This document shows positions 1-64,000 of a stretch of 64,000 nt of DNA, one piece after another. The first letter of the stretch is position 1. The number at the start of each line of letters is the position of its first letter. The stretch spans positions 3,923-67,922 of the forward strand of contig JAOUKV010000014.1 of NCBI GenBank assembly GCA_029882355.1, read 5' to 3'. The notes beneath the pieces are model-generated. The model ran no database searches. It worked only from the letters and a program-made list of their open reading frames with translations, and had not been told where the DNA came from. The stretch comes from Gammaproteobacteria bacterium (GTDB taxonomy: Bacteria > Pseudomonadota > Gammaproteobacteria > SZUA-229). The translations under genes were made by a program, and so were the position numbers.

Positions 1-1022
1 ATCAGTGGTACAACAACAACGATAGCAGAGAAAATATCCATCATTGCGCCTACCAACAACAGGAATAAATTTAGTAACAATAAAAATTGCAACTTGCTAT
101 CGATATGCTGTTCCAGGAAAGCCAGCATCTTCATGGGGATTTGCGCATCGATTAATAAATTGGTGAGTCCTAGTGCAATTAGTAAAATGATAAGCAGGCT
201 ACCAAATAATACGCTGGCTTCGATGAGCAGGGGAAATAATTGCGTGCGCAAGTTAATCTGGTGATAAACACTTGTTTCAATAAATAGTACGTAGCTGGCG
301 GTTACAGCTGCTGCTTCCATAATGGAAACAAAACCACCGAAGATACCAACGATAATAGCTACTGGTAACAGCAGATCCCATGCACATCCGCGGGCACTGC
401 TGATAAGTAGTGATAGTTTGAATTCAGTACGTGCTACGGCATGCTTGTGTCCCATAAACGAGCTGTATAGTGCCAGCATGATCATGAGCAAAATACCGGG
501 TACGATGCCAGCCATGAACAATTTTTCGATGCTAACACCGGCAACAATGCCGAAGACTAGAATGGCAAGACTTGGTGGAAAAAGAAGTCCTAATGAACCC
601 GAAGTGGTTAACAGGCCCAGTGAGAATTTTTCTTTGTATCCTTCATCTTTGAGTATTGGATAAAGCAGTCCACCGAGAGCAAGAATGGTAACGCCGGAGG
701 CGCCAGAAAACATGGTGAAAAAAGCACAGGCACCAATGCTGACGATGGCAAGTCCACCAGGTAACCAGCCAAAGGCGGCTCGAAAAAAGCACACCAGCCT
801 TTGAGGTGCGCCACCGGATGACATAATTACACCGGAGAGAATAAACAGGGGTAGTGCAATCATATTAGGTGAGGAGGCCAGACGATTCATTTCAATAATA
901 AGTAGATCAGGGCTAAGATCTAAAGCCTGGCTGGCAAGCAGTCCTCCAGCGGCGAGGGCAGAAAATAGTGGTACGCCAAGTAAGGCGATAATAATCAGAA
1001 GAATGATAGCTAAGGTAATCAT
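1..1022 (-). CDS. dctM: TRAP transporter large permease subunit (DctM family), 3' end runs off the window
   Basis: Not in the ORF track. Manual translation from ATG at 1022 gives MITLAIILLIIIALLGVPLF...MIALPLFILSG...GGAPQRLV, a hydrophobic DctM-type sequence. The ATG overlaps the TGA of the small permease (ATGA). Confidence 0.9.
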   Translation of the reverse strand, partial: MITLAIILLIIIALLGVPLFSALAAGGLLASQALDLSPDLLIIEMNRLASSPNMIALPLFILSGVIMSSGGAPQRLVCFFRAAFGWLPGGLAIVSIGACAFFTMFSGASGVTILALGGLLYPILKDEGYKEKFSLGLLTTSGSLGLLFPPSLAILVFGIVAGVSIEKLFMAGIVPGILLMIMLALYSSFMGHKHAVARTEFKLSLLISSARGCAWDLLLPVAIIVGIFGGFVSIMEAAAVTASYVLFIETSVYHQINLRTQLFPLLIEASVLFGSLLIILLIALGLTNLLIDAQIPMKMLAFLEQHIDSKLQFLLLLNLFLLLVGAMMDIFSAIVVVVPL

Positions 1023-1495
1023 TTATCTTCTGATACAGGGCAGACTGGTTTAAAACATAGAAAAAAGAAGTGCAGGCTGAGCAGTGAAAAACCAAGCGGG
1101 TATATGAGGGTAAATGGTAAAGCCCAGCGTTCATTGGCGGGTGCATATTGCCATTCATCCAGACAAAACTGAATGGCGGGATAACACATTGTTGCACACA
1201 CCAGCGCGGTGAAAAACCATAAGGGTGTGCAAAGCCGGTTTAACCACTTCTTACTTAATAGCGGCGAGAGTGCATCAATTTTAATATGGCGTAATTGTGG
1301 TGTGGCCAGCACCGCGCCCATGCCACCACAAACGAGTAATAAGTGGCGGTTAATGATTTCAATTTCCGGATAACCAAAATCGAAGATGTTACGAATAATG
1401 ATCTGAAATATCGAAAGTACCAGCATTAAAAACAGGCTGCCTGCGGCAGCCCAGCTTTCAATAGTAATCAGTTTTTTTTCTAAGGTACGTAGCAA
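1019..1495 (-). CDS. dctQ: TRAP transporter small permease subunit (DctQ family)
   Basis: 158 aa, about 4 TM segments, HIKID motif, located between the DctP and DctM genes. Confidence 0.88.
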   Translation of the reverse strand: MLRTLEKKLITIESWAAAGSLFLMLVLSIFQIIIRNIFDFGYPEIEIINRHLLLVCGGMGAVLATPQLRHIKIDALSPLLSKKWLNRLCTPLWFFTALVCATMCYPAIQFCLDEWQYAPANERWALPFTLIYPLGFSLLSLHFFFLCFKPVCPVSEDK

Positions 1496-1503
1496 GTTGG
1501 AGG

Positions 1504-2526
1504 CTATTTTTTAGGGGTGTGGCTAATTCGATATTTTTCAAGCAAATCACGAGCCTTGTTGGAAAAGCTGGCAGGTATGTAGTCAGTGTTTTCCAGGTGT
1601 TTGGCTGCCTGATCTCTAATGCGAAGAAATTCTTTCATCTCCTGATCATTCCAGTCCCACAGGAATTGAATGCCATAGCGTTCAAGAAGATTGCGGCTTC
1701 GTTCATTTTCAAAGCGCGCATTTTTACGAATTTTGTCACTCATTATCTTGCCAGTGGTTTTTAACATCTGTTGAAGATCTTTGGGTAATTTGTCAAAAAA
1801 ACGATTACTGATGACCAGGCCGCCGATGGCATTAGTGACAGAAATATTGGTGCTGTATTTGAGTTTAGTGTGCCACTGTAGGCCGATAGCGCCGAAGGTG
1901 GAAATATAAACAGTGTCGATGCTGCCATGTTTGGCAGAAAGTTGGGAATAGACGTCGATGATAGAGAGTGGCACCGGTGAGATGTCTGCAGCTTTAAAAA
2001 ACGCTTCGCCCAATGGGTCTCCCTGCCACAACCAGATGCGACTCTTCTTCATGTCATCGATGGATTCAATTTTATGTTGTGAGAAAAAGTGGATGAACCC
2101 AACTTCCGGCCAGCCTAGTAGCTCGAAGCCATTCTGTTTGAAACCAATTTCTATCTCCGGCATTAATTGGTCACGAACATAATCGGATTCGCTGGTATTT
2201 TTGAACAAAAATGGCATTTCAAGAACACGCGCAGGTGAATAAATTCTACCAATGCCATAGCCAGTGAATAGGCCGCCCTGTAACTGGTTTTTGCGAATTT
2301 TACGTAAGACATCAGGTTCATCGCCCATAACGCCACCCGAATACATTTTTACTTTTAAACGGCCCTGACTTTTTGTTTCAATTTCTTTAACCCAGTTATC
2401 AAGTATGATTGACCAGGCTGTGCCGGTGGGTAGCAGGGTTGCGAATTTAAGTATGTATGTTTCTTTAGCAACAACCTGTGAAGAAGAAAAAATCGCAATG
2501 AATAAAATAAGGGTCCTTAGAACCAT
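1504..2526 (-). CDS. dctP: TRAP substrate-binding protein (DctP/TatP type)
   Basis: Signal peptide; LKFATLLP.GT.W, YSGGVMGDE and LEMPFLF motifs of DctP/SBP_bac_7. Confidence 0.9.
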   Translation of the reverse strand: MVLRTLILFIAIFSSSQVVAKETYILKFATLLPTGTAWSIILDNWVKEIETKSQGRLKVKMYSGGVMGDEPDVLRKIRKNQLQGGLFTGYGIGRIYSPARVLEMPFLFKNTSESDYVRDQLMPEIEIGFKQNGFELLGWPEVGFIHFFSQHKIESIDDMKKSRIWLWQGDPLGEAFFKAADISPVPLSIIDVYSQLSAKHGSIDTVYISTFGAIGLQWHTKLKYSTNISVTNAIGGLVISNRFFDKLPKDLQQMLKTTGKIMSDKIRKNARFENERSRNLLERYGIQFLWDWNDQEMKEFLRIRDQAAKHLENTDYIPASFSNKARDLLEKYRISHTPKK

Positions 2527-3374
2527 TTCTCTTCCTCTTTAAGTAACATCACAGCTTTTCGTTTAGCTATTTGATTGAGTAATACCAGGTCCGGGTGTAA
2601 ATCTACGGGCGCGTTAATGATTTTTGTCAGTCGATTATGAAAATCTTCCTGATCCATTTTTTGTCGTGAAAGGTATTGAGCCTGCAATAAATCGGCAACT
2701 AATAAATCGTTATTTGTAATTTCGCGGGCACGGTCAAAATGTGCTTCAGATTTTTTGAAGTCACCACCGAACATGGGTGATCGGCCGCCGTAGAAAACGC
2801 CAAAGTACATGTGGGCACCACCATAGTAAAAGGTGTCATCCAGTTCCAGTACGCGTTGCATTAATGCCGTAGGTTTGGGTAATTCGATCAGGCTTTCAGA
2901 TTTGTCGCGATTCTGGTCTATCCATTTTGCCCAGTTGCTGGCCGTCCAGAAAAGAGCGCCTACATCGTCATCATCCATTTTCATCAGTGCTGCTTCTAAT
3001 TCATCCATGGTGCCATTTCTAATGTTTTTGTAGCCGTTGACGTCGAGTGCATGTAATCCATGTTTCAGCCCGCGCAAATAAAAGTTGACGGCGCGTTGGC
3101 GTTTATTGTCTTCATTGAAACCATAAGCCAGACCGTAATAAGCCTGGGCAGCATAGACACGTAGAGAGTCATTATCGGGATCGATACTAATCATGCCTTC
3201 CAGCATATTGAGATTAGTTGGGATAGAGTTTTCCGCTAGTTGCAGGTCAGCTTCCTGATTTAGGGCGTATATGCCGCCTTCGATCAGGGGGGTGGAGGCG
3301 CGAACCAGCATTTGATCGATGGAGCAACCGCTGATAACGGCACTAATGAGCAGCAGTAGGGTAATTCTGATCAT
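2517..3374 (-). CDS. tatT: TRAP-associated T component (TatT) lipoprotein, TPAT system
   Basis: Lipobox ISGC, TPR-like helical body with LELDDTFYYGGAH and SPMFGGD motifs, first gene of the P-Q-M operon. Confidence 0.85.
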   Translation of the reverse strand: MIRITLLLLISAVISGCSIDQMLVRASTPLIEGGIYALNQEADLQLAENSIPTNLNMLEGMISIDPDNDSLRVYAAQAYYGLAYGFNEDNKRQRAVNFYLRGLKHGLHALDVNGYKNIRNGTMDELEAALMKMDDDDVGALFWTASNWAKWIDQNRDKSESLIELPKPTALMQRVLELDDTFYYGGAHMYFGVFYGGRSPMFGGDFKKSEAHFDRAREITNNDLLVADLLQAQYLSRQKMDQEDFHNRLTKIINAPVDLHPDLVLLNQIAKRKAVMLLKEEEKWF

Positions 3375-3421
3375 GATGCTTGTTTCTACCTGGGAATTTG
3401 TTGGTATGTAGTGGCCTAATA

Positions 3422-4651
3422 CTAATGGAAAAACCAGTATCCCGCCATAAAAGCAGTGGTGATACCTGCGGCATCGGCAATTAAAGCACAGGTAATAGCG
3501 TGACGAACGTGGCGGATACCGACACTGCCGAAATAAACAGCGAGTACGTAGAAGGTGGTTTCGGTGCTGCCCTGTAAAATGGCAGCGAGTGTAGCGGGGA
3601 AGGAATCGACGCCGTGGGTGCTCATGGTTTCCAGCATCATGGCACGGGCACCGCTGCCACTGAGGGGTTTCATTAACGCCGTGGGCAGCGCCTGGATGAA
3701 ATCGGTGTTGAAGCCAAACAGTGTGAACATGTATTCAACGCCGATTAGTATGCCATCGAGCACACCACTGGTACGCAATACGCCGATCGCAACCAGCATA
3801 CCGACCAGATAAGGAATGAGCTTGATGGCAACATCAAAACCTTCTTTGGCGCCGTCGATAAAGGCATCGTAGACATTGACCTTTTTCCACCAGCCATAGC
3901 CCAGAAATAACATGATCAGGCTAAATAATGTCAGATTACCGAGCAGGCTGGAGATGGCTGAGATTTGATCAGTGGGCTGGCTAACCAGATAGCTGGCCAG
4001 GCCACTCAATAATAAAGTGAATCCGGCAAAGTAAGTGAGTACGACTTTATTTAACAGGTTAATTTTTTGGACATATGATACCGCTAGCAGGCCGGCCAGT
4101 GTTGAGGCCGAGGTGGCGAGCAGAATGGGAATAAAAACCGCCGCAGGATCAGCGGCACCCTGCTGGGCACGATACATGAAGATGGTAATGGGCAGCAGTG
4201 TGACCGAAGAGGTGTTCAATACCAGGAATAGAATTTGTGCATTACTGGCGGTCTCTTTATCCGGATTGAGCGACTGCATATCCTGCATGGCTTTCAAACC
4301 CATTGGTGTGGCAGCGTTATCCAGGCCGAGCATATTGGCGGCAATGTTCATGGTGATACTGCCATGGCTGGCATGGCCACGGGGAATTTCCGGCATCAAT
4401 TTTAAAAACAGCGGCTCAAGGCCACGAGAGAGAATATTGATTAACCCCGCCTGTTCAGCGATACGAAATAAACCCAGCCACAGGCACAAGACGCCAATCA
4501 GACCGATAGCAATTTCAACGCTCAGTCCAGCCATGTCGAAAGTAGATTGAACCAGGGCGGCAAAGATGTCGGCGCGACCGTTAATCAGCCATTGATAAAG
4601 CGCGGTTGCAAAAGAGACGGCAAAAAAACCAAACCAGATATGTACCAGCAT
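3422..4651 (-). CDS. Fused SpmA/SpmB nucleoside-recognition (Gate) domain membrane protein
   Basis: ANMLGLDNAATPMGLKAM (SpmA-like), KPLSGSGARA and GSTETTFYVLAVYFG (SpmB-like). Confidence 0.88.
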   Translation of the reverse strand: MLVHIWFGFFAVSFATALYQWLINGRADIFAALVQSTFDMAGLSVEIAIGLIGVLCLWLGLFRIAEQAGLINILSRGLEPLFLKLMPEIPRGHASHGSITMNIAANMLGLDNAATPMGLKAMQDMQSLNPDKETASNAQILFLVLNTSSVTLLPITIFMYRAQQGAADPAAVFIPILLATSASTLAGLLAVSYVQKINLLNKVVLTYFAGFTLLLSGLASYLVSQPTDQISAISSLLGNLTLFSLIMLFLGYGWWKKVNVYDAFIDGAKEGFDVAIKLIPYLVGMLVAIGVLRTSGVLDGILIGVEYMFTLFGFNTDFIQALPTALMKPLSGSGARAMMLETMSTHGVDSFPATLAAILQGSTETTFYVLAVYFGSVGIRHVRHAITCALIADAAGITTAFMAGYWFFH

Positions 4652-4730
4652 TCAGAATCCTGAATCGTTTAGTGGATAACAGGATGAAGAATGCAGGTAA
4701 TGTAGATCTGGCGCAACTCTGATACTTAAT

Positions 4731-5171
4731 TTATGCCTTTACTTGTGAACGAGCCCAGCTGATTAATTGCTCTTGATTCATTGCACCTGCCTGTTGTGCA
4801 ATCACCTTGCCATTTTTGAAGATGGCCAGTGTTGGGATGCTGCGAATACCATAACGTGCAGCAATCGATTGCTCGTTTTCGGTGTTGAGCTTGCCGAGGC
4901 GAATTTGTGGTTCCAGTTGTTGCGCGGCCTGTTCAAAAGCCGGTGCCATCATTTTGCAGGGGCCGCACCAGGGTGCCCAGAAATCGACCAGTACAGGAAT
5001 ATCGTTGTTATTGATCATGCGGTCAAAATTGCTGCTATTGAGTTCAACCGGGCGGTGATTGAATAAGGGTGCGCCGCATTTTCCACAGGTGCCACCAGCG
5101 TCAAGTCGATTGGCGGGAATGCGATTAGTGGTTGAGCAGTTGGGGCAGGTGATGTGCACGGGCTGTGTCAT
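4731..5171 (-). CDS. trxC: Thioredoxin 2 (Zn-binding)
   Basis: N-terminal CPNC and CGKC zinc motifs plus WCGPC active site. Confidence 0.95.
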   Translation of the reverse strand: MTQPVHITCPNCSTTNRIPANRLDAGGTCGKCGAPLFNHRPVELNSSNFDRMINNNDIPVLVDFWAPWCGPCKMMAPAFEQAAQQLEPQIRLGKLNTENEQSIAARYGIRSIPTLAIFKNGKVIAQQAGAMNQEQLISWARSQVKA

Positions 5172-5315
5172 AGTGGGTTCCAGTAGTTCTTTGATTAACA
5201 GGAATATTGGGGTGGATAGGAGGATTTCAAGTTTTTAAATAAAAAGAGGTTTTGTATTATCTTTTACAGTGAAATAGCATGTGTCTTTAACGATTGTTTT
5301 TGATCAGTAATATTT

Positions 5316-5753
5316 ATGTCAAAAAAAGGAACCTATATTGTATTGCTGAAAAGTGAGCAATCAAAAAATATTCAAATTGGAAGGCTGGCGCAGTTAAATC
5401 TGCAGAAGGGGTATTACCTGTACATTGGCAGCGCCTTGGGGCCTGGTGGTGTTCTCTCACGCCTAAAACATCACCATAGAATTAGCAAAAAGCCGCATTG
5501 GCATCTGGATTATTTACGTGCCGAAACTAAATTTTATGCGGCTTATGCTTTGTTTTCGCCGCAGAGAAAGGAGTGTGAGTGGGCAGAATTAATGGCGAAG
5601 AGCGAAGTGGTTATTGAACCTTTAAAAGGCTTTGGCTCATCCGACTGCCAGTGCGACACACATCTTTTTTATTTTTCATCTTCTGTGAAGATGGCAAGGG
5701 TTATTCAGGGTGTAGAGGGGATCCTGAAAGTTGATGTGGGTTTATTACTTTGA
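5316..5753 (+). CDS. GIY-YIG/Uri superfamily nuclease (DUF123 type)
   Basis: KGTY...GYYLYIGSA, HWHLDYL and GFGSSDCQCDTHLF motifs. Confidence 0.8.
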   Translation: MSKKGTYIVLLKSEQSKNIQIGRLAQLNLQKGYYLYIGSALGPGGVLSRLKHHHRISKKPHWHLDYLRAETKFYAAYALFSPQRKECEWAELMAKSEVVIEPLKGFGSSDCQCDTHLFYFSSSVKMARVIQGVEGILKVDVGLLL

Positions 5754-5764
5754 TCGATTCTGGG

Positions 5765-6127
5765 CTAACCTAGCAGCGCATCAATTTTTGACAGTAAGTC
5801 TTTGCTTTCAGGTGGTTTGACGACGTAATCTTTTGCGCCCTGACGTTTGGCCCAGACTTTGTCAGTTTCCTGATCCTTGGTGGTAAGCATGATCACAGGA
5901 ATGTGTTTAGTCTCAGGATTGGTTGTAATGGTACGCGTTGCCTGGAAGCCGCTGATGCCTGGCATAACCACATCCATAACGATCAAGTCGGGTTTTTCGA
6001 TGATGGACTTTGCAATGCCTTCTTCGCCGCTCACTGCAGGAATAACTTCGTGTCCGGCTGATAACAGAATTTTTGTAGTGCCTGCGAGTAATGTCGGTGA
6101 GTCGTCTACGACTAGAATACGTGCCAT
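5765..6127 (-). CDS. pilH: Single-domain response regulator, PilH-like
   Basis: ARILVVDDSPT, DVVMPG.SGFQATR, TTKDQETDKVW..RQGA..Y; start reassigned to ATG at 6127. Confidence 0.8.
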   Translation of the reverse strand: MARILVVDDSPTLLAGTTKILLSAGHEVIPAVSGEEGIAKSIIEKPDLIVMDVVMPGISGFQATRTITTNPETKHIPVIMLTTKDQETDKVWAKRQGAKDYVVKPPESKDLLSKIDALLG

Positions 6128-6285
6128 AAATAAAACCTTGATACAGTTAGTTGGCATAAGCCTACAATATATATGAAATATATAATAGATTAATTTACGC
6201 TAAGTGAGTTTTTAGTTTAATGCGATGATTTATATTTTTGCCAATCCGTTCTATCATGGCGTTTTTAAGGGTGTGAGGGTGGTGT

Positions 6286-7482
6286 GTGTTCAGTATTTTT
6301 TCTTCCATGATAATACCTCTCAGTTTATTAGGGCTGGCTTTTTTTCTGTATCCTGATTTGACTGATCTGCCGAAGTCACAGTTGGTGATTATTCAGCTAT
6401 TGCCGTTGGTTATTGCGGCAATAGGCATGAGCTTGTGTTTGAGATTTAATCGTAGCCTGGTGTTCTTTACTGTATTGGCTCTGGTTATTGCCTATGTATT
6501 AATGCAATGGTATTTGCCGAGGATAGGTTGGGTCGAGACAAAAATCGTCTGGTCGGCCCTATGCGTATTATTGCCATTAAATATTATGGTGATTTCATTG
6601 TTGAAAGAACGCGGCATATTGACATGGTGGGGAGGGAGTCGCTTAGCGTTTTTGCTGTTGCCCATGCTGTTTTTTATTGTGGTGGCGAAATATTATCCTA
6701 CAGAATTACTACATATGCTCACCTTACGTTTTGTCGAGATATCTGTAATGAGTCAGGTTAATTTAGCGCAGTTGCCATTGGTGGTAATGATGGTCGCGGT
6801 GCTGGTTTTAAATGGACGATGGTTTGTGCAGGCGACAGAGCAGAATAGTGCTTTATTTATTGCATTAATTAGCGCTGTGTTTATGTTGTATTTCAAAAAT
6901 GATACCGCAACTCAGGCTGTATTTGCCTGCGCCGCCATGTTGATGCTGGTGATTGCTGTTGTGCAGGAATCCTGGAGCATGGCGTATATCGACCAGCTAA
7001 CCAGTTTGCCGGGCAGGCGTGCACTGGAAGAAGAGATGCTTAAGCTGGGCAGCAATTACTCTATTGCCATGATGGATATTGATCATTTCAAAAAATTTAA
7101 TGATTCATATGGTCACGACGCGGGCGATCAGGTGTTGCAAATGGTGGCCGCACGAATCAAGCAGTCAGTTTCCGGGGGCAAAGCTTTTCGTTATGGCGGG
7201 GAAGAATTTACCATCGTCTTTCCGGGCAAAAAAATAGAAGATACATTGGAGGTGCTTGAAGCCGTTCGTGAAAATATTGGTGGCAGCAAGTTCCAGTTGC
7301 GTAAGAAAGATCGTCGCAGGGGTAATGATAAAAAAGATGGCAGTAAAAATGTAGAGGTAACTATCAGTATTGGGGTTGCTGAACGGAATTTGAGTATGAA
7401 TATTCCGCATGAGGTTGTGAAGGGTGCGGATAAAGCTTTGTATAGAGCGAAAAAACAGGGAAGAAACAGGGTTTGTAAGTAG
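6286..7482 (+). CDS. Membrane diguanylate cyclase (multi-TM + GGDEF)
   Basis: Hydrophobic N-terminal half; DIDHFKKFND.YGH..GD and RYGGEEF; no RxxD I-site. Confidence 0.9.
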   Translation: MFSIFSSMIIPLSLLGLAFFLYPDLTDLPKSQLVIIQLLPLVIAAIGMSLCLRFNRSLVFFTVLALVIAYVLMQWYLPRIGWVETKIVWSALCVLLPLNIMVISLLKERGILTWWGGSRLAFLLLPMLFFIVVAKYYPTELLHMLTLRFVEISVMSQVNLAQLPLVVMMVAVLVLNGRWFVQATEQNSALFIALISAVFMLYFKNDTATQAVFACAAMLMLVIAVVQESWSMAYIDQLTSLPGRRALEEEMLKLGSNYSIAMMDIDHFKKFNDSYGHDAGDQVLQMVAARIKQSVSGGKAFRYGGEEFTIVFPGKKIEDTLEVLEAVRENIGGSKFQLRKKDRRRGNDKKDGSKNVEVTISIGVAERNLSMNIPHEVVKGADKALYRAKKQGRNRVCK

Positions 7483-7839
7483 GTGTGTCGACCATAAGCA
7501 GGAAATCGAGTGCCGGGCTAGAGGGTATTGCAAGCATTTGACCTTGTCCGAGTAAGGCCATTTTGACTGTTTGTTGGAGTGAATATGGCATTCTAGACAT
7601 TAATCTTGAGTGCTTTTATCAGTTTTTTACAAAATTACTGCAAATTAAGCCCAAAACTACTGCTTACTGCCATACATTCAGGTTAATCTGGTTTATAATC
7701 CTGCGGCTAAGTTGCACCCGTACACGTCACCCCAGTGTGATCTTTAAAAAAGGGATATCCGGCAGGTCTGGGTACTCTGAATTGTGGTTCGTGGACATCT
7801 TCGATTCATTGAATAAACCGTATTAGAGTATGTAGGAAT

Positions 7840-9930
7840 ATGACTGATTTAGCCAAGTATAGAAACATAGGTATTTTCGCTCACGTGGATGCCGGAAAAA
7901 CAACCACCACGGAACGCATTCTGAAGCTGACCGGTAAGATTCATAAAACCGGTGAAGTGCATGATGGCGAAGCCACTACTGATTTCATGGAGCAGGAGCA
8001 GGAACGTGGTATTACTATCCAATCGGCGGCAACCAGCTGTGAGTGGAATGGTCACCGTCTGAATATCATCGACACACCGGGACACGTTGACTTCACGATT
8101 GAAGTATACCGTTCACTGAAAGTGCTCGATGGCGGCATCGGTGTATTCTGTGGCTCTGGCGGTGTAGAGCCTCAGTCAGAAACCAACTGGCGTTATGCTA
8201 ATGATTCTGAAGTGGCCCGTGTTATTTTTGTAAACAAATTAGACCGTATTGGTGCTGACTTCTACAAGGTTGTCGATCAGGTTGAAAATGTACTCGGTGC
8301 TAATCCACTGGTCATGGTATTGCCAATCGGTATCGAAGACGAGTTCAAAGGTTGTGTTGACCTGTTAACACGCAAAGCCTGGATATGGGATGACGAAAAA
8401 AATCTGTCTGCTTATCGTATTGAAGAAGTGCCTGCCGATATGGTCGATCAGGTTGAAGAGTACCGCGAGCAACTGATCGAAAAAGCATTAGAGCAAGACG
8501 ACGATTTGATGGAAAAATATCTGGAAGGTGAAGAGCCTTCTATTGAAGATATTAATAAATGTATTCGTAAAGGTACTATCGCACTCGACTTTTTCCCCAC
8601 TTACTGTGGTTCTGCCTTTAAGGATAAAGGTGTGCAAATGGTTCTGGACGCAGCTGTTGCTTACCTGCCTGATCCAACTGAAGTTAAACCACAGCCTGAA
8701 GTGGATCTGGAAGGTGAAGAGACTGGCGAATTTGCTATTGTTGATGCTGACAAGCCAATACGCGCATTGGCATTTAAAATTATGGATGACCGTTTCGGCG
8801 CATTGACCTTTATTCGTATCTACTCTGGTAAATTGAACAAAGGCGATACACTGCTTAATACTTTTACCGGTAAAACTGAGCGTATTGGCCGTATGGTTGA
8901 AATGCATGCTGATGAGCGTATCGAACTTGATCACGCACAAGCCGGTGACATTATCGCTATTGTTGGTATGAAGAATGTGCAGACTGGTCATACTTTATGT
9001 GATCCTAAGCATCCTGCAACACTTGAGCCTATGGTCTTCCCTGATCCCGTCATCTCAATATCTATTTCACCAGACGATAAAGGCGCTTCTGAAAAACTCG
9101 GTATTGCACTGGGCAAGATGATTAAAGAAGATCCATCATTCCGCGTTGAAACTGATGAAGACAGTGGCGAAACCATTCTTAAAGGTATGGGTGAGTTACA
9201 TCTGGATATTAAAGTTGATATTCTGAAACGTACTCACGGTATTTCTGCAACTGTCGGCAAACCTCAGGTGGCTTATCGTGAAACTATCACTCAGGTGGTT
9301 GAAGATAGTTACACGCATAAGAAACAATCAGGTGGTTCAGGTCAGTTCGGTAAAATCGACTACACCGTATCTCCAGGTGAACCAGGCAGTGGTTTTGAAT
9401 TTGAATCTACTGTAACCGGTGGTAATGTGCCTCGTGAATTCTGGCCTGCAGTAGAAAAAGGCTTTGAAAAGATGAAGGACAAAGGCGTACTCGCTGGTTA
9501 CCCTTGTCTGGATTTTAAAGTGACTTTAACTGATGGTTCATTCCATGCGGTGGATTCATCCGCTGTAGCATTTGAATTGGCAGCCATGGCGGCTTACCGT
9601 CAGTCTATGCCTAAGGCTGGCCCACAGTTGATGGAGCCGATCATGAAGGTTGATGTGTTCACACCAGACGATCACGTTGGTGATGTTATTGGCGACCTTA
9701 ACCGTCGTCGTGGCATGATCAAATCACAGGAGCCAGGTGTAACTGGCGTTCGCATTAAAGCAGAATGTCCGCTGAGCGAAATGTTTGGTTACATTGGCAC
9801 ATTGCGTACCATGACATCAGGTCGTGGTCAGTTCTCGATGGAATTCCTGCACTACATGCCATGTCCTAAGAACGTAGCAGAAGCAGTGATCACGGAAAAC
9901 AAAGAACGTGAGGCGGCGAAAAAGAAATAA
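7840..9930 (+). CDS. fusA: Elongation factor G (stand-alone paralogue)
   Basis: [29 protein letters not shown]; 696 aa; not flanked by rpsL/rpsG/tuf. Confidence 0.97.
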
Positions 9931-9952
9931 TTTCTTTTTTGATGTTGAAATT

Positions 9953-9983
9953 AAAAAGGGTCGGTTTTTACCGGCCCTTTTTT
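9953..9983 (+). terminator. Intrinsic terminator after fusA
   Basis: AAAAAGGGTCGGT-TTTT-ACCGGCCCTTTTTT hairpin with U-tract. Confidence 0.85.
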
Positions 9984-10012
9984 ATGGCTAAATATATAGC
10001 TAGTATTAAAGT

Positions 10013-10618
10013 GTGATGACAAACGCAGATATAAAAAAACACCAGCAGGCTTTACGCGCCTGTCGCAAATGCCCTGATATGATTCCGCCAGTGATCACTG
10101 GCGTGCCGGTAAAATCAAAAATAATTCTAATTGGCCAGGCGCCGGGTGATCGCGAAGGTGAGCTAGGGAGGCCTTTCGGCTGGACAGCAGGAAAAACTCT
10201 ATTTAAATGGTTTTCATCGATTGGCCTGGAAGAAGAGCAATTCCGTCAGCAGATTTATATTGCAGCCGTGTGTCGTTGTTTTCCCGGGAAAAAACCGAAA
10301 GGCGGCGACCGTGTGCCGAGCAAGCAAGAAATTGAACAATGCAAATCCTGGTTAGAAGCAGAGTTCGATTTAATGAAGCCTGTGTTAGTACTGCCGATAG
10401 GGAAATTAGCTATATCGCAATTTATTGAGGTAGATAAGTTGATCAATGTGATTGGTCAATCATTTAAAAAAGAAATTGGCGGGCGAACTATAGATGTTAT
10501 TCCACTGCCTCATCCATCTGGTGCGTCAACATGGCACCAAGGGCCTCCAGGAAAAGATTTGCTTGAACAGGCTTTAAAACTTATTGAGAAACATGATGAA
10601 TGGCGTGCATTATTATGA
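10013..10618 (+). CDS. Uracil-DNA glycosylase superfamily protein (family 4/5-like)
   Basis: CRKC, GQAPG, CRCFP and HPSG motifs. Confidence 0.85.
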   Translation: MMTNADIKKHQQALRACRKCPDMIPPVITGVPVKSKIILIGQAPGDREGELGRPFGWTAGKTLFKWFSSIGLEEEQFRQQIYIAAVCRCFPGKKPKGGDRVPSKQEIEQCKSWLEAEFDLMKPVLVLPIGKLAISQFIEVDKLINVIGQSFKKEIGGRTIDVIPLPHPSGASTWHQGPPGKDLLEQALKLIEKHDEWRALL

Positions 10619-10622
10619 GTCT

Positions 10623-11261
10623 TTACTCAGGATAAGTAATACCGATGCCGCCTAAGCCACAATAACCATTAGGATTTTTTGCCAGGTATTGCTGGTGATA
10701 ATCTTCGGCATAATAAAATTCGGTAGCGCTCAATATTTCAGTGGTAATTTTGGGCTGCTTAGCGAATAACAAAGCCTGTTGATAAAAATCGCGACTGGCT
10801 TCAGCCTGCTTTTGTTGTTCGTCGGAATAAGTGTAAATGCCTGAACGATATTGCGTACCGCAGTCATTTCCCTGCTGCATTCCCTGTGTTGGATTATGTG
10901 ATTGCCAGAATACTTTTAAAAGCGTTTGATAGCTGATGACTGCCGGGTCAAAAACAATAAACACAACTTCATTATGCGCGGTCATACCAGAGCACACTTC
11001 CTGATAAGTCGGGTTGGGCGTGTAACCGGCGGCATAACCTACGGCTGTAGTATAAACTCCATCAAGTTGCCAGAAAACTTTTTCAGCCCCCCAGAAACAA
11101 CCTAGGCCAAACTGGGCAAATTGCAAATGATCAGGGAAAGGCGGCTGTAAAGGCATGTTATTAACAGCATGCTGAGCTGGCACCAGCATTTTGTGCTCGC
11201 GTCCGACTAGTGCATCCTCCCTGCTGGGTAAGCTGACGTTACTGTGCAGAAGAATAGACAT
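10623..11261 (-). CDS. msrA: Peptide-methionine (S)-S-oxide reductase
   Basis: [27 protein letters not shown]; start reassigned to ATG 11261, just after the upstream gene's stop. Confidence 0.95.
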
Positions 11262-11265
11262 GGCT

Positions 11266-12600
11266 TTATTTCTCAATGCTATTGTTAGTAATGAGTTCGC
11301 GCAGAGACATATGATGTGTCGTCTGTTTGATTGACTCATCAATATGATCACACAATTCATCAATAATATTTTCTGAATTGATGGTGCCAATATTAGAATA
11401 GCTGGATTCATTCTGTCGTCTTATCGATTCGATGATTCGGACAATAGAAATGTTTTCCAGTGATTGGCTAGGGAGATACGACGTATCCCGTTCCTGATGA
11501 CGATAAATTAATTTATCAAATTCCAGTGCATGCAATATTTCAGCAAGCACATCATTAGAAATGTTTAAAGTGTCTGAAAGCTCACTTGATGTCCAGGCCG
11601 TAGTGTTGTCATGAAAGCTTTTTGCAATATGATACATAACCAGTAGTGCAATTTTTTCCTTCATACGACTGCTTAGGTGTGAAAGATTTTGTCCTGCCGG
11701 GATTTTGTCAGGATGCTGGTGGTAATAGGATATGGAAGCGCCTATTAATAAAATTAGCCAGCTTAAATAAAGCCAGATCATAAATAGAACCAGAATAGCA
11801 AAGCTTGAATAAACAGCAGTATAGTTGCCAGAACTAACAACAAAGGATGCAAATAACCAGCCTGTGGTTTCCCATAAGATACCCGCAATAAATGCGCCAG
11901 TTAGAGCAGATCGAAATTTAACCCTGGTATTAGGTACCAGTAAATAAACAACAGTGAAAGCTGCAATCACTAAAGCATAGGGCAGAAGGCTACCGGTGCC
12001 CGTAATAATCGTGCCAAGGTGTTCAGTGTGTGAGAGTTTATTGATGATAGTGGAGCTGGTGATTGCGGCGGTAATGGCTATCGCAGAAAATACCAAAATT
12101 GGGCCAATCATGATAACGCTTAGGTAATCACTAATTCGCTGGCCAAAACCACGGTATTCAGTGATATGCCAGGTGTAATTAAAAGCACGTTCTATTTTAT
12201 GTATGAGCGTTATCACGGTATAAAATAAAAGCGCAATCCCCATGATACCTAAAAGTCCGACGTCGATATTATCAACAAAAGTAATAATCTGATTGGTGAT
12301 GCGTGCGCCTTGTTCGCCCAGCGGCAAAAGTAAATGCAAAAGCAGTGGTTCTATCTGGTTGTGCAAACCAAAAACTTTTAAAATAGAAAAACCGACGGCC
12401 ATGGTCGGTATCATGGAAAGCAGGGTAGTGTAAACCAGACTCATAGCGCGCAAAGTTGGCAGGCCATCAGAGAGGTCGTATATAACCGCCTGTAATATAC
12501 GCAGATATATAACAACAGTACGCTTCCATATTGGCAGGTGCTCTAATTTAACCTCCCATAAAACCTGGTGAACTTTATTTTTCAAATAAGCTAAAGGCAT
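11266..12600 (-). CDS. YihY/BrkB family inner-membrane protein with C-terminal winged-helix-like extension
   Basis: [25 protein letters not shown]...FMIWLY.SW...L.GA motifs. Confidence 0.88.
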
Positions 12601-12603
12601 GAC

Positions 12604-13620
12604 TTAGTTAGTTTTTCGCTGTTTTAATTGCCAGGATTGAAAGTTTTTATCAGTTAAATAGCCACCCTGATTTATATAAGTAAGCACGCCGAGTAATCTG
12701 TAAAATTTCACAACGGAATCAATGCGTATAATTTCTTTACCACTACTGTCAAAAAATATGAGTGTTGGCGCGTGAAATAAACCAAGTTGTTTGGCCCAGT
12801 CTTTAGCTGTCGTTGAGTAACCGTCAGGTGTGATGACAGGTGTATCTGACCACATATTCAGTTGCACACTATTCATCTTTTCGAGTTGAGCAAGTATGTC
12901 AGGCTGGTTGAGTGGGGAGCTGTGCAGCAAGTCGCAGGCGTGGCAATTGCCCTGTTCAAAAGAGACCATTAAAGGCTGTTTATTCTTGTTGATGAGAGCT
13001 TTCAGGTCGTAAGGCGGATTTATGAAAAACTCTCTTTCATTAAGACCTTTTTCAAGAAAAAATAAACCTATTTCTGCACGTGCAAGATAATCTCGAAAAC
13101 GTTCTTTTAGATAAAAACCTTCAGTGACATATTTTAGAGCAGCGCGAAACTTATAAGGTGGGTAATAGCCGCGAAGCCTGAAAACAGGTTTGCCTTTTCG
13201 GTCATAAAATATCAAAGAAGGAGTGAAGTTGGTATCGTAGTGAAGAGAAAGATCTCGCTCGGTGTATTCTTTCCCATCAGTATCGACAATATCCATATTG
13301 CTCCAGATATTGATATTTATCAGGTCATAATTTTTTTGAGTGTAATGTTCGATATCCTTATTACCGAGGCTATTTTTGATGAACTGCTCACAGTAACTGC
13401 AGCGAGCCTGGCCAAAATAAACTATCAGGCCATTCTTTCCAGAATCGAGAGCATGATTAAGGTCTTCACCCAAATCGCCCGATGATTTTTTAAACCATTC
13501 AGGGTATTTTAGATTGTCGGCAAGTGGGGCGTCATCAAAATCGAGATGGTCGATATCGATCTCGGCGAATGTTGAGTCTGACAGAATGCAGAGTGTAATG
13601 GCGAATAAAATAATTTTCAT
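12604..13620 (-). CDS. Exported tandem thioredoxin-fold protein (SoxW-like)
   Basis: Signal peptide; two thioredoxin-like domains with CSYC and CHAC, each followed by a TP/AP(T/S)LIF cis-Pro loop. Confidence 0.75.
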   Translation of the reverse strand: MKIILFAITLCILSDSTFAEIDIDHLDFDDAPLADNLKYPEWFKKSSGDLGEDLNHALDSGKNGLIVYFGQARCSYCEQFIKNSLGNKDIEHYTQKNYDLININIWSNMDIVDTDGKEYTERDLSLHYDTNFTPSLIFYDRKGKPVFRLRGYYPPYKFRAALKYVTEGFYLKERFRDYLARAEIGLFFLEKGLNEREFFINPPYDLKALINKNKQPLMVSFEQGNCHACDLLHSSPLNQPDILAQLEKMNSVQLNMWSDTPVITPDGYSTTAKDWAKQLGLFHAPTLIFFDSSGKEIIRIDSVVKFYRLLGVLTYINQGGYLTDKNFQSWQLKQRKTN

Positions 13621-13734
13621 ATAAAGAGCATATTAGAAGGCTTCATGAATAAATGCTGTTTAGTAAATACCCGTTTTGTGCAAGCATTATAAATGCCTTG
13701 AGTGTAATGCATTTAATGCAGTGGGCTGTAATTA

Positions 13735-13974
13735 TTACAGCCACTCCAGAAGATAATAGATAGCCTGTCCTTCTGAAGATTTTGAGGGACCACTGACTCT
13801 GGCTGCATAGCGTTTATTATCAGGATCAGCGGCATCAACAGCCGCAGCGGCGGTAGCCATAATTTCTACGCAGCCTGCAGCAAATCGGTTACGACTGCGA
13901 CGTGGAACATAGACAACGGCGAATTCCATGTTGGAAACATTGGTTTCAGGATCTGGTGGAATAATGCCGCGCAT
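13735..13974 (-). CDS. Small hypothetical protein
   Basis: 79 aa, starts 4 bp after the stop of the UPF0114 gene; protein-like composition. Confidence 0.6.
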   Translation of the reverse strand: MRGIIPPDPETNVSNMEFAVVYVPRRSRNRFAAGCVEIMATAAAAVDAADPDNKRYAARVSGPSKSSEGQAIYYLLEWL

Positions 13975-13978
13975 AAGT

Positions 13979-14470
13979 TTAGTGCTGGTTCATTTTATCA
14001 ACGACAGCCATGCCCATTGCGGATACCACAAAGGTCAAATGAATAAGTACGTACCACATGAGTTTTTCATTATCGATATGATCTGCATTCATAAAGGCCT
14101 TGAGCAAATGAATGGATGAAATAGCGACAATGGAAGCCGCAACTTTCTGCTTGAGTGAGCCAGAGTCCATCTTGCCCAGCCAGGCAAGTTTTTCACTGCC
14201 TTCTTTAATATCAATGGTAGAGACAAAGTTTTCATAGCCGCTGAGCATCACCATCACCAATAGGCCACCGACCAGCGCAATATCTATCAGGCTGAGAATC
14301 AGCAGTACGACCTCAGTTTCTTTCATGCTAAAAAGTATCGGAAGCGTATGGAATATTTCCTGAAAAAATTTGATACCAAGAATGATAAGACCAAGGCTCA
14401 GGCCCATGTAAATAGGTGCCAGTATCCAGCGACTGGCATATAGAATAGTTTCTGCGGTGCGTTCGATCAT
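13979..14470 (-). CDS. UPF0114 (YqhA/TIGR00645) membrane protein
   Basis: [22 protein letters not shown]...[15 protein letters not shown]. Confidence 0.92.
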
Positions 14471-14765
14471 GATAATAAGACTTGAATGTCAGTTGTTGGT
14501 TAATGATTAATATATGCTACGCCAGCATAGATCTTGTTTGGTGACCTATATCAAGCAGTTATTTTGCTCCTTATTGTACCGTAGAATGCGTGTGGCATGC
14601 GTATATTGGCCTATACCTGCCTGGCTCTCCTGTGATGATTTGAGGTTGAAAGAGCCCATTTTATTGTGAGAGATTCAGGATATTAGCGCCGCGAAGACCC
14701 AAACTACCGATTTTTTGCCAATTCTGATAAAATTTGCCCCCCTAAACAATACTTGGATACCAATA

Positions 14766-15248
14766 ATGCAAATCGAAAACAATAAAGTTGCGATTCTTCA
14801 CTACACGCTGAAAGACAATGAAGGCAACGTTCTAGATCAGTCTGATGATGGTAGTTTTATTTATTTGCATGGCGCCATGAATATCATACCTGGTCTTGAA
14901 GATGCTTTAACAGGTAAAAAGGTCGGTGATGATTTCAACGTAAAAGTTTCACCTGAAGAGGCTTATGGCGTGCGTTCAGAAGATCATATGCAGGAAGTAC
15001 CAAAAGAAATGTTCGAGTCTGATGCTGAGATTAATGTTGGTATGCAGTTTCATGCACAAGGCCCAAATGGCGATGATCTGATGGTGACAATCGCAGAAAT
15101 TAAAGATGACGTAATTGTTGTTGATGGCAATCACCCACTGGCGGGTGTGGAACTAAATTTCGATGTGAAAGTGGTTGAAGTCAGAGATGCGACTGACGAG
15201 GAGCTCGAGCATGGTCATGTTCACAGCGCGGGTGGTTGTGGTCACTAA
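14766..15248 (+). CDS. slyD: FKBP-type peptidyl-prolyl isomerase SlyD
   Basis: YLHG..NIIPGLE.AL, DGNHPLAG..LNFDV, His/Cys tail HGHVHSAGGCGH. Confidence 0.95.
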   Translation: MQIENNKVAILHYTLKDNEGNVLDQSDDGSFIYLHGAMNIIPGLEDALTGKKVGDDFNVKVSPEEAYGVRSEDHMQEVPKEMFESDAEINVGMQFHAQGPNGDDLMVTIAEIKDDVIVVDGNHPLAGVELNFDVKVVEVRDATDEELEHGHVHSAGGCGH

Positions 15249-15268
15249 TCCGTTCTCTGGGAGTATTC

Positions 15269-15610
15269 ATGTTAGATGATATTGAGCTAGATGCTCTGTA
15301 TTATGTTGATGACTCGGGCATCCATGGCAAAGGCCTGTATGCTCGGGTCGCAATAAAAAAAGGCGAATACATGGGTACATACGATGGCCCGGAGGGCGTC
15401 GAACATGGCAGCCATGTTTTATGGGTTGAAGAGGAAGATGGCGAATGGATAGGCCGCAATGGTCAGAATATTTTGCGTTATCTCAATCATCATAAAAAAC
15501 CTCACGCCGAGTTTGATGGTTTTGATTTATACGCGCTCAAAAATATCAGGGAAGGAGAAGAGCTCACTATTGATTATGGTGAGGAGCCAGATCCGGAGGA
15601 TTGCGATTAG
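15269..15610 (+). CDS. SET domain protein (putative protein-lysine methyltransferase)
   Basis: SGIHGKGLYA, RYLNH and GEELTIDYG SET motifs. Confidence 0.88.
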   Translation: MLDDIELDALYYVDDSGIHGKGLYARVAIKKGEYMGTYDGPEGVEHGSHVLWVEEEDGEWIGRNGQNILRYLNHHKKPHAEFDGFDLYALKNIREGEELTIDYGEEPDPEDCD

Positions 15611-15734
15611 ATTTTGACCGATGCATTCTGCCAGGTCATCACATACTCACAAGGTCATACTGAGTCTTGCCAAAGGTAGGCTTTGCATGCAAAGTGGCTG
15701 AACAGTGGGTAAAACTAACAAACAAAAAACAGAA

Positions 15735-17105
15735 ATGAATGATGAGATCCATCTTGAGTTCAAGGTGGGGCCGTTACATTTTTGTGCGTCAGTACTTGAG
15801 GTCGAGGCCATTATCTCACCACCCAGGATGATTCATGTACCACTGAGTGAGCATGTAGTGGTCGGTTGTTTTGATCATCAGGGAAGAACAGTTACGGTGC
15901 TCAGTATGCACAATAAGTTTGGTTTACCATTTACGCTCAAAGAAAAAGAAACGCATATTATTCTGGCCACTGTGGACAAAGAGCTCAAGGGTTTCTGGGT
16001 GGATCAGGCTATCGATATTATTCAGCTTAATACTTTTGATAATCATGAAGAGTACTATACGAATAAGCGAAAGGCATATTCAAATTTTCTGACTCGTGGT
16101 GAAGAAATAATTCTGCAAACAAGTTTTCAGCGACTGCATAGATGTGACAGTTCAAACCTGAGTTGGCTGGCAAGTGCTGATGGAAATAAGAGTATATCCG
16201 TTGTTAAAGATGAAGATACTGACACAGTCGATGTTATACCCACGCCTGAACATGAAAAAAATACAACGCTAGTAACAGGCGGCACACAAACATCAGAACC
16301 AACCAATGTTGACTATTATGTCAGCGAAGATCGACGTACAGCTAATGGCCAGAATAGTCAGTGCAAAGCCAGTACAAACAGAGCGAAATTATTCGATAAC
16401 ACAAAAAAGAATAGTGCAGTCTTAAGTAGTGGTCATCACGCCAGTGTCATAACACATGACCATAACGAATCTGGAGCATTGCATGCCCGCACCTACAGCA
16501 GCATAACTTCAAGCGAAAGCAAAGTGGTCAATAAGAATGTCGAGGTCTACATTCTGGTCGCAGCCTTATTGTTGCTGGTTGTACTTGGTTTGGGTAGCGT
16601 ATATCTGATCGATATGGGTACTGGTTCAGCAAAAAAATATTCCAGTAAAGCCGGAAATTCACAAGATTTATATACAGCTGTAAAGCCGATTACAGTGGTA
16701 GAGAATAAAGAAATCACAAAAAAGATGATGGAAACAGAGTTTGTAGAAATAGCGCCATCAGAAAATCAGTCATTGAATGCAGTCGCACAGAAGGATGAGA
16801 CAATGCCTGAACAATCGGCAACTGCACGTGTTTTTGAATTACATGTTGATGAAAAATCTGATTCAAACCTGTATGCAATTACTGGCTTTGAACCCGTGTT
16901 GCATCAGCAAGAGAGTGAGCAAGCACCAAGTACACAGACGTTTACCCATGTCGTAGTGAAGGGGGATACCTTGTGGCATATCACGCGACGTTATTTAGAT
17001 AATCCGCATCGATATCCTGAGCTAGCGGCTGCCAGCCATATTAATAATCCTCACCGTATTTATCCAGGTGATGTAATAAGGATTATTGTTAATCGAGCCA
17101 GGTAG
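15735..17105 (+). CDS. CheW-like domain + single TM + C-terminal LysM fusion protein
   Basis: N-terminal CheW-like pattern (FKVG...VEAII...VP.....VG...GR.V.V......GL...GFWVD); TM VYILVAALLLLVVLGLGSVYLI; LysM HVVVKGDTLWHI...INNPHRIYPGD. Confidence 0.8.
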   Translation: MNDEIHLEFKVGPLHFCASVLEVEAIISPPRMIHVPLSEHVVVGCFDHQGRTVTVLSMHNKFGLPFTLKEKETHIILATVDKELKGFWVDQAIDIIQLNTFDNHEEYYTNKRKAYSNFLTRGEEIILQTSFQRLHRCDSSNLSWLASADGNKSISVVKDEDTDTVDVIPTPEHEKNTTLVTGGTQTSEPTNVDYYVSEDRRTANGQNSQCKASTNRAKLFDNTKKNSAVLSSGHHASVITHDHNESGALHARTYSSITSSESKVVNKNVEVYILVAALLLLVVLGLGSVYLIDMGTGSAKKYSSKAGNSQDLYTAVKPITVVENKEITKKMMETEFVEIAPSENQSLNAVAQKDETMPEQSATARVFELHVDEKSDSNLYAITGFEPVLHQQESEQAPSTQTFTHVVVKGDTLWHITRRYLDNPHRYPELAAASHINNPHRIYPGDVIRIIVNRAR

Positions 17106-17121
17106 TAGCTGTATATCCGTA

Positions 17122-17919
17122 TTAAAAATCAATCGGCAAATAAAAGAACACAAATCTGCCGTCTTCAATATCCACTTTCAAAGTTGCACCGTGGTAAACG
17201 CCATAATCGACATAACCGGGTAGCGGGCTATTGGCATGGCATTCACTGGCATGTTGCGGCGATTCGAAATCACGATCCTTGTCGTACCATGAAAGCAGCA
17301 TGTGATTTTCGAGTTTGTGGTCGGCGACTCGGTTAGCGATTTGCATGGCAACCTGATAATCGGCAGGTGATGGTTCAGGGCTGAGCTCGACGGTTTCTAC
17401 GTTGGAGAAGTCGGGGCCATCCATGTTGCAGAACGAACCGGATTCGGCTTTGTCTGTTGTTATTAAGGATTCTGCAAAGTGAGCCACTGGTTTTATATTC
17501 TGTTCAAAATGAACGACTGATTTTATCTTCAGATCGGAGGGTAAATTCGTAGAGACAGGGCAATGTCCCATACGATCGATGATGTATGCAATGTCATCAT
17601 CGACTGGCTGGCCAGATTTAAGTATGACGTTGAATGCAACATCAACACTTTGGATATTCCAGAATTCACCAGCGATGAGTTTAAGTTCGCCAGTGGCAGA
17701 TTGGAGTATCAGGTTTCGTTCAGCGCTGTTGGTGCGCATGTAAAGGTGCTGGCAGGAGAACAGGCCATAGACCAGCAATAAAAAACCCGGTGACTTTACG
17801 CTCAGGTGCAGCGTTTTCCATTCATTTTCCAGCAATATTTCTACCAGAAGATCCGTAACATCATTCTTTTCGGATTCATAATTACAGTTTAGGCGAAGGT
17901 GGAAGTGTCTATCTGTCAT
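17122..17919 (-). CDS. OsmC-like domain fused to an AF1514-like C-terminal domain
   Basis: N-half SPG.LL...GL.SC...CPVS Cys pair as in the OsmC fold; C-half MLLSWYDKDRDFESPQHASECH...YG..HGA.LKVDI resembles the AF1514 family from recollection. Confidence 0.6.
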   Translation of the reverse strand: MTDRHFHLRLNCNYESEKNDVTDLLVEILLENEWKTLHLSVKSPGFLLLVYGLFSCQHLYMRTNSAERNLILQSATGELKLIAGEFWNIQSVDVAFNVILKSGQPVDDDIAYIIDRMGHCPVSTNLPSDLKIKSVVHFEQNIKPVAHFAESLITTDKAESGSFCNMDGPDFSNVETVELSPEPSPADYQVAMQIANRVADHKLENHMLLSWYDKDRDFESPQHASECHANSPLPGYVDYGVYHGATLKVDIEDGRFVFFYLPIDF

Positions 17920-17929
17920 GGTTGGCCCT

Positions 17930-18502
17930 CTATGCTCTGGACATGAACTCGCGAGTATCGGTGTTTACTTTGATGCTTTCGCCAACGGCGAGGTATTCAG
18001 GTACTTGTACGACCAGGCCGGTTGTTAGTGTGGCTGGTTTTGTACGAGCCGATGAAGATGCCGCTTTCATGGTGGGTGAGCATTCGGTGATTTCCAGTAC
18101 AACGTTGGAGGGTAATTCGATGCCGAGTACCTGGCCTTCCGCGACCAATGCAGAAATGCCTTCTAGTCCGTCTGACAGGAAGGGCAGTTCTTCTTCAAGG
18201 CTGTCATCGGAAAGCGTGTATTGATCATAGTTTTCGGTATCCATAAAGGTGCAGCCATCAGCATCGCGATATAGCAGCTGGATATCGTGACGTGTCATTT
18301 CAAGATCTTCGACCTTTTCATCGCCTTTGAAGTTGTGTTCGAATTTTTGATGCGTGCTTATTTCCTTGCCGGTGACTTTATAGAGGGTGCTACCACCACG
18401 AGAGTGGGGGTTTTGAACAAAGACTTTTTTGACGATGATAATTTTATCGTCGATTTTAAAAACAGTGCTTTTTTTTAGTTCGTTTGCTTTCATGGTTGCC
18501 AC
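17930..18502 (-). CDS. yeiP: Elongation factor P-like protein (EfpL/YeiP)
   Basis: P..RG..TLYK loop with Arg at the tip, FMDTENY.QY, ASSSARTKPATL.TGL.VQVPEY. Confidence 0.92.
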   Translation of the reverse strand: MATMKANELKKSTVFKIDDKIIIVKKVFVQNPHSRGGSTLYKVTGKEISTHQKFEHNFKGDEKVEDLEMTRHDIQLLYRDADGCTFMDTENYDQYTLSDDSLEEELPFLSDGLEGISALVAEGQVLGIELPSNVVLEITECSPTMKAASSSARTKPATLTTGLVVQVPEYLAVGESIKVNTDTREFMSRA

Positions 18503-18581
18503 ATTTAACTGGAATGAATAATGGGATTGCTTAATTGGCCATTATCGCATTTTTTAAGTTGGCTTGTTGAGTGGTGTCTAT

Positions 18582-19133
18582 CTAGAATTCTTCGACGGTA
18601 TAACGTTGAATTTTAATACTGTCGCTCCAGTAATTTTCAGGCAGGCCAGATTTCATTTTCAGGTGATTGAGAAAGTCTCGTGGTTTGGCTAGCGATTGCC
18701 ATACCGAAGGTAAAAAAGTTCCGCGTCGGTTGCCCTCTTTCATAATCAGGCCATCAATGTTTGGCCGGAGTTGAGAGACTAAATCCTGCTCAGAATTAAA
18801 AGACATTTTTTCAGGTGTGCCAAGGATGGAAATATGAATATCCAGTTGTTCGAGTTCATCCTCTCTTAGCGGTGGAAAGCGCGGATCAGAAAAAGCCGCG
18901 GCGAAAGCGTTGTGGGCAATATCTTCAGCCAGCGGGCGAACTGGTTCGAGCATGCCTATGCAGCCGCGAAGCTCGCCATTTTTTTGCAGTGTCACGAATG
19001 TAGCGCGTTTTGTATTTAGCGCAGCATCCATTGTTGACAGGTCAACACTTAAAGCATGCCCGCCGGTCAAACCCGATTTGATGGATTCGATAGCGATATC
19101 GCGAAGCTGTTTTCGTTGTTCTTCGTTATGCAT
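18582..19133 (-). CDS. amrA: AmmeMemoRadiSam system protein A (AMMECR1 domain)
   Basis: ATFVTL...G.LRGCIG, DPRF, TFLPSVW. Confidence 0.93.
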   Translation of the reverse strand: MHNEEQRKQLRDIAIESIKSGLTGGHALSVDLSTMDAALNTKRATFVTLQKNGELRGCIGMLEPVRPLAEDIAHNAFAAAFSDPRFPPLREDELEQLDIHISILGTPEKMSFNSEQDLVSQLRPNIDGLIMKEGNRRGTFLPSVWQSLAKPRDFLNHLKMKSGLPENYWSDSIKIQRYTVEEF

Positions 19134-19139
19134 AAGTGT

Positions 19140-19931
19140 TCACGGTTGCTCAAATGCCCACGCACCATATCCGACCACTTTATTTTTGTCACCGGCTGTG
19201 TCACCGGAGTTGCGTAAATCGAGCGTGCTTACTTTTAGATTGTGTTTGCGTGCGGACAGTAATAAGCCGAGAACCGGGTTACGACCACAGGCCTGTCCAT
19301 AATGTATTTGATGGCCATCGAGGTTTTCAATAGCAGAGCAGGTAGCGGCATCCATGGTTCGTGCAGTATTGTAGTCGTGGTAGTGGCTTAAATCGGAAGA
19401 GATAACAATTAATGTTTCATCGCCACCCCAGACAGTCTCCAACACCTCGTGCACATCGACATCACTGGCGTCTCCAACCACCAGTGGCAGTAAGGTAAAT
19501 TCATCCAGTACTTGCTGCAAGAAGGGTAACTGAACCTCCAGGCTGTGTTCCTGTGCGTGAGTGAGATCAAACTCATGTACCTGTGGTAGTTGTAGCAATT
19601 GTTTGCTGAGTTCGCGGTCAATGGGGATTGAACCTAGTGGAGTTTGAAAATAATCTGCACTGCTGGTAGCCAGCCCGGATAAGGCCACGCGGTGACAGGG
19701 GCCCAATAAAACAACGCGATGAATTTTATCTCTGGCGGGAATGAGTTGTGCGAAGGCGCTGGCGGCAATCGGACCGGAATAAATATAACCGGCGTGCGGC
19801 ACGATGATAGCCTTGGGTGATGGCGCAGTGATACTCACTTCGGCGAGCATGGATTTAACTTCCGCCTGAAGTTGTGAGGGGTTACCTGTATAAAACATAT
19901 CAGCGACTGCTGCTGGTCGGGTGCCGGACAT
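19140..19931 (-). CDS. amrB: AmmeMemoRadiSam system protein B (MEMO1 family)
   Basis: RPAAVA..FY, PHAGYIYSG, EHSLEVQLPFLQ, SSDLSHY, SGDTAG...VVGY; start reassigned to 19931. Confidence 0.93.
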   Translation of the reverse strand: MSGTRPAAVADMFYTGNPSQLQAEVKSMLAEVSITAPSPKAIIVPHAGYIYSGPIAASAFAQLIPARDKIHRVVLLGPCHRVALSGLATSSADYFQTPLGSIPIDRELSKQLLQLPQVHEFDLTHAQEHSLEVQLPFLQQVLDEFTLLPLVVGDASDVDVHEVLETVWGGDETLIVISSDLSHYHDYNTARTMDAATCSAIENLDGHQIHYGQACGRNPVLGLLLSARKHNLKVSTLDLRNSGDTAGDKNKVVGYGAWAFEQP

Positions 19932-20029
19932 AATACGCTCCTCTGATCTTATTATTATGCGACCAATGGGCTTTAAAAGTATAGGTTTTATCCTTATATT
20001 GGTCATACAGATATGGTGAAAGGGACTCG

Positions 20030-21148
20030 GTGATGGCGGCAATTAAAGAGAAAATTTTGATGACGGATAAGGGTGTAGTACCGACCAGATACTGGCACAA
20101 GCTGGATGATGGTCGTGTACAGTGTGATTTATGCCCACGTGAATGCAAGCTGCACGAGGGGCAGCGGGGCTTGTGTTTTGTTCGTGCTAGCGTTGATGAT
20201 CAAGTTGTACTGACCACCTACGGTCGTTCCAGTGGTTATTGCATTGATCCCATCGAGAAAAAACCGCTTAATCACTTTTTACCGGGAACGCCGGTATTGT
20301 CGTTTGGTACGGCAGGCTGCAATCTGGCCTGCAAGTTTTGCCAAAACTGGGATATCAGTAAGTCGCGCGAACTGGATACGCTGATGGATCACGCTGAACC
20401 TGAAACCATTGCCAGGGCAGCTGAAGAACTGGGTTGTCGCAGTGTGGCTTTTACCTATAATGACCCGGTCATTTTTCATGAGTATGCGATTGACGTCGCC
20501 AAAGCCTGTAAAAAACGGGGTATTAAGACGGTGGCGGTGACGGCGGGTTATATCTGTGATGAGCCGCGCGTGGAGTTTTTCGAGCACATGGATGCTGCTA
20601 ATATCGATTTGAAGGGTTTTACCGAAGATTTTTACTGGAAGATGACCGGCTCGCATCTGCAGCCGGTACTGGAAACGCTGGAATATATTCATCATGAAAC
20701 CGATGTCTGGATGGAGCTGACCACGCTTTTAATCCCCGGTTACAACGATAGTGAAAAAGAGATTAATGAAATGACTCAGTGGGTGGCTGAGAAGCTGGGG
20801 CCGGATGTGCCTATGCACTTCACTGCATTTCATCCCGATTACAAGATGATGGATGTGCCGCCGACGCCACTGGCGACATTGCGGAGGGCGCGTGAGATCG
20901 CGCTGAAAAATGGCATTCACTACGCCTATACTGGTAATGTGCATGATGTCGGGGGTGATAGCACCTACTGTCATTCCTGCGGGACGTGTTTGATTGAGCG
21001 GGACTGGTATGTTCTTGGAGAATGGAATTTGGATGATAAAGGTGGCTGCAAGAAATGCGGTAACCAGTGCGCCGGAGTTTTTGAATCAGGTCACGGTGAC
21101 TGGGGTGCAAAACGCCAGCCAGTGCATTTGGCCGATTATGAGAAGTAA
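20030..21148 (+). CDS. amrS: AmmeMemoRadiSam system radical SAM enzyme
   Basis: DPIEKKPL.HF, CNLACKFCQNW (CX3CX2C), divergent from amrB/amrA. Confidence 0.95.
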   Translation: MMAAIKEKILMTDKGVVPTRYWHKLDDGRVQCDLCPRECKLHEGQRGLCFVRASVDDQVVLTTYGRSSGYCIDPIEKKPLNHFLPGTPVLSFGTAGCNLACKFCQNWDISKSRELDTLMDHAEPETIARAAEELGCRSVAFTYNDPVIFHEYAIDVAKACKKRGIKTVAVTAGYICDEPRVEFFEHMDAANIDLKGFTEDFYWKMTGSHLQPVLETLEYIHHETDVWMELTTLLIPGYNDSEKEINEMTQWVAEKLGPDVPMHFTAFHPDYKMMDVPPTPLATLRRAREIALKNGIHYAYTGNVHDVGGDSTYCHSCGTCLIERDWYVLGEWNLDDKGGCKKCGNQCAGVFESGHGDWGAKRQPVHLADYEK

Positions 21149-21316
21149 TGACTGATAAAATATACGGTAATTTGTTATTATCCGCCGTTCGTTAGTAAAA
21201 TTGGACATTATGTCCTTGCGGGTAAGTCAAAATGATTTAAACCCGTCTATATAACAAGAGTCCAATATATATTGTTACAAATGTAAAAAAAGTAAGGCAA
21301 CCGGTTACGCGCAAAT

Positions 21317-23128
21317 ATGTATGAATCATTTTACGGCTTGAAAGAAAAGCCGTTTTCAATGTTACCCGATCCCGGGTTTCTTTATCTCAGTAAGAAGCAC
21401 CAGAAGGCGCTAACCCTGTTCGAGTATGGTTTGATGAATCATGCCGGTTTTTGTGTGATCAGTGGTGAGATAGGTTCCGGTAAAACCACCATAATGCGTA
21501 AATTGCTAGAAAATATGAGTCGCAAAATTAGGGTTGGTATGATCACCAATACTCATAAGGGATTCGGCAATTTACTGGATTGGGTGTTATCTGCTTACAG
21601 CATACATGAAAAAGGGTTGACCGAAGTTGAAAAACATCAGCGTTTTGTTGACTTTTTAATCGAGCAATATGCAGCCAAAAAGACAACACTCCTTATTGTT
21701 GACGAAGCACAAAATATGGCAGCCGATAAGCTGGAAGAGCTGCGCATGTTGTCGAATATTAACTCAGATAAAAATCAGGTTTTGCAGATTATTCTAGCGG
21801 GCCAGCCTGAGCTCAAAGAAACGCTCTCTCTTCCTGAATTAAAGCAGTTCGTCCAGCGTATTGCAGTGGATTATCATCTGGATTCGTTGGATCAGGAAGA
21901 TACTCGTGGTTATATCGCGCATCGTTTGTCGGTGGCGGGCGCAGACAGGATGCTCTTTACAGAAGAGGCCTGCGACCTGATATATAAATACAGTGGTGGC
22001 TCGCCACGCTTAATCAACTTGTTGTGCGATACGGTGATGGTTTATGGCTTTGCCGATCAACTGGAAGTGATTGATGATGTGGTAGTTATTGATATGATTT
22101 TGGAGCGGATGCAAAGTAGTATGGTTCCTCTGGCATGCACTGATCTACCGGAAAGAAAAGTTAGAAAGCAGGTGGCTGATAAAAGCATGGCCAGGGAAAG
22201 CGCTTCTGAGCAATCAGCAACTTCGGGTATAACAAAACAAAGCAGTGTCGATGCTGCGGGAGCTGAGAGCGATTTCGGTGAAAAAGTTTTACAGGCAGCC
22301 GCTTCTGAAAAAATTGAGGCGTCGGAAGTAGGCACTGAAGTAGTGTCTGAGGAAGAAATTCAGAGTTGCGATACTTTGGGGCCGGTAGAAGATAAAGCTC
22401 ATACAGCCCCTGAAAAAATAGAATCAGTTATAGATTCATCCGATGTGACAAAACCGGCGGAATCAAAACGCCAGCGTCTGCTAATACCAATATTGATGTC
22501 TATGCTTGTTCTTGTAATAGCAACTTTGTTTTTTGCATTGAGTCTAGACGATGATGGAGCGAGTACGGGTGCGGCTACAAGTGATATCAATAAATATAGC
22601 ACCCCACCTGAGCCGATAAACAGAACGACAGAAATTCTGCAACAGGATGTTGTTGATGTGGTCCCTGATGCTATACAAAAGCAACTGGATGAAGCGCAAA
22701 AACTTCAACAAGAAATGGTTCTGCGTCAGAAGGAAGATAGTGATAGATTGAAAAATCTGGAAGAGCAGGCGGTATTGTTGAAAAAAGAACGTGATAAGGC
22801 TTTAGTCAAAGCAAAAGCTGAAAAAGAAAAACGTGAATCTGAGGCCAGGGCGGCACGGATTTCTGCGGAGCGTGAAAAAGCGGCAGAAAAAATAGCGCAA
22901 CAAGCGGTTGCTGAAGCCATGGCGGCAGATCAGAAAGCAAAAGCACTTGAAGAATTAAGGGCTAGAGAGCAGCAGGATATTGCTGATGCATTGGAAGCCG
23001 AGCAGAAAAAGCTGGAAGCTGAGAAAATGAAAGCAGAAGCAGAAAAAATGAAGGCGGAAGCGGAGAAGGCTCCGACTGATGTTCGTTGTGAAGGCGCTAC
23101 GGCGCGTTTTTTATCAACCTGCCGTTAA
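21317..23128 (+). CDS. ExeA/GspA-family AAA ATPase with TM segment and TolA-like coiled-coil C-terminus
   Basis: MYESFYGL.EKPF...PDP, Walker A GEIGSGKT, VDEAQN, GQPEL, GGSPRLINLLCD; TM near aa 390-408; A/E/K-rich tail. Confidence 0.85.
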   Translation: MYESFYGLKEKPFSMLPDPGFLYLSKKHQKALTLFEYGLMNHAGFCVISGEIGSGKTTIMRKLLENMSRKIRVGMITNTHKGFGNLLDWVLSAYSIHEKGLTEVEKHQRFVDFLIEQYAAKKTTLLIVDEAQNMAADKLEELRMLSNINSDKNQVLQIILAGQPELKETLSLPELKQFVQRIAVDYHLDSLDQEDTRGYIAHRLSVAGADRMLFTEEACDLIYKYSGGSPRLINLLCDTVMVYGFADQLEVIDDVVVIDMILERMQSSMVPLACTDLPERKVRKQVADKSMARESASEQSATSGITKQSSVDAAGAESDFGEKVLQAAASEKIEASEVGTEVVSEEEIQSCDTLGPVEDKAHTAPEKIESVIDSSDVTKPAESKRQRLLIPILMSMLVLVIATLFFALSLDDDGASTGAATSDINKYSTPPEPINRTTEILQQDVVDVVPDAIQKQLDEAQKLQQEMVLRQKEDSDRLKNLEEQAVLLKKERDKALVKAKAEKEKRESEARAARISAEREKAAEKIAQQAVAEAMAADQKAKALEELRAREQQDIADALEAEQKKLEAEKMKAEAEKMKAEAEKAPTDVRCEGATARFLSTCR

Positions 23129-23143
23129 ATGAATAAAGTTGCT

Positions 23144-23389
23144 TTAGTCTTTGTCCCTGCAGCGGGCAAACGTATCGCCATTATCGATGGCGGCGTTTTG
23201 CACCGTTTCTTCGTCAGGAAATAGTTCCTTGAGATCGGCCATGCCAAGGGTCTCGCCTTTTTCATCATAGCGTTGCCATATTTTATCCCAGCGCTCGTCA
23301 TTAAAATAAAAACCGGTAGGCAGCAGACACACTGTATTTTGATTGAAATCAGAGATGACTTTTGGTTCTGTGAGTTTGCCTGCTGCCAT
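23144..23389 (-). CDS. Small hypothetical protein
   Basis: 81 aa with AAAGG RBS-like sequence upstream; fills the gap between neighbours. Confidence 0.65.
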   Translation of the reverse strand: MAAGKLTEPKVISDFNQNTVCLLPTGFYFNDERWDKIWQRYDEKGETLGMADLKELFPDEETVQNAAIDNGDTFARCRDKD

Positions 23390-23426
23390 GATTTGCCTTT
23401 AAATTATGCTGATATATTGTGACAAT

Positions 23427-23819
23427 ATGCTAATGCCGAAACCAGAAGTGACATTATTAGCCATTACCGAACTGGGTGGTTATCCTGATTTTACCAGCTT
23501 ATATGAACAACTGGGCTATGAAGTGGTGAAAACGGATAGCGTGCGCAAGGCGGTTAAGTTGATTCGTCAGCAGCGGCCTGCCCTGATCGTTTCAGAGTTC
23601 AATTTCCAGTCAGATTTTCGTGATCGTACCAGTAGTCTGGAAACGATACTTTCATCAGCTCAGGGTGTCGTCGATGCAAAAATGATTGTGTTTTATGAGC
23701 AGGAGTATCAGCAGCAATATGATCGATTTTTAGAAAGATTTGAGGTATTTGCTTCTTTATCTTTTCCTCTGGATGAAAAAGATCTTCAGTGTGCCTTGCA
23801 ACGGGCACTGGTAGAATAG
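23427..23819 (+). CDS. Receiver-like (pseudo-REC) hypothetical protein
   Basis: GYEV...SVRKAV.LIRQ.RPALIVSEF follows the REC beta/alpha pattern, with Glu at the phospho-Asp position; start uncertain. Confidence 0.6.
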   Translation: MLMPKPEVTLLAITELGGYPDFTSLYEQLGYEVVKTDSVRKAVKLIRQQRPALIVSEFNFQSDFRDRTSSLETILSSAQGVVDAKMIVFYEQEYQQQYDRFLERFEVFASLSFPLDEKDLQCALQRALVE

Positions 23820-23936
23820 TGCCATATTTACTGATTTTATTAAATCGAACTTCATTTAACCTGCCGTTTTTTACTTGTATTTCTTCGTCAATTTCAGGTA
23901 AAAAGCGGCTCTAGATTATGTAACAGGCGGTTAGCC

Positions 23937-24635
23937 ATGATTAACAACAAGACAATAAACGAAATAATTGAAAGTACTGATCCAAAAGAGTCGATGGAGT
24001 ATCTAAATAATTACCTGGCAGAAAAGCAGAAGGCATTGGCTGAATTACCTGATGATGCTAGTGAGCTTGATCGAGCTTATTTGAAGCTGGATATTGCTGA
24101 AGCTTTGGTTGGTGTTGGTCGGGCGGAAGAATGTTGGGAAGTGGCTCGTCAGGCCTTTGATGTGTTCCTTGAAAATGAGCAATGGGAAGCTGCGGTTCAA
24201 TGTTGTGATGTACTCTATCAAAGTGGTCAGCCTGCATCTTTGAGTGCATTGGGGCAAGGTGTCTGGTTGGCGGTGACTTATCCCATTGATCCGCAGCTAT
24301 CGGTCAATATGCTGGGTTATGTCGTTGATGAAACACCGGGAAAAGCTGACGGCGCAGCCATTGCAGCAATCACCGCGCACTACATTGCTGACATGCGAAC
24401 AGAGGGCGATACAAACAAGAGTATGACTTTTGTGACTAATCAATTACTGGCCAATGTCGCGCGTGAGCATTCGGGTATTAAAGATCAGGAAGGCATGAAC
24501 GCCTGGATGGAAAAGCTGCAGCTGCTTGATCCAGCCATTTTCCTGCCGCGTTTATCGCTGGTATTAGGTGCCATTGTGCCGCAGGATCAATGGTGGTTTG
24601 ATCGTGATGCTTTACGCGAGAGAATCGCTGATTAG
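23937..24635 (+). CDS. Helical (TPR-like) hypothetical protein
   Basis: 232 aa, alpha-helical repeat-like pattern, RBS upstream. Confidence 0.7.
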   Translation: MINNKTINEIIESTDPKESMEYLNNYLAEKQKALAELPDDASELDRAYLKLDIAEALVGVGRAEECWEVARQAFDVFLENEQWEAAVQCCDVLYQSGQPASLSALGQGVWLAVTYPIDPQLSVNMLGYVVDETPGKADGAAIAAITAHYIADMRTEGDTNKSMTFVTNQLLANVAREHSGIKDQEGMNAWMEKLQLLDPAIFLPRLSLVLGAIVPQDQWWFDRDALRERIAD

Positions 24636-24672
24636 ACCAGGTTGTTTACAGCTGGAAGAGTAAAGAAGAATT

Positions 24673-25356
24673 TTATTCTAGAGAAAGCTCGCTGATGTCG
24701 GGAATCGGCGCTTTCTCTTTTTCTTTAGGGTTTTCAATAATATCAACACCTGCTTCGGCCATGGAGATATCACTGATATCGCCAATCGCCTGAGGTGTGA
24801 CTTCAACGGGGTGTTCGAGAACGTTAGCGCCGACTTCAGCCATGGAGATAGCGCTAATGTCACCAATCGGCTGAGGCGTGACTTCAACGGGGTGTTCGAG
24901 AACATTAGCACCAACCTCGGCCATGGAGATGGCGCTAATATCATCAATTTTCTGGGGTGTAACTTCAACGGGATTTTCGATCACCAGTGCGCCGACTTCA
25001 GCCATGGTGATATCACCGGTGTCTACATCAGAAACTTGTTGAGCGATTTTTTCGGCTATAGATTGGCCGGTGGATGGCGCAGACGCCGCCTGAGATGGCG
25101 CTTCAGCAGCAGGTGCAGCATCCGCCATATTCTCTATCTTGATAACCAGGCCGGCATTTTCTAATGCGACGCGGTATTTTTCAGCCATTAGCTCATCGAC
25201 TTTAGACTTGATCACCTTACGGCCACCAGCAAAAAATGGGGCGAGTTTTGCCGGTTCTGTTTTGAACAGCTTAGCCATGTTTTGCATGGCAGTATCTTTG
25301 TCCTTACCCGGCTGAATCATACCGAAGAAGACAATGTTGAAGAGTGGTTCACTCAT
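24673..25356 (-). CDS. Hypothetical protein with N-terminal globular domain, Ala/Pro linker and acidic 27-aa repeats
   Basis: 227 aa with AGCAGGA RBS upstream; repeats visible in the translation. Confidence 0.8.
   Translation of the reverse strand: MSEPLFNIVFFGMIQPGKDKDTAMQNMAKLFKTEPAKLAPFFAGGRKVIKSKVDELMAEKYRVALENAGLVIKIENMADAAPAAEAPSQAASAPSTGQSIAEKIAQQVSDVDTGDITMAEVGALVIENPVEVTPQKIDDISAISMAEVGANVLEHPVEVTPQPIGDISAISMAEVGANVLEHPVEVTPQAIGDISDISMAEAGVDIIENPKEKEKAPIPDISELSLE
24700..25023 (-). repeat. Intragenic tandem repeat, 4 x 81 bp (27 aa DISAISMAEVGANVLEHPVEVTPQxIG)
   Basis: GCCATGG recurs at exact 81-bp spacing (its atg at 24761, 24842, 24923 and 25004). Confidence 0.95.
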
Positions 25357-25443
25357 GCCGAATTCCTGCTTATTTACCTTATTATTTGCTACCTTATTGG
25401 ATCAGTGTAGTCGAAAGTCGATGATTTCAGAAGTATACGGTTG

Positions 25444-25719
25444 TTATTTTTTCTCGGGTCGGGTGAAGGGCACTACGTGCGATGATTTAGGCTCATCGGT
25501 ATAGCGTGGACGAGCTGTATTAGTTTGGCCCTTTTCTTCGGTTAATTCTTTTTCTCGTGCTGCGATCAGGCTAAAGCAGTGTTTGATGTCTTCTATTGTT
25601 TGTTCCGTTAAGGGGTGACGCATACCGGGTGGTGGTGTTGTCTCACGAACCACGCCTGAAAGAGTCTTGCGCAGTGCAATGAGGATTTTCTGATCTTTTG
25701 AGAGTTCGTTGTTGTTCAT
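25444..25719 (-). CDS. Conserved-looking hypothetical protein
   Basis: LSKDQKIL..LRKTL..VVRETTPPPGMRHPL...TIEDI..CF.LI.AREKEL; start uncertain. Confidence 0.7.
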   Translation of the reverse strand: MNNNELSKDQKILIALRKTLSGVVRETTPPPGMRHPLTEQTIEDIKHCFSLIAAREKELTEEKGQTNTARPRYTDEPKSSHVVPFTRPEKK

Positions 25720-25862
25720 AATATAATTTTTGGACATGGTGGTCTTGGATGTATAATAGTTTAGCAAATTACTAGGTTATTATGTAAACAGTGCTGGTGT
25801 GGCAATAATTGCCAGGCTGTATGCTTGAATGTAGACAATATTAAGTCAGAAGAGATAGAGAT

Positions 25863-26105
25863 ATGCCATATTACGTATACAAAATAAGCGAACAGGCGGG
25901 TATGAGTCTGGTTAAAAACCTTGAGTTACTGGGCGTTTCTGATTCATTCAAGGACGCAAAGGCTCAGGCCAGGGAAATCCGTGAAAAGCAGGATGGTGCA
26001 GAGGGTGTGTCGGTTAAGGTGATGTTTGCCGAAAATCAGCTATTGGCTGAGGAGCAGCTGCTGGAGCACCGTGAAAAACCTATCGTCATGGAACACGAAA
26101 AATAA
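25863..26105 (+). CDS. Small hypothetical protein
   Basis: 80 aa, purine-rich RBS region, first of three co-oriented genes. Confidence 0.7.
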   Translation: MPYYVYKISEQAGMSLVKNLELLGVSDSFKDAKAQAREIREKQDGAEGVSVKVMFAENQLLAEEQLLEHREKPIVMEHEK

Positions 26106-26120
26106 TTCTGCTGAAATTCA

Positions 26121-26591
26121 ATGGAAGAGGATGAGTACAAGGCGACTTATCAGGAGATAGCGGAAAATCGCTGTGTTTTTGAGAAGGCGTTAACCAATAA
26201 TCAGTGCAAATGCCGTTTTTCGAAGCATTTTTGGTTGGCCGACCGTGAAGGCTATTCTTGCCAGTCGCAGGAAATTGCGGCTAATTGCCGCAATCTTCTG
26301 ACAAAGCTGAGAGAAAAATCAAAGTTCTTGCTAAAGCTTCACGAGGTAGGCGAGCAACTGCCGCATAATATGGAAATTCGGGTGCAGGTTGGCGGCCTCA
26401 GGGGCTTGAGGTCGGTTTTGGCTACAGATGAAAAGGATTCATTGATCAGCGATATTCGCGCACTGATTGAGCAGGCCGAAAAGCAGTACGATAATATGGA
26501 TGCATTACCTTACAGCGAGATAGTACAATCCATCGCCAGTTTTAAGACCCGGAGATACGGTAAAGGTAAGCAAAGCCGTGATACCGATTAA
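26121..26591 (+). CDS. Cys-rich hypothetical protein (possible metal/Fe-S binding)
   Basis: CVFEKAL...CKC...C...C cluster in the N-half; 15 bp from the upstream gene. Confidence 0.7.
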   Translation: MEEDEYKATYQEIAENRCVFEKALTNNQCKCRFSKHFWLADREGYSCQSQEIAANCRNLLTKLREKSKFLLKLHEVGEQLPHNMEIRVQVGGLRGLRSVLATDEKDSLISDIRALIEQAEKQYDNMDALPYSEIVQSIASFKTRRYGKGKQSRDTD

Positions 26592-26615
26592 AGATTAAAG
26601 TTATCAGAGGTTATT

Positions 26616-26948
26616 ATGTTTAAAACAAAAGTTGTTCGTGCACGTTCCACCAATGAATACGTCAGTATGATCGAACAGGCGCTGGATGATATCTGGGATA
26701 TCAGGCAGTCGATGGAATTTGATGGTGAAGGTATCGTGGAAATGGGGGCTTTTATTGACGAACTGGAAGTCAGTCTGAAAGAAATATATCAGTCGATGAA
26801 AGATGAGACTTATGAATTTGCCACCGGCAATTTCCCGTTCATGAAGTCTCTGGATAACTATCACTCATCCATGATCCCCTTCCGCTATTTGTTAGTGCGT
26901 ATTAATGAGACGCATATGAAGGGCATAGAGATTAGTGAGAACGATTAA
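26616..26948 (+). CDS. Acidic helical hypothetical protein
   Basis: 110 aa, GAGG RBS, co-oriented with the two preceding genes. Confidence 0.7.
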   Translation: MFKTKVVRARSTNEYVSMIEQALDDIWDIRQSMEFDGEGIVEMGAFIDELEVSLKEIYQSMKDETYEFATGNFPFMKSLDNYHSSMIPFRYLLVRINETHMKGIEISEND

Positions 26949-27667
26949 TCTTTGATAGATGCCAGCGCTTCTTCTCTGCTAACAGCCGAATAAGGTATAT
27001 CCCGAATCTTGTCATGCACCTGCATGCGGTATTTCACAAAATCTTCTTTTTGATCAAAGTGTAAAAACGGATTGCCTTCTTTCTGGGCTTGCATGGTTGA
27101 GGTCGGATCGCTGGGTGCGTAATTGTGGCCTGGATGCAAAATCGTCTGACTGGGTAAGTCGGTGCGTAGATGTTTCAGACTGTTGAACATCTGTTCAGGA
27201 TCGCTGCCGGTCATATCGCATCGACCGCAACCAAAAACGAACAGGGTATCGCCCGCGATCAGGTGTTCGCCCATGTGGTAACAGGCTGAGCCCGGAGTAT
27301 GCCCCGGCGTGTGCAGCACCTTTATTTCAGTTTTGCCTATTTTGATGATGTCACCGCCATGATGCAGCTTCGGTTTTTCTAAATGCGCACCCCAGAATTT
27401 CGCCTCGTCTTTGAGTAGGTGAATCTGCGCATCATATTGATTCAAAACATGCTCAATACCGTTAACATGGTCGTGGTGACTATGGGTGAGAAGAATATCG
27501 GTAATTTCAATATCCTTAGCTTTGGCTAATTGAATAACTTCTTCAACGTCCCAGGCGGGGTCGACAATGGCGGCTTTGTTGCTTGCTTCGTCGTGCAACA
27601 GATAGACGAAATTCTCCATAGGGCCGAGTTCAAGAGCGTGAATGTGGTGTTTGGTATCTGGGTTCAT
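26945..27667 (-). CDS. MBL-fold metallo-hydrolase (glyoxalase II-like)
   Basis: THSHHDH, HTPGHTPGS, GDTLF..GCGR.D, PGH. Confidence 0.92.
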   Translation of the reverse strand: MNPDTKHHIHALELGPMENFVYLLHDEASNKAAIVDPAWDVEEVIQLAKAKDIEITDILLTHSHHDHVNGIEHVLNQYDAQIHLLKDEAKFWGAHLEKPKLHHGGDIIKIGKTEIKVLHTPGHTPGSACYHMGEHLIAGDTLFVFGCGRCDMTGSDPEQMFNSLKHLRTDLPSQTILHPGHNYAPSDPTSTMQAQKEGNPFLHFDQKEDFVKYRMQVHDKIRDIPYSAVSREEALASIKD

Positions 27668-27802
27668 ATAATTAAATATCGATTATTAACAAATGCTTAT
27701 ATTTCTTATTTGGTGTGTAGAATATGTACATGAGTTTAAACAAGGTTATAATCAGTCACCAGTGAGAGGGTGTTATTTGTTGTACTAATAGGGATTTTCA
27801 AA

Positions 27803-28819
27803 ATGAGCCAAAAAGAATGTAGTGTAAGCCAAAATAATGTGATGTCTACGCTTGCCGTGGAACATGACAAACGAATCTTATCAAGATTACAGTTATTCAG
27901 AAATGTTGATCTTGATGATCCTGTCTTTGATAGCTTGTTGAACCAGTGTTCCTATCGTGAATTAGGAAGTGGTGATTCACTATTATCTATTGAAAAAGAA
28001 AATCATCATCTGTACGTAGTTATAAGAGGACGTTGTGCAGTGCAGCTGGGACATAATGATGAAACGCCTCTAGCCATTGTTGAGCCGGGTGAGTGTGTTG
28101 GTGAAATGTCGATTATTGATAGTCGAGTACCTTCCGCGATGGTTGTTGCTGATGAGTCTACTTTGGTGCTCGAAATTGAACAGGAAGTGCTATGGCGCAT
28201 GGTGAGTCATTCTCACGAGGTGGCGAGAAACCTGCTGTATATAATGTCAGAGCGAATTCGTTACAGTAATCTGGTGATTGCCGACAGCCTTGAACAACAG
28301 CGCAAGTTTCAGCATCATGCCACTATTGATGCACTTACCGGCTTGCATAATCGTGGTTGGATGAATGATGTTTTTACGCGTGAGATCAAGCGTACTGAGC
28401 GTGAAGAGCTACCTTTATGCCTGATGATGCTGGATATTGATTTATTTAAATCTTATAACGATACCTATGGCCATCTGGCCGGTGATCGTGCCTTGATGAG
28501 CGTGGGTGAAGCGGCAAAAGCACCATTGCGAACCAATGATTTATTTGCGCGTTATGGTGGTGAAGAATTTTCAGTATTGTTGCCGGAAACAAAAATAGAG
28601 CAAGCAATGATTGTTGCTGAGCGTCTACGAGACCGTATCAGCAGGACCGACCCCGGTATTCTTGATGGTGTGCAGTTACCTAAAGTGACTGTGTCTATCG
28701 GCATTGCTGAATTTAGATCAGGCTATACACTTGAGACTATGGTGGCGGCGGCCGATGTTGCCATGTATCAAGCCAAGAACAGTGGTCGCAATTGTGTGAA
28801 AATTGTTACTGACTCGTAA
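27803..28819 (+). CDS. cNMP-binding domain diguanylate cyclase
   Basis: GECVGEMS...PSA.V cNMP motif; RTND I-site followed by RYGGEEF; start uncertain. Confidence 0.9.
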   Translation: MSQKECSVSQNNVMSTLAVEHDKRILSRLQLFRNVDLDDPVFDSLLNQCSYRELGSGDSLLSIEKENHHLYVVIRGRCAVQLGHNDETPLAIVEPGECVGEMSIIDSRVPSAMVVADESTLVLEIEQEVLWRMVSHSHEVARNLLYIMSERIRYSNLVIADSLEQQRKFQHHATIDALTGLHNRGWMNDVFTREIKRTEREELPLCLMMLDIDLFKSYNDTYGHLAGDRALMSVGEAAKAPLRTNDLFARYGGEEFSVLLPETKIEQAMIVAERLRDRISRTDPGILDGVQLPKVTVSIGIAEFRSGYTLETMVAAADVAMYQAKNSGRNCVKIVTDS

Positions 28820-28889
28820 TCGTCGAGTTGTTTGATTTGGCCTGTAAAAGCCTGAGAATAGACGCTGCATATTTTTCAGCGTAAGAGTC

Positions 28890-29372
28890 GTGAATCCAGA
28901 GTCTCCACAAAAACAGAAGCAGCCTCTTAATAACCGTCCATTTATTGGTGTTGGTGTTTTGCTATGGAAAGGTGATTGCCTGCTATTGGGTCAGCGCCGG
29001 ACATTGCATGGTCAACATGATTGGCAATTTCCAGGTGGTCATCTTGAAAGTGGTGAGAGCGTATTAGAATGCGCAGCCAGAGAAGTTCGAGAAGAAACCG
29101 GTTTGCAAATAGTTAGTGCTGAGCACGCGGCTTTCAGTAATGAAATGTTTTCAACGGGTGAACGTGATTATGTGACTCTGTATGTTACAGCAGCACATAT
29201 ATCCGGTGAGCCTGAGGTTATGGAGCCGGATAAGTGCCTGAGCTGGCAATGGTTTCCTTACCATAAGCTGCCTGCCCCCTTATTTATGCCGATTATAAAT
29301 TTACTGAAACAATCGCCAGATTTGAGTGTATTTCAAGTTGTCCCGGATAGGCCATCAAACGAGCGAAAATAA
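28890..29372 (+). CDS. NUDIX hydrolase (NUDT15/MutT-like)
   Basis: Nudix box GGHLESGESVLECAAREVREETGL; MEPDKC..W.WF. Confidence 0.92.
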   Translation: MNPESPQKQKQPLNNRPFIGVGVLLWKGDCLLLGQRRTLHGQHDWQFPGGHLESGESVLECAAREVREETGLQIVSAEHAAFSNEMFSTGERDYVTLYVTAAHISGEPEVMEPDKCLSWQWFPYHKLPAPLFMPIINLLKQSPDLSVFQVVPDRPSNERK

Positions 29373-29697
29373 AATCAGCCAATGTTGTTTCGATGTTGTT
29401 GCTGGCCAGTAAAAACATACGCGCAGTAAAGGCAGTATCAAATTTGCATTCTGAGGAATGAATAGATGATTTTCTATATTTGATGTGACGAAGTTCGGCT
29501 TTGATTAGATTGTGTGTGTAACCGTTATTAATGTGCCAATTAATAGAATATTCCTGTTGTTCTTTTATATAAGCTAACTGAAAGCTAACAGGCCTCTTAT
29601 TTTTAAACCAGACAAATAAGTCCATATTTGAATCTGTAAACCAGCGTTTGGATTTGGCCAGATTATTTCGGTGAGTTGAAGCAATTTCTTGTAACAT
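29293..29697 (-). CDS. Hypothetical protein
   Basis: GAGGAG RBS upstream; KRWF.D..MDLFVW...FQLAY pattern; about 80-bp tail overlap with the Nudix gene. Confidence 0.55.
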   Translation of the reverse strand: MLQEIASTHRNNLAKSKRWFTDSNMDLFVWFKNKRPVSFQLAYIKEQQEYSINWHINNGYTHNLIKAELRHIKYRKSSIHSSECKFDTAFTARMFLLASNNIETTLADFIFARLMAYPGQLEIHSNLAIVSVNL

Positions 29698-29816
29698 GAT
29701 GATAAAACTCCTCGTTAGTAAAGCTTGTATATTTGTTGATTAATATACGTCTAATTTAAGGCGAGTTCTGTGATCAACTTCTACAATTAAGATAAAGTGA
29801 GAGACGGTAAATCGAA

Positions 29817-32708
29817 ATGGCGCAATCTTGTGGGCTAAGCATGCAGGAACTGTGGAACAGTTCACAATTAAGCGGTGGCAGTGCTGCCTGGCTTGAAGCT
29901 CTTTATGAGAATTACCTTAGGAATCCTGCGAGTATTGATACCAGGTGGCGTGAGTTTTTTGATCGATTGCCAGAGGTGGAATCGTGCAATGAAAGCGGTG
30001 CAATTGAGCATGAGGTTCCACATGATGAAGTTCGTCAATATTTCAAATTATTAGCTAAAGAACACCAGCACTGCTCGACGGCATCCAGTGCCCACCTTGT
30101 GGAGCAGGAACAGAAGCAGATTCATGTGTTGCAGTTGATTAATGCTTACCGTTTTCGCGGTCATCAGCAAGCGAATATAAATCCTCTAGAAAAAATACAG
30201 GATGAGAATGTCCCCGAACTCAGTCTTGAATATCATGACTTAAGCAATAATGACTTAAATACTGAGTTTGATACCGGCTCATTGTTTGGTCTTGAAAGTG
30301 CCACTTTGGATACAATTCATAAGATTCTGGTAAAAAGTTATTGTGGCTCAGTGGGTGCTGAGTATATGCATATGCTCAGCACCGAAGAGAAGCGCTGGAT
30401 ACAGCAACGCATAGAAGTAGGTAGTCATGGTACTGAGTTCAGTTTAAAAGAAAAGAAAAATATCCTTTTACAACTAACCGATGCCGAAGGTTTGGAACGA
30501 TTTCTGCACACAAAATATGTAGGTCAGAAAAGATTTTCTCTGGAAGGCGGTGAGTCATTAATTCCATTACTCGATGAGCTAGTGATGCATGCAGGTAAGC
30601 AGGGCGTTAAGGAAGTGGTCATCGGCATGGCGCATCGTGGGCGGCTCAATGTACTGGTAAACATTATGGGAAAGATGCCTGTTGAGTTGTTCAGTGAATT
30701 TGAAGGTACTAAACACATTAAAGAGTTAACCGGTGATGTGAAATACCATCTTGGTTTTTCATCTAATATGAGTACACCCGGTGGACCTGTACATCTTGCG
30801 CTGGCATTTAACCCGTCACATCTTGAGATTGTTGCGCCGGTGGTTGAAGGCTCGGTACGTTCAAGACAATTTAGACGCGGTGACGCTGAAGGCGTCGAAG
30901 TTATTCCAGTACAGATACATGGCGACGCAGCATTTTCTGGGCAGGGCGTGGTCATGGAAACATTGCAGATGTCGCAGTCGCGAGGTTATTCCACCAAAGG
31001 AACTATACACATAATAATCAATAACCAGATTGGTTTTACCACCAGTAATCAGGATGACACGCGTTCAACGCATTATTGCACTGATATTGCAAAGATGGTG
31101 GATGCGCCGATTTTTCATGTTAATGGTGATGACCCTGAGGCTGTGATAGAGGTAACGCGCCTGGCCATTGATTATCGAATGAAATTTAAAAAAGATGTGG
31201 TTGTCGATATGTTGTGTTATCGCCGTCATGGTCACAATGAAGCAGATGAGCCAAAAGCAACACAACCGATGATGTATAAAAAAATATCTGCATTACCAAC
31301 TACGCGTGCTTTGTATGCGCAGCAACTGATTGATGAAGGTAGTCTCGTCAATGAGCAGGCAGAGCAGATGATTGTTGATGTGCGTAAAGCGCTTGAAGCG
31401 GGTGATTGTGTTGTGCCGCATAAGTTACCGGATGATGAAGCCGATACATCTGAGTTGATGGATTGGCAACCTTATACAAGCAGCTCAACACTGGAGGATG
31501 TCGAAACGGGTGTGAGTATCGAGGTGATGCGAAAGCTGAGTGATATCATGCAGCAATTGCCCGATGGCTTTAGTCTTAATCCACGTGTTGCAAAGATAGT
31601 TGAGGATAGACATAAGATGTCCGCAGGTGCACTACCTATTGACTGGGGATACGCTGAAATAATGGCTTATGCGACACTGGTGCACGATGGATTTTCAGTG
31701 CGTCTATCGGGGCAGGATAGTGGTCGCGGTACATTTTTTCATCGCCACGCTGTTTTACATAATCAAAATGAACGTCTTGCCTTTGTACCGATTCGTAGTA
31801 TTGGCAAAGCACAAAATAATTTTCTAGTTATCGATTCACTGTTGTCAGAATTAGCCGTGCTGGCTTTTGAATACGGTTTCTCAACGGCTGACCCAAAAAC
31901 AATGGCAATCTGGGAAGCGCAGTTTGGTGATTTTGCTAATGGCGCACAGGTCGTGATTGATCAATTTATTTCAGCAGGTGAACATAAGTGGGGAAGAGCT
32001 TGCGGTCTGGTGATGTTGTTGCCGCATGGCTATGAAGGTCAGGGCGCTGAACATTCATCAGCAAGGCTTGAACGATTTTTGCAGTTATGCGCAGAACAGA
32101 ATATGCAGGTTTGTGTGCCATCAACACCCGCACAAATTTATCATTTATTACGACGTCAAATGGTGCGCAATTGTAGAAAACCGTTAATTGTAATGACGCC
32201 AAAAAGTTTATTGAGGCACAAGTTGTGCGTCAGCTCACTGGAGGATCTGGCGAGTGGGCATTACCAAAGAGCCATTGCTGAGATTGACAATATTGATCCT
32301 AAAAAAGTCAAACATGTAGTGCTATGTAGCGGCAAGGTCTATTACGATTTACTAGAAAAACGAAGAACAGAGAAATCTGAGAGTGTGGCGATTATAAGGA
32401 TTGAGCAACTTTATCCTTTCCCGGCGAAAGAGCTGAATAAAATGTTGAAGTGTTACACTGAAACCAGTCGCTTGATATGGTGCCAGGAAGAACCAAAAAA
32501 TCAGGGTGCCTGGGATTTTATTGAACCTAGAGCTAATGCCACATTAGACGGGAATTGGCAGCTACATTATGTTGGTCGCGTTTCTTCTTCTGCACCGGCA
32601 GTCGGTTCTGCCAAGTTGCATGCAATACAGCAGACAGAATTAGTTGAGCGCGCCATTATGTTTAATGATCATGTGATTGATGATCATCAGATAAAAAATA
32701 AGAGATAA
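29817..32708 (+). CDS. sucA: 2-oxoglutarate dehydrogenase E1
   Basis: [38 protein letters not shown]. Confidence 0.98.
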
Positions 32709-32730
32709 ACTCCAAAATGAGTACAGACAA

Positions 32731-33996
32731 ATGAGTATAGAAATCAAGGTTCCTGAGTTACCTGAGTCTATTGCTGATGCAGTGGTGGTCGCCTGGTATA
32801 AGAAACAGGGTGATTCAATCAAACAGGATGAGTCACTGGTTGACCTTGAAACAGATAAAGTGGTGCTAGAGGTTCCGGCAATCAGTTCAGGTGTTATTGA
32901 AAAAATATTTTTTGCAGAAGGTTCGGTAGTAACAGCGGGGCAGGTGTTGGCCATCATAGATGAGGCCGCTGAAGTTTCAGATGCGGAGCCTGGAGAGTCA
33001 TCAGCTAATCAAACTCTAGCATCACCCAGTGCAATGACGATTAAAACCACAGAAGAAATTGTTAGTGATGTGGCAATTAGTCCATCAGCTAGAAAGATGA
33101 TGATGGCCAATGATATTGACGCCTCTATGATAAATGGCAGTGGCAAGCATGGGCGCATACTTAAAGAAGATGTACAGGAATTTATAAATAATAAAAACAC
33201 CTCAAAAGAAACAAATAAAGCCGAGCCAATAATCAGTGAAGTAAATGAAGCGGATAAAGCACGAGCTTTAAGTAAGAAAATTGAATTGACAGGTCAGCGC
33301 ATAGAAAAACGTGTGCCGATGACGAGATTGCGCGCACGCATTGCAGAGCGTTTAGTGCAGGCTCAACAGAATGCCGCAATACTCACTACATTTAATGAAG
33401 TGAATATGAAGCCGGTGATGGAATTACGTGCGCGGCACAAAGATAAATTTCAAAAAGAATACGGTACTAAACTTGGCTTCATGTCTTTTTTTGTAAAGGC
33501 TTCATTGGAGGCATTGAAGAAGTTTCCTGCGGTTAATGCATCCATTGATGGCAGTGATATTGTCTATCACGGTTATTACGATATTGGTGTGGCGGTTTCA
33601 GGTTCCAACGGCCTGGTTGTGCCAGTAGTGCGTAATGCCGAAGAATTGAATATGGCTGAAATTGAGCAGAGTATTGTCGATTATGCAACTAAGGCACGTG
33701 ATAACAAATTGAGTCTTGAAGAGATTACCGGCGGCACATTTACTATTTCAAATGGTGGGGTGTTTGGTTCGATGTTATCGACACCAATTCTTAATCCACC
33801 GCAAAGCGCAATATTGGGTATGCATACCATTAAAGAAAGAGCCATGGTTGTTGATGGCGAGGTCGTGGTTTTGCCAATGATGTATTTAGCGCTTTCTTAT
33901 GATCACCGCATTATTGATGGACGTGAAGCTGTACAGTTTCTGGTGACGATAAAAGACATGCTGGAAGACCCCTCAAGGATGTTATTGGGCATCTAA
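32731..33996 (+). CDS. sucB: Dihydrolipoamide succinyltransferase E2
   Basis: Lipoyl ETDKV, E3-binding GSGK.GRI.KEDV, catalytic SYDHRIIDG. Confidence 0.98.
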
Positions 33997-34011
33997 TTGA
34001 CGAGGTGAGTA

Positions 34012-35442
34012 ATGAATAAAAAATACGATGTGGTTGTAATTGGTGCTGGCCCTGCAGGTTATGTGGCAGCAATACGCTGTTCGCAATTAGGTTTAAGTGT
34101 GGCTTGCGTTGATGAGTGGCATAACCATCAAGGTGAATCATCTCTGGGTGGCACCTGTTTGAATGTTGGTTGTATTCCATCAAAAGCCTTACTGGAATCT
34201 TCACATTTATTTTCAGTGTCACAAAATGAATTTAGCGATCACGGTATCACCGTCGGGAAAGCGAAGATTGATGTGTCTGTGATGATGGCACGTAAAGATA
34301 AAGTTGTTGGTGATTTAACAAACGGTATTAAAGCGTTATTAAAAGCAAATAAAGTAGATTTTATTCATGGTCATGCTCGATTGTCTCAAGGTAAAAAAGT
34401 TAAAGTTCATGAGCGTGACGGTAAGAAAATAGTTGAAAGACTGGAAGCAGAAAATATCATTCTTGCAGCAGGTTCTTCCTCGGTACATCTGGATCAGGCA
34501 CCACTCGATCAAAAATACATCGTTGATTCCACCGGTGCGCTTGAGTTTGATGCGGTGCCAAAACGTCTGGGGATAATTGGTGCGGGTGCTATTGGCCTTG
34601 AGCTAGGTAGTGTCTGGTCGCGTCTGGGTTCAGAAGTGGTACTGATTGAGGCCATGGATGAATTTTTGACGATAGCTGACCAGCAAATTGCGCGTGCAGC
34701 ATTTCGTAGTTATAAAAATCAGGGTTTAGATATTCGCATCAATGCACGATTAGTCTCTGCCATGGTTAAGGGCAAGGAAGTGCAGGTAACTTATGAAGAT
34801 ACCCGCGGTGCGCAGAAAGTGGTGTTCGACAAATTGATTGTTGCGGTAGGTCGCAAACCCAATAGCGATACCATGTTCGGTGATGAAATGGAGCTGGCTA
34901 TAGATGAGCGCTCTTTTGTGCACGTGAATAAACATTGTGAAACCAGCGTGCCGGGCATTTACGCTATTGGCGATATTGTGCGCGGTCCGATGTTGGCGCA
35001 CAAAGGTTCTGAAGAAGGCATGATGGTGGCCGAGCGCATTGCAGGCCAGTCATCGAGTATTAATTATGATCACATTCCTTCAGTGATTTACACGCAGCCA
35101 GAAATTTCCTGGGTAGGCAAAAACGAGCAGGCCTGTGAAGCAGAAGGCATACCGGTAAATATTGGTGTCTTCCCTATGGCCGCCAGTGGTCGTGCACGGG
35201 CCATGGGCTTAAGTGAAGGACTGGTGAAAATTATTGCACATAAAGAAACCGACCGTGTGCTCGGTGTGCATATTTTCTCCGTTCAGGCATCTGAGCTAAT
35301 TGCACAAGCAGTCACTGCGATGGAATTGGAGGCCAGTGCTGAGGATATAGCCATGACAATATTCGCACATCCAACGTTGGCGGAGTCTATTCACGAGGCG
35401 GCTTTGGCTGTCGACAAACGAGCTATTCATATTAAGAACTGA
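34012..35442 (+). CDS. lpdA: Dihydrolipoamide dehydrogenase E3
   Basis: GAGPAG, GGTCLNVGCIPSK, HPTLAE. Confidence 0.98.
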   Translation: MNKKYDVVVIGAGPAGYVAAIRCSQLGLSVACVDEWHNHQGESSLGGTCLNVGCIPSKALLESSHLFSVSQNEFSDHGITVGKAKIDVSVMMARKDKVVGDLTNGIKALLKANKVDFIHGHARLSQGKKVKVHERDGKKIVERLEAENIILAAGSSSVHLDQAPLDQKYIVDSTGALEFDAVPKRLGIIGAGAIGLELGSVWSRLGSEVVLIEAMDEFLTIADQQIARAAFRSYKNQGLDIRINARLVSAMVKGKEVQVTYEDTRGAQKVVFDKLIVAVGRKPNSDTMFGDEMELAIDERSFVHVNKHCETSVPGIYAIGDIVRGPMLAHKGSEEGMMVAERIAGQSSSINYDHIPSVIYTQPEISWVGKNEQACEAEGIPVNIGVFPMAASGRARAMGLSEGLVKIIAHKETDRVLGVHIFSVQASELIAQAVTAMELEASAEDIAMTIFAHPTLAESIHEAALAVDKRAIHIKN

Positions 35443-35488
35443 TTAAACGCCGTATAATAAGCGCAGTTCAAAACAAAGAAGGTAAGTA

Positions 35489-36655
35489 ATGAATTTACAC
35501 GAGTATCAGGCAAAACAGGTCTTTGCCAAATACGGTCTACCAGTGCCGAATAATCGGGTAGTACAATCAACCGCTGATGTTGGTGCTGCGGTAAATGCAC
35601 TCGAAGGCAATCGATGGGTGGTTAAAGCTCAGGTGCATGCAGGTGGTCGCGGCAAGGCGGGCGGTGTCAAGCTGGTCGATGATATGGAGACACTGAAGCA
35701 GACGGTAGGAGAAATGCTCGGTTCACGTCTGGTGACTATACAGACCGGCGCAGAAGGACAGCCAGTGAATCATGTGCTGATTGAAGAAATCTGTGATATC
35801 AAGCGTGAGCTCTATGTAGGCGCTGTGATAGATCGCTCTAGCCGCCGTGTTGTTTTGATGGCATCCACCGAAGGCGGTGTAGAAATTGAAAAAGTGGCCG
35901 AAGAAACGCCGGAAAAAATTCTTAAAACCAGTATTAATCCTCTGACGGGATTTCAGCCGTTTCAAGGTCGAGAGCTGGCCTTTGGCCTGGGTCTGGAAGG
36001 CGATCAGATCAAGCAATTCTCAAAAATGCTCGCGGGTCTGGCTAAAATGTTTGTTGAGAAAGACCTGAGCCTGGTCGAAATTAATCCACTGGTGGTCACT
36101 AAATCGGGTGATTTGATTTGTCTGGATGGAAAAATAAATATTGATGATAATGCGCTCTATCGTCAGGCAGACTTACTGGCCATGCGTGATGTGGCACAGG
36201 AAGACGAGCGCGAAAACCGCGCCAAGGAATGGGATTTAAATTACATCTCACTGGACGGCGATATTGGCTGCATGGTTAATGGTGCCGGTCTGGCCATGGC
36301 AACCATGGATCTAATCAAGCTTTGTGGTGGTGAACCGGCAAACTTTCTCGATGTCGGTGGCGGCGCAACCAAAGAACGTGTCGCTGAGGCGTTTAAAATT
36401 ATTCTCTCCGATAAAAACGTCAAAGGCATACTGGTGAATATTTTTGGTGGTATCGTGCGTTGTGATCTCATCGCAGAAGGCATTATCGGGGCCGCCGAAG
36501 AAGTGGATTTGAACGTGCCGGTGGTGGTACGTCTGGAAGGCAACAATGCAGAAAGAGGTACACAATTGCTGAACGAATCGAATTTGAATTTAATCGCTGC
36601 TACAGGTTTAACCGATGCCGCAGAAAAAATCGTTAGCGAGGTCAAAGCATCATGA
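35489..36655 (+). CDS. sucC: Succinyl-CoA synthetase beta subunit
   Basis: [39 protein letters not shown]. Confidence 0.98.
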
Positions 36656-37524
36656 GTGTACTCGTTAATAAAGGCACTAGAGTTATTTGTCAGGGCTTTA
36701 CTGGGAAACAGGGTACATTCCATTCCGAGCAGGCGATTGCCTACGGCACAAAAATGGTCGGTGGTGTGACGCCGGGTAAAGGTGGGCAAACTCATCTGGA
36801 TTTACCCGTATTCAATACTGTGCGTGAAGCTGTAGATGAAACCGGTGCAACCGCTTCGGTCATTTATGTGCCAGCACCGTTCTGCAAAGATTCCATGCTC
36901 GAGGCGATAGATGCAGGTGTTGATCTCATTGTGTGCATCACCGAAGGTATTCCAACGCTGGATATGCTGGAAGTGAAAATGGCGGCTGATAGTGTAGGTG
37001 TAAGAATTATCGGTCCCAACTGCCCGGGTATCATTACTCCCGGCGAATGCAAAATCGGCATCATGCCCGGCTCGATTCACCTGCCCGGTAAAGTCGGTGT
37101 GGTTTCACGCTCCGGGACATTGACTTATGAGGCAGTAAAACAAACGACTGATTTAGGTTTTGGCCAGAGCACATGTATTGGCATTGGCGGTGATCCCATA
37201 CCGGGCACCAGTTTTATCGATGCGCTCAGGCTGTTCGAGCATGACGATCAAACTGAGGCAATATTGATGGTTGGTGAAATCGGCGGCAGCGCCGAGGAAG
37301 AAGCGGCTGAATTCATTCAATTGGAGATTTCCAAGCCTGTAACTGCCTTTATAGCTGGTGGCACCGCGCCCAAAGGTAAGCGAATGGGGCATGCAGGTGC
37401 CATTATTGCCGGTGGCAAAGGCACTGCCGAAGAGAAATTTGCAGCCCTGGAATCTGCGGGTGTATATATCGTACGTTCACCGGCAGAATTAGGGCAGGGT
37501 GTGAAGGCAGCGACCGGCTGGTAG
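36652..37524 (+). CDS. sucD: Succinyl-CoA synthetase alpha subunit
   Basis: [32 protein letters not shown]. Confidence 0.98.
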
Positions 37525-37738
37525 GGTATAATATCAGCATCGCTTGTAGGGGGCAGGGCCTTTATTAGTTGTAAGAATGCGTTCGATCATCAAGAAGTTT
37601 TATCTCCTTATATGTGTCATCTCGCTGTAACTTACTAATTGCGTTAAATAAATAATAAATTCGAACTTGATTTGTGTCAGTTGGTGCTCGTTCCCATGTG
37701 ATAACTTGTCGGTATTTATGAATTGGATCGGGGAATGT

Positions 37739-38551
37739 ATGCAAACAACCATTGAAGCACAAAAAGCAGCGGGTATATTCAGGCATAAGGAAGACCGCTG
37801 GCCAGTAATGGTTGTGTTAATGCTAACCGCTTTAGATTTTTACATGTATTTTACCGTTAGTAATCTGACTGTCTTGTTTTCCTACTATCTGTTGATGCTT
37901 ATTCCAAAAGGTATTATTTGCGCGTGGAATCACCATCACCAACATATTTTTACCTTCCGAAATACCGCACTAAATCGTGGCCTGGAGTTTGCCTACGCTT
38001 TGCACACTGGCGTAACTACACATCTCTGGCGTTTGCACCATGTGCTCGGCCATCATTTGAATTTTCTTGATCAGGAAAAAGATGAGAGTCGCTGGAAGCG
38101 TAAAAATGGCAAAAAAATGGGTATGATTGAATATACGCTGAATGTTGCAATAACCGCGTATTCGCGTGGGTATACCGTAGGTAAAAGATACCCTAAACAG
38201 TTAAAGCCCTTTCTGATATACACGACAATCACATTTCTTATTGTTGCTCTGCTAGTTTGGTATAAACCTGTGGCAGGTTTTATGTTATTTGTTTTGCCAA
38301 TGATAACGAGTTTGCTGTTTACCGCTTATGCGACTTATGACCACCATTCAGGCCTTGATACAGAAAATGAATTTGAAGCTTCACGTAATAAAATGAGCCC
38401 GGTATTCAATTTTTTGACAGGGAATCTTGGTTACCACACAGCGCATCACCACAAACAAGGTGTTCACTGGTCGAAGTTGCCCGCATTACATGAAAAAATT
38501 AAAGATAAGATTCCCGAGTACCTTTACCAGAAACCTGTGATCAATATCTGA
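37739..38551 (+). CDS. Membrane fatty acid desaturase family protein
   Basis: His boxes NHHHQH, HHVLGHH and YHTAHH; TM segments; start reassigned to 37739. Confidence 0.85.
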   Translation: MQTTIEAQKAAGIFRHKEDRWPVMVVLMLTALDFYMYFTVSNLTVLFSYYLLMLIPKGIICAWNHHHQHIFTFRNTALNRGLEFAYALHTGVTTHLWRLHHVLGHHLNFLDQEKDESRWKRKNGKKMGMIEYTLNVAITAYSRGYTVGKRYPKQLKPFLIYTTITFLIVALLVWYKPVAGFMLFVLPMITSLLFTAYATYDHHSGLDTENEFEASRNKMSPVFNFLTGNLGYHTAHHHKQGVHWSKLPALHEKIKDKIPEYLYQKPVINI

Positions 38552-38601
38552 TTTATAGACGCAATTTGTTTTTAAAAGTAATCGTTATAAGTTTAAATTG
38601 A

Positions 38602-38790
38602 TTACCTGTTAATAATGTTGTTGAGTTGGCGGTTATGTAACTTGCTCAAGCAGAGCAGTGACGTAATAGCACCCAACAATGCACACCCAGATATAATCCT
38701 GAGTTCCCAGAAATGCATCTTCAGCTTCCTCGCTGAGCAGAACAACGCACCCTAAATTAATTCGTAGAAAGCAATGAATGCCAGATAGCA
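38602..38790 (-). pseudogene. Degraded C-terminal remnant of a DUF2238 (YjdF-like) inner-membrane protein gene
   Basis: Minus-strand pieces in different frames: LAFIAFYELI* / VVLLSEEAEDAFLGTQDYIW / ALLGAITSLLCLSKLHNRQL. They match the DUF2238 tail (YELIEW...AFLGTQG..WD...LSK.H.RQL) with a stop, a frameshift and a deletion. Confidence 0.72.
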
Positions 38791-38879
38791 TTGGTGAGAT
38801 TGGATCAATACCTTGTTATATTAATGGTTAAATGATGTAATGACAGTACTTTATAATTGAGCTGTCTCAGAGAGTTAAT

Positions 38880-40067
38880 ATGGAAATAATGCAGGGTGAA
38901 CGTAAGCTTAGTTTTGAATTTAATGGTAATGCTAGTGAATATTTTAAAATATGGATAGTAAATATTGCACTATCTATTGTTACTTTAGGCATTTATTCGG
39001 CCTGGGCAAAGGTTAGAACTAAGCGCTATTTTTATGGCAACACTACGCTTGATGGTTCTAGCTTTGAGTATCATGCTGATCCACTGAGTATTCTTAAAGG
39101 TCGTTTAATCGTGCTTGCAGTGATTATCGTCTATATGTTTGCCACTCAGTTTGTACCAATGCTTGAAGCGGCATTTATACTAATTTATCTGGTTGCCTTG
39201 CCATGGATGATAGTCAAATCGATGCAATTTAATGCGCGTAACTCCTCATATAGAAATATCCGTTTTGATTTTGAGGGCACATTAAAAGAAGCCGCAGTAT
39301 TATTTATCGGTGTAGGCATGCTAACCATTGTTACACTTGGTCTGGCAACGCCTTACTTCATAAAACGCTTCAAACAATTCTCCATAGAAAATAGTTATTT
39401 TGGCACGACACCATTCAGCTTTAGTGCTACTACGGGTGATTTTTATCGTATTTATTTAAGGGCAATGATTATTCCGCTGGTTATTGCTGTTATTGGTATT
39501 CTTGCAGCTATCGCGATTCCGGCTTATCAAGCTGTTAATTCTCCGCAGTTACCAACGCAGCAAGTAGAGCAGGCGCAGGTAATGACGCCAGAGCAAAAAC
39601 AGGAAGAAATGCAACGTCAGATTGATGAAATAACAGCGAATGCAAATATGCAGAGTAATGCCGGTAGTCAGGGTAATGTTCAGGCAGAGCTTGAGGCGGC
39701 GGCTGGCATGGCCGCAGCAGCAACCTTTGGAATTACTATGGCATTATATTTATTGATAGGCATTTATATACAGACGCGTACCGCAAATCTTGTGCTTTGT
39801 AGCACAGCCCTGGAAGAACATGAGCTAGTTAGTACGTTGCGTGTGCGTAATATGTTTTATATTTATGTGACAAATATCATTGCTGTAATTGTGAGCCTGG
39901 GATTATTGATTCCATGGTGCAAGATACGTTTAACTCGCTATAGACTAAATAATCTTTCGTTAGTAGCGCAGGGCGATATCGATGGTTTTATTGCTAATGA
40001 GCGAGATAATGTTAAAGCTACTGCAGGTGAGTTCGCTGATGCCTTTGATCTTGATATGGGTTTTTAG
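38880..40067 (+). CDS. YjgN/DUF898 family membrane protein
   Basis: F.G...EYF.IWIVN..LSIVTLGIYSAWAKVR...YFYGNT, RN..YRNIRF.F. Confidence 0.92.
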   Translation: MEIMQGERKLSFEFNGNASEYFKIWIVNIALSIVTLGIYSAWAKVRTKRYFYGNTTLDGSSFEYHADPLSILKGRLIVLAVIIVYMFATQFVPMLEAAFILIYLVALPWMIVKSMQFNARNSSYRNIRFDFEGTLKEAAVLFIGVGMLTIVTLGLATPYFIKRFKQFSIENSYFGTTPFSFSATTGDFYRIYLRAMIIPLVIAVIGILAAIAIPAYQAVNSPQLPTQQVEQAQVMTPEQKQEEMQRQIDEITANANMQSNAGSQGNVQAELEAAAGMAAAATFGITMALYLLIGIYIQTRTANLVLCSTALEEHELVSTLRVRNMFYIYVTNIIAVIVSLGLLIPWCKIRLTRYRLNNLSLVAQGDIDGFIANERDNVKATAGEFADAFDLDMGF

Positions 40068-40070
40068 TAG

Positions 40071-41078
40071 GTGAAGAAAACGCAGGCAGAGTATTATGAT
40101 GGCGTAAGCTCAAATTCAACACCGGTTGCACTTGAGCTGCATGATGATGGCAGTCTATGTATTAGTGGTAAAGGCGTTAGCAAGCTCTGCTTACTAAATG
40201 ATGTTAGTTTTAGTCCAAGGCTGGGCAATATCCCCAGAGTAATTACGTTGCCGGACAATGCAACCTGTCATGTGCATGATAATGATCTTATTGATGCCTT
40301 TCTGAAAATGCACAAAAAGGGTGATGCCTCATCGATAATTCATTTGCTTGAAAGTCGAATTGTATTTGTTCTGGCAGCAGTCCTGTTTACCCTGTTTTTT
40401 TCATGGGGCATGTTTGCTTATGGTGTTCCCTATTTTTCCAGGCAGATTGCTTTTAACCTGCCCATCGAAGTAGATCGTTCCTTAGGGCAGGGTACGCTTG
40501 AAGCAATGGATAAGATTGTATTTACCGATTCAGTGATGGCAGTAGAAAGGCGGCATCGACTAGCCAGTCGATTTGATGAAATGAAATCGAGTGTTGAAGG
40601 TGCGCAGGATTATAAATTGCTGTTCAGGCATGGTAATGAAATTGGTGCTAACGCATTTGCCTTACCGTCGGGCATTATCGTTGTGACAGATGAGCTGGTA
40701 GAGCTGAGTGAACATGATGATGAAGTCATTGCTGTGATAGCTCATGAGATAGGGCATCTGGCATACAGGCATTCTGTGCGTATGGTATTGCAGAATTCGG
40801 CAGTGGCTGTTTTGGTCTCAACAGTTACCGGAGATCCTTTTTCAACTTCATCAATAGTTGTTGCGCTGCCAACATTGCTGGCTAATGCCAATTATTCTCG
40901 AGAGTTTGAGCGAGAAGCTGATAATTATGCGTACCAGTATTTAACGACTAACGAAATGCCGCTGGATTCATTTGCTATTATTCTTGAGAAAATCACAGAG
41001 TCAGAAACGGAGCGTGGAATTGAAAATTATCTTTCTTCTCATCCGGTGACCAGTGAGCGAATAGGGCGTTTTAAATAG
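40071..41078 (+). CDS. M48 family metallopeptidase (YjgN partner)
   Basis: ANAFALP.G, AHEIGH (HExxH), YSREFEREAD, SSHP. Confidence 0.92.
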   Translation: MKKTQAEYYDGVSSNSTPVALELHDDGSLCISGKGVSKLCLLNDVSFSPRLGNIPRVITLPDNATCHVHDNDLIDAFLKMHKKGDASSIIHLLESRIVFVLAAVLFTLFFSWGMFAYGVPYFSRQIAFNLPIEVDRSLGQGTLEAMDKIVFTDSVMAVERRHRLASRFDEMKSSVEGAQDYKLLFRHGNEIGANAFALPSGIIVVTDELVELSEHDDEVIAVIAHEIGHLAYRHSVRMVLQNSAVAVLVSTVTGDPFSTSSIVVALPTLLANANYSREFEREADNYAYQYLTTNEMPLDSFAIILEKITESETERGIENYLSSHPVTSERIGRFK

Positions 41079-41116
41079 TGGTCTGATGCCAGCATTAACT
41101 GACAAAATCAATCATT

Positions 41117-42916
41117 ATGAATGACCGAGATGATTCGCTAACTGAAATATCTGGAGCAAGGCAGTCCTCGCATCATGTAAGGGTTCAGGCTGAGTTGATT
41201 AATCTTTTGTACCAGCAAACCAGAACAGTCCTATTTGGTTTAACGGCCGCAGCCACCGCCGTCGCCATTATTTTTTATAATAATGTGCCGAATGAGCAGG
41301 TCATAATTTGGATAACCATTGTCTACTGTTTGACAATTATTAGGTATCTATTTGCAAGGCAATTTAAATCTAGAGAAAGAGATCCAGACGATACAATAAA
41401 GTGGGGTTGGCAATTTGTATTTTTTGCCTTTCTTTCGGGTTGTACGTGGGCCGCAGCTACTATGGTGTTTTTCACGCCAGAAAATATGCAGCTGTTTATT
41501 ATTCTAACCCTGATCATTATTGGTCTGACGATAACATCCATGGCCGCACTGTCCGCTTTTCTCTGGGCTTATTATGCTTACGCTATCCCCGCGATGTTGC
41601 CGATTATTTGGCGATATATGAATATGGGTGAACAGGCGTACAATGTTTTCGGTATATTGATGCTAATATTTATTGTTACCTTGTTTCCCTTTGCAAAGGT
41701 AAATCATAGAACATTGCGACAATCTATCATGCTTCGTTTTGAAAATATTGACCTTGTTCAGCAACTGACAGAGCAGAAAGAAAAGGCAGAACAAGCAAAA
41801 AAGGTTGCAGAAGAAGCAAATATCGCAAAAACAAAATTCCTTGCTGCAGCTAGCCACGATTTGCGCCAGCCTTTACATGCAATAGGTTTGTTTTTAGGTG
41901 CATTGGAAGATCGAGTCGAAAAAGAAGATCAAAAATCAATCGTACAGAAAATTCAAACATCAAGTCATGCATTGAGTGACTTACTAGATTCATTGTTAGA
42001 TATTTCAAAACTTGATGCCAATGTTGTGCAGGTGGAACCAAAGTTTTTTTACATTCAAAACTTATTTGATATCCTTGCGCATGAGTTTGAGACCCATGCA
42101 TCTGAAAAAAATCTCCGTTTAAGATTTGTAAAAACAAACATATGTCTGGAAAATGATTACGCTATCCTTGATCGTATTCTTCGTAATTTAATATCAAATG
42201 CCATTAGATACACAAATAAAGGTGGTGTAGTTATTGGTTGTCGTCGTCATAAAGGCAGTATATTGCTGGCTGTTTATGATACCGGCATTGGCATTCGTGA
42301 TGAAGAAATGAAGGGTGTATTTCAAGAATTTCATCAGCTGCATAATCCCGAAAGAGATAGGTCAAAAGGTCTTGGTCTCGGCCTTGCAATTGTTAAGCGT
42401 ATGGCTCAATTATTAAATGCGCCACTGCTAACTGCGTCTGTTCCAGGCAAAGGATCTATGTTTGGTCTGATTATTTCCCGAGCGTCATCGATTCAAGAAC
42501 TAGAAGTGGTATCAAATATCGATGTAAGCCAGACGTATTTTGATAATAAACTAATTCTGATTGTTGATGATGAAATGGAAATTCGTGACAGCCTAACAGA
42601 GTTGTTACTAAGTTGGGATTGTAAGGTTATTGCAGCGGCCTCTGGTGAGGAAGCGGTGCAGGCATTGAGTAACGGCAAGGTGATACCGGATATTATTCTG
42701 GCAGATTACCGTTTGCGCGATAGTGAAACAGGCAATGAGGTTATTCGTAAAATACAATCTATGTGTACGAATCACACAATACCGGCGATCATTATTACAG
42801 GAGATACCGCGCCTGATCGAATTAAAGAGGCAAATACGAGTGGCTACAAGATTCTGCATAAGCCTGTATCACCCAATGAGCTTCGATTACTGATGGCTGG
42901 GATTTTGTATCAATAA
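41117..42916 (+). CDS. Hybrid sensor histidine kinase (multi-TM, HisKA, HATPase, REC)
   Basis: About 6 TM segments; ASHDLRQPL; NLISNAIRY, DTGIG and GLGLGL boxes; C-terminal receiver domain. Confidence 0.93.
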   Translation: MNDRDDSLTEISGARQSSHHVRVQAELINLLYQQTRTVLFGLTAAATAVAIIFYNNVPNEQVIIWITIVYCLTIIRYLFARQFKSRERDPDDTIKWGWQFVFFAFLSGCTWAAATMVFFTPENMQLFIILTLIIIGLTITSMAALSAFLWAYYAYAIPAMLPIIWRYMNMGEQAYNVFGILMLIFIVTLFPFAKVNHRTLRQSIMLRFENIDLVQQLTEQKEKAEQAKKVAEEANIAKTKFLAAASHDLRQPLHAIGLFLGALEDRVEKEDQKSIVQKIQTSSHALSDLLDSLLDISKLDANVVQVEPKFFYIQNLFDILAHEFETHASEKNLRLRFVKTNICLENDYAILDRILRNLISNAIRYTNKGGVVIGCRRHKGSILLAVYDTGIGIRDEEMKGVFQEFHQLHNPERDRSKGLGLGLAIVKRMAQLLNAPLLTASVPGKGSMFGLIISRASSIQELEVVSNIDVSQTYFDNKLILIVDDEMEIRDSLTELLLSWDCKVIAAASGEEAVQALSNGKVIPDIILADYRLRDSETGNEVIRKIQSMCTNHTIPAIIITGDTAPDRIKEANTSGYKILHKPVSPNELRLLMAGILYQ

Positions 42917-42952
42917 GACTGGATAGTATAAGTTTCGTTTGGTGCTGTGAAT

Positions 42953-43579
42953 CTAGACCATGCCATTTTTCGTTGCATACTGAACGGCCTGTGTTCGATT
43001 GCTGGCATTAAAGGCTTTTAATATTGCTGCAACATGTGAACGCACGGTTGACTCGGTCAGGTCTAGCGCTTTACCAATATCTTTATTTGATTTACCTGTT
43101 GCTAGTTCGATTAGTACATCATTTTGACGAGACGTTAAATTATGATTGGGACTAACTGACGGACTATCTAAAGCAGCGCTATTTTTTTGCAGTATCTGCG
43201 GAGGAACATAGGTGCCGCCAGCAATAATCAATTGCAGGGCATTGAGTATTATTTTTGATGGCGATGATTTAGGAATATAACCACGAGCGCCGTGTTGCAG
43301 CGCCTGTTCAACCATGCGATGGTCTTCTGTGCCAGAAAGCACAACTATTAACGAATCGGTGGCTTGTTGCTGGATGGCAGTTAATGCTTCAAGGTGGCTT
43401 ATTCCAGGTAAGCCAAGATCCAGCAATATCAAATCAAGATCACTGTGCGTATCCATAATATCTATTGCCGATTCATAGCTTCCAGCCTCAAAGGGCTCAA
43501 TAGTAGTATTTAACCCACTCAGCACCAATAGCAGGCCGTCACGAAATAGTGCATGGTCATCAATTATTAAGACTTTCAT
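42953..43579 (-). CDS. NarL/LuxR family response regulator
   Basis: IDDH.LFR.G, LLDL.LPG; HTH LTSRQ..VL....GKSNK.I...L...ESTV.SHV. Confidence 0.95.
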   Translation of the reverse strand: MKVLIIDDHALFRDGLLLVLSGLNTTIEPFEAGSYESAIDIMDTHSDLDLILLDLGLPGISHLEALTAIQQQATDSLIVVLSGTEDHRMVEQALQHGARGYIPKSSPSKIILNALQLIIAGGTYVPPQILQKNSAALDSPSVSPNHNLTSRQNDVLIELATGKSNKDIGKALDLTESTVRSHVAAILKAFNASNRTQAVQYATKNGMV

Positions 43580-43627
43580 CTTGTATCCACTTCTAATCTT
43601 ATTCTTAAAAAAGATAATACCAGCTTC

Positions 43628-43687
43628 TTAGGCCATAAGGCTTAAGCTTTTTGGCTAATTTACAGCGGGCTGGCTCGAATACATACT
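43628..43687 (+). promoter_or_regulatory. Putative operator plus sigma70-like promoter of lipoprotein gene 1
   Basis: TAGGCC-ATAA-GGCTTA overlapping TAAGCT-TTTT-GGCTAA, then -35 TTTACA (43659-43664), 17 bp, -10 CATACT (43682-43687); same layout recurs at 48227-48284. Confidence 0.7.
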
Positions 43688-43771
43688 TAAATCAGTATTC
43701 GAAGTGGATACATTGGGGTTTTTCCACAACAAAAGTATCCACGGATAGATAATAAAAAGCAGGTGACTTCA

Positions 43772-46372
43772 ATGAATTTAGTAAAACAATATATCTTAAT
43801 TTTTCTTGTGGTATTAATGACGGCTTGTGGCGGCGGTGGGGATAGTGCTCCAGCAGCTCCTGCGCCAGCACCAGATATAACCGCGCCCTATGTGTCCAGC
43901 GCTATTCCAACGAGTAGTAGCGTGGTAAGCACACTAACTTCGGTTGATATTACTTTTAGTGAAGATGTCACAGGGGCAGATGTTTTTGCTAACTATTCCC
44001 TGTCAGGTATTGGAGTGGGTACTCTGATATTGAATTCTGTTACTTATGCTAATCAGGTAGCAACGCTATCGATTACTGGTTTGGTAAATAATGGAACAAT
44101 AGATATTGGTTTGAATAATGTGGCTGATCTGGCAGGTAATGTATTACCTGTCTATACGTTAACCATTTCTGGAACGACGACGAGTCCAACGCAAACAGCT
44201 GTACCAGCCTCTGGTACTAATAACCTGACGTCATTAAGTACGGTAGAAATTACTTACTCTAAAGAGACGCAGAATGCTACCGACCCTGCTAATTACATTT
44301 TATCAGGTTCGGCGTCAGGTACGTTGAGTCTTGATACTGTTGTATTAAAAACAGGCGCTACCGATACCTATGTGCTGACTTTTAGCGGTACACCGACTGA
44401 TGGTATTTTAAATATTGATATTACTGGCATAACTGACCTGCTGGGTAATGCATTGGCTGGTACGAATATTAATTACACCTTTGATATAACGGCGCCTCAA
44501 ATATCTACAACTGTTCCCGCAAATGGGGAATTATCAAATGCGGCACCAACGATCATAACAGTCAATTACAGTGAAGCTGTGAATGGAAAAGATTTATTGG
44601 CTAATTATGTTCTTTCTGGAACGGCCCTTGGTGGAGTAACCATCACGAATGTGCTGTCTGCATCAAGCCAGTCATCAGCTGTATATCTAAGTGGAGCAGC
44701 TGTTGAAGGATCATTGATATTGACCATCAATAATATTACCGACCCTGCGGGCAATGCGCTGACAGGAAGCAATGCAATAACAATAAATATCGACCCCGTT
44801 GCACCAACGCGCAGCTGGACACCTACTGAAGGTGCAGTTTTTAATGCGATATCTACCGCAACGGTAGCTTATTCAGAACCCGTATTGAATGGAGATAATA
44901 TTGCTTCATATAATTTAGTCGGAAACTCTATAGGTACTTTAGCTATAGCTAGTATCACCAACACCCCTGCTGGTAGTAATACTTATGTTCTAAATTTTAG
45001 CGGTAGTCCAGTAGAAAATATTACTTATAAAGATGTCACCATACTACCTGGTTATCCCTCAGTAACAGACCTGGCGGGAAATACTATATCGAGCCAGATA
45101 CATTGGTTTATTGATCAAACTTTACCAACAATATTGTCATTTGAACCTGCTATTGGCGCTGTTGCGTTAACTGAGCTGAGCAACATAAGGGTAGAATTTT
45201 CTGAGGCTATGTCAGCGGATGTCACAGATCCAACGAGTTATGCATTAAGTGGTGCAGGTGTTGGTAGTCTAACCGTAGGTACGCCAGTGCTGGTCTCAGG
45301 CAACATTTATGATATTCCTCTAACAGGTGCGCCAGGTGTAGGTGATGTGACATTATCAATCGCACCATCAGATGCTGTTGGTAATTCTGCGGTAGAAAGT
45401 ATTACCTATACCTTTGGTGCTCAAGCTACCAGTATCGTCGCTAAAACTTCGGGTGTCGCCAGTGATTTAGTGAGTATTGCAACGGATGGCGGCAGAATAA
45501 TTGCGATAGCGACAGACAGCGCTAACACTATTCAAAGTATTGATGGCGGTGCCAACTGGGGTGCTATTGGTGCATTACCCTGCGGCACAGGTCTTGATGA
45601 AATTATATATGCTGGGGGGCAGTGGACGACAATTGGTGGTACGAATGGAAGTTATACGGCTGCTTGTAATAGTGCAGATGGCGCTACCTGGGTAAATGCT
45701 AGTGCCGCTAGTGGCACGATAACGACAACCTATCTTGATTTTGCAGGCATTGTGCATGATGGTACCAAGTACGCAGCTATAGGTACAAATCCTGCCAGTA
45801 CAAATCCTGGGAGTATGTGCATGCACTCTTACAGTAATGATGCTGCGGCATGGACAGGTCTGGCTTATTGCCCTACAACAACCAACCCATACGCTGTAAG
45901 CACTAAGCCAAATGGTATTCATTTTGTGAATGGTCATTACTTTATGACAGGCTCAAATATTTTGTTGGGTCCTACTCTGTCTCAAAAGACGGATATAACA
46001 ACAACGGCCTTCTGGACAAAAAGAGCGGCGTTTAACGGTGCTTATAAGATTATTCATGATGGAAGCAATTATCTGGTAGCAGGCACACAAGGTGGTAAAG
46101 CGAGCATCGGCGTTTCTGCCGATCTGGGTACGTGGAATTATATTTTAGTGTCAGATATTAATACGACCTTATATGACATTGCTTATGACGCAACAGGTGG
46201 GTATGTAGCAGTTGGAAATGCTGGGCTAATTCTCACCAGTTCTGATGGTTCAAATTGGATTCAACAGATTGCAGTAACCAGTGCTAATTTGAATAGTGTA
46301 TTGTGGGATGCAGCGGCAGCCAACTGGATTGTGGTTGGTAGTGGTGGCACTGTTTTGACTGTGACGCCATAA
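43772..46372 (+). CDS. Large surface lipoprotein: about 5 Ig-like (Big_5-type) repeats plus beta-propeller-like C-terminus
   Basis: Lipobox LMTAC-GGGG; repeated (F/Y)SE.V...NY.L.G and D.AGN motifs; BNR-like S.DG..W motifs in the C-terminal third; start ATG 43772 after AGGTGA. Confidence 0.82.
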   Translation: MNLVKQYILIFLVVLMTACGGGGDSAPAAPAPAPDITAPYVSSAIPTSSSVVSTLTSVDITFSEDVTGADVFANYSLSGIGVGTLILNSVTYANQVATLSITGLVNNGTIDIGLNNVADLAGNVLPVYTLTISGTTTSPTQTAVPASGTNNLTSLSTVEITYSKETQNATDPANYILSGSASGTLSLDTVVLKTGATDTYVLTFSGTPTDGILNIDITGITDLLGNALAGTNINYTFDITAPQISTTVPANGELSNAAPTIITVNYSEAVNGKDLLANYVLSGTALGGVTITNVLSASSQSSAVYLSGAAVEGSLILTINNITDPAGNALTGSNAITINIDPVAPTRSWTPTEGAVFNAISTATVAYSEPVLNGDNIASYNLVGNSIGTLAIASITNTPAGSNTYVLNFSGSPVENITYKDVTILPGYPSVTDLAGNTISSQIHWFIDQTLPTILSFEPAIGAVALTELSNIRVEFSEAMSADVTDPTSYALSGAGVGSLTVGTPVLVSGNIYDIPLTGAPGVGDVTLSIAPSDAVGNSAVESITYTFGAQATSIVAKTSGVASDLVSIATDGGRIIAIATDSANTIQSIDGGANWGAIGALPCGTGLDEIIYAGGQWTTIGGTNGSYTAACNSADGATWVNASAASGTITTTYLDFAGIVHDGTKYAAIGTNPASTNPGSMCMHSYSNDAAAWTGLAYCPTTTNPYAVSTKPNGIHFVNGHYFMTGSNILLGPTLSQKTDITTTAFWTKRAAFNGAYKIIHDGSNYLVAGTQGGKASIGVSADLGTWNYILVSDINTTLYDIAYDATGGYVAVGNAGLILTSSDGSNWIQQIAVTSANLNSVLWDAAAANWIVVGSGGTVLTVTP

Positions 46373-46400
46373 ATATTTTTACAAAAAGAGAGAAGTGAGT

Positions 46401-47246
46401 ATGGATAAAATAAAATTGTACGTCGCATTATCACTGTCTGTATTACTAGCAGGCTGCAGTTTTGGCAAAAACACGGTAGATGTAGAAGCCGTGAAGAAAG
46501 TAAAAACGGTAGCAGTAATTATGTACAGCGTGCCAGAGAAAATTGTGTATAGATCTGATGCGCGAGATAACTCAACCAGTGTTCTTGGTGCGTTAGCAGA
46601 AACCTCAATTGGTAATAATGGCGCACAGGCTGCAGAAGCAGCGATAAAAACATTTACTGAAACATTACAGAAACAAAATCTATCTTTTACGGTTATGTCG
46701 CATTCAGATGTTATTTCTAATCCAGGTTTTAGTGCTTTATATATACCTGCAAGCGCTGTTGATAAACAGTTGGATGAAAGTTTGTTAGGTAAGTCACTTA
46801 GTTTTCTGGGTAGCTTAAGTGGTGGTGCAGATTATACAGCAGCCGCGCCAAATAAAATGAATCAGTATGGTTTAGTAAAAGCATGGCATGGTGATACAGC
46901 GTTAACAAATAAACCTGCCGAACTTAAATATATTAAAAATGCGATTGAAGCACTGAAAGTAGATGCTGTATTAGTTGTAAATGATATGGGTTTCTCCTTT
47001 TCCTGTGAAGCGTGTATTGGTTCAAATGGTGTAGCATCAACAGGTTCTGCTTTTAATGCGACATTGGTCAGTCGTTTCGGCTCTATAATGAATATTCGTG
47101 AATGGTTTGCTACAACGGATGAGCAGGGCGTAATGGCCATGGGCATTGTCGATCCAACAGAGCATGAAGCGTTATTTGAAGAGCATGGTCGTAGAATGGC
47201 TGAAGTGTTTGCATCGGCAGCTAAAGAAAGTCTCATGGTGAAATAA
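46401..47246 (+). CDS. Hypothetical lipoprotein
   Basis: Lipobox LLAGC; CEAC motif; 28 bp after the upstream gene. Confidence 0.8.
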   Translation: MDKIKLYVALSLSVLLAGCSFGKNTVDVEAVKKVKTVAVIMYSVPEKIVYRSDARDNSTSVLGALAETSIGNNGAQAAEAAIKTFTETLQKQNLSFTVMSHSDVISNPGFSALYIPASAVDKQLDESLLGKSLSFLGSLSGGADYTAAAPNKMNQYGLVKAWHGDTALTNKPAELKYIKNAIEALKVDAVLVVNDMGFSFSCEACIGSNGVASTGSAFNATLVSRFGSIMNIREWFATTDEQGVMAMGIVDPTEHEALFEEHGRRMAEVFASAAKESLMVK

Positions 47247-47270
47247 TAAATTGGGAAGTAATGTAGGACT

Positions 47271-47304
47271 AGAATAAGGTTGCGTAAATACACGACCTTA
47301 TTCT
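47271..47304. terminator. Intergenic hairpin (terminator or mRNA stabiliser)
   Basis: AGAATAAGGT...ACCTTATTCT 10-bp inverted repeat, weak U-tract. Confidence 0.5.
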
Positions 47305-47382
47305 GGCGCTACATTTAAAATATGATGGGAATGAATTCTAATAAGATAGATTTACGACAATGGTCGTAATAGGAGAGTAATT

Positions 47383-47985
47383 ATGAAAAAGTTAATAACA
47401 GTAGCATCAGCCATATCGGCATTAATATTAATCAATGGTTGCAGTAGCGACAGTGCCACCACCACTGCTGCTGCAGGCTCACCAATATCTGTTATCACCA
47501 TATCTGGATCAACAGTGAGTCTTGATGGTTCATACAGCACAGGTTGTGTAGACCGTACTCTCGAGGGAGGAAGTGGTTGGTATAAGGATGACATGACCAT
47601 TGCTGGCTCTACATTGAATACCAGTTCAGCTGAATACAGCGACATCGCCTGTACTGTCGAAACGGGTGCAGGTACTGTTGAAGCCACACTGGCTGTAGGC
47701 ACTGATTCCGCTATTACTGGCTGGATTGGAGCTGGCGACGCTGGCGGAACATTTATTCCAACAGCATCTGATGGTTCTGGTCCATTAGGTTTGACGGAAG
47801 CAGTGACCATGCTTACCGCTACCGTCGTTAGCGGTACGGGTTGGAATGCCAGCTTACCTGCAGGCACCGTCATAGATCTCTTTTACGTTGTGGATGATAC
47901 CGGTACAAACAAAGTACTTTATGAAGACGATGATGCGTTTGGTGGCAGCACTTTAGCAAACAATATTGCAAGTACTCAGTTATAG
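47383..47985 (+). CDS. Hypothetical Thr/Ser/Gly-rich lipoprotein
   Basis: AGGAGA RBS; lipobox INGC; beta-rich composition with two further Cys. Confidence 0.8.
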   Translation: MKKLITVASAISALILINGCSSDSATTTAAAGSPISVITISGSTVSLDGSYSTGCVDRTLEGGSGWYKDDMTIAGSTLNTSSAEYSDIACTVETGAGTVEATLAVGTDSAITGWIGAGDAGGTFIPTASDGSGPLGLTEAVTMLTATVVSGTGWNASLPAGTVIDLFYVVDDTGTNKVLYEDDDAFGGSTLANNIASTQL

Positions 47986-48000
47986 ATCTGGTTGACTATA

Positions 48001-48039
48001 AAATAGTCATGCCGCTGTATGTGGCATGGCTATTTTTTT
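48001..48039. terminator. Intrinsic terminator after the 47383 lipoprotein, overlapping the stop codon of the duplicated hydrolase tail
   Basis: AAATAGTCATGCCGC-TGTAT-GTGGCATGGCTATTTTTTT. Confidence 0.8.
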
Positions 48040-48208
48040 GTTTTAAACCAATTATCTATTTCGTTAGTAACGAATTCAGTATCTGTTTTGTTAGACAAAA
48101 GATGATCAGAATTCTCCAAAGTAATAATTTCTGACTCGCCTTTTACCCAGTCGTTTAATTCTTCAGCATTTTTTTCACTCACCAATGCATCGTTGTTCAC
48201 GCTAAATA
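48030..48208 (-). pseudogene. Orphan 3' fragment of the alpha/beta hydrolase gene at 51130-51882
   Basis: Encodes FSVNNDALVSEKNAEELNDWVKGESEIITLENSDHLLS...; 48094-48208 matches 51194-51308 at 109/115 nt (offset 3100). Confidence 0.92.
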
Positions 48209-48226
48209 ACAGTTCTAGTTGCAACC

Positions 48227-48284
48227 TTAGCCATAAGGCTTAAGCCTTTAGTTGGTATACAACCTGTTCACGTATGGGCATACT
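48227..48284 (+). promoter_or_regulatory. Second copy of the operator plus promoter, upstream of lipoprotein gene 4
   Basis: TTAGCCATAAGGCTTAAGCCTT contains the perfect palindrome AAGGCTTAAGCCTT (48235-48248); -35 TATACA (48256-48261), 17 bp, -10 CATACT (48279-48284). Confidence 0.7.
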
Positions 48285-48391
48285 ACAAACATTAGAAAAG
48301 ATAGGGTAATAATTGATGCATCTCATGATGCTGGAATGTCGATTATAAGCTCAAAGATTGTAAAAAATTAACTTAGCAAAGAGTAAAAAAA

Positions 48392-50995
48392 ATGAATTTA
48401 ATAAAGCTATATGCGGTAATTATTGTATCTGTATTAGTCACAGCCTGTGGTGGTGGCGGTGGTGCATCTGCACCTGCGACGGTCACTTATGCTGTCACGG
48501 CCAGTGCTGGCGCGGGTGGTGCTATTAGCCCGACCAGTAGTGACGTTGATGATGGCGGTACCGTTAGCTTAACGGTTACACCTGATACGGGTTACAGCAT
48601 TGCTAGCGTCACTGGCTGTGGTGGTGGTCTTACAGGTAATACTTACACGACTGCGGCAGTAACCGCTGCCTGTATCGTTGATGCAACGTTCAGCCTTAAT
48701 AGTTATACCGTCAGTGCTACTGCGGGAACAAATGGTGCTATCAGTCCAGCTAGTTCAATAGCTGATCACGGTGCGACGACAAGTTTTACAGTAACACCGG
48801 ATGCTAGTTTCAGCATTGCTAGCGTCACTGGCTGTGGTGGTAGTCTTACAGGTAATACTTACACGACTGCGGCGGTAACCGCTGCCTGTACTGTTGATGC
48901 AAGCTTTGCTTTAAATACATATACGGTCAGCACGGTTGCTGCAACTGGCGGTGCTATTAGCCCAGTTAACCCCATTGTTGATCACGGTACGATAGCTAGT
49001 CTCACAGTAACGCCAGAATTAGGTTATATCATTGGTACGGTGACGGGTTGTGTTGGTACGCTGGTGGGTGATACCTATACTACTGGAGCAGTTACTGCGG
49101 CTTGTACCGTTGATGCCTCATTTATTCTTGTTGGAAGCAATACTGTCACTGCGAATGCAGGACTGAATGGTGTTATTAGTCCCGCTTCAATTGACGTTAC
49201 CGATGGGCTAACAACTGGGCTGACAGTAACCCCCGATACGGATTACCTTATTGATACCATAGTTGGATGTGGTGGTACGTTGGTGGGTGATACTTATACT
49301 ACTGGTGCGGTCATTGCGCCCTGTGCCGTTGATGTAACGTTTATTTTTGATGGAACTCATACAGTAACGGCGAATGCAGGGGCAAACGGTACTATCACTC
49401 CGGCAATTGTTGATGCTATTCCAGACACGAGCGTTGATTTTCAAATCACCCCGGATGCTGATTACAGTATTGATAGTGTAACTGGTTGTGCTGGCTTTCT
49501 TGTTGGGCCTACTACGTATAGAACATCGGCTATAACAGCTGCTTGTACCGTTGATGTCACTTTCATCAATAATGTACCTGTGGCTGTAGCGAAAAATGTT
49601 GTTTCGGAAGTGCTTTCCTCTGTGGAACTGGATGGTAGTGCCAGCTCTGACGAGAGCGCTTTGACATATAGTTGGAGTGTTGTATCAGTAGCACCTGGTA
49701 GTGCGGTAATAGCATTAGTGGGTGACACGACCGCTAACCCAACTTTTACCCCCGATGTTGAGGGCGATTATCAGTTTACGCTGGTAGTTAACGACGGCGT
49801 GCAGGACAGTACACCCATCACAATAACGGTAACCGCGATATCAGCAGGTACAGCATTTTATAGCGCAGATGCTTTTCCAATCGACCTTCCTCTCGGCGCC
49901 ACCATTACTTCTACCATTGATGTGAGCGGTGGACCTGTGGCACTCTCTTACGTTCGAGTCTATATGGATCTTAGTCATACCTGGGATGCAGACGTGATCG
50001 CAACGCTAACCTCGCCAACGGGTACGGTGATTGATTTGGTCAGAGAAGAAGGTGGTTCTGCTAGTGATTTTAGTGTTACTACTTTTGATGATTTTTTCCC
50101 AACCACTTCGATTATTGATGGAGTTGCACCTTTTAATGGCCTGTTTTATCCAGAGCAGGCATTGAGCACTTTCAATGGTGAAGCCGCAGATGGCATCTGG
50201 ACTCTCACAGTCACGGATCTTTTTGACTTGGCTGACTCAGGCGTGCTGAATAGCTGGCGAATTGTTTTTCCTGATAGTGTTCCAGTCATGGCCAAAGTTG
50301 GTGCTGATCAGTTGGTGGCTGCTGGTGATATGGTGCAGCTGGATGGAAGCACTAGTGCTGGTGATCTAATAAGCTTTAGCTGGCAGCTCACCGCTATGCC
50401 TGCGGGAAGCGCTGCGGTATTAAGTGATGCAGGCATTGCTAACCCCACGTTCACTGCAGATTTGCCAGGTGAGTATCTTGCAGAGCTGACGGTGACCGAT
50501 GGTGTTGATGTTAGTACGGCTGTTGTGAGTGTTGTAGCGCAGCAGCCTTATGATCCTGCGGTGGCAACAACTTATAACAGTACGGATACACCAATCGCGA
50601 TACCCGATAACGATATCGTGACCGGTGCAAGCTCCAGCATTCTGGTGAGTGCAGACGTAGTATCGCTTTCGGGTGTGGCTGTTAGGTTGAGTATTAGCCA
50701 TACATGGTCTAGCGATCTCAATATCTACCTGGTCTCACCCGCGGGAACTCAGATTGAGTTGAGTATTGGCAATGGAGGCAGTGCTACTGATGCTTACATC
50801 GCGACAGGATTTTCTGATCTGGTGGCTAGTTCTATCATTGGTGCGCCTACACCTTACACAGGGTATTTTCAGCCAGAGGTACCGCTGAGTACATTGATAG
50901 GTGAAGATAGCAATGGAACATGGCAGTTGCTGGTCTTTGATGGTGCTGGTGCTGATACAGGCAACATAGAAAGCTGGGATTTACATATCTGGTAA
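48392..50995 (+). CDS. Large surface lipoprotein: 5 InlB-B-like repeats, 2 PKD-like domains, 2 proprotein-convertase P-domains
   Basis: Lipobox LVTAC-GGGGG; about 72-aa repeats TV.A.AG..G.ISP...TVTPD..Y.I..VTGC.G.L.G.TYTT.AVTAACTVDA.F; LDGS.S...W...P.FT.D..G.Y; SHTW..D....L.SP.GT and G.W.L.V.D....D.G...SW. Confidence 0.85.
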   Translation: MNLIKLYAVIIVSVLVTACGGGGGASAPATVTYAVTASAGAGGAISPTSSDVDDGGTVSLTVTPDTGYSIASVTGCGGGLTGNTYTTAAVTAACIVDATFSLNSYTVSATAGTNGAISPASSIADHGATTSFTVTPDASFSIASVTGCGGSLTGNTYTTAAVTAACTVDASFALNTYTVSTVAATGGAISPVNPIVDHGTIASLTVTPELGYIIGTVTGCVGTLVGDTYTTGAVTAACTVDASFILVGSNTVTANAGLNGVISPASIDVTDGLTTGLTVTPDTDYLIDTIVGCGGTLVGDTYTTGAVIAPCAVDVTFIFDGTHTVTANAGANGTITPAIVDAIPDTSVDFQITPDADYSIDSVTGCAGFLVGPTTYRTSAITAACTVDVTFINNVPVAVAKNVVSEVLSSVELDGSASSDESALTYSWSVVSVAPGSAVIALVGDTTANPTFTPDVEGDYQFTLVVNDGVQDSTPITITVTAISAGTAFYSADAFPIDLPLGATITSTIDVSGGPVALSYVRVYMDLSHTWDADVIATLTSPTGTVIDLVREEGGSASDFSVTTFDDFFPTTSIIDGVAPFNGLFYPEQALSTFNGEAADGIWTLTVTDLFDLADSGVLNSWRIVFPDSVPVMAKVGADQLVAAGDMVQLDGSTSAGDLISFSWQLTAMPAGSAAVLSDAGIANPTFTADLPGEYLAELTVTDGVDVSTAVVSVVAQQPYDPAVATTYNSTDTPIAIPDNDIVTGASSSILVSADVVSLSGVAVRLSISHTWSSDLNIYLVSPAGTQIELSIGNGGSATDAYIATGFSDLVASSIIGAPTPYTGYFQPEVPLSTLIGEDSNGTWQLLVFDGAGADTGNIESWDLHIW
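48485..49570 (+). repeat. Five tandem ~216-bp domain repeats within lipoprotein 4
   Basis: 48595-48674 and 48811-48890 differ at only 2 of 80 nt (offset 216); later copies are more diverged. Confidence 0.88.
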
Positions 50996-51038
50996 TGAAA
51001 TGTTTACCCGGGTAGGCTCGGGTTAAAGCAGTACAAAT

Positions 51039-51078
51039 AAAGCCCGCCATTCACCTGTTAGTGAGTGGCGGGTTTTTT
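51039..51078. terminator. Bidirectional intrinsic terminator
   Basis: AAAGCCCGCCATTCAC-CTGTTA-GTGAGTGGCGGGTTTTTT between convergent genes. Confidence 0.88.
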
Positions 51079-51129
51079 ATTGGCAAGCGTAAATGATTTG
51101 TGGAGTTTTAGAGTGGGGCTTTTTTCCGC

Positions 51130-51882
51130 TTACGTCAGAGATGAAAACCAGCGATCTATTTCCTCGGCGACAAAATCAGTGTCCTGTTTTTTTGACAAAA
51201 GATGATCAGAATTCTCCAAAGTAATAATTTGTGAATCGCCTTTTATCCAGTCGTTTAATTCATCCGCATTTTTTTCACTCACTAATGCATCGTTGTTCAC
51301 GCTAAATATCAATACAGGTTTACTTAATTCAGCTAGTCGTTGTTGCATATCATAGCTACGCAAATCTGCAATAAATTCTGGTTCAATTTCATAATGTTCA
51401 CCCGCGACTTCGATGCTGGAAGCGATGCCCTGTTCTAATAAAGTAAGTGCATGACCAAAGTGGTGTAGTACATGGTCGGGTTGGCTGGGTGAGGCAATGG
51501 TGGCGATGGCTTTTACTTCTTCTGTTTGTATTGCCGCTTCAAGTGCCGCCGTGCCGCCTAAGCTATGGCCAATGAGTAACTCGGGTGCCTGGTAGTGAGT
51601 GCGCAAATATTCTATTGCGGCTAATACATCGGCCACGTTAGTGCTGAAGCAGGTTTGTGAAAATTCGCCTTCACTACCGCCTAGCCCGGTAAAATCAAAA
51701 CGTAGCGTGGCATAACCTTGTTTTGCCATGTTCTTGCTAATGCGATATGTGGTGAGCGTGTCTTTGCTGCAGGTAAAACAGTGGCAGCAAATGGCAAAGG
51801 CTTTAGGTGTGCCCTCAGGCATTTCAAGTCTGGCGGCTAGTGGGTGGGTGTGACCGGGAAAAGTGAGTTTAATGCTGGGCAT
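51130..51882 (-). CDS. Alpha/beta hydrolase (N-terminal-domain type of hydrolase/OsmC bifunctional proteins, lacking OsmC)
   Basis: HCFTCSKD, RFDFTGLG.SEGEF, nucleophile GHSLG, SDHLL. Confidence 0.88.
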   Translation of the reverse strand: MPSIKLTFPGHTHPLAARLEMPEGTPKAFAICCHCFTCSKDTLTTYRISKNMAKQGYATLRFDFTGLGGSEGEFSQTCFSTNVADVLAAIEYLRTHYQAPELLIGHSLGGTAALEAAIQTEEVKAIATIASPSQPDHVLHHFGHALTLLEQGIASSIEVAGEHYEIEPEFIADLRSYDMQQRLAELSKPVLIFSVNNDALVSEKNADELNDWIKGDSQIITLENSDHLLSKKQDTDFVAEEIDRWFSSLT

Positions 51883-51992
51883 AATATAAAAGGCTTGCGA
51901 TAGTTATTTTAGATTTACATTGTACTTGAGGGTACGCCGAGTATTATAGGTGAATGTTATTTTTACCACTTTCTTATTTCTGGTGATCTCAA

Positions 51993-52388
51993 ATGAGCAA
52001 TGATTGTTTACCCGAAAACCGTATCCCCGTTATTCGAGTACCTGCCAGCCCTGCTGATGCCAATCCTGGCGGTAGTATATTTGGCGGCTGGATTATGTCG
52101 TATGTCGATGTCGCGGGAAGTATTCCTGCACTTGACAGAGCGCAAGGTGCAGTGGTAACGCGTGCGGTTGAGTCCTTTGAATTCAAGCAAGCTGTTCACA
52201 TTGGTGATTTGATTAGCTGTTACGCAAAAATTATTTCTGAAGGCCGAACTTCAATAAAGGTTGATGTTGAAGTTTATGCAGAGCGTCGAAAGGGCGCAGT
52301 AAAACAATGCATTAAAGTGACAGAGGCAGTACTGATTTATGTTGCGATTGATGAGAACCACAAACCCAGGGCCTTGCCAGCAGAATAA
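51993..52388 (+). CDS. yciA: Acyl-CoA thioesterase (hotdog fold, YciA-like)
   Basis: P.DAN..G.IFGGWIMS.VD.AG, GRTSI.V.VEV, YVAID....PR. Confidence 0.88.
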   Translation: MSNDCLPENRIPVIRVPASPADANPGGSIFGGWIMSYVDVAGSIPALDRAQGAVVTRAVESFEFKQAVHIGDLISCYAKIISEGRTSIKVDVEVYAERRKGAVKQCIKVTEAVLIYVAIDENHKPRALPAE

Positions 52389-52552
52389 TAAAATAAATTG
52401 TGGAGTATGGATTTTATACTCGAGATAAGGCTATTTTTACAGCGTTAAATTAGAACTCGCTAATGCTTAAATAAATAGACTCTTAATAACATGTGTGTTA
52501 AAAACCAACGACAATAAAAAACTAAAACTATAAATAAGATGAAACAGAGCAT

Positions 52553-53800
52553 ATGAAAATAAGAATATTGGTAATAGCGAGTATGTGTCTATCAACTAGC
52601 GCTTTTGCTGGGGGCTACCGAGTAGCGCTTCAGGGACAAAAAGCATTAGGTATGGGGCACACTGGTGTGGCAATGACGGATAGTTCAGAAGCAGTTTTCT
52701 TTAATCCGGCAGCCATGACTTTTCTGGAAAATGATATGGATGTTTCAGGTGGTATCACCTTGATTGACAGTGTCATCAAATATCAGAATCAAACAGCTAA
52801 TGTTGCAGCTGAAACAGATAATCCTATGGGCACACCCGTAAGTTTTTATATTTCTCAAAGAGAAAACGAGAAACTTTCCTACGGTTTAGGTATATATACG
52901 CCTTATGGAAATGCGGTTGAGTGGCAGAAAGACTGGGCAGGTTCACATCTGGTTAATAATATCGAACTGCATGCCATTTATATCCAGCCGACAATTTCTT
53001 ATAAATTGAGTGATGACTTTAGCGTTGGCTTTGGTCCAACGATTGTTTCTGGTTCGGTTGACTTTAATCGTAACCTGAGCACATCACTGATTGATGCTAA
53101 TGGTGATCGCTCTAACGTGACACTTAAAGCCTCTAACGTAACTGCAATTGGTTATAACGTAGGTTTTTTAGTTAAACCTTCTAATGATCTTTCAGTAGGT
53201 ATCAGTTACCGTTCTAAGGTAGTTTTAAATGCAAGAGACGAAAGCGCGGACTTTGCAAATATCCCTGCTTCATTGCAGGCGGCTTATTTTGATACCACCT
53301 TTAATGCTGATCTGGTATTACCTGCCGAGTTAACCGTGGGTGTTTCGTATAATCTAAATTCTGATCTGGTGCTGGCTTTAGATATTAATCGTACTTACTG
53401 GAGTGCATATGAGAATCTGGATGTGCAATTTAATAACGCTGCAGGCACATCTCTAAATCCTCGAAATTACAACGATGCCAATATCGTTCGCCTTGGTGCG
53501 CAATATGCAATGGGCGAAGATCTAACGTTACGTGCGGGCATGTATTTTGATAACTCACCGATTGGTGATGGCTATTACACACCTGAAACTGCACGTGCTG
53601 ATTCAGTGGGATATACCGCTGGAGCTAGTTATAAAGTTTCTAAACAGATGGAGCTGGATTTTTCATTCCTGATGTTGACGTTTGACGAATTTAACGGATC
53701 TTATGATTACTATGATCAGTCCGGGACGCTTGTATCGTTTAGTGGCGATTACGCATCTTCTGTAACCACTATTGGTTTTGGCCTTAACTACAAATACTGA
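52553..53800 (+). CDS. OmpP1/FadL family outer-membrane transporter
   Basis: Signal peptide; GGYRV.LQG....MG..GVA; FFNPA hatch motif; YTPYG; aromatic C-terminal residue. Confidence 0.88.
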   Translation: MKIRILVIASMCLSTSAFAGGYRVALQGQKALGMGHTGVAMTDSSEAVFFNPAAMTFLENDMDVSGGITLIDSVIKYQNQTANVAAETDNPMGTPVSFYISQRENEKLSYGLGIYTPYGNAVEWQKDWAGSHLVNNIELHAIYIQPTISYKLSDDFSVGFGPTIVSGSVDFNRNLSTSLIDANGDRSNVTLKASNVTAIGYNVGFLVKPSNDLSVGISYRSKVVLNARDESADFANIPASLQAAYFDTTFNADLVLPAELTVGVSYNLNSDLVLALDINRTYWSAYENLDVQFNNAAGTSLNPRNYNDANIVRLGAQYAMGEDLTLRAGMYFDNSPIGDGYYTPETARADSVGYTAGASYKVSKQMELDFSFLMLTFDEFNGSYDYYDQSGTLVSFSGDYASSVTTIGFGLNYKY

Positions 53801-53820
53801 GATAACAAGAAATGATACTT

Positions 53821-55344
53821 ATGAAAAATCAAATAATAAAATTAGCAGGCGTGGCGATAGCCTGCGCTGTTGTTTCAGCCTGTGATGCAGAATTCGATAA
53901 TCCGATTAGTGGTAATACGGGTGATAGTGGTACTGCAGATTTAAGCAAGTTTGTCACTATTGGAGATTCTATAACCGCTGGTTATGCCGATGGTGCACTT
54001 TATCTAGCCGGTCAGGAAAACTCTTACCCAGCAATACTGGCGCAACAGTTTGCTGTGGTTGGTGGTGATGCTAATTTCACTCAGCCGTTAGTGAGTGATA
54101 ATTTGGGTGGTTTGCTTGCTGGCGGAAATCAAATTACGGATAATCGACTGGTTCTGGATTTGACTGACCCAACATCGCCCAGTCCTGTGAATCTAACAGG
54201 CACACCAACAACAGAAGTTATTGGTTCAGGTTTGAACGGTACTGCGTTTAGCAATATGGGCGTACCGGGTGCTAAATCATTCCATCTTGGTGCACCAGGT
54301 TATGGTGATCCTGCTGGTATACTTTTGGGGTTATCAAATCCATTCTTTACAAGATTTGCATCAGACCCCGCGACCGCAACAATGATTGGTGATGCCGCTG
54401 TTCAGGCACCCTCATTCTTTGTTCTTTGGATAGGTAATAATGATGTGCTGTCTTATGCAACCACTGGCGGTGTAGGTACTGATCAGCTAGGTAATACTGA
54501 TTATACTTTTGCTTCGTATGGTTCTAATGATATTACTGACCCGATAGCTTTTGGAATTGTGTATTCTGGATTAGTTGGAGCGTTAACTGCTAACCCGGCT
54601 GCTCAAGGTGTGCTGGTTAACATTCCCGATGTAAGTACTCTGCCTTATTTTACAACGGTGCCCTATAACGCAATACCACTAGATCAGGCGACTGCAGATT
54701 ATCTAAACTCTAATCCAAATACTATTGCCTATAATGCAGGTCTTCAAGCGGCTGTAGGTGTGGCGCCTGGGTTTACGCAGGAAGAGGCAGATGCAAGGAC
54801 TATTAACTTTGTTGCTGGGCAAAATGCACCTATTATCGAGGATGAGACGCTAACTAATATTGGTGCGCCTCTTATCAGGCAGGCAACAGCCAATGATTTG
54901 ATTATTTTACCTGTGAGTGGTTATCTTGGTACGGAGAATGCGAATGCTGTAGATGTAACACCACCAGCAGGATTGCCCTGGGGTCTAGGCACACCACTTA
55001 CTGATGGTGATGTCTTAATACCTTCAGAGATCGCAGCTATCGACACAGCCAGAGCTGCATTTAACACCACGATTCAAGCAGCGGCTGATGCTGATGCAAA
55101 CCTGATTCTGGTGGATTCTGCAGCCATCATGCAAGAGATCAGCACCACTGGTATTGACTATGGTACTGGTGCTATAAATGCTGATTACGCCACTGGCGGT
55201 GCTTTCTCGCTGGATGGTGTTCACCCAACTGCGCGTGGTTACGCGGTGGTGGCAAATAGAATTATTGATGCCATTAATACCGGCTTTAATGCGAGCATTC
55301 CAGCGGTTAATCCTGGTGATTACACGACGATATTTGTTCAATAA
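53821..55344 (+). CDS. GDSL/SGNH lipolytic lipoprotein
   Basis: Lipobox VSAC; block I GDSITAG; WIGNND; catalytic DGVHP; start may be 53812. Confidence 0.88.
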   Translation: MKNQIIKLAGVAIACAVVSACDAEFDNPISGNTGDSGTADLSKFVTIGDSITAGYADGALYLAGQENSYPAILAQQFAVVGGDANFTQPLVSDNLGGLLAGGNQITDNRLVLDLTDPTSPSPVNLTGTPTTEVIGSGLNGTAFSNMGVPGAKSFHLGAPGYGDPAGILLGLSNPFFTRFASDPATATMIGDAAVQAPSFFVLWIGNNDVLSYATTGGVGTDQLGNTDYTFASYGSNDITDPIAFGIVYSGLVGALTANPAAQGVLVNIPDVSTLPYFTTVPYNAIPLDQATADYLNSNPNTIAYNAGLQAAVGVAPGFTQEEADARTINFVAGQNAPIIEDETLTNIGAPLIRQATANDLIILPVSGYLGTENANAVDVTPPAGLPWGLGTPLTDGDVLIPSEIAAIDTARAAFNTTIQAAADADANLILVDSAAIMQEISTTGIDYGTGAINADYATGGAFSLDGVHPTARGYAVVANRIIDAINTGFNASIPAVNPGDYTTIFVQ

Positions 55345-55365
55345 GGTTCTGCCTTTAAGTAATAT

Positions 55366-55392
55366 AAAAAACCCTCTTCGGAGGGTTTTTTT
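55366..55392. terminator. Bidirectional intrinsic terminator with cUUCGg tetraloop
   Basis: AAAAAACCCTC-TTCG-GAGGGTTTTTTT. Confidence 0.92.
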
Positions 55393-55393
55393 G

Positions 55394-55882
55394 TTATTGG
55401 CGTAAAAGAAAGGTGGGCTGCTGTTTGTCGTCGACAAGTTTGTGGTTGATTAACCATTCCAGTGCTTCTTCCGCATCCTGCTCAAACCATGCCTGTGCAG
55501 AACCAAGCCGAAAAGAATAACCCCATTCATCCATGTCTTTAAAAGCACGTTCGCGTCCCATTTCGGGAATGAAATCGGATAACAGTATTTGTAAATAACA
55601 GGTGGCGGTTTCTTCGATAGCTGTGCCGCCTGCATCGGTGTGCAATTGATTTCGACGTTGCTGGTCCATGCAGATGTAGTGACAGGATTCGTGCAGTGCG
55701 GAGTGTACAGGTGTGTCATTACTGATATAAAGCACATCGCCAATTAAACCCGCTTCGGGTGCTTTCCAGAAACTACCGGGTAGTTCCTGATTCACTGGCA
55801 TGCGTTTTACTTCGAGTCCAAATTTTTTTAGCAGATCATCGAGATGTTCTGCTTTGATTTCGCTACAAAGTAAAACAGCCAT
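55394..55882 (-). CDS. Hypothetical protein with HExxH motif
   Basis: PGSFW..PEAGL, SALHESCH, DMD.WGYSFRLGSA; 5 bp downstream of rdgB. Confidence 0.8.
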   Translation of the reverse strand: MAVLLCSEIKAEHLDDLLKKFGLEVKRMPVNQELPGSFWKAPEAGLIGDVLYISNDTPVHSALHESCHYICMDQQRRNQLHTDAGGTAIEETATCYLQILLSDFIPEMGRERAFKDMDEWGYSFRLGSAQAWFEQDAEEALEWLINHKLVDDKQQPTFLLRQ

Positions 55883-55887
55883 AGTTT

Positions 55888-56505
55888 TTAGTCGATGAAG
55901 TTATGTTTCTTGAATTCTTCCAGCATGGCCTGCAGAGCAAGTGCACGATGGCTGATTTTATTTTTTTCTTCCATGGACAGTTCACCGCTGGCGCAATTGT
56001 GTGTCGGCACGTAGAAAATCGGATCGTAACCAAAACCACCATCACCTAGTGGCGCTTCGAGAATTCGACCTTCCCAACTGGCCTGAGTAATGATGGGTAC
56101 AGGATCGTTGTGGTGACGCATGAACACCAGTAAACACCAGTAGCGAGCAGTGCGTTCAGCTTCGGGTATGCCCTGTAGTTCTTCCAGCATTTTATTGTTG
56201 TTATCGAGATCACTCGCGCCTTCACCGGCATAACGTGCTGAATAAACACCGGGTCGAGCATCCAGGGCATCAACTTCAATACCGGAATCATCCGAGATCG
56301 CAGGCAGGCCGGTGAGCCTGGCAGCATGACGGGCTTTGATGATGGCGTTCTCAACAAAAGTGGTGCCAGTCTCAGGAACTTCCGGTACGTTAAAGTCCGA
56401 TTGCGGAACCACTTCGATGCCGCAGCCTGCGAACAGTTTGTTGATCTCGCGAACCTTGCCGGCGTTACCGCTGGCGAGGACGATTTTGTTGATTTTTTGT
56501 GTCAT
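55888..56505 (-). CDS. rdgB: dITP/XTP pyrophosphatase
   Basis: ASGNAGK, ETG.TF.ENA..KA, DDSG, GFGYDPIF, KNKISHRA. Confidence 0.97.
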   Translation of the reverse strand: MTQKINKIVLASGNAGKVREINKLFAGCGIEVVPQSDFNVPEVPETGTTFVENAIIKARHAARLTGLPAISDDSGIEVDALDARPGVYSARYAGEGASDLDNNNKMLEELQGIPEAERTARYWCLLVFMRHHNDPVPIITQASWEGRILEAPLGDGGFGYDPIFYVPTHNCASGELSMEEKNKISHRALALQAMLEEFKKHNFID

Positions 56506-56517
56506 GGTTGTCTCCGT

Positions 56518-57234
56518 TTAGCTATTCAATGCTGCGTTTTGAGCTTCAAATAATTCTTTGATGCCTTTTTCCGCCAGCTCCAACATGGCATTCAATTCTT
56601 CACGATTATAGGCATGGCCTTCGGCAGTGCCCTGAACTTCGATAAAGCCATTGCTATTATTCATCACCACGTTCATATCAGTTTCGGCATTAGAGTCTTC
56701 GGCATAATCAAGATCGAGTACTGCTGTGCCATTAAAAATACCCACAGATACCGAGCCAATCTGGTGGTGCAAGGGCTCTTTTTTGACCAGACCCTTAGCC
56801 ATGAGATGTTGCACCGCATCGTGCAAAGCCACCCATGCGCCGGTAATGCTGGCAGTACGCGTGCCACCGTCTGCCTGAATCACATCACAATCAAGGCTGA
56901 TGGTGTTTTCACCCAATGCTTTAAGGTTGATAGCGGCGCGCAGTGAGCGACCAATCAAGCGTTGAATTTCCATGGTGCGGCCACCCTGTTTGCCAGTAGA
57001 TGCTTCTCGTCTCATGCGATTACCAGTAGCGCGTGGCAACATGCCATATTCAGCCGTTACCCAGCCCTGTCCCTGGCCACGCAAAAACCCCGGTACTCTG
57101 TTCTCAACCGAAGCCGTACAGATGACTTTGGTATCACCAAACTCGACCAGCACAGAACCTTCGGCGTGTTTAGTGTAGTTGCGGGTGATTGTGATTTGGC
57201 GCATTTCATCAGGTGCGCGTTTGCTCGGTCTCAT
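56518..57234 (-). CDS. rph: Ribonuclease PH
   Basis: [41 protein letters not shown]. Confidence 0.98.
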
Positions 57235-57344
57235 GATTAGATCCAGTCAGTGTGATAAATAATTTTGCGAATTATACATGGCTTGAGTAGGAGTTGCGCC
57301 GTTGGCTAGCATGCTACAATTTGCCGATCTAAGGGGAGAATTAA

Positions 57345-58211
57345 ATGACTAAAAGTATGACCGCTTTTGCGCGTTGCCAGAATACGACAGCATCCGGCGT
57401 CTTAACCTGGGAGCTACGTTCGGTGAATCATCGTTATCTGGATGTGTTCCTGCGGCTGCCAGATGATTTGCGCGGCATGGAAGGCCGTTATCGTGAATTA
57501 ATCAACGCCGGAATGAGTCGAGGAAAGCTGGAATGTAATCTGGTTTTTAGAGCTGAGGCAGCAGTTGAAGGCAGTGTTGAAATAAATGAGACCTTGGCTA
57601 AATCGATGATTCACGCCTGTGAACAGCTGAATGCAACATTGCATCAGTCATCGGTGATCAACGTGGTCGATATTCTGAAATGGCCGGGCGTGGTGAAACA
57701 GGTATCGTTGGATATGAAGCCGGTAGCAGAGGCCAGTGAGGTACTATTGCAACAAGCCCTGGATGAGTTAATGAGTAACCGCCAGCGTGAAGGAGAGCGC
57801 CTGAACGAACTAATCGTACAGCGTTGCGATGCCGTTGATGGCATCGTCACAGAGGTGCGAAAACAGATGCCCGAGATTCGCGATAATCATCGCCAAAAAA
57901 CATTATCACGATTTGAGGAATTAAAGGCAGAACCTGATATGGAGCGATTGGAGCAGGAGCTAGTTTATCTAGTGCAGAAAATGGATGTCGATGAAGAGCT
58001 GGATCGACTGGATGCGCACATCAAAGAGCTGAGAGATGTACTCAATCGTGATGAAGCGGTGGGACGCAGGCTGGATTTTTTAATGCAGGAGCTACACCGT
58101 GAAGCCAATACATTGGGTTCGAAATCAGCGGATATTAGAATGACACAGGCTTCTGTGGAGTTGAAGGTGCTGATCGAGCAGATGCGCGAGCAGATTCAGA
58201 ACATTGAGTAA
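57345..58211 (+). CDS. yicC: YicC/YloC family endoribonuclease
   Basis: SMTAFAR, SVNHRYL, EELDRL, GRRLDFL.QE..REANTLGSK, EQIQNIE; divergent from rph. Confidence 0.96.
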   Translation: MTKSMTAFARCQNTTASGVLTWELRSVNHRYLDVFLRLPDDLRGMEGRYRELINAGMSRGKLECNLVFRAEAAVEGSVEINETLAKSMIHACEQLNATLHQSSVINVVDILKWPGVVKQVSLDMKPVAEASEVLLQQALDELMSNRQREGERLNELIVQRCDAVDGIVTEVRKQMPEIRDNHRQKTLSRFEELKAEPDMERLEQELVYLVQKMDVDEELDRLDAHIKELRDVLNRDEAVGRRLDFLMQELHREANTLGSKSADIRMTQASVELKVLIEQMREQIQNIE

Positions 58212-58225
58212 GCCCGAAATCTCTC

Positions 58226-58507
58226 TTAAAAAGCATCCATCTCGATAAAGGCAACACCGACGCCGTTATCTGAGAGACGAACAATAATGGCATCGACTTC
58301 AGTTTCGGTATCGTCGTTGAGTGGATTATTGTATTGAATATGGACCATTTCACCTAAGGGGAAATCAGAATGGGAGTCAGTGGCGAGAAACATGCCACCT
58401 TCACTGATATCATGAGTTCGAATGGTTCGGGGTTCAGTGTCCATCAGTGTGAGCATGATTTCGATTTGAATATCATGCCGCTCGTGTCTGCGATTATTTT
58501 CGCTCAT
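58226..58507 (-). CDS. Single PilZ domain protein
   Basis: RRHER (RxxxR) and DISEGG (DxSxxG). Confidence 0.88.
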   Translation of the reverse strand: MSENNRRHERHDIQIEIMLTLMDTEPRTIRTHDISEGGMFLATDSHSDFPLGEMVHIQYNNPLNDDTETEVDAIIVRLSDNGVGVAFIEMDAF

Positions 58508-58627
58508 AGTATATGCCTTGTGTGTGCTACGGCCTAATCATAACGCGCATTGAGAAAAAAAACAGTCTGTATTAGATAAAGTTTTTGGATTATATTGTTC
58601 AATAAGTCATCAGGGATTAACAGCGAT

Positions 58628-59398
58628 ATGCGATTTATTATCACCATCTTAATAGGGTTTCTATCTACTGCACAATTCGTGCTGGCCTCTGATCTTGCAC
58701 GTGAAAAACGTCTTGCCGAGCAAAATGAGGAAATGATCTTTGATGGGGAGGTTCTCTATCTGGATAGTGCGGGTCATGAGTTTATGAACGTGTATATGGA
58801 AACCGAGGCCGAGCAGCTAAAAGGTGCAGTGATCATTTTGCATGGCCGTGGTTTTCATCCAGACTGGAAGAATGTAGTTAGACCGTTACGTATTGGTCTG
58901 GCTGAAAAAGGCTGGAATACACTTTCAATGCAGATGCCCGTGTTGGAAAAAAATGCCAAATATTATGACTATCTACCCATCATGCCGGAGGCATTTCCAC
59001 GCATAGAAGCGGGTATCGATTTTTTAAAAAATGAAGGATTCGAAAACATAATATTGATAGCGCATAGCTGTAGTGTGCATATGGTAATGGCATGGCTAGA
59101 TGCTAAAAGATTTCGTGATATAGATGCATTTATTGGTATTGGCATGGGCGCAACAGATTATCAACAGCCGATAGCCAGGCCATTGCCGCTGGATCAATTA
59201 TCAGTGCCGGTTCTTGATGTCTATGGTGCGGAGGAATACCCGGCAGTTGTTAGTGGTGCTGAGCAACGATTAGATTTCATTAAGCGGGGCGGTAACATAA
59301 AATCTAAACAAGTCATTGTTATGGGTGCCGATCATTATTTTACACAAAAAGATGAAGATCTATTGGAAGTGGTAAGTGAATGGATGCAAGGATTGTGA
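58628..59398 (+). CDS. Exported alpha/beta hydrolase (DUF3530-like)
   Basis: Signal peptide; IILHGRG.HPDW, GWNTLS.QMP, AHSCS elbow, GADH. Confidence 0.75.
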   Translation: MRFIITILIGFLSTAQFVLASDLAREKRLAEQNEEMIFDGEVLYLDSAGHEFMNVYMETEAEQLKGAVIILHGRGFHPDWKNVVRPLRIGLAEKGWNTLSMQMPVLEKNAKYYDYLPIMPEAFPRIEAGIDFLKNEGFENIILIAHSCSVHMVMAWLDAKRFRDIDAFIGIGMGATDYQQPIARPLPLDQLSVPVLDVYGAEEYPAVVSGAEQRLDFIKRGGNIKSKQVIVMGADHYFTQKDEDLLEVVSEWMQGL

Positions 59399-61284
59399 TC
59401 GATACTAAAAAAGAACAGGCAAACAGTCAGTTTGAATTATTAAAACAAAAGCGATTCCTGCCATTTTTTGTGACGCAGTTTTTGGGCGCGTTTAATGACA
59501 ATGTATTCAAAAATGCATTAATTATTCTCATCGCATTTAAAGGTGTTCAGCTAAGTGATGGTGGAGCAAACGTTGATTTGCTAACTAACCTGAGCGCAGG
59601 CTTATTTATTCTTCCCTTCTTTATATTTTCAGCCACTGCGGGTCAGTGGATTGATAAAAAAGAAAAATCACAGTCGATACGTTTCATTAAGTTAATGGAA
59701 GTAGTGATTATGCTGGGTGCAGCCTATGCATTTTATGTGGGTGCCATTTATGCGTTGATTGCGCTGTTGTTTTTAATGGGAATACAGTCGGCTTTTTTTG
59801 GTCCAGCAAAATACAGTTATATTCCCCAGCATCTGGATAATACCGAGCTGGTAGCGGGTAACGCACTAGTGCAATCGGGTACTTTTGTTGCAATATTGAT
59901 GGGCACCATGATGGGTGGAATACTGGTCGCAGATGATGATGGTCGGCAGTGGGTTGCTATCGTTATTGTGGTGCTTGCGCTACTGGGTTATCTGTCGAGC
60001 CGATATATTCCACATACGCCATCGTTGGAACCTGATCTTAAAATAAACTGGAACCCCTTAACCGAAACCTGGCGCAATATTGCGTTCATACATAAAGAGC
60101 GCGTGGTTTTTTTATCGGTGTTAGGTATTTCATGGTTCTGGTTTCTGGGTGCGACGTATCTGGTGCAATTACCTAATTACACCAAAACAACATTGGCTGG
60201 TAATGAGCAGGTAGTAACGTTGCTGCTAACTTTATTTACCCTGGGAATTGGTGGAGGTTCGTTATTGTGTAACTGGTTATCCGGGCAGAAAGTTGAGCCG
60301 GGGCTGGTGCCTTTTGGGTCGATAGGTTTAAGCCTGTTCGGTATTGATTTGTTTTTCGCGCAACCAGAATTCACTCCGCAAGTATTAATGGGTGTGGCAG
60401 AGTTTATTAAAGAAGCAGGCAGTATTCGAATTATGCTGGACGTGTTGTTCATAGGCATGTTCGGTGGATTTTACATCGTGCCATTATTCTCATTGATACA
60501 ACAACGAAGTGAGGCGCAGCATCTATCAAGAGTTATCGCGGGTAATAATATATTCAATGCTTTGTTGATGGTGCTGTCTGCAGTTATGGCTATTGTTTTG
60601 CTGGGTGCGGGCGCTTCGATAGCAGACCTGTTTTTGATTGTGGCAGTTCTCAACGCCTTGGTAGGTTTGTATATTTATAGCCTGGTGCCTGAATTCTTCA
60701 TGCGCTTTATTATCTGGATGTTGATACATTCTATTTATCATGTCCGTAAGCAGGGGTTGGATAATGTGCCTGAAGAGGGGGCGGCGGTTTTGGTGTGTAA
60801 TCATGTTAGTTATGTCGATGCACTAATTATTGCAGGTTGCATACGGCGACCAATACGTTTTGTCATGTACTACAAAATTTATAACCTGCCGGTATTGAAC
60901 TTTGTCTTTAGAACGGCGGGTGCGATTTCTATCGCAGGCAAATATGAAGACCCGGAGTTGATGGAAAAGGCTTTTTCGGAAATAGAGCAAGCTCTAAATG
61001 ACGGTGATCTGGTTTGTGTCTTCCCGGAAGGGAAATTAACGGCAGACGGCAAGATGAATAAATTCCGTCCTGGTGTAGAGCGAATATTAGAAACTACGCC
61101 TGTGCCAGTAGTGCCTATGGCATTGAATGGTTTATGGGGTAGTGCCTTTAGTCGGCACCCTTCAAATATTTTTCTGAGAATTATTAAAGGTATTCGTTCG
61201 AGTGTCGAGTTGAAGATTTCGCCATCAATAAAAGCAGAGGCAGCACAAGTTTTGCAGAAACAAGTTGAGAAGATTGTTAAGTGA
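59395..61284 (+). CDS. MFS lysophospholipid transporter (LplT-like) fused to a PlsC acyltransferase
   Basis: TQFLGAFNDN.FKN, FFGPAKY; acyltransferase NHVSYVD and FPEG; GTGA overlap with the upstream stop. Confidence 0.92.
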   Translation: MIDTKKEQANSQFELLKQKRFLPFFVTQFLGAFNDNVFKNALIILIAFKGVQLSDGGANVDLLTNLSAGLFILPFFIFSATAGQWIDKKEKSQSIRFIKLMEVVIMLGAAYAFYVGAIYALIALLFLMGIQSAFFGPAKYSYIPQHLDNTELVAGNALVQSGTFVAILMGTMMGGILVADDDGRQWVAIVIVVLALLGYLSSRYIPHTPSLEPDLKINWNPLTETWRNIAFIHKERVVFLSVLGISWFWFLGATYLVQLPNYTKTTLAGNEQVVTLLLTLFTLGIGGGSLLCNWLSGQKVEPGLVPFGSIGLSLFGIDLFFAQPEFTPQVLMGVAEFIKEAGSIRIMLDVLFIGMFGGFYIVPLFSLIQQRSEAQHLSRVIAGNNIFNALLMVLSAVMAIVLLGAGASIADLFLIVAVLNALVGLYIYSLVPEFFMRFIIWMLIHSIYHVRKQGLDNVPEEGAAVLVCNHVSYVDALIIAGCIRRPIRFVMYYKIYNLPVLNFVFRTAGAISIAGKYEDPELMEKAFSEIEQALNDGDLVCVFPEGKLTADGKMNKFRPGVERILETTPVPVVPMALNGLWGSAFSRHPSNIFLRIIKGIRSSVELKISPSIKAEAAQVLQKQVEKIVK

Positions 61285-61296
61285 TAAGCTTGTTTA

Positions 61297-61878
61297 TTAG
61301 TCTGTCTTTAGTTCCATTGGTATCGCTTTGATACCATTCTGATGGAGCTGATCAATTTTGTCGTACAGATCATTGCTTTGAGTATAAGGACCAATGCGAA
61401 CTCTGTGCCATGGAATGCTGTTAACGGTAACGCTTTGTATATGTGCTTCAAAGCCGAGCAAAGCCAGGCTTGCTTTGAGCTTTTCAGCATCACTTTTATT
61501 TTTAAAAGAGCCAGCCTGTAATACATACTGTTTATTGTCTTCAGGTGAAGCACTGATAGGTCGACTTTTTGGTGGCTGCGTTTCAGATTCAGGGATTAAT
61601 ACTTCAAGTTCCGGCAGAATGGTGTAGAAGTTGAATTTAGGTTCGGCTTGTTTATCTGTTTCCGGCTTGCTTTGTTTTGTTGTACTGCTATGTTGTTTTA
61701 TTTTATCTAATTCTTTTTTTACCGCCGCGCCAAAGTTGGCGTTAACATTTGGCTGTTTATCAAGATAAACCAGTAAAGCAACGAATAGACCAATGCTTAA
61801 GCCAGCCAATAACCAGACAAATCCGGGTAACGGTTTTTTTTCACGGCCATTACTTCGGCCTTTGTAATCTGTAGGCAT
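61297..61878 (-). CDS. SPOR domain protein (FtsN-like)
   Basis: N-terminal TM, FNFYTILP, LQAGSF....A, WHRVRIGPY; translationally coupled to argS. Confidence 0.88.
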   Translation of the reverse strand: MPTDYKGRSNGREKKPLPGFVWLLAGLSIGLFVALLVYLDKQPNVNANFGAAVKKELDKIKQHSSTTKQSKPETDKQAEPKFNFYTILPELEVLIPESETQPPKSRPISASPEDNKQYVLQAGSFKNKSDAEKLKASLALLGFEAHIQSVTVNSIPWHRVRIGPYTQSNDLYDKIDQLHQNGIKAIPMELKTD

Positions 61879-63641
61879 TACATCGACTCAGGCGAGCTAA
61901 CACCCAGCAAGCCCAGGCCGTTGTGGATAACGTGCTGGGTAGCACGAATCAAATTCAGGCGAGCGTCACGCACATCATTGTCATCGACAATAAAATAATG
62001 CGCGTTGTAATAAGTGTGGAATAAATTTGCCAGTTCACGCAGGTAATGCACCAAAGAATGAGGTTCTGCTTGCAGCGCGGCTTTTTCTATAACATCAGGG
62101 TAGGCTGACAATTTAGTAATCAGCTCGGTTTCGTGTGATTCGGTCAGTTTGGTCAGATTGTTATTGCCATTTTCAATATCGTGCTGCAGATTTTTTTCTT
62201 TCAATTGATTGAATACACTACACACACGAGCGTGTGCGTATTGAATGTAATAAACCGGGTTGTCGTTGCTTTGTGATTTGGCGAGATCGAGATCGAAGTC
62301 CATGTGCTGTTCGCATTTACGCATAACATAAAAGAAACGCGCCGCATCGTTTCCTACTTCTTTGCGCAATTCGCGCAGGGTAACAAATGAGCCGGAGCGT
62401 GTCGACATCGGTACGCGTTCGCTGCCACGATACAAAATCGCAAATTGTACTAACAAAATATCGAGTTTACTTTCATCTTCGCCGAGTGCATTGATTGCGG
62501 CTTTGACGCGTGCCACATATCCGTGGTGATCTGCGCCCCAGATATTAATCACACGTTCATAGCCACGCTGGAATTTATCCATGTGGTAGGCGATGTCAGA
62601 AGCAAAATAAGTTGGCTGTCCATTGTCGCGAATCACCACGCGATCTTTTTCATCACCGAAGCTGGTGGACTTGAACCAGAGCGCACCTTTTAGTTCGTAG
62701 ATGTGACCGGCCGCCTGAAGTTGTTCAACAGCGGTATTAATCAAATCGCGTTGTGCTAAAGTTTTTTCTGAGTACCAGTACTCGTAAGGCACACCAAATT
62801 CTTCAAGGTCTTCACGGATGTCTGCAAGGATGGTGTCGAGACCCGCATTAAAAATGGTCAGATAGCCAGCTTCGCCGAGTAATTCCTGTGCGCGTTCAAT
62901 TAGTGCATCGATGTGTTTATCTTTATCACCGCCAGCGGGTTCGTCATCGGGGATGTTTTCCATGACGGCTTCTGCGCTGACGACAAAAGCGCCATCGTGA
63001 TCCGCTTTAATCTGACGCGCAATATCAAAAATATAGGCGTCACTTTTGTAACCGTTGCTGGGGAATACAAGTTCGACGCCGTGTTCCTGCAAATAGCGCA
63101 GCCAGATACTGGTAGCGAGAATGTTCATCTGGCGACCGGCATCGTTGACGTAATATTCACAATCAACATCAAAGCCAACGGCGCGCATCAAGGAAGCAAC
63201 TGAAGCACCGTAAGCTGCACCGCGGCCATGACCCACGTGTAGTGGGCCAGTCGGGTTGGCGGAAACAAATTCAATCTGGATTTTTTTGCCGGCACCAATG
63301 CTGGAGCGACCGTAGTCTTCGTTCTGCGCCAGGACCATTTTGATGACATTTTGAGAAGTGTCAGATGAGATAAAGAAATTGATAAAACCGGGGCCGGCAA
63401 TTTCGGTTTTTTCCAGCTCATGGTCTTCGGGCAGGGCATCACAAATAGCCTGCGCCAGTTCTCGTGGTGGCTTGCCTGCGGCTTTCGCCAGAGACAGAGC
63501 AACGTTGCAGGCAAAGTCACCGTGTGAGGCATCTTTGGTTCGGCTAATTTGAATAGCGGGCGAAACAGAACCATCGAGCGTGCCATTCTTAATCAGGGTG
63601 TTGATTGCCTGTCTAATCAGGTCTTCAATTTTATGTTTCAA
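61878..63641 (-). CDS. argS: Arginine--tRNA ligase
   Basis: EFVSANPTGPLHVGH (HIGH), YYVNDAG.Q, GADHHGY, MSTRSG, YYIQYAHAR. Confidence 0.98.
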   Translation of the reverse strand: MKHKIEDLIRQAINTLIKNGTLDGSVSPAIQISRTKDASHGDFACNVALSLAKAAGKPPRELAQAICDALPEDHELEKTEIAGPGFINFFISSDTSQNVIKMVLAQNEDYGRSSIGAGKKIQIEFVSANPTGPLHVGHGRGAAYGASVASLMRAVGFDVDCEYYVNDAGRQMNILATSIWLRYLQEHGVELVFPSNGYKSDAYIFDIARQIKADHDGAFVVSAEAVMENIPDDEPAGGDKDKHIDALIERAQELLGEAGYLTIFNAGLDTILADIREDLEEFGVPYEYWYSEKTLAQRDLINTAVEQLQAAGHIYELKGALWFKSTSFGDEKDRVVIRDNGQPTYFASDIAYHMDKFQRGYERVINIWGADHHGYVARVKAAINALGEDESKLDILLVQFAILYRGSERVPMSTRSGSFVTLRELRKEVGNDAARFFYVMRKCEQHMDFDLDLAKSQSNDNPVYYIQYAHARVCSVFNQLKEKNLQHDIENGNNNLTKLTESHETELITKLSAYPDVIEKAALQAEPHSLVHYLRELANLFHTYYNAHYFIVDDNDVRDARLNLIRATQHVIHNGLGLLGVSSPESM

Positions 63642-63725
63642 TTTATTGCCAGTGTGGTACTAAATGGAGGCTAATTTTACACATAGATGACGTGTTGTGC
63701 GGCTAACCAGACTTAAAAAGTATCG

Positions 63726-64000
63726 CTAAAAGGTATCGTAAGGGTCAACGTCGATCGACCAGCGTATCTGTTTGCTACTTTTTAACTGCTGCAATTGGGG
63801 CAGCCATTGCCGAAGCAGCTGGTGCAGGGCCTTGCGGTCATTCGCCTGTAGCATGGTTTGGGTGCGGAAGCGGCCAGCACGTTTTTCCATGGGTGCTGGC
63901 CAGGGGCCAAATATTTCGACTTCTTTGGCGTTGTAACTATTGGCCAGCTCTCGGGCTTCATGCATGAATAACAAACCCAGCTCTTTTTTGATGGCACCAC
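63726..64000 (-). CDS. priA: Primosomal protein N' C-terminus (gene starts beyond the window)
   Basis: GP.PAPMEKRAGRFR.Q...RWSIDVDP C-terminal signature; priA-argS-SPOR synteny. Confidence 0.9.
   Translation of the reverse strand, partial: GAIKKELGLLFMHEARELANSYNAKEVEIFGPWPAPMEKRAGRFRTQTMLQANDRKALHQLLRQWLPQLQQLKSSKQIRWSIDVDPYDTF

Follow-up and report, generated by a model that had tools for sequence, protein, structure and literature searches.

A family of CheW-transmembrane-LysM proteins as a possible link between chemosensory arrays and peptidoglycan

Introduction

How chemosensory arrays are positioned, retained, and passed on at division is understood in a handful of cases: E. coli relies on stochastic nucleation, Vibrio on the ParC, ParP, and HubP proteins, and other bacteria on TipN-type or PpfA-type mechanisms. 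To our knowledge, nothing that directly connects the array baseplate with the cell wall has been described. In the account of the Vibrio system given in PMC5706961, ParP joins arrays via an SH3-like domain that binds the tips of methyl-accepting chemotaxis proteins (MCPs), and according to PMC8789113 the LysM domain of HubP is both necessary and sufficient for polar targeting. As these two papers report, the binding of MCP tips by a CheW- or SH3-like domain goes together with a positioning function, to which HubP adds a periplasmic LysM that targets the pole (PMC5706961, PMC8789113). Here, we describe a protein encoded in a 64,000-nucleotide stretch of gammaproteobacterial DNA, analyzed as a whole and referred to as the window, for which ParP, ParC, and HubP taken together are probably the nearest functional analogue: one chain would do their joint work. 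A first-pass annotation of the window had already drawn the comparison with ParP and HubP, and the published descriptions (PMC8789113 and PMC5706961) make it an apt one.

The window protein differs from each of these systems in its arrangement. ParP is described as a soluble protein encoded beside parC, with an N-terminal region for ParC binding and a C-terminal AIF domain that resembles P5 more closely than CheW (PMC5706961). In contrast, the corresponding domain of the window protein is N-terminal, of the CheW type, and membrane anchored, and the two ParA-like genes of its own genome are located elsewhere, one set of clusters (C62 and C10) containing both. FimV and HubP are described as bitopic inner membrane proteins in which the LysM is periplasmic and the cytoplasmic portion is long and of low complexity (PMC8789113, PMC12918733), a plan that the window protein resembles. 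However, in those proteins the LysM is N-terminal, the cytoplasmic region is acidic, and a FimV core and TPR form the C terminus, so that the order is inverted in the window protein. No FimV model in NCBIfam or Pfam matched the window protein, which has neither a FimV core nor a TPR domain, and the genome has a separate FimV (a FimV_core gene on C47, in a 988-aa frame), the LysM of which is a weak match (23 bits, E 1.8).

The most similar LysM domains are those of putative TsaP proteins; TsaP is reported to anchor the type IV pilus secretin to peptidoglycan (PMC8811193). LysM-only proteins, of which four were checked as lying between def and dprA, share 38 to 60% identity with the LysM of the window protein over 46 to 100 residues; TsaP differs in that it is exported, carries its LysM at the N terminus, and has no CheW domain. 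CheV and other proteins in which a CheW-like domain is joined to another module (10.1101/2022.05.07.491035) show that the domain tolerates fusion. The known fusion partners given there, however, are chemotaxis modules (REC, CheR, CheC, and others), with 0 occurrences of LysM (10.1101/2022.05.07.491035). CheW itself is soluble, ∼160 to 180 aa long, and encoded in che clusters, whereas the window protein is 456 aa long, adds a transmembrane (TM) helix and a LysM, and is the product of an orphan gene. A full-text literature search, which also used the two Pfam accessions, found no paper on a CheW-LysM fusion, in agreement with the first-pass annotation, which knew of no characterized protein with the CheW-TM-LysM architecture.

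Results

Domain organization of the CheW-LysM protein

The architecture first read from the sequence, a CheW-like domain followed by a TM helix and a LysM domain, was borne out by Pfam, hydropathy, AlphaFold2 (AF2), and Foldseek (Table 1). The HMM check that had been suggested for PF01584 and PF01476 placed both domains above their Pfam cutoffs; NCBIfam gave no family-level name for the 456-aa protein.

Table 1. Predicted features of the CheW-LysM gene and its product, with positions in the window
Feature	Position	Strand	Basis
Whole gene: CheW-like domain, linker, TM helix, linker, LysM	15735..17105	+	ORF list, translation, Pfam
Predicted cytoplasmic CheW-like domain, residues ∼4-150, two beta-barrel subdomains and C-terminal helices	15744..16184	+	Pfam, profile, AF2, Foldseek
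Predicted cytoplasmic polar disordered linker, residues ∼151-266	16185..16532	+	pLDDT <50 for most of 153-262; S/T/N-rich
Predicted single TM helix, residues 267-293, hydrophobic core 271-289	16533..16613	+	AF2 helix, pLDDT ∼90; hydropathy
Predicted periplasmic, mildly acidic linker, residues 294-399	16614..16931	+	pLDDT <50 except strand 366-373
C-terminal LysM, residues 400-454, predicted periplasmic	16932..17096	+	Pfam, AF2, conservation

The Pfam CheW model (PF01584) matched residues 7 to 117 at 56.5 bits (cutoff, 23.5; E 3.1e-15), and AF2 pLDDT values were ∼80 to 96 across residues 1 to 140. Foldseek aligned the model with crystal and cryo-EM CheW chains (2qdl, 2ch4, 6s1k, and 8c5v) over 136 to 142 columns, with target-normalized TM-scores of 0.73 to 0.80 and E values of 7.5e-11 to 1.7e-9. 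The family profile matched CheW structure 2qdl at an E value of 1.8e-18, with profile positions 7 to 140 aligned. Structure prediction thus confirms the N-terminal domain as a complete modeled CheW fold with two SH3-like beta-barrel subdomains, the same two-subdomain fold as CheW. The CheW fold on which the first-pass annotation had made its interpretation depend is therefore present in the AF2 model, at the TM-scores just given. Searched against the protein's own genome, the family profile scored 61.6 bits with CheW (C10), 43.1 with PilI, 43.0 with CheW (C62), and 21.9 with a CheA P5 domain. With CheW and PilI scoring above P5, the domain belongs to the CheW lineage and not to that of P5.

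In T. maritima CheW, the residues of the MCP groove are given as L14, V27, I30, and V33 (PMC5706961), and the profile alignment to 2qdl places L7, V20, V23, and I26 of the window protein at the equivalent positions. L7 is conserved at a level of at least 90% in the alignment of homologues. Of 75 family domains, 69 have V or I in the V23 column and 74 have I or V in the I26 column; the position equivalent to V27 is variable in the family. The hydrophobic groove with which CheW receives the receptor tip therefore appears, from these columns, to be conserved. The arginine of the lRG motif, which we take to correspond to R62 of E. coli CheW, is needed for CheW coupling. All three CheW/PilI proteins of the genome (CheW of C62, CheW of C10, and PilI) retain (L/V)RG, whereas the window protein has Gln49 at the position of this Arg. 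The same column holds Arg in 12 of the 75 family domains (63 lack it), and the canonical Glu that partners the Arg is found in 0 of 75. Loss of the Arg and Glu hallmarks could mean that array function was lost altogether and not merely signaling, which counts against the role as an array anchor considered below. A complex prediction for the N-terminal domain with P5 of the genome's own C10 CheA, run without controls, scored 0.01 (mark, 0.32) and speaks neither for nor against binding.

The two linkers differ in composition: S, T, and N contribute 16, 15, and 10 of the 118 residues from 149 to 266, and residues 294 to 398 include 17 D+E and 10 K+R. In a hydropathy scan, the hydrophobic core of the TM helix was the sole segment to score at least 1.6 (19-residue maximum, 2.78). 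The N terminus is without a hydrophobic segment, and a signal peptide is therefore not expected. Hydropathy, composition, and AF2 thereby agree with the earlier description of a protein that has no signal peptide, a polar linker, one TM helix, and an acidic linker. A hydrophobic segment of the TM type was present in 50 of 50 aligned homologues, 45 of which had exactly one; the number of K+R residues around it was higher on the N-terminal side in 32 of the 50, equal in 10, and lower in 8. We infer a topology with the N terminus in the cytoplasm and the C terminus in the periplasm. Within the predicted periplasmic linker, the conserved short beta-strand motif (nucleotides 16830 to 16853) has an average pLDDT of 71 over a 10-residue block and aligns across subfamilies (A1).

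Among 79 distinct full-length members of the family, the cytoplasmic linker ranges from a minimum of 122 aa through a median of 181 to a maximum of 423, and its sequence is free to vary despite this floor in length. An extended chain covers ∼0.36 nm per residue, which gives ∼44 nm for 122 aa, and a relaxed coil of the same 122 aa is estimated at ∼10 nm. For arrays, distances of 27.5 ± 2.6 and 31 ± 2.4 nm from the inner membrane to the baseplate are reported in PMC6759762. When extended, the cytoplasmic linker would always be long enough to reach an array baseplate (∼28 nm). In the relaxed state, a coil of 122 aa falls well short of that distance, so the shortest linkers would need stretching, a point against the array anchor considered below.

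The Pfam LysM model (PF01476) matched residues 405 to 450 at 34.7 bits (cutoff, 20.9; E 1.8e-8). AF2 predicts the beta-alpha-alpha-beta elements of a LysM fold (strands at residues 400 to 406 and 447 to 454, helices at 413 to 421 and 424 to 433), and this stretch holds 13 invariant columns across 50 homologues. A whole-chain Foldseek search returned local matches to the LysM structures 7r1l, 7pvc, and 4uz3 with probabilities of 0.85 to 0.98 and E values of 0.1 to 0.6. A locus search with the full-length alignment, for which the patterns came from the LysM, kept 80 loci. Of these, 7 were the CheW-LysM gene and the other 73 were LysM-only ORFs of 337 to 673 aa (71 of them 337 to 446 aa), with an N-terminal hydrophobic segment in 59 of the 73. 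The LysM-only gene lay between def and dprA in all 4 loci with neighbors scanned. The best LysM match in the protein's own genome, which is also its nearest LysM paralogue (46% identity over 48 aa), likewise occupies the def/dprA position. By analogy with the gene order of PA0020, we take these def/dprA-flanked LysM genes to be tsaP. In sequence, then, the LysM of the window protein is closest to those of exported LysM proteins, and this predicted periplasmic domain may bind peptidoglycan.

Two further assignments related to Kbp were rejected. Kbp/YgaU itself (BON-LysM; NCBIfam NF008399) matched at 38.7 bits against a cutoff of 134, over positions 78 to 145 of the LysM part only, and the window protein has no BON domain. 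The other, in which a LysM like that of Kbp would share the cytoplasm with the CheW domain, is at odds with the single conserved TM segment, the lack of BON, and the exported nearest relatives of the LysM.

Family and distribution

Both domains were found in 107 of 120 homologues among the matches listed, and the domain profile retrieved 706 cluster representatives at an E value of ≤1e-30. The same domain order is shared by the 79 distinct full-length relatives, and the architecture is therefore far beyond chance. These sequence comparisons confirm that the CheW-TM-LysM protein is a member of a real, conserved family of hundreds of clusters and not a one-off.

The distribution of the gene is patchy: within the order, 23 of 97 genomes carry it, and a class-wide sample of 400 genomes included 13 carriers. 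All of these carriers have chemosensory components: CheA was detected in 23 of 23 order carriers, a match to the CheA dimerization domain was present in 13 of 13 class-sample carriers, and the CheW-LysM gene was found in 0 of the 12 order genomes without CheA. The gene is nonetheless dispensable, since 62 of the 85 CheA-positive genomes of the order are without it. Similarly, a relative from the same genus retains the CheW domain, linker, and TM helix and has lost the LysM, so the wall tether is not essential. Both observations count against the array anchor proposed below. The genome that encodes the window protein is without flagellar genes, and FliG was found in 10 of the 13 class-sample carriers. 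Members of the family are thus found both in flagellated and in nonflagellated organisms, with several chemosensory systems, and they could be relevant to arrays with type IV pili or c-di-GMP as their output.

A candidate anchor between arrays and the cell wall

Based on the complete CheW fold, the conserved groove, the missing coupling Arg, the long tether, the predicted topology, the exported relatives of the LysM, the co-occurrence with CheA, and the precedent of ParP and HubP, we propose, as a tentative but plausible reading, that the window protein is a candidate nonsignaling CheW paralogue that becomes part of receptor arrays and fastens them to both the membrane and peptidoglycan. Both receptor binding and anchoring would be properties of a bitopic inner membrane protein, in which a long flexible tether would hold the CheW paralogue on the cytoplasmic side and the LysM would lie in the periplasm. 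The CheW-like domain would dock, via its hydrophobic intersubdomain groove, on the hairpin tip of transmembrane chemoreceptors and would fill a CheW position in the array baseplate. Because it lacks the coupling Arg, it would be a structural and not a signaling member of the array. The tether, at least 122 aa long, would return along the ∼28-nm receptor to the membrane, where the TM helix and the LysM would fix its end to the membrane and peptidoglycan. As an outcome, array diffusion would be restrained, or arrays would be placed or stabilized, perhaps where the LysM meets a preferred type of wall. A family that joins a baseplate-type domain to a peptidoglycan-binding domain would represent a simple candidate mechanism for array anchoring and, if the proposal is true, a natural case in which a CheW domain has been retained as a structural element and not for signaling.

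A stronger form of this proposal is possible, and we consider it rather unlikely. Here, the single polypeptide, a CheW paralogue no longer active in signaling, would be an array-positioning strut from baseplate through membrane to peptidoglycan, and the preference of the LysM for particular wall sites (polar or septal) would set the sites of arrays and their inheritance. The minimum length of the tether would be set by the length of the receptor, and a taut tether would couple wall strain to array packing.

Gene neighborhood and a possible envelope function

None of the 57 window ORFs scanned was a che gene, as the first-pass annotation had stated for the adjacent genes, and the che clusters of the genome sit on contigs other than that of the window gene. 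In most lineages, the neighbors of the CheW-LysM gene are mostly envelope and housekeeping genes and not che genes. Among 26 loci, 15 have a divergent mlaA directly upstream together with a gene for a PlsC-type acyltransferase on the same strand, with Slt further upstream; in 4 loci from 4 families, lptD-surA-pdxA-rsmA lies upstream and apaG downstream; and in 1 locus, a YkuD L,D-transpeptidase gene lies directly upstream. This envelope-rich setting, the lost Arg and Glu hallmarks, and the che-free window would suit a repurposed CheW fold, the N-terminal domain of which binds some other cytoplasmic partner, in a protein that acts in envelope biogenesis or maintenance and is anchored to the wall by its LysM. 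Such a use would be new for the CheW domain too. We regard it as doubtful: the syntenic blocks are inherited within related lineages and include unrelated housekeeping genes (pdxA, rsmA, and apaG), so that adjacency is weak evidence of function. The receptor-groove hydrophobics are still conserved, a domain active at the membrane surface would give no evident need for the 122-aa linker floor, and CheA accompanies the gene in every carrier of both samples. Chemosensory genes also appear among the neighbors, with an MCP gene directly downstream and convergent in 4 loci. In one genome, the CheW-LysM gene follows the pilJ-chpA-chpC genes of a Pil-Chp operon and a UDG gene, all on the same strand.

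Relationship to individual chemosensory systems

No single chemosensory class tracks the gene. C10-type CheA (missing from many carriers), a ∼730-aa CheA class, ChpA/PilJ, and flagella were each rejected in this capacity, as each fails some carriers. This observation, together with the location of the gene mostly away from che genes, counts against an array anchor. The MCP gene that adjoins the CheW-LysM gene in some relatives was likewise rejected as an obligate partner, having no orthologue in the genome of the window protein.

The PilJ-domain model PF13675 matched in 13 of 13 carriers versus 170 of 401 genomes in the sample, although this model is not specific to PilJ and also matches the E. 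coli control. PilS-like kinase genes are near the CheW-LysM gene in 4 loci. Along with the single Pil-Chp-associated locus, these matches would be expected if the protein were a sensor that informs a Che or Pil-Chp kinase of the condition of the wall or of mechanical load, with kinase control altered by tension in the connection from peptidoglycan to baseplate. If the anchor geometry holds, the protein would indeed span from wall to baseplate, and its shortest linkers would be taut. However, we find a sensory input improbable. Because both linkers are disordered, they could convey tension or position but not a conformational change; the Arg needed for coupling is absent from most of the family, and the adjoining MCP is not shared with the window genome. 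In addition, a full-length PilJ orthologue is missing from one 100%-complete genome in which the gene is present twice. This last carrier leaves the specific Pil-Chp link suggested in the first-pass annotation without support, and the passing of wall cues, also suggested there, is unlikely to proceed by conformational signaling given the two disordered linkers and the missing conserved Arg.

Least probable among the readings that we weighed is a decoy or limiter, in which a membrane-tethered, signaling-dead CheW would occupy receptor tips in competition with CheW and P5 and would cap array growth or keep receptors outside arrays: a groove conserved while the coupling hallmarks are lost, a dispensable and patchy gene, and the described competition of SH3-like proteins for the MCP tip (PMC5706961) would all fit, but such a protein needs neither a LysM nor a long tether, and the family largely keeps both domains (in the 107 homologues among the matches listed) and holds to its linker floor.

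Gene boundaries and start codon

The reading frame is stop-free from the ATG at 15735 to the stop codon at 17103 to 17105 (ORF list and translation), and an identical 456-aa protein is present in the protein collection (P0002). A scan of positions 14500 to 18600 yielded 7 promoter-like and 3 terminator-like sites, versus 9.8 and 3.0 in shuffled sequences, with no usable promoter directly 5′ of the CheW-LysM gene. An alternative start, GTG at 15705, would give a protein of 466 aa. No clear Shine-Dalgarno sequence precedes either of these two candidate starts. The 10 additional residues that the GTG start would supply, MGKTNKQKTE, are similar to the K/N/Q-rich N termini of homologues.

Architecture and predicted topology

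The first-pass annotation had read this gene as encoding a CheW-like N-terminal domain without a signal peptide, a single transmembrane (TM) helix and a C-terminal LysM domain, and each element was recovered in the 456-residue translation (see the table of features). Pfam placed CheW at residues 7 to 117 (56.5 bits against a cut-off of 23.5, E = 3.1e-15) and LysM at residues 405 to 450 (34.7 bits against 20.9, E = 1.8e-8), and hydropathy identified a sole hydrophobic segment at residues 271 to 289, with none at the N terminus. No NCBIfam model named the family; the best row covered the LysM portion of the E. coli LysM/YgaU model, at 38.7 bits where the cut-off is 134. The translation start is uncertain: the alternative GTG at 15705 adds ten K/N/Q-rich residues resembling homologue N termini, no clear ribosome-binding site precedes either it or the ATG at 15735, and a promoter scan around the gene returned nothing usable.

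In an AlphaFold2 model built from 50 homologues, the N-terminal domain was confidently modelled (pLDDT of 77 to 96 in 10-residue blocks over residues 1 to 140); the model also has a helix at 267 to 293 (pLDDT ∼90) and a beta-alpha-alpha-beta LysM at 400 to 454 (72 to 87). A short strand (366 to 373) lies between the TM helix and LysM, and pLDDT fell below 50 for residues 153 to 262 and most of 300 to 395. Foldseek searches of the PDB bore out the proposed CheW fold, matching CheW chains of 2qdl, 2ch4 (W and Y), 6s1k and 8c5v (crystal and cryo-EM; target-normalised TM-score 0.73 to 0.80 over 136 to 142 columns, E = 7.5e-11 to 1.7e-9), with CheA P5 domains ranking after CheW. Because a profile of 25 N-terminal domains aligned to CheW 2qdl over its own positions 7 to 140 (E = 1.8e-18), the fold is complete even though the Pfam match spans only profile positions 3 to 115.

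An equivalent hydrophobic segment was present in all 50 aligned homologues, and exactly one in 45. Lysine plus arginine counts in the 15 flanking residues favoured the N-terminal side in 32 homologues and the C-terminal side in 8, with 10 tied. Given the single TM segment, the lack of an N-terminal one and this charge bias, a cytoplasmic CheW and a periplasmic LysM is the parsimonious predicted topology.

The LysM domain

From 600 matched stretches, a locus scan of species genomes with patterns taken from LysM confirmed 425 relatives and kept 80 loci. The CheW-like domain shared an ORF with LysM in seven of these; the remaining 73 held LysM-only ORFs of 337 to 673 aa (71 of them 337 to 446 aa), with LysM near the N terminus and, in 59, an N-terminal hydrophobic segment. 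In all four loci checked, the LysM-only gene lay between divergent def and dprA, which we take to be the position of tsaP (PA0020). Within the same genome as the window, the closest LysM paralogue is a lipoprotein-like ORF of 420 aa (46% over 48 aa, E = 7.5e-10), likewise in a def/dprA setting; the FimV locus of that genome scored only 23 bits against the window LysM. Passages of one article describe TsaP as a LysM protein that anchors the secretin of type IV pili to peptidoglycan (PMC8811193). Because the nearest LysM relatives are exported-type, TsaP-positioned proteins, the comparison makes a periplasmic LysM that binds the wall more likely than a cytoplasmic one of the Kbp type.

The CheW-like domain and the linkers

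The alignment of homologues showed conservation of the CheW-like domain and LysM, not of the linkers. The receptor-tip groove of Thermotoga maritima CheW, given in passages of PMC5706961 as L14, V27, I30 and V33, corresponds through the 2qdl profile alignment to L7, V20, V23 and I26 of the window protein. L7 is conserved in at least 90%; among 75 family domains, the V23 column is V or I in 69 and the I26 column I or V in 74. The "lRG" arginine, presumably E. coli R62 and needed for coupling, is retained in only 12 of the 75 (Gln49 in the window protein) and kept in the same genome's two CheW proteins (contigs C62 and C10) and PilI. The canonical glutamate column holds A, S or G and never Glu (0/75), with Glu one position earlier in 51. 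Because the groove is kept and both the arginine and the canonical glutamate are lost, the domain looks able to dock on receptors yet unlike a signalling CheW. It is, judged by the family profile, of the CheW rather than the P5 lineage, since that profile scored the genome's CheW (C10), PilI, CheW (C62) and CheA P5 at 61.6, 43.1, 43.0 and 21.9 bits, respectively.

Among 79 distinct full-length members, 122 to 423 residues (median 181) separate the CheW-like domain from the TM helix, and the periplasmic linker runs to 37 to 321 residues (median 132). An extended chain spans ∼0.36 nm per residue, at which 122 residues reach ∼44 nm. For Azospirillum brasilense arrays, passages of PMC6759762 give 27.5 ± 2.6 and 31 ± 2.4 nm from the inner membrane to the CheA/CheW baseplate. 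Linkers below ∼75 residues would fall short of the baseplate, and the shortest cytoplasmic linkers would need considerable stretching to reach it. A baseplate tether predicts a minimum length with unconstrained sequence, and the linkers are consistent with one.

Genomic setting

Two further statements of the annotation, that no che genes are adjacent and that no characterised protein is known to have this architecture, also stood: the whole window contains no che gene, and full-text literature searches, including PF01584 with PF01476, found no paper on a CheW-LysM fusion, the matches examined naming the terms separately. Two preprints on CheW-domain architectures do not mention LysM; both omit rare architectures, and their supplements might list this one.

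Upstream of the gene are slyD-like and SET-domain genes; downstream of it are genes encoding DUF5619 and EF-P-like proteins and the AMMECR1/Memo/radical-SAM trio. In this 2.88-Mb genome (98.5% complete), eight CheW-domain and six MCP matches fall in three chemosensory clusters, and the window gene is the sole orphan CheW-domain gene. The genome carries a separate FimV, and no match to flagellin, FlhA or FliG was found at this completeness. Clusters C62 and C10 each have a ParA-like ATPase and no ParP-like gene, and C62 ends in a REC-GGDEF output gene.

Among relatives, the gene is preceded in 15 of 26 loci by divergent mlaA and by a PlsC-type acyltransferase gene on its own strand, in a block that also holds genes for Slt, thioredoxin, NUDIX and PilZ proteins. 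In four loci a convergent MCP gene lies directly downstream, and in another it is one gene away; the window's genome has no orthologue of this MCP. Four other families contribute one locus each in which the gene lies between lptD-surA-pdxA-rsmA and apaG; a YkuD L,D-transpeptidase gene precedes it in one locus, and pilJ-chpA-chpC with a UDG gene in one genome. In three loci of the lptD-to-apaG block it is followed by a small ORF (144 to 176 aa), one with a ComFB domain (E = 8e-22) and two without a Pfam match.

Coordinates of the gene, its relatives and other features (C, contigs of the window's genome; L, loci of relatives)
Feature	Location	Strand	Content or context
CheW-TM-LysM gene	Window 15705-17105 (ORF); 15735-17105 (from ATG)	+	
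Closest LysM paralogue	C29:102586-103848	+	Between def-fmt-rsmB (divergent) and dprA-smg-topA
Cluster C62	C62:48880-60536		CheY, CheA, ParA-like, STAS, CheR, CheD, CheB, MCP, CheW, REC-GGDEF
Cluster C10	C10:14090-25134		REC, CheB, MCP, CheW, CheY, 1110-aa CheA, CheB, ParA-like
Cluster C21	C21:5011-14772		PilG, PilH, PilI, PilJ, ChpA, ChpC
Small ORF after gene	L158:7650-8084	-	
Small ORF after gene	L157:7352-7840	-	
Small ORF after gene	L159:11382-11912	+	
LysM-less orthologue (G076)	L113:6755-7858	-	367 aa
Paralogue (G164)	L162:8090-10189		699 aa
Paralogue (G164)	L163:7915-10176		753 aa
Two-frame locus (G260)	L161:10032-11469		
Family ORF (G346)	L157:7927-9909		660 aa
MsrA ORF	Window 10623-11411		
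BrkB/YihY-family ORF	Window 11266-12600	-	
SET-domain ORF	Window 15236-15610	+	124 aa
AmmeMemoRadiSam trio	Window 18582-21148		AMMECR1, Memo-like on - strand; radical-SAM divergent
AAA_22 region	Window 21317-26948		
Secreted-type proteins	Window 43763-50995		869 and 867 aa

Distribution and co-occurrence

A word-indexed protein search returned 186 proteins at E ≤ 1e-3, with both Pfam domains in 107 of the best 120; a Thiohalophilus sp. and a Deltaproteobacteria MAG each contribute one of the homologues listed. Three ESM Atlas clusters (69, 57 and 108 members) share the architecture, Nitrospirota being commonest in the largest. Among 1.84 billion cluster representatives, the N-terminal domain profile matched 706 at E ≤ 1e-30, some of them triple-CheW proteins; most of the 150 listed have one N-terminal match and 450 to 800 aa. 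Carriers made up 23 of 97 genomes (11 of 19 genera) in the window's order, which is a single family, and 15 of its 44 high-quality genomes. In a sample of 400 evenly sampled Gammaproteobacteria genomes, 15 passed E ≤ 1e-22; two matches were ordinary 162-aa CheW proteins and were rejected, leaving 13 carriers in 10 families. Two genomes of this class sample (G237 and G391) are flagged unpublished; they bear on background counts only. The gene also occurs in two Desulfobacteraceae MAGs. By these protein, order and class counts, the CheW-LysM family is real and dispensable, patchy in distribution and either old or mobile.

Several members depart from the single intact gene. Genome G164 (100% complete) has two paralogues in unrelated contexts, one adjoining a CHASE2 adenylate/guanylate cyclase gene. 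In G260 (complete, 66% GC), the CheW-like domain and TM-LysM are read in two overlapping frames, the switch falling within a Pro/Ala-rich linker, through either a frameshift or an assembly error, and the end of the G346 ORF resembles LysM read out of frame.

A CheA dimerisation-domain match occurred in 23/23 carriers of the order; the gene was found in none of the 12 order genomes lacking such a match, and 62 CheA-positive genomes lack the gene. All 13 class-sample carriers have CheA. PF13675, a PilJ-type model not specific to PilJ, matched 13/13 carriers versus 170/401 in the class sample, and FliG 10/13 versus 193/400. Of the carriers queried, four have a full-length PilJ orthologue, and one (100% complete, with two copies of the gene) lacks it. 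From these distributions, the gene accompanies chemosensory-rich genomes, with no single system.

Possible roles

The reading we tentatively prefer, at somewhat less than an even chance, is a structural CheW paralogue on receptor tips: the CheW-like domain would take a CheW site there, and the array would be tied to membrane and wall through the TM helix and LysM. Membrane tethering may be the core function and the wall link an addition, because an orthologue in G076, of the window's own genus, keeps CheW, linker and TM helix followed by a 37-aa tail. No LysM remnant was found in any frame of the 1 kb around its 3′ end, and three LysM-less clusters of 367 to 385 aa (P0025 to P0027) occur among the homologues listed.

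The neighbouring genes and the lost CheW hallmarks suggest instead a CheW fold repurposed for an envelope role, which we consider unlikely because the conserved groove, the linker floor and the co-occurrence with CheA oppose it. Mechanical or wall-state input to a kinase is improbable, given disordered linkers and the missing "lRG" arginine. A tethered decoy limiting arrays is slightly less probable still.

Other features of the window

The bacterial SET-domain ORF directly upstream of the gene (Pfam SET, E = 2.8e-10) shares 13 nt with the 3′ end of the slyD-like FKBP gene. A BrkB/YihY-family membrane protein carries a C-terminal Rrf2-like domain (E = 3.8e-6); because its listed ORF overlaps that of MsrA by ∼146 nt, a gene start there may be misplaced. 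Five ORFs (110 to 232 aa) that lack a Pfam match at E ≤ 1e-5 follow a 603-aa AAA_22 ATPase, and the region could be a mobile or defence islet. Finally, two large secreted-type proteins are encoded beside genes for a hybrid histidine kinase and a LuxR-type regulator: one has Big_5 (869 aa), the other Flg_new_2, PKD and two proprotein-convertase P-domains (867 aa).

Follow-up and report, generated by a model that had tools for sequence, protein, structure and literature searches.

What kind of genetic system sets a two-component pair beside a row of lipoprotein genes, and can one of these envelope proteins be exchanged for another there? This question is raised by a locus in the genome of an uncultured sediment gammaproteobacterium (the window analysed is a 64,000-nt stretch of contig JAOUKV010000014.1), in which a hybrid histidine kinase gene is followed by a convergent gene for a NarL-type regulator, four lipoprotein genes (L1 to L4) and an alpha/beta hydrolase gene. 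An earlier note on this DNA had listed this gene content, which Pfam matches and lipoboxes confirm, and had described the locus as a slot for interchangeable lipoproteins. That idea of a slot holds in part: the head of the lipoproteins is not constant, the hydrolase is an anchor only within the genus and most congeners lack the module. The locus appears to encode envelope proteins that are regulated as a set and can be exchanged, and does not appear to be a wholly new kind of system. We consider it rather probable that the genes here form an accessory envelope-lipoprotein regulon that varies between strains and is controlled through the NarL-type regulator and a palindromic operator.

The kinase (HK; 41117-42916, forward strand) carries HisKA, HATPase_c and Response_reg domains above the Pfam cut-offs, as a hybrid histidine kinase does, and H247 and the receiver Asp columns are invariant in ten homologues. 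Its N-terminal sensor has no Pfam match and contains six hydrophobic segments between residues 35 and 197, which hydropathy predicts to be six transmembrane helices, and the loops assigned to the periplasm by the positive-inside rule measure at most about 10 residues, in line with the previous observation that this kinase has little periplasmic sequence. Residues 232-595 match the NCBIfam model of the NahK/ErcS-family C-terminal region (NF041832, E 8e-112); the names NahK/ErcS and ErdR are those of models NF041832 and NF041830. Assignment of HK to the NahK/ErcS family itself was rejected, as the 374 bits obtained with NF041832 lie below the cut-off of 400 and the full-length NahK model NF041831 gives 281 bits versus 1500. 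The regulator (RR; 42953-43579, reverse strand), encoded convergently with HK and divergently from L1, consists of Response_reg and GerE domains and matches the ErdR, MctR, MadR and NarL models, with 109 bits for ErdR (cut-off 390). It was also rejected as a NarL equivalog (NF007935; 116.8 bits, cut-off 250) and is placed in the wider GerE/NarL superfamily only. According to Pfam, HK lacks an HPt domain, and none of the 11 Hpt matches in the genome falls in the locus; phosphotransfer would run from HK to RR either directly or through a separate Hpt protein. Kinase and regulator genes neighbour each other at every one of the 14 loci in the regulator tree, with HK orthologues at 75% in G002 and 66% in G005 and an RR orthologue at 74% in G002.

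All four lipoprotein genes, which lie on the forward strand, encode an N-terminal signal peptide that ends in a lipobox with its Cys, as read from the translations. The lack of Asp at position +2 of the lipoboxes and the domain types suggest an outer-membrane or surface location, and the proteins may have an adhesive or ligand-binding role. Slam (DUF560) is not encoded beside the lipoprotein genes at this locus, and its sole genomic match lies on contig C41. L1 (43772-46372; 866 aa; lipobox LMTAC), which has ten full-length homologues (54-81%), comprises a Gly/Pro/Ala linker, Big_5 Ig-like repeats (Pfam) and a C-terminal Asp-box (BNR-like) domain. The Ig-like stalk attributed to it before agrees with the Big_5 repeats, and the C-terminal propeller is plausible, given five S-x-D-x-G-x-x-W (Asp-box) motifs found by eye and weak Atlas leads. 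L4 (48392-50995; 867 aa; lipobox LVTAC), followed by a terminator-like hairpin (51053-51073, forward strand), has the architecture described earlier, as seen by both Pfam and repeat search: a stalk of five B-repeats of 216-219 nt (Flg_new_2, PF18998, 67.6 bits versus a cut-off of 23.6), and two K319L-like PKD/PKD_4 domains and two P_proprotein domains that make up two PKD plus P-domain pairs. A proprotein convertase of the kexin/furin type was considered and dismissed, since Pfam finds no peptidase domain beside the two P_proprotein domains. The GC content of L4 is 47-48%, versus about 38-45% in the rest of the locus, and among the 120 matches listed its domain set is present only in L4 itself and in one partial protein (P0022). 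As had been noticed, the N-termini of L1 and L4 are homologous, the heads being 71% identical over 69 nt (repeat family D5). The L1 body family is also found with a second, different head that resembles an orphan head on contig C1. Several CGGG-linker lipoproteins without the operator are encoded elsewhere in the genome, which shows that this head type is generic.

L2 (46401-47246; 281 aa; lipobox LLAGC) has no Pfam or NCBIfam match and belongs to an unnamed family with 55 homologues. Its predicted structure (AF2 pLDDT 83.9) has a PelC/LptE/CsgG-like alpha/beta fold that matches PelC with Z 9.6 (rmsd 3.6 Å over 145 residues), many similar lipoproteins scoring Z 7-9. The L2 gene lies behind L1 in G076 and behind L3-type genes in G002 and G054. 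An inverted repeat with 27-nt arms (47260-47315; repeat search) stands between it and L3 (47383-47985; 200 aa; lipobox LINGC), a protein with no Pfam match at E <= 0.01 and homologues in 78 representative clusters. L3 is predicted to form one APCDD1-ABD/lipocalin-like beta-barrel (AF2 pLDDT 89.3), which best matches the eukaryotic APCDD1 ABD2 (Z 11.7, rmsd 2.5 Å over 129 residues), followed by VtrC (Z 8.0), ToxS (Z 6.5) and the N-domain of NlpE (Z 6.2), fold matches of Z 6-8 being common for barrels. L3-type genes are the cargo most often found beside this kinase/regulator family, in the operator clade as well as in the paralogue clade (8 of the 14 tree loci; neighbours in G002, L037, L057, L061, G024, G051 and G054), and no such neighbour of the pair was observed in G059, G104 or G012.

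The expression of these genes is likely to depend on a palindrome of about 22 bp, GCCAWAAGGCTTAAGCCTTWTGG, which occurs three times in the genome (G000). Searching for it as a 20-mer with up to 3 mismatches returned these three sites, versus none for the reversed-pattern control, and when at most 1 mismatch is allowed the 14-bp core has four sites across the 2.88-Mb genome; extended arms are present at three, each of which lies in front of a lipoprotein ORF. Operator 1 (43629-43658; core 43637-43650 plus flanking arms) lies 57 nt upstream of the RR start codon (31-72 nt across loci), and 8 nt past its core starts a sigma-70-like L1 promoter identified by consensus scan (43659-43687, forward strand; TTTACA, 17 nt, CATACT). 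Operator 2 (48227-48256; perfect core 48235-48248) begins at most a few bases from where a hydrolase remnant ends, and the promoter-like hexamers of L4 (48256-48284, forward strand; TATACA, 17 nt, CATACT), read from the sequence and not listed by the consensus promoter scan, follow 7 nt past the core, a spacing difference of 1 nt. The third module precedes a truncated lipoprotein ORF on the unlinked contig C1. An identical 15-mer is present upstream of L1 and L4 (43633-43647 and 48231-48245), and the repeat search recovers the two operators as inverted repeats of each other. The earlier description of the two operator/promoter modules as near-identical is too strong: what the aligned upstream regions share is limited to the palindrome, the almost equally spaced -35/-10 hexamers and some scattered positions of the 5'UTR.

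Outside this genome the palindrome follows the regulator. Of 40 other genomes of the family, only G002 has a match at fewer than 3 mismatches, adjoining the regulator orthologue, and with up to 2 mismatches the palindrome is absent from the 39 searched family genomes without such an orthologue. A metagenome scan with a degenerate 22-mer returned 13 stretches. Kinase/regulator homologues (50-73% identity) are encoded on five of these; another is contig C1 of this genome itself, and a further one, L056, repeats the promoter geometry with no cargo ORF behind it. Twelve modules, drawn from nine loci, line up in the order core, 7-8 nt, -35, 17 nt, -10; all twelve are followed by an ORF beginning with a lipoprotein signal peptide, and each site outside the own genome adjoins an orthologous kinase/regulator pair. 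Among these modules the operator variant CATAAGG is limited to G000-L1, G000-L4 and G002, which points to a within-genus origin of the L4 module. At more distant loci (regulator 45-50% identical) the regulator gene is likewise divergent from lipoprotein genes in all five cases fetched, with different intergenic repeats. This co-occurrence and positioning, in loci that are related and not independent of each other, suggest that an RR dimer binds the palindrome and that the lipoprotein genes are regulated by RR.

Variation at the locus also involves the hydrolase gene (51130-51882, reverse strand), which within the genus is conserved as the flank on the right. A duplicate of its 3' end (51145-51320) is present at 48045-48220 (176 nt, 85%; repeat search), within a remnant on the reverse strand (48030-48225) that bounds the L4 unit on the left, as had been recognized. 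The remnant, which derives from a second hydrolase allele, retains the last 58 codons plus the stop in frame (48030-48206, 59 codons), differs from the intact gene by 9, 5 and 18 positions at the three codon positions, and is overlapped at its stop by a terminator-like hairpin 3' of L3 (48000-48036, forward strand). A 534-nt contig from metagenome run X2 follows 47778-48206 with 2 differences and then continues from 51332 onwards, skipping 3125 nt and having instead 25 other letters that, by eye, continue the hydrolase frame. There, the remnant runs on into the hydrolase and L3 is joined directly to the intact gene, so that presence or absence of the 3.1-kb L4 cassette is a polymorphism at strain level. 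The same run contains a 532-nt contig inside L4. The empty-site allele is represented by one low-depth contig from one run, and the depths of the X2 contigs do not sum cleanly; runs X1-X3 share one year and habitat and may belong to one campaign. Of the listed runs that contain the locus, none is an RNA run.

Comparison of relatives shows that the interval between regulator and hydrolase is not invariant: the operator is kept and the cargo varies, as foreseen, and the flanks are not fixed beyond the genus. Within one genus and between the same flanks, G000 has L1, L2, L3 and L4, G002 a 379-aa L3-type protein and L2, and G005 an ORF adjoining the hydrolase that is unrelated and at least 242 aa long. 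Ig-repeat, PKD or Big_2 lipoproteins form the cargo of other loci, and comparison contigs are often short, so that second cargo genes may have been missed. In the regulator tree of 14 loci, G000 (L1), G002 (L3-type) and L060 (Ig-repeat) cluster together (support 83/87), and G104 with fn3 cargo is sister to G024 and G051 with L3-type cargo (support 95/95). The lipoprotein genes thus differ between close relatives and also between co-occurring strains. The constant elements proposed earlier fared less well. At least three unrelated signal peptides stand behind the operator, namely MNLxKxY...ACGGGG, MMKKI...SGCSSDS (L3-type) and others. The hydrolase is a neighbour in this genus only, the module elsewhere abutting nirB, bioF or other genes, and the regulator is no fixed anchor either, as the whole kinase-regulator-cargo block was not found in seven of the nine other genus genomes searched, and in G003 the hydrolase directly adjoins the M48 peptidase gene.

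In the mechanism that we favor, HK, whose catalytic core is NahK/ErcS-like and whose six-helix membrane sensor is nearly free of periplasmic loops, would signal to RR directly or via a separate Hpt protein, and an RR dimer would bind the palindrome, centred near -50, to activate the lipoprotein gene and probably also regulate its own. The predicted targets in this genome are the L1-L2-L3 genes, L4 and the truncated ORF on C1. The roughly 60-bp operator-promoter module would be the conserved element behind which lipoprotein genes come and go or give way to others; barrels of the L3 type look ancestral, and large CGGG-linker stalk-and-tip lipoproteins may have entered the first position repeatedly. 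Addition of the 3.1-kb operator-L4 cassette at the hydrolase 3' end probably had one homologous and one illegitimate side, in a homology-facilitated illegitimate or Campbell-like event that would have left the diverged in-frame duplicate, strains without the cassette persisting. The alternative that a fixed regulatory and export head is recombined onto interchangeable adhesin bodies and exchanged between strains through the regulator and the hydrolase draws on the resemblance of the L1 and L4 heads behind their operators, the ...ACGGGG heads on other bodies in L060, G059 and L064, the two heads of the L1 family and the hydrolase end as a cassette boundary. We nevertheless judge it unlikely, because the operator also drives unrelated signal peptides (those of the L3-type proteins and of the L061 Big_2 protein), CGGG-linker lipoproteins occur without the operator, the hydrolase is a flank within the genus only, the L4 cassette has its left junction in the hydrolase remnant and not in the regulator, and the regulator is itself missing with the block in most congeners.

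A different proposal is compatible with the exchangeable-regulon reading: an L3-type lipoprotein would bind a hydrophobic ligand in the envelope and pass this signal to the loop-less HK, much as VtrC, ToxS or NlpE serve their partners, and the large lipoproteins would be the outputs. The frequency of L3-type neighbours, the absence of a periplasmic domain in HK and the likeness of L3 to APCDD1, VtrC, ToxS and NlpE speak for it; lipid binding by APCDD1 ABD2 has been described (PMC10193966). It is nonetheless doubtful, as a shared fold shows no function, some loci have no L3-type gene beside the pair, and genes downstream of the operator are equally well explained as plain targets. That the locus is an ordinary hypervariable island, with the two-component and lipoprotein genes side by side by coincidence and the palindrome as a repeat or another factor's site, agrees with the hydrolase 3' flank being a general hotspot (IS-type transposase ORFs in G001, other junctions in G009 and G003), and appears improbable given that the palindrome-promoter distance is fixed in 12 modules and that the palindrome tracks the regulator orthologue across different flanks and, at up to 2 mismatches, is absent from the 39 searched family genomes that lack the latter. 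Phase or antigenic variation by switching among lipoprotein genes within one genome could be suggested by two genes with a common 5'UTR and signal-peptide region and by mutually inverted operators. It is highly improbable, and a switching locus of the Mycoplasma type was rejected: each gene has its own promoter, only two heads are related, no strand-changing joints were reported across four runs, and Pfam finds no recombinase, integrase or transposase domain in the nine ORFs scanned at 40071-52388 (40-52.4 kb), which upholds the previous statement that no dedicated integrase is present.

The exchangeable regulon proposed here resembles several known systems in parts. Like NahK/ErcS kinases and their ErdR-type partners, it pairs a hybrid kinase lacking HPt with a GerE-type regulator, and it differs from them in HK and RR scores below the curated cut-offs, in the six-helix sensor and in its likely targets, the lipoprotein genes. 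VtrC, ToxS and NlpE serve as co-sensors for membrane signal transducers (VtrA/VtrC, ToxR/ToxS and NlpE-Cpx). L3 has a lipocalin-like barrel that matches theirs and is encoded beside a sensor without a periplasmic domain; the likeness is at the fold level only, the best match of L3 being eukaryotic. In homology-facilitated illegitimate or Campbell-type integration, foreign DNA enters beside a homologous anchor that becomes directly duplicated, and no integrase is needed. The L4 cassette, with its duplicated anchor and no integrase, would fit this route, as judged from the scar only, whereas an integrase-borne genomic island would not, since no att-like border repeats other than the hydrolase duplicate were found. 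In Mycoplasma vpma and vsp loci, too, lipoprotein genes lie in clusters and have mature parts that vary behind conserved 5' untranslated and signal-peptide regions, and within-genome switching there is attributed to the neighboring site-specific recombinase Xer1 (PMC2268961). In contrast, our locus shows no recombinase among the ORFs scanned, every gene has an operator-promoter of its own, the two heads share only 71% identity, and the variation observed is from strain to strain and from species to species. Finally, L4 resembles InlB B-repeat surface proteins in its Flg_new_2 stalk, which it shares with hundreds of database proteins (36-59% identity over about 42% of L4). Those other B-repeat proteins carry many other tips, among them DUF1566, beta-lactamase-like, RCC1, FG-GAP and lectin domains, whereas L4 is a lipoprotein placed behind a dedicated operator.

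The locus is flanked on the left by an M48 peptidase gene (40071-41078) and on the right by a minus-strand alpha/beta hydrolase gene (51130-51882), in a genome assembly (G000) of 2.88 Mb and 62 contigs. Between them lie a gene for a hybrid histidine kinase with HisKA, HATPase_c and receiver domains (41117-42916), a convergent gene for a NarL/GerE-type regulator on the minus strand (42953-43579), and four plus-strand ORFs with a lipobox, named L1 (43772-46372), L2 (46401-47246), L3 (47383-47985) and L4 (48392-50995). This gene set, as well as the related N-termini ("heads") of L1 and L4, their shared operator and the duplicated hydrolase end, had been described in the earlier note and was confirmed. 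L2 and L3 are separated by an inverted repeat (47260-47315) with 27-nt arms that are 81% complementary, a 2-nt loop and no T-run after it. A search of 40000-53000 against Rfam (E <= 0.1) gave no match, hence no known riboswitch or leader is present in the long 5'UTRs. A search for RNA runs that contain 43400-51200 listed none. Next to the hydrolase gene, contigs from two metagenome runs (X1 and X2) skip 235 nt (52099-52335) of a 4HBT thioesterase gene (51993-52388), with sides of only 21-23 letters, and in the genomes G002 and G001 the C-terminal part alone of this gene is detectable.

The interval between regulator and hydrolase had been predicted to vary among relatives, and it does so. Three members of the genus share the flanks (M48 peptidase and kinase on the left, hydrolase and thioesterase on the right) and differ in the lipoprotein genes carried between them (the cargo): L1 to L4 in G000, a 379-aa L3-type protein followed by L2 in G002, and in G005 an unrelated ORF of at least 242 aa that converges on the hydrolase gene, the rest being hidden by a contig break. 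Other loci with the same operator add to this variety. In L037 the cargo is an L3-type protein of 560 aa, and in L060 it is an Ig-repeat protein whose head is like those of L1 and L4. G059 and L064 (the latter known for its first ~45 residues) encode proteins of PKD type that start with CGGG heads, and L061 has two modules, one before an L3-type gene and the other before a 1196-aa Big_2 lipoprotein. In the regulator tree, where G000, G002 and L060 group together (support 83/87) and G104 is sister to G024 and G051 (support 95/95), neighbouring tips carry different first cargos. The idea that regulator and hydrolase anchor the exchange holds in part, since the hydrolase is a local anchor only and the whole kinase-regulator-cargo block is accessory: among nine other genomes of the genus the kinase occurs in two and the regulator in one, the hydrolase gene lies directly beside the M48 gene in G003, and in G009 it is joined to an upstream gene. 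At the corresponding position G001 (L022, on its contig C6) contains IS-type transposase ORFs together with other unrelated genes, so that the 3' flank of the hydrolase looks like a general insertion hotspot.

What is conserved in front of this variable cargo is a short operator-promoter module. A 15-mer identical upstream of L1 and L4 forms the core of a palindrome (14 bp, or about 22 bp including the arms). The operator/promoter modules had been called near-identical, which is too strong: outside this palindrome the two upstream regions show a loose likeness only. In G000, a 20-mer version of the palindrome (up to three mismatches) is found at three sites, one ahead of each of L1 and L4, and one on contig C1 in front of a 42-aa lipoprotein-like ORF; a reversed-pattern control gave none. 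Among 40 other genomes of the family, the sole match with fewer than three mismatches is at the equivalent place in G002, the only genome of that set with a regulator orthologue (74%), and matches with three mismatches are also present in five others. A degenerate 22-mer scan of metagenome contigs yielded 13 stretches, five of which contain kinase and regulator homologues and one of which is contig C1 itself. Six (L053, L054, L059, L062, L063 and L065) were discarded as chance or unrelated matches, being without an orthologous kinase or regulator and without promoter geometry. Another stretch (L056:3712-4156) presents a module with perfect geometry and no cargo ORF behind it, which adjoins a TonB-receptor fragment and an integrase/IS91-like gene pair.

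With L037 and G059 added to the loci from the scan, 12 modules from nine loci could be placed in register: the core, 7-8 nt, a -35 element (mostly TTTACA), 17 nt and a -10 element. All 12 are followed by an ORF that starts with a lipoprotein signal peptide. Where the genes are divergent, the sequences as read place the core 31-72 nt ahead of the regulator start codon, and autoregulation is therefore likely. The palindrome thus behaves as the operator of the neighbouring regulator, whose binding to it we infer from this arrangement. The third module of G000 (C1:17530-18561, locus L035) is not linked to the kinase/regulator pair. The 42-aa ORF behind it, which may be a decapitated cargo gene, has a head like the alternative one of two L1 homologues (P0127 and P0128) and overlaps a 261-aa ORF without Pfam match; a cold-shock-like ORF is divergent.

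Cargo turnover can be followed at L4. The stretch 48045-48220 and the 3' end of the hydrolase gene (51145-51320) share 85% identity over 176 nt, and the former, a hydrolase remnant, stays in frame for 58 codons up to its own stop. Replacements are mostly conservative and codon positions 1, 2 and 3 show 9, 5 and 18 differences, a pattern by which the remnant looks like a second functional allele rather than a decayed duplicate. From ~48226 to ~51325 extends a cassette composed of operator, promoter, L4, terminator and hydrolase 3' end, and its operator begins at most a few bases from where the remnant ends. In run X2, whose sample and study code differ from those of the likely source of G000, a contig of 534 nt matches 47778-48206 with two differences and resumes at 51332, thus skipping 3125 nt, with 25 other letters in between. 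Inspected by eye, these letters continue the hydrolase reading frame, and the contig therefore represents an intact hydrolase allele that ends in the "remnant" and lacks the L4 cassette. The same run also contains a 532-nt contig identical to part of L4. The 534-nt contig, a single one of low depth from a run whose depths do not sum neatly and which may belong to one campaign with X1, is an empty site, and the L4 cassette is a presence/absence polymorphism among near-identical strains. It also settled which hydrolase copy is native, a question left undecided by identity to orthologues.

Divergence between the two hydrolase ends amounts to 15% at the DNA level and 21% at the protein level, comparable to what separates species of the genus. 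The scar fits an addition of DNA from a congener, which would have entered at the hydrolase end via one homologous and one illegitimate junction, a process that we take to be the one named homology-facilitated illegitimate recombination or Campbell-like integration. The operator variant "CATAAGG" is common only to the L1 and L4 modules of G000 and to G002, which fits a within-genus donor of the L4 module; L4 has a GC content of 47-48% versus about 38-45% for the remainder of the locus. The proposal of cassette turnover without an integrase is supported by the hydrolase-bounded L4 unit and the X2 empty site. A comparable variant without L1 was considered because a minor X1 contig (depth 3.8, only 30 letters at the side, 19 other letters between) skips 43722-46268, nearly all of L1. 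The main X1 contigs break exactly at both ends of this interval. The minor contig may represent an L1-less variant, which is unconfirmed as the flanking depths do not rise accordingly. No homology is found upstream of L2 among G000, G002, G076 and G054, so that no boundary of an "L1 cassette" is definable.

Of the conserved regulatory and export head that had been postulated, the regulatory module is kept in front of interchangeable cargo, but the export head is not a fixed part. Over 69 nt, the heads of L1 and L4 share 71% identity. The L1 family is stable, with 10 full-length homologues (54-81%). Within the order, one out of 96 further genomes (G076) has an L1 gene, where L2 comes next as well but the neighbours are bio genes. 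Most L1 homologues start with the MNLxKQY...ACGGGG head, and two have another one, like that of the C1 orphan; heads and bodies thus do recombine. Nor does the head always go with the operator: L3-type and Big_2 cargo have other signal peptides, and lipoproteins with a CGGG linker and no operator occur elsewhere in G000. One of these (C50:31898-39000; 1066-1082 aa), whose gene lies downstream of that for a giant repeat protein (more than 1282 aa), has about eight B-repeats, with 50% identity to the L4 stalk, and carries another tip.

The kinase N-terminus contains six hydrophobic segments (residues 35-197), and the loops assigned to the periplasm do not exceed about 10 residues, in agreement with the earlier description of a kinase with little periplasmic sequence. 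Its catalytic part is nearest to the NahK/ErcS family model (374 bits, just below the cut-off of 400). An HPt domain is absent from the kinase; elsewhere in G000 there are 11 Hpt matches, one of them within a 132-aa frame. At E <= 1e-90, the kinase family is detected in 26 of the 97 genomes searched in the order, which have as many as five copies each. In distant members (regulator 45-50% identical), the regulator gene is divergent from lipoprotein genes in all five loci fetched, but the intergenic repeats there are different. Association with lipoproteins is a general trait of this kinase/regulator family, and the neighbour met most often is an L3-type gene, present at 8 of the 14 loci in the regulator tree and in both clades. 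In the paralogue clade (L101, L102 and L104, from G024, G104 and G051), the regulator-lipoprotein intergenic regions are devoid of the palindrome and have in common a direct repeat of the form ATCTAGTT-n-ATTTATCTAGTT, then TTTTGGTCAATA, as their probable operator; in G012, three direct TAAGCCTTTATAAC-like repeats are present. A paralogous kinase of G000 (C49:64842-66566) shows 37% identity along the entire protein, six-helix sensor included, and no regulator or lipoprotein gene adjoins it among the ORFs listed.

Regarding the lipoproteins themselves, L1 and L4 look like stalk-and-tip binding proteins. L1 consists of Big_5 repeats and a C-terminal part in which five Asp-box motifs were recognized by eye; a PDB sequence search with the C-terminal 350 aa returned nothing meaningful (best E 0.34), and Atlas leads to PSII_BNR, Sortilin-Vps10 and DUF6242 are below trust level (sub-0.9). 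L4 is composed of five B-repeats, two PKD domains and two proprotein-convertase P-domains, with no peptidase domain detected by Pfam. The combination is a rare one: among the best 120 database matches this domain set is found only in L4 itself and one partial protein, the others sharing the B-repeat stalk alone and bearing many different tips. Neither L2 nor L3 has a match in Pfam or NCBIfam. The L2 model (pLDDT 83.9) resembles PelC (Z 9.6), FlgT, PqiC, CsgG, LpoB and LptE, and its predicted fold is a common one of periplasm-facing outer-membrane lipoproteins. L3 is modelled as a beta-barrel (pLDDT 89.3) that most resembles the second barrel of mouse APCDD1 (Z 11.7, rmsd 2.5 Å over 129 residues), followed by lipocalin-like bacterial proteins including VtrC (Z 8.0), ToxS (Z 6.5) and NlpE (Z 6.2). 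The second APCDD1 barrel binds lipid, according to PMC10193966. A predicted complex of kinase residues 1-230 with L3 residues 21-200 scored 0.00 in a run without controls, and speaks neither for nor against an interaction. In the translations of L1-L4 no Asp is present at +2, which makes outer-membrane sorting likely. The single Slam-like (DUF560) gene of G000 (C41:53381-54241, L105), which stands behind a gene that encodes an acidic repeat protein, has no linkage to this locus.

A broader reading, which as a joint claim we regard as unlikely, would be that of a portable "plug-in" regulon, in which an operator-promoter module of ~60 bp, sometimes with a head, recruits arbitrary envelope-protein bodies, cassettes are stacked beside the regulator integrase-free, and an L3-type, APCDD1-like lipocalin acts as ligand-binding co-sensor of the loop-less kinase. 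If this were true, a lipid-like signal from the envelope or the environment would set which strain-specific stalk-and-tip proteins are displayed at the surface. Current ideas are not overturned, and the locus is of value as a new, well-defined example and as a source of testable hypotheses on intramembrane-sensing kinases and their lipoprotein partners. It represents a cleanly delimited putative regulon of uncultured sediment Thiotrichaceae-like gammaproteobacteria that is easy to test because it comprises a single sensor pair, a recognisable operator of 22 bp and only a few targets. It further illustrates how envelope repertoires diversify between co-occurring strains without mobile-element enzymes, with both scar and empty site visible, and adds two unnamed lipoprotein families, L2 and L3, one of which comes nearer in structure to the lipid-binding barrel of vertebrate APCDD1 than any other bacterial protein found here.

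Several known systems share features with this locus. Hybrid kinases of the NahK/ErcS type and their NarL-type partners are close, with the pair described here falling below the curated cut-offs. VtrC and similar barrel co-sensors are like L3 at the fold level only. The Mycoplasma vpma/vsp loci, as portrayed in PMC2268961, also combine conserved 5' regions and signal peptides with variable mature parts, but switch by means of a recombinase.
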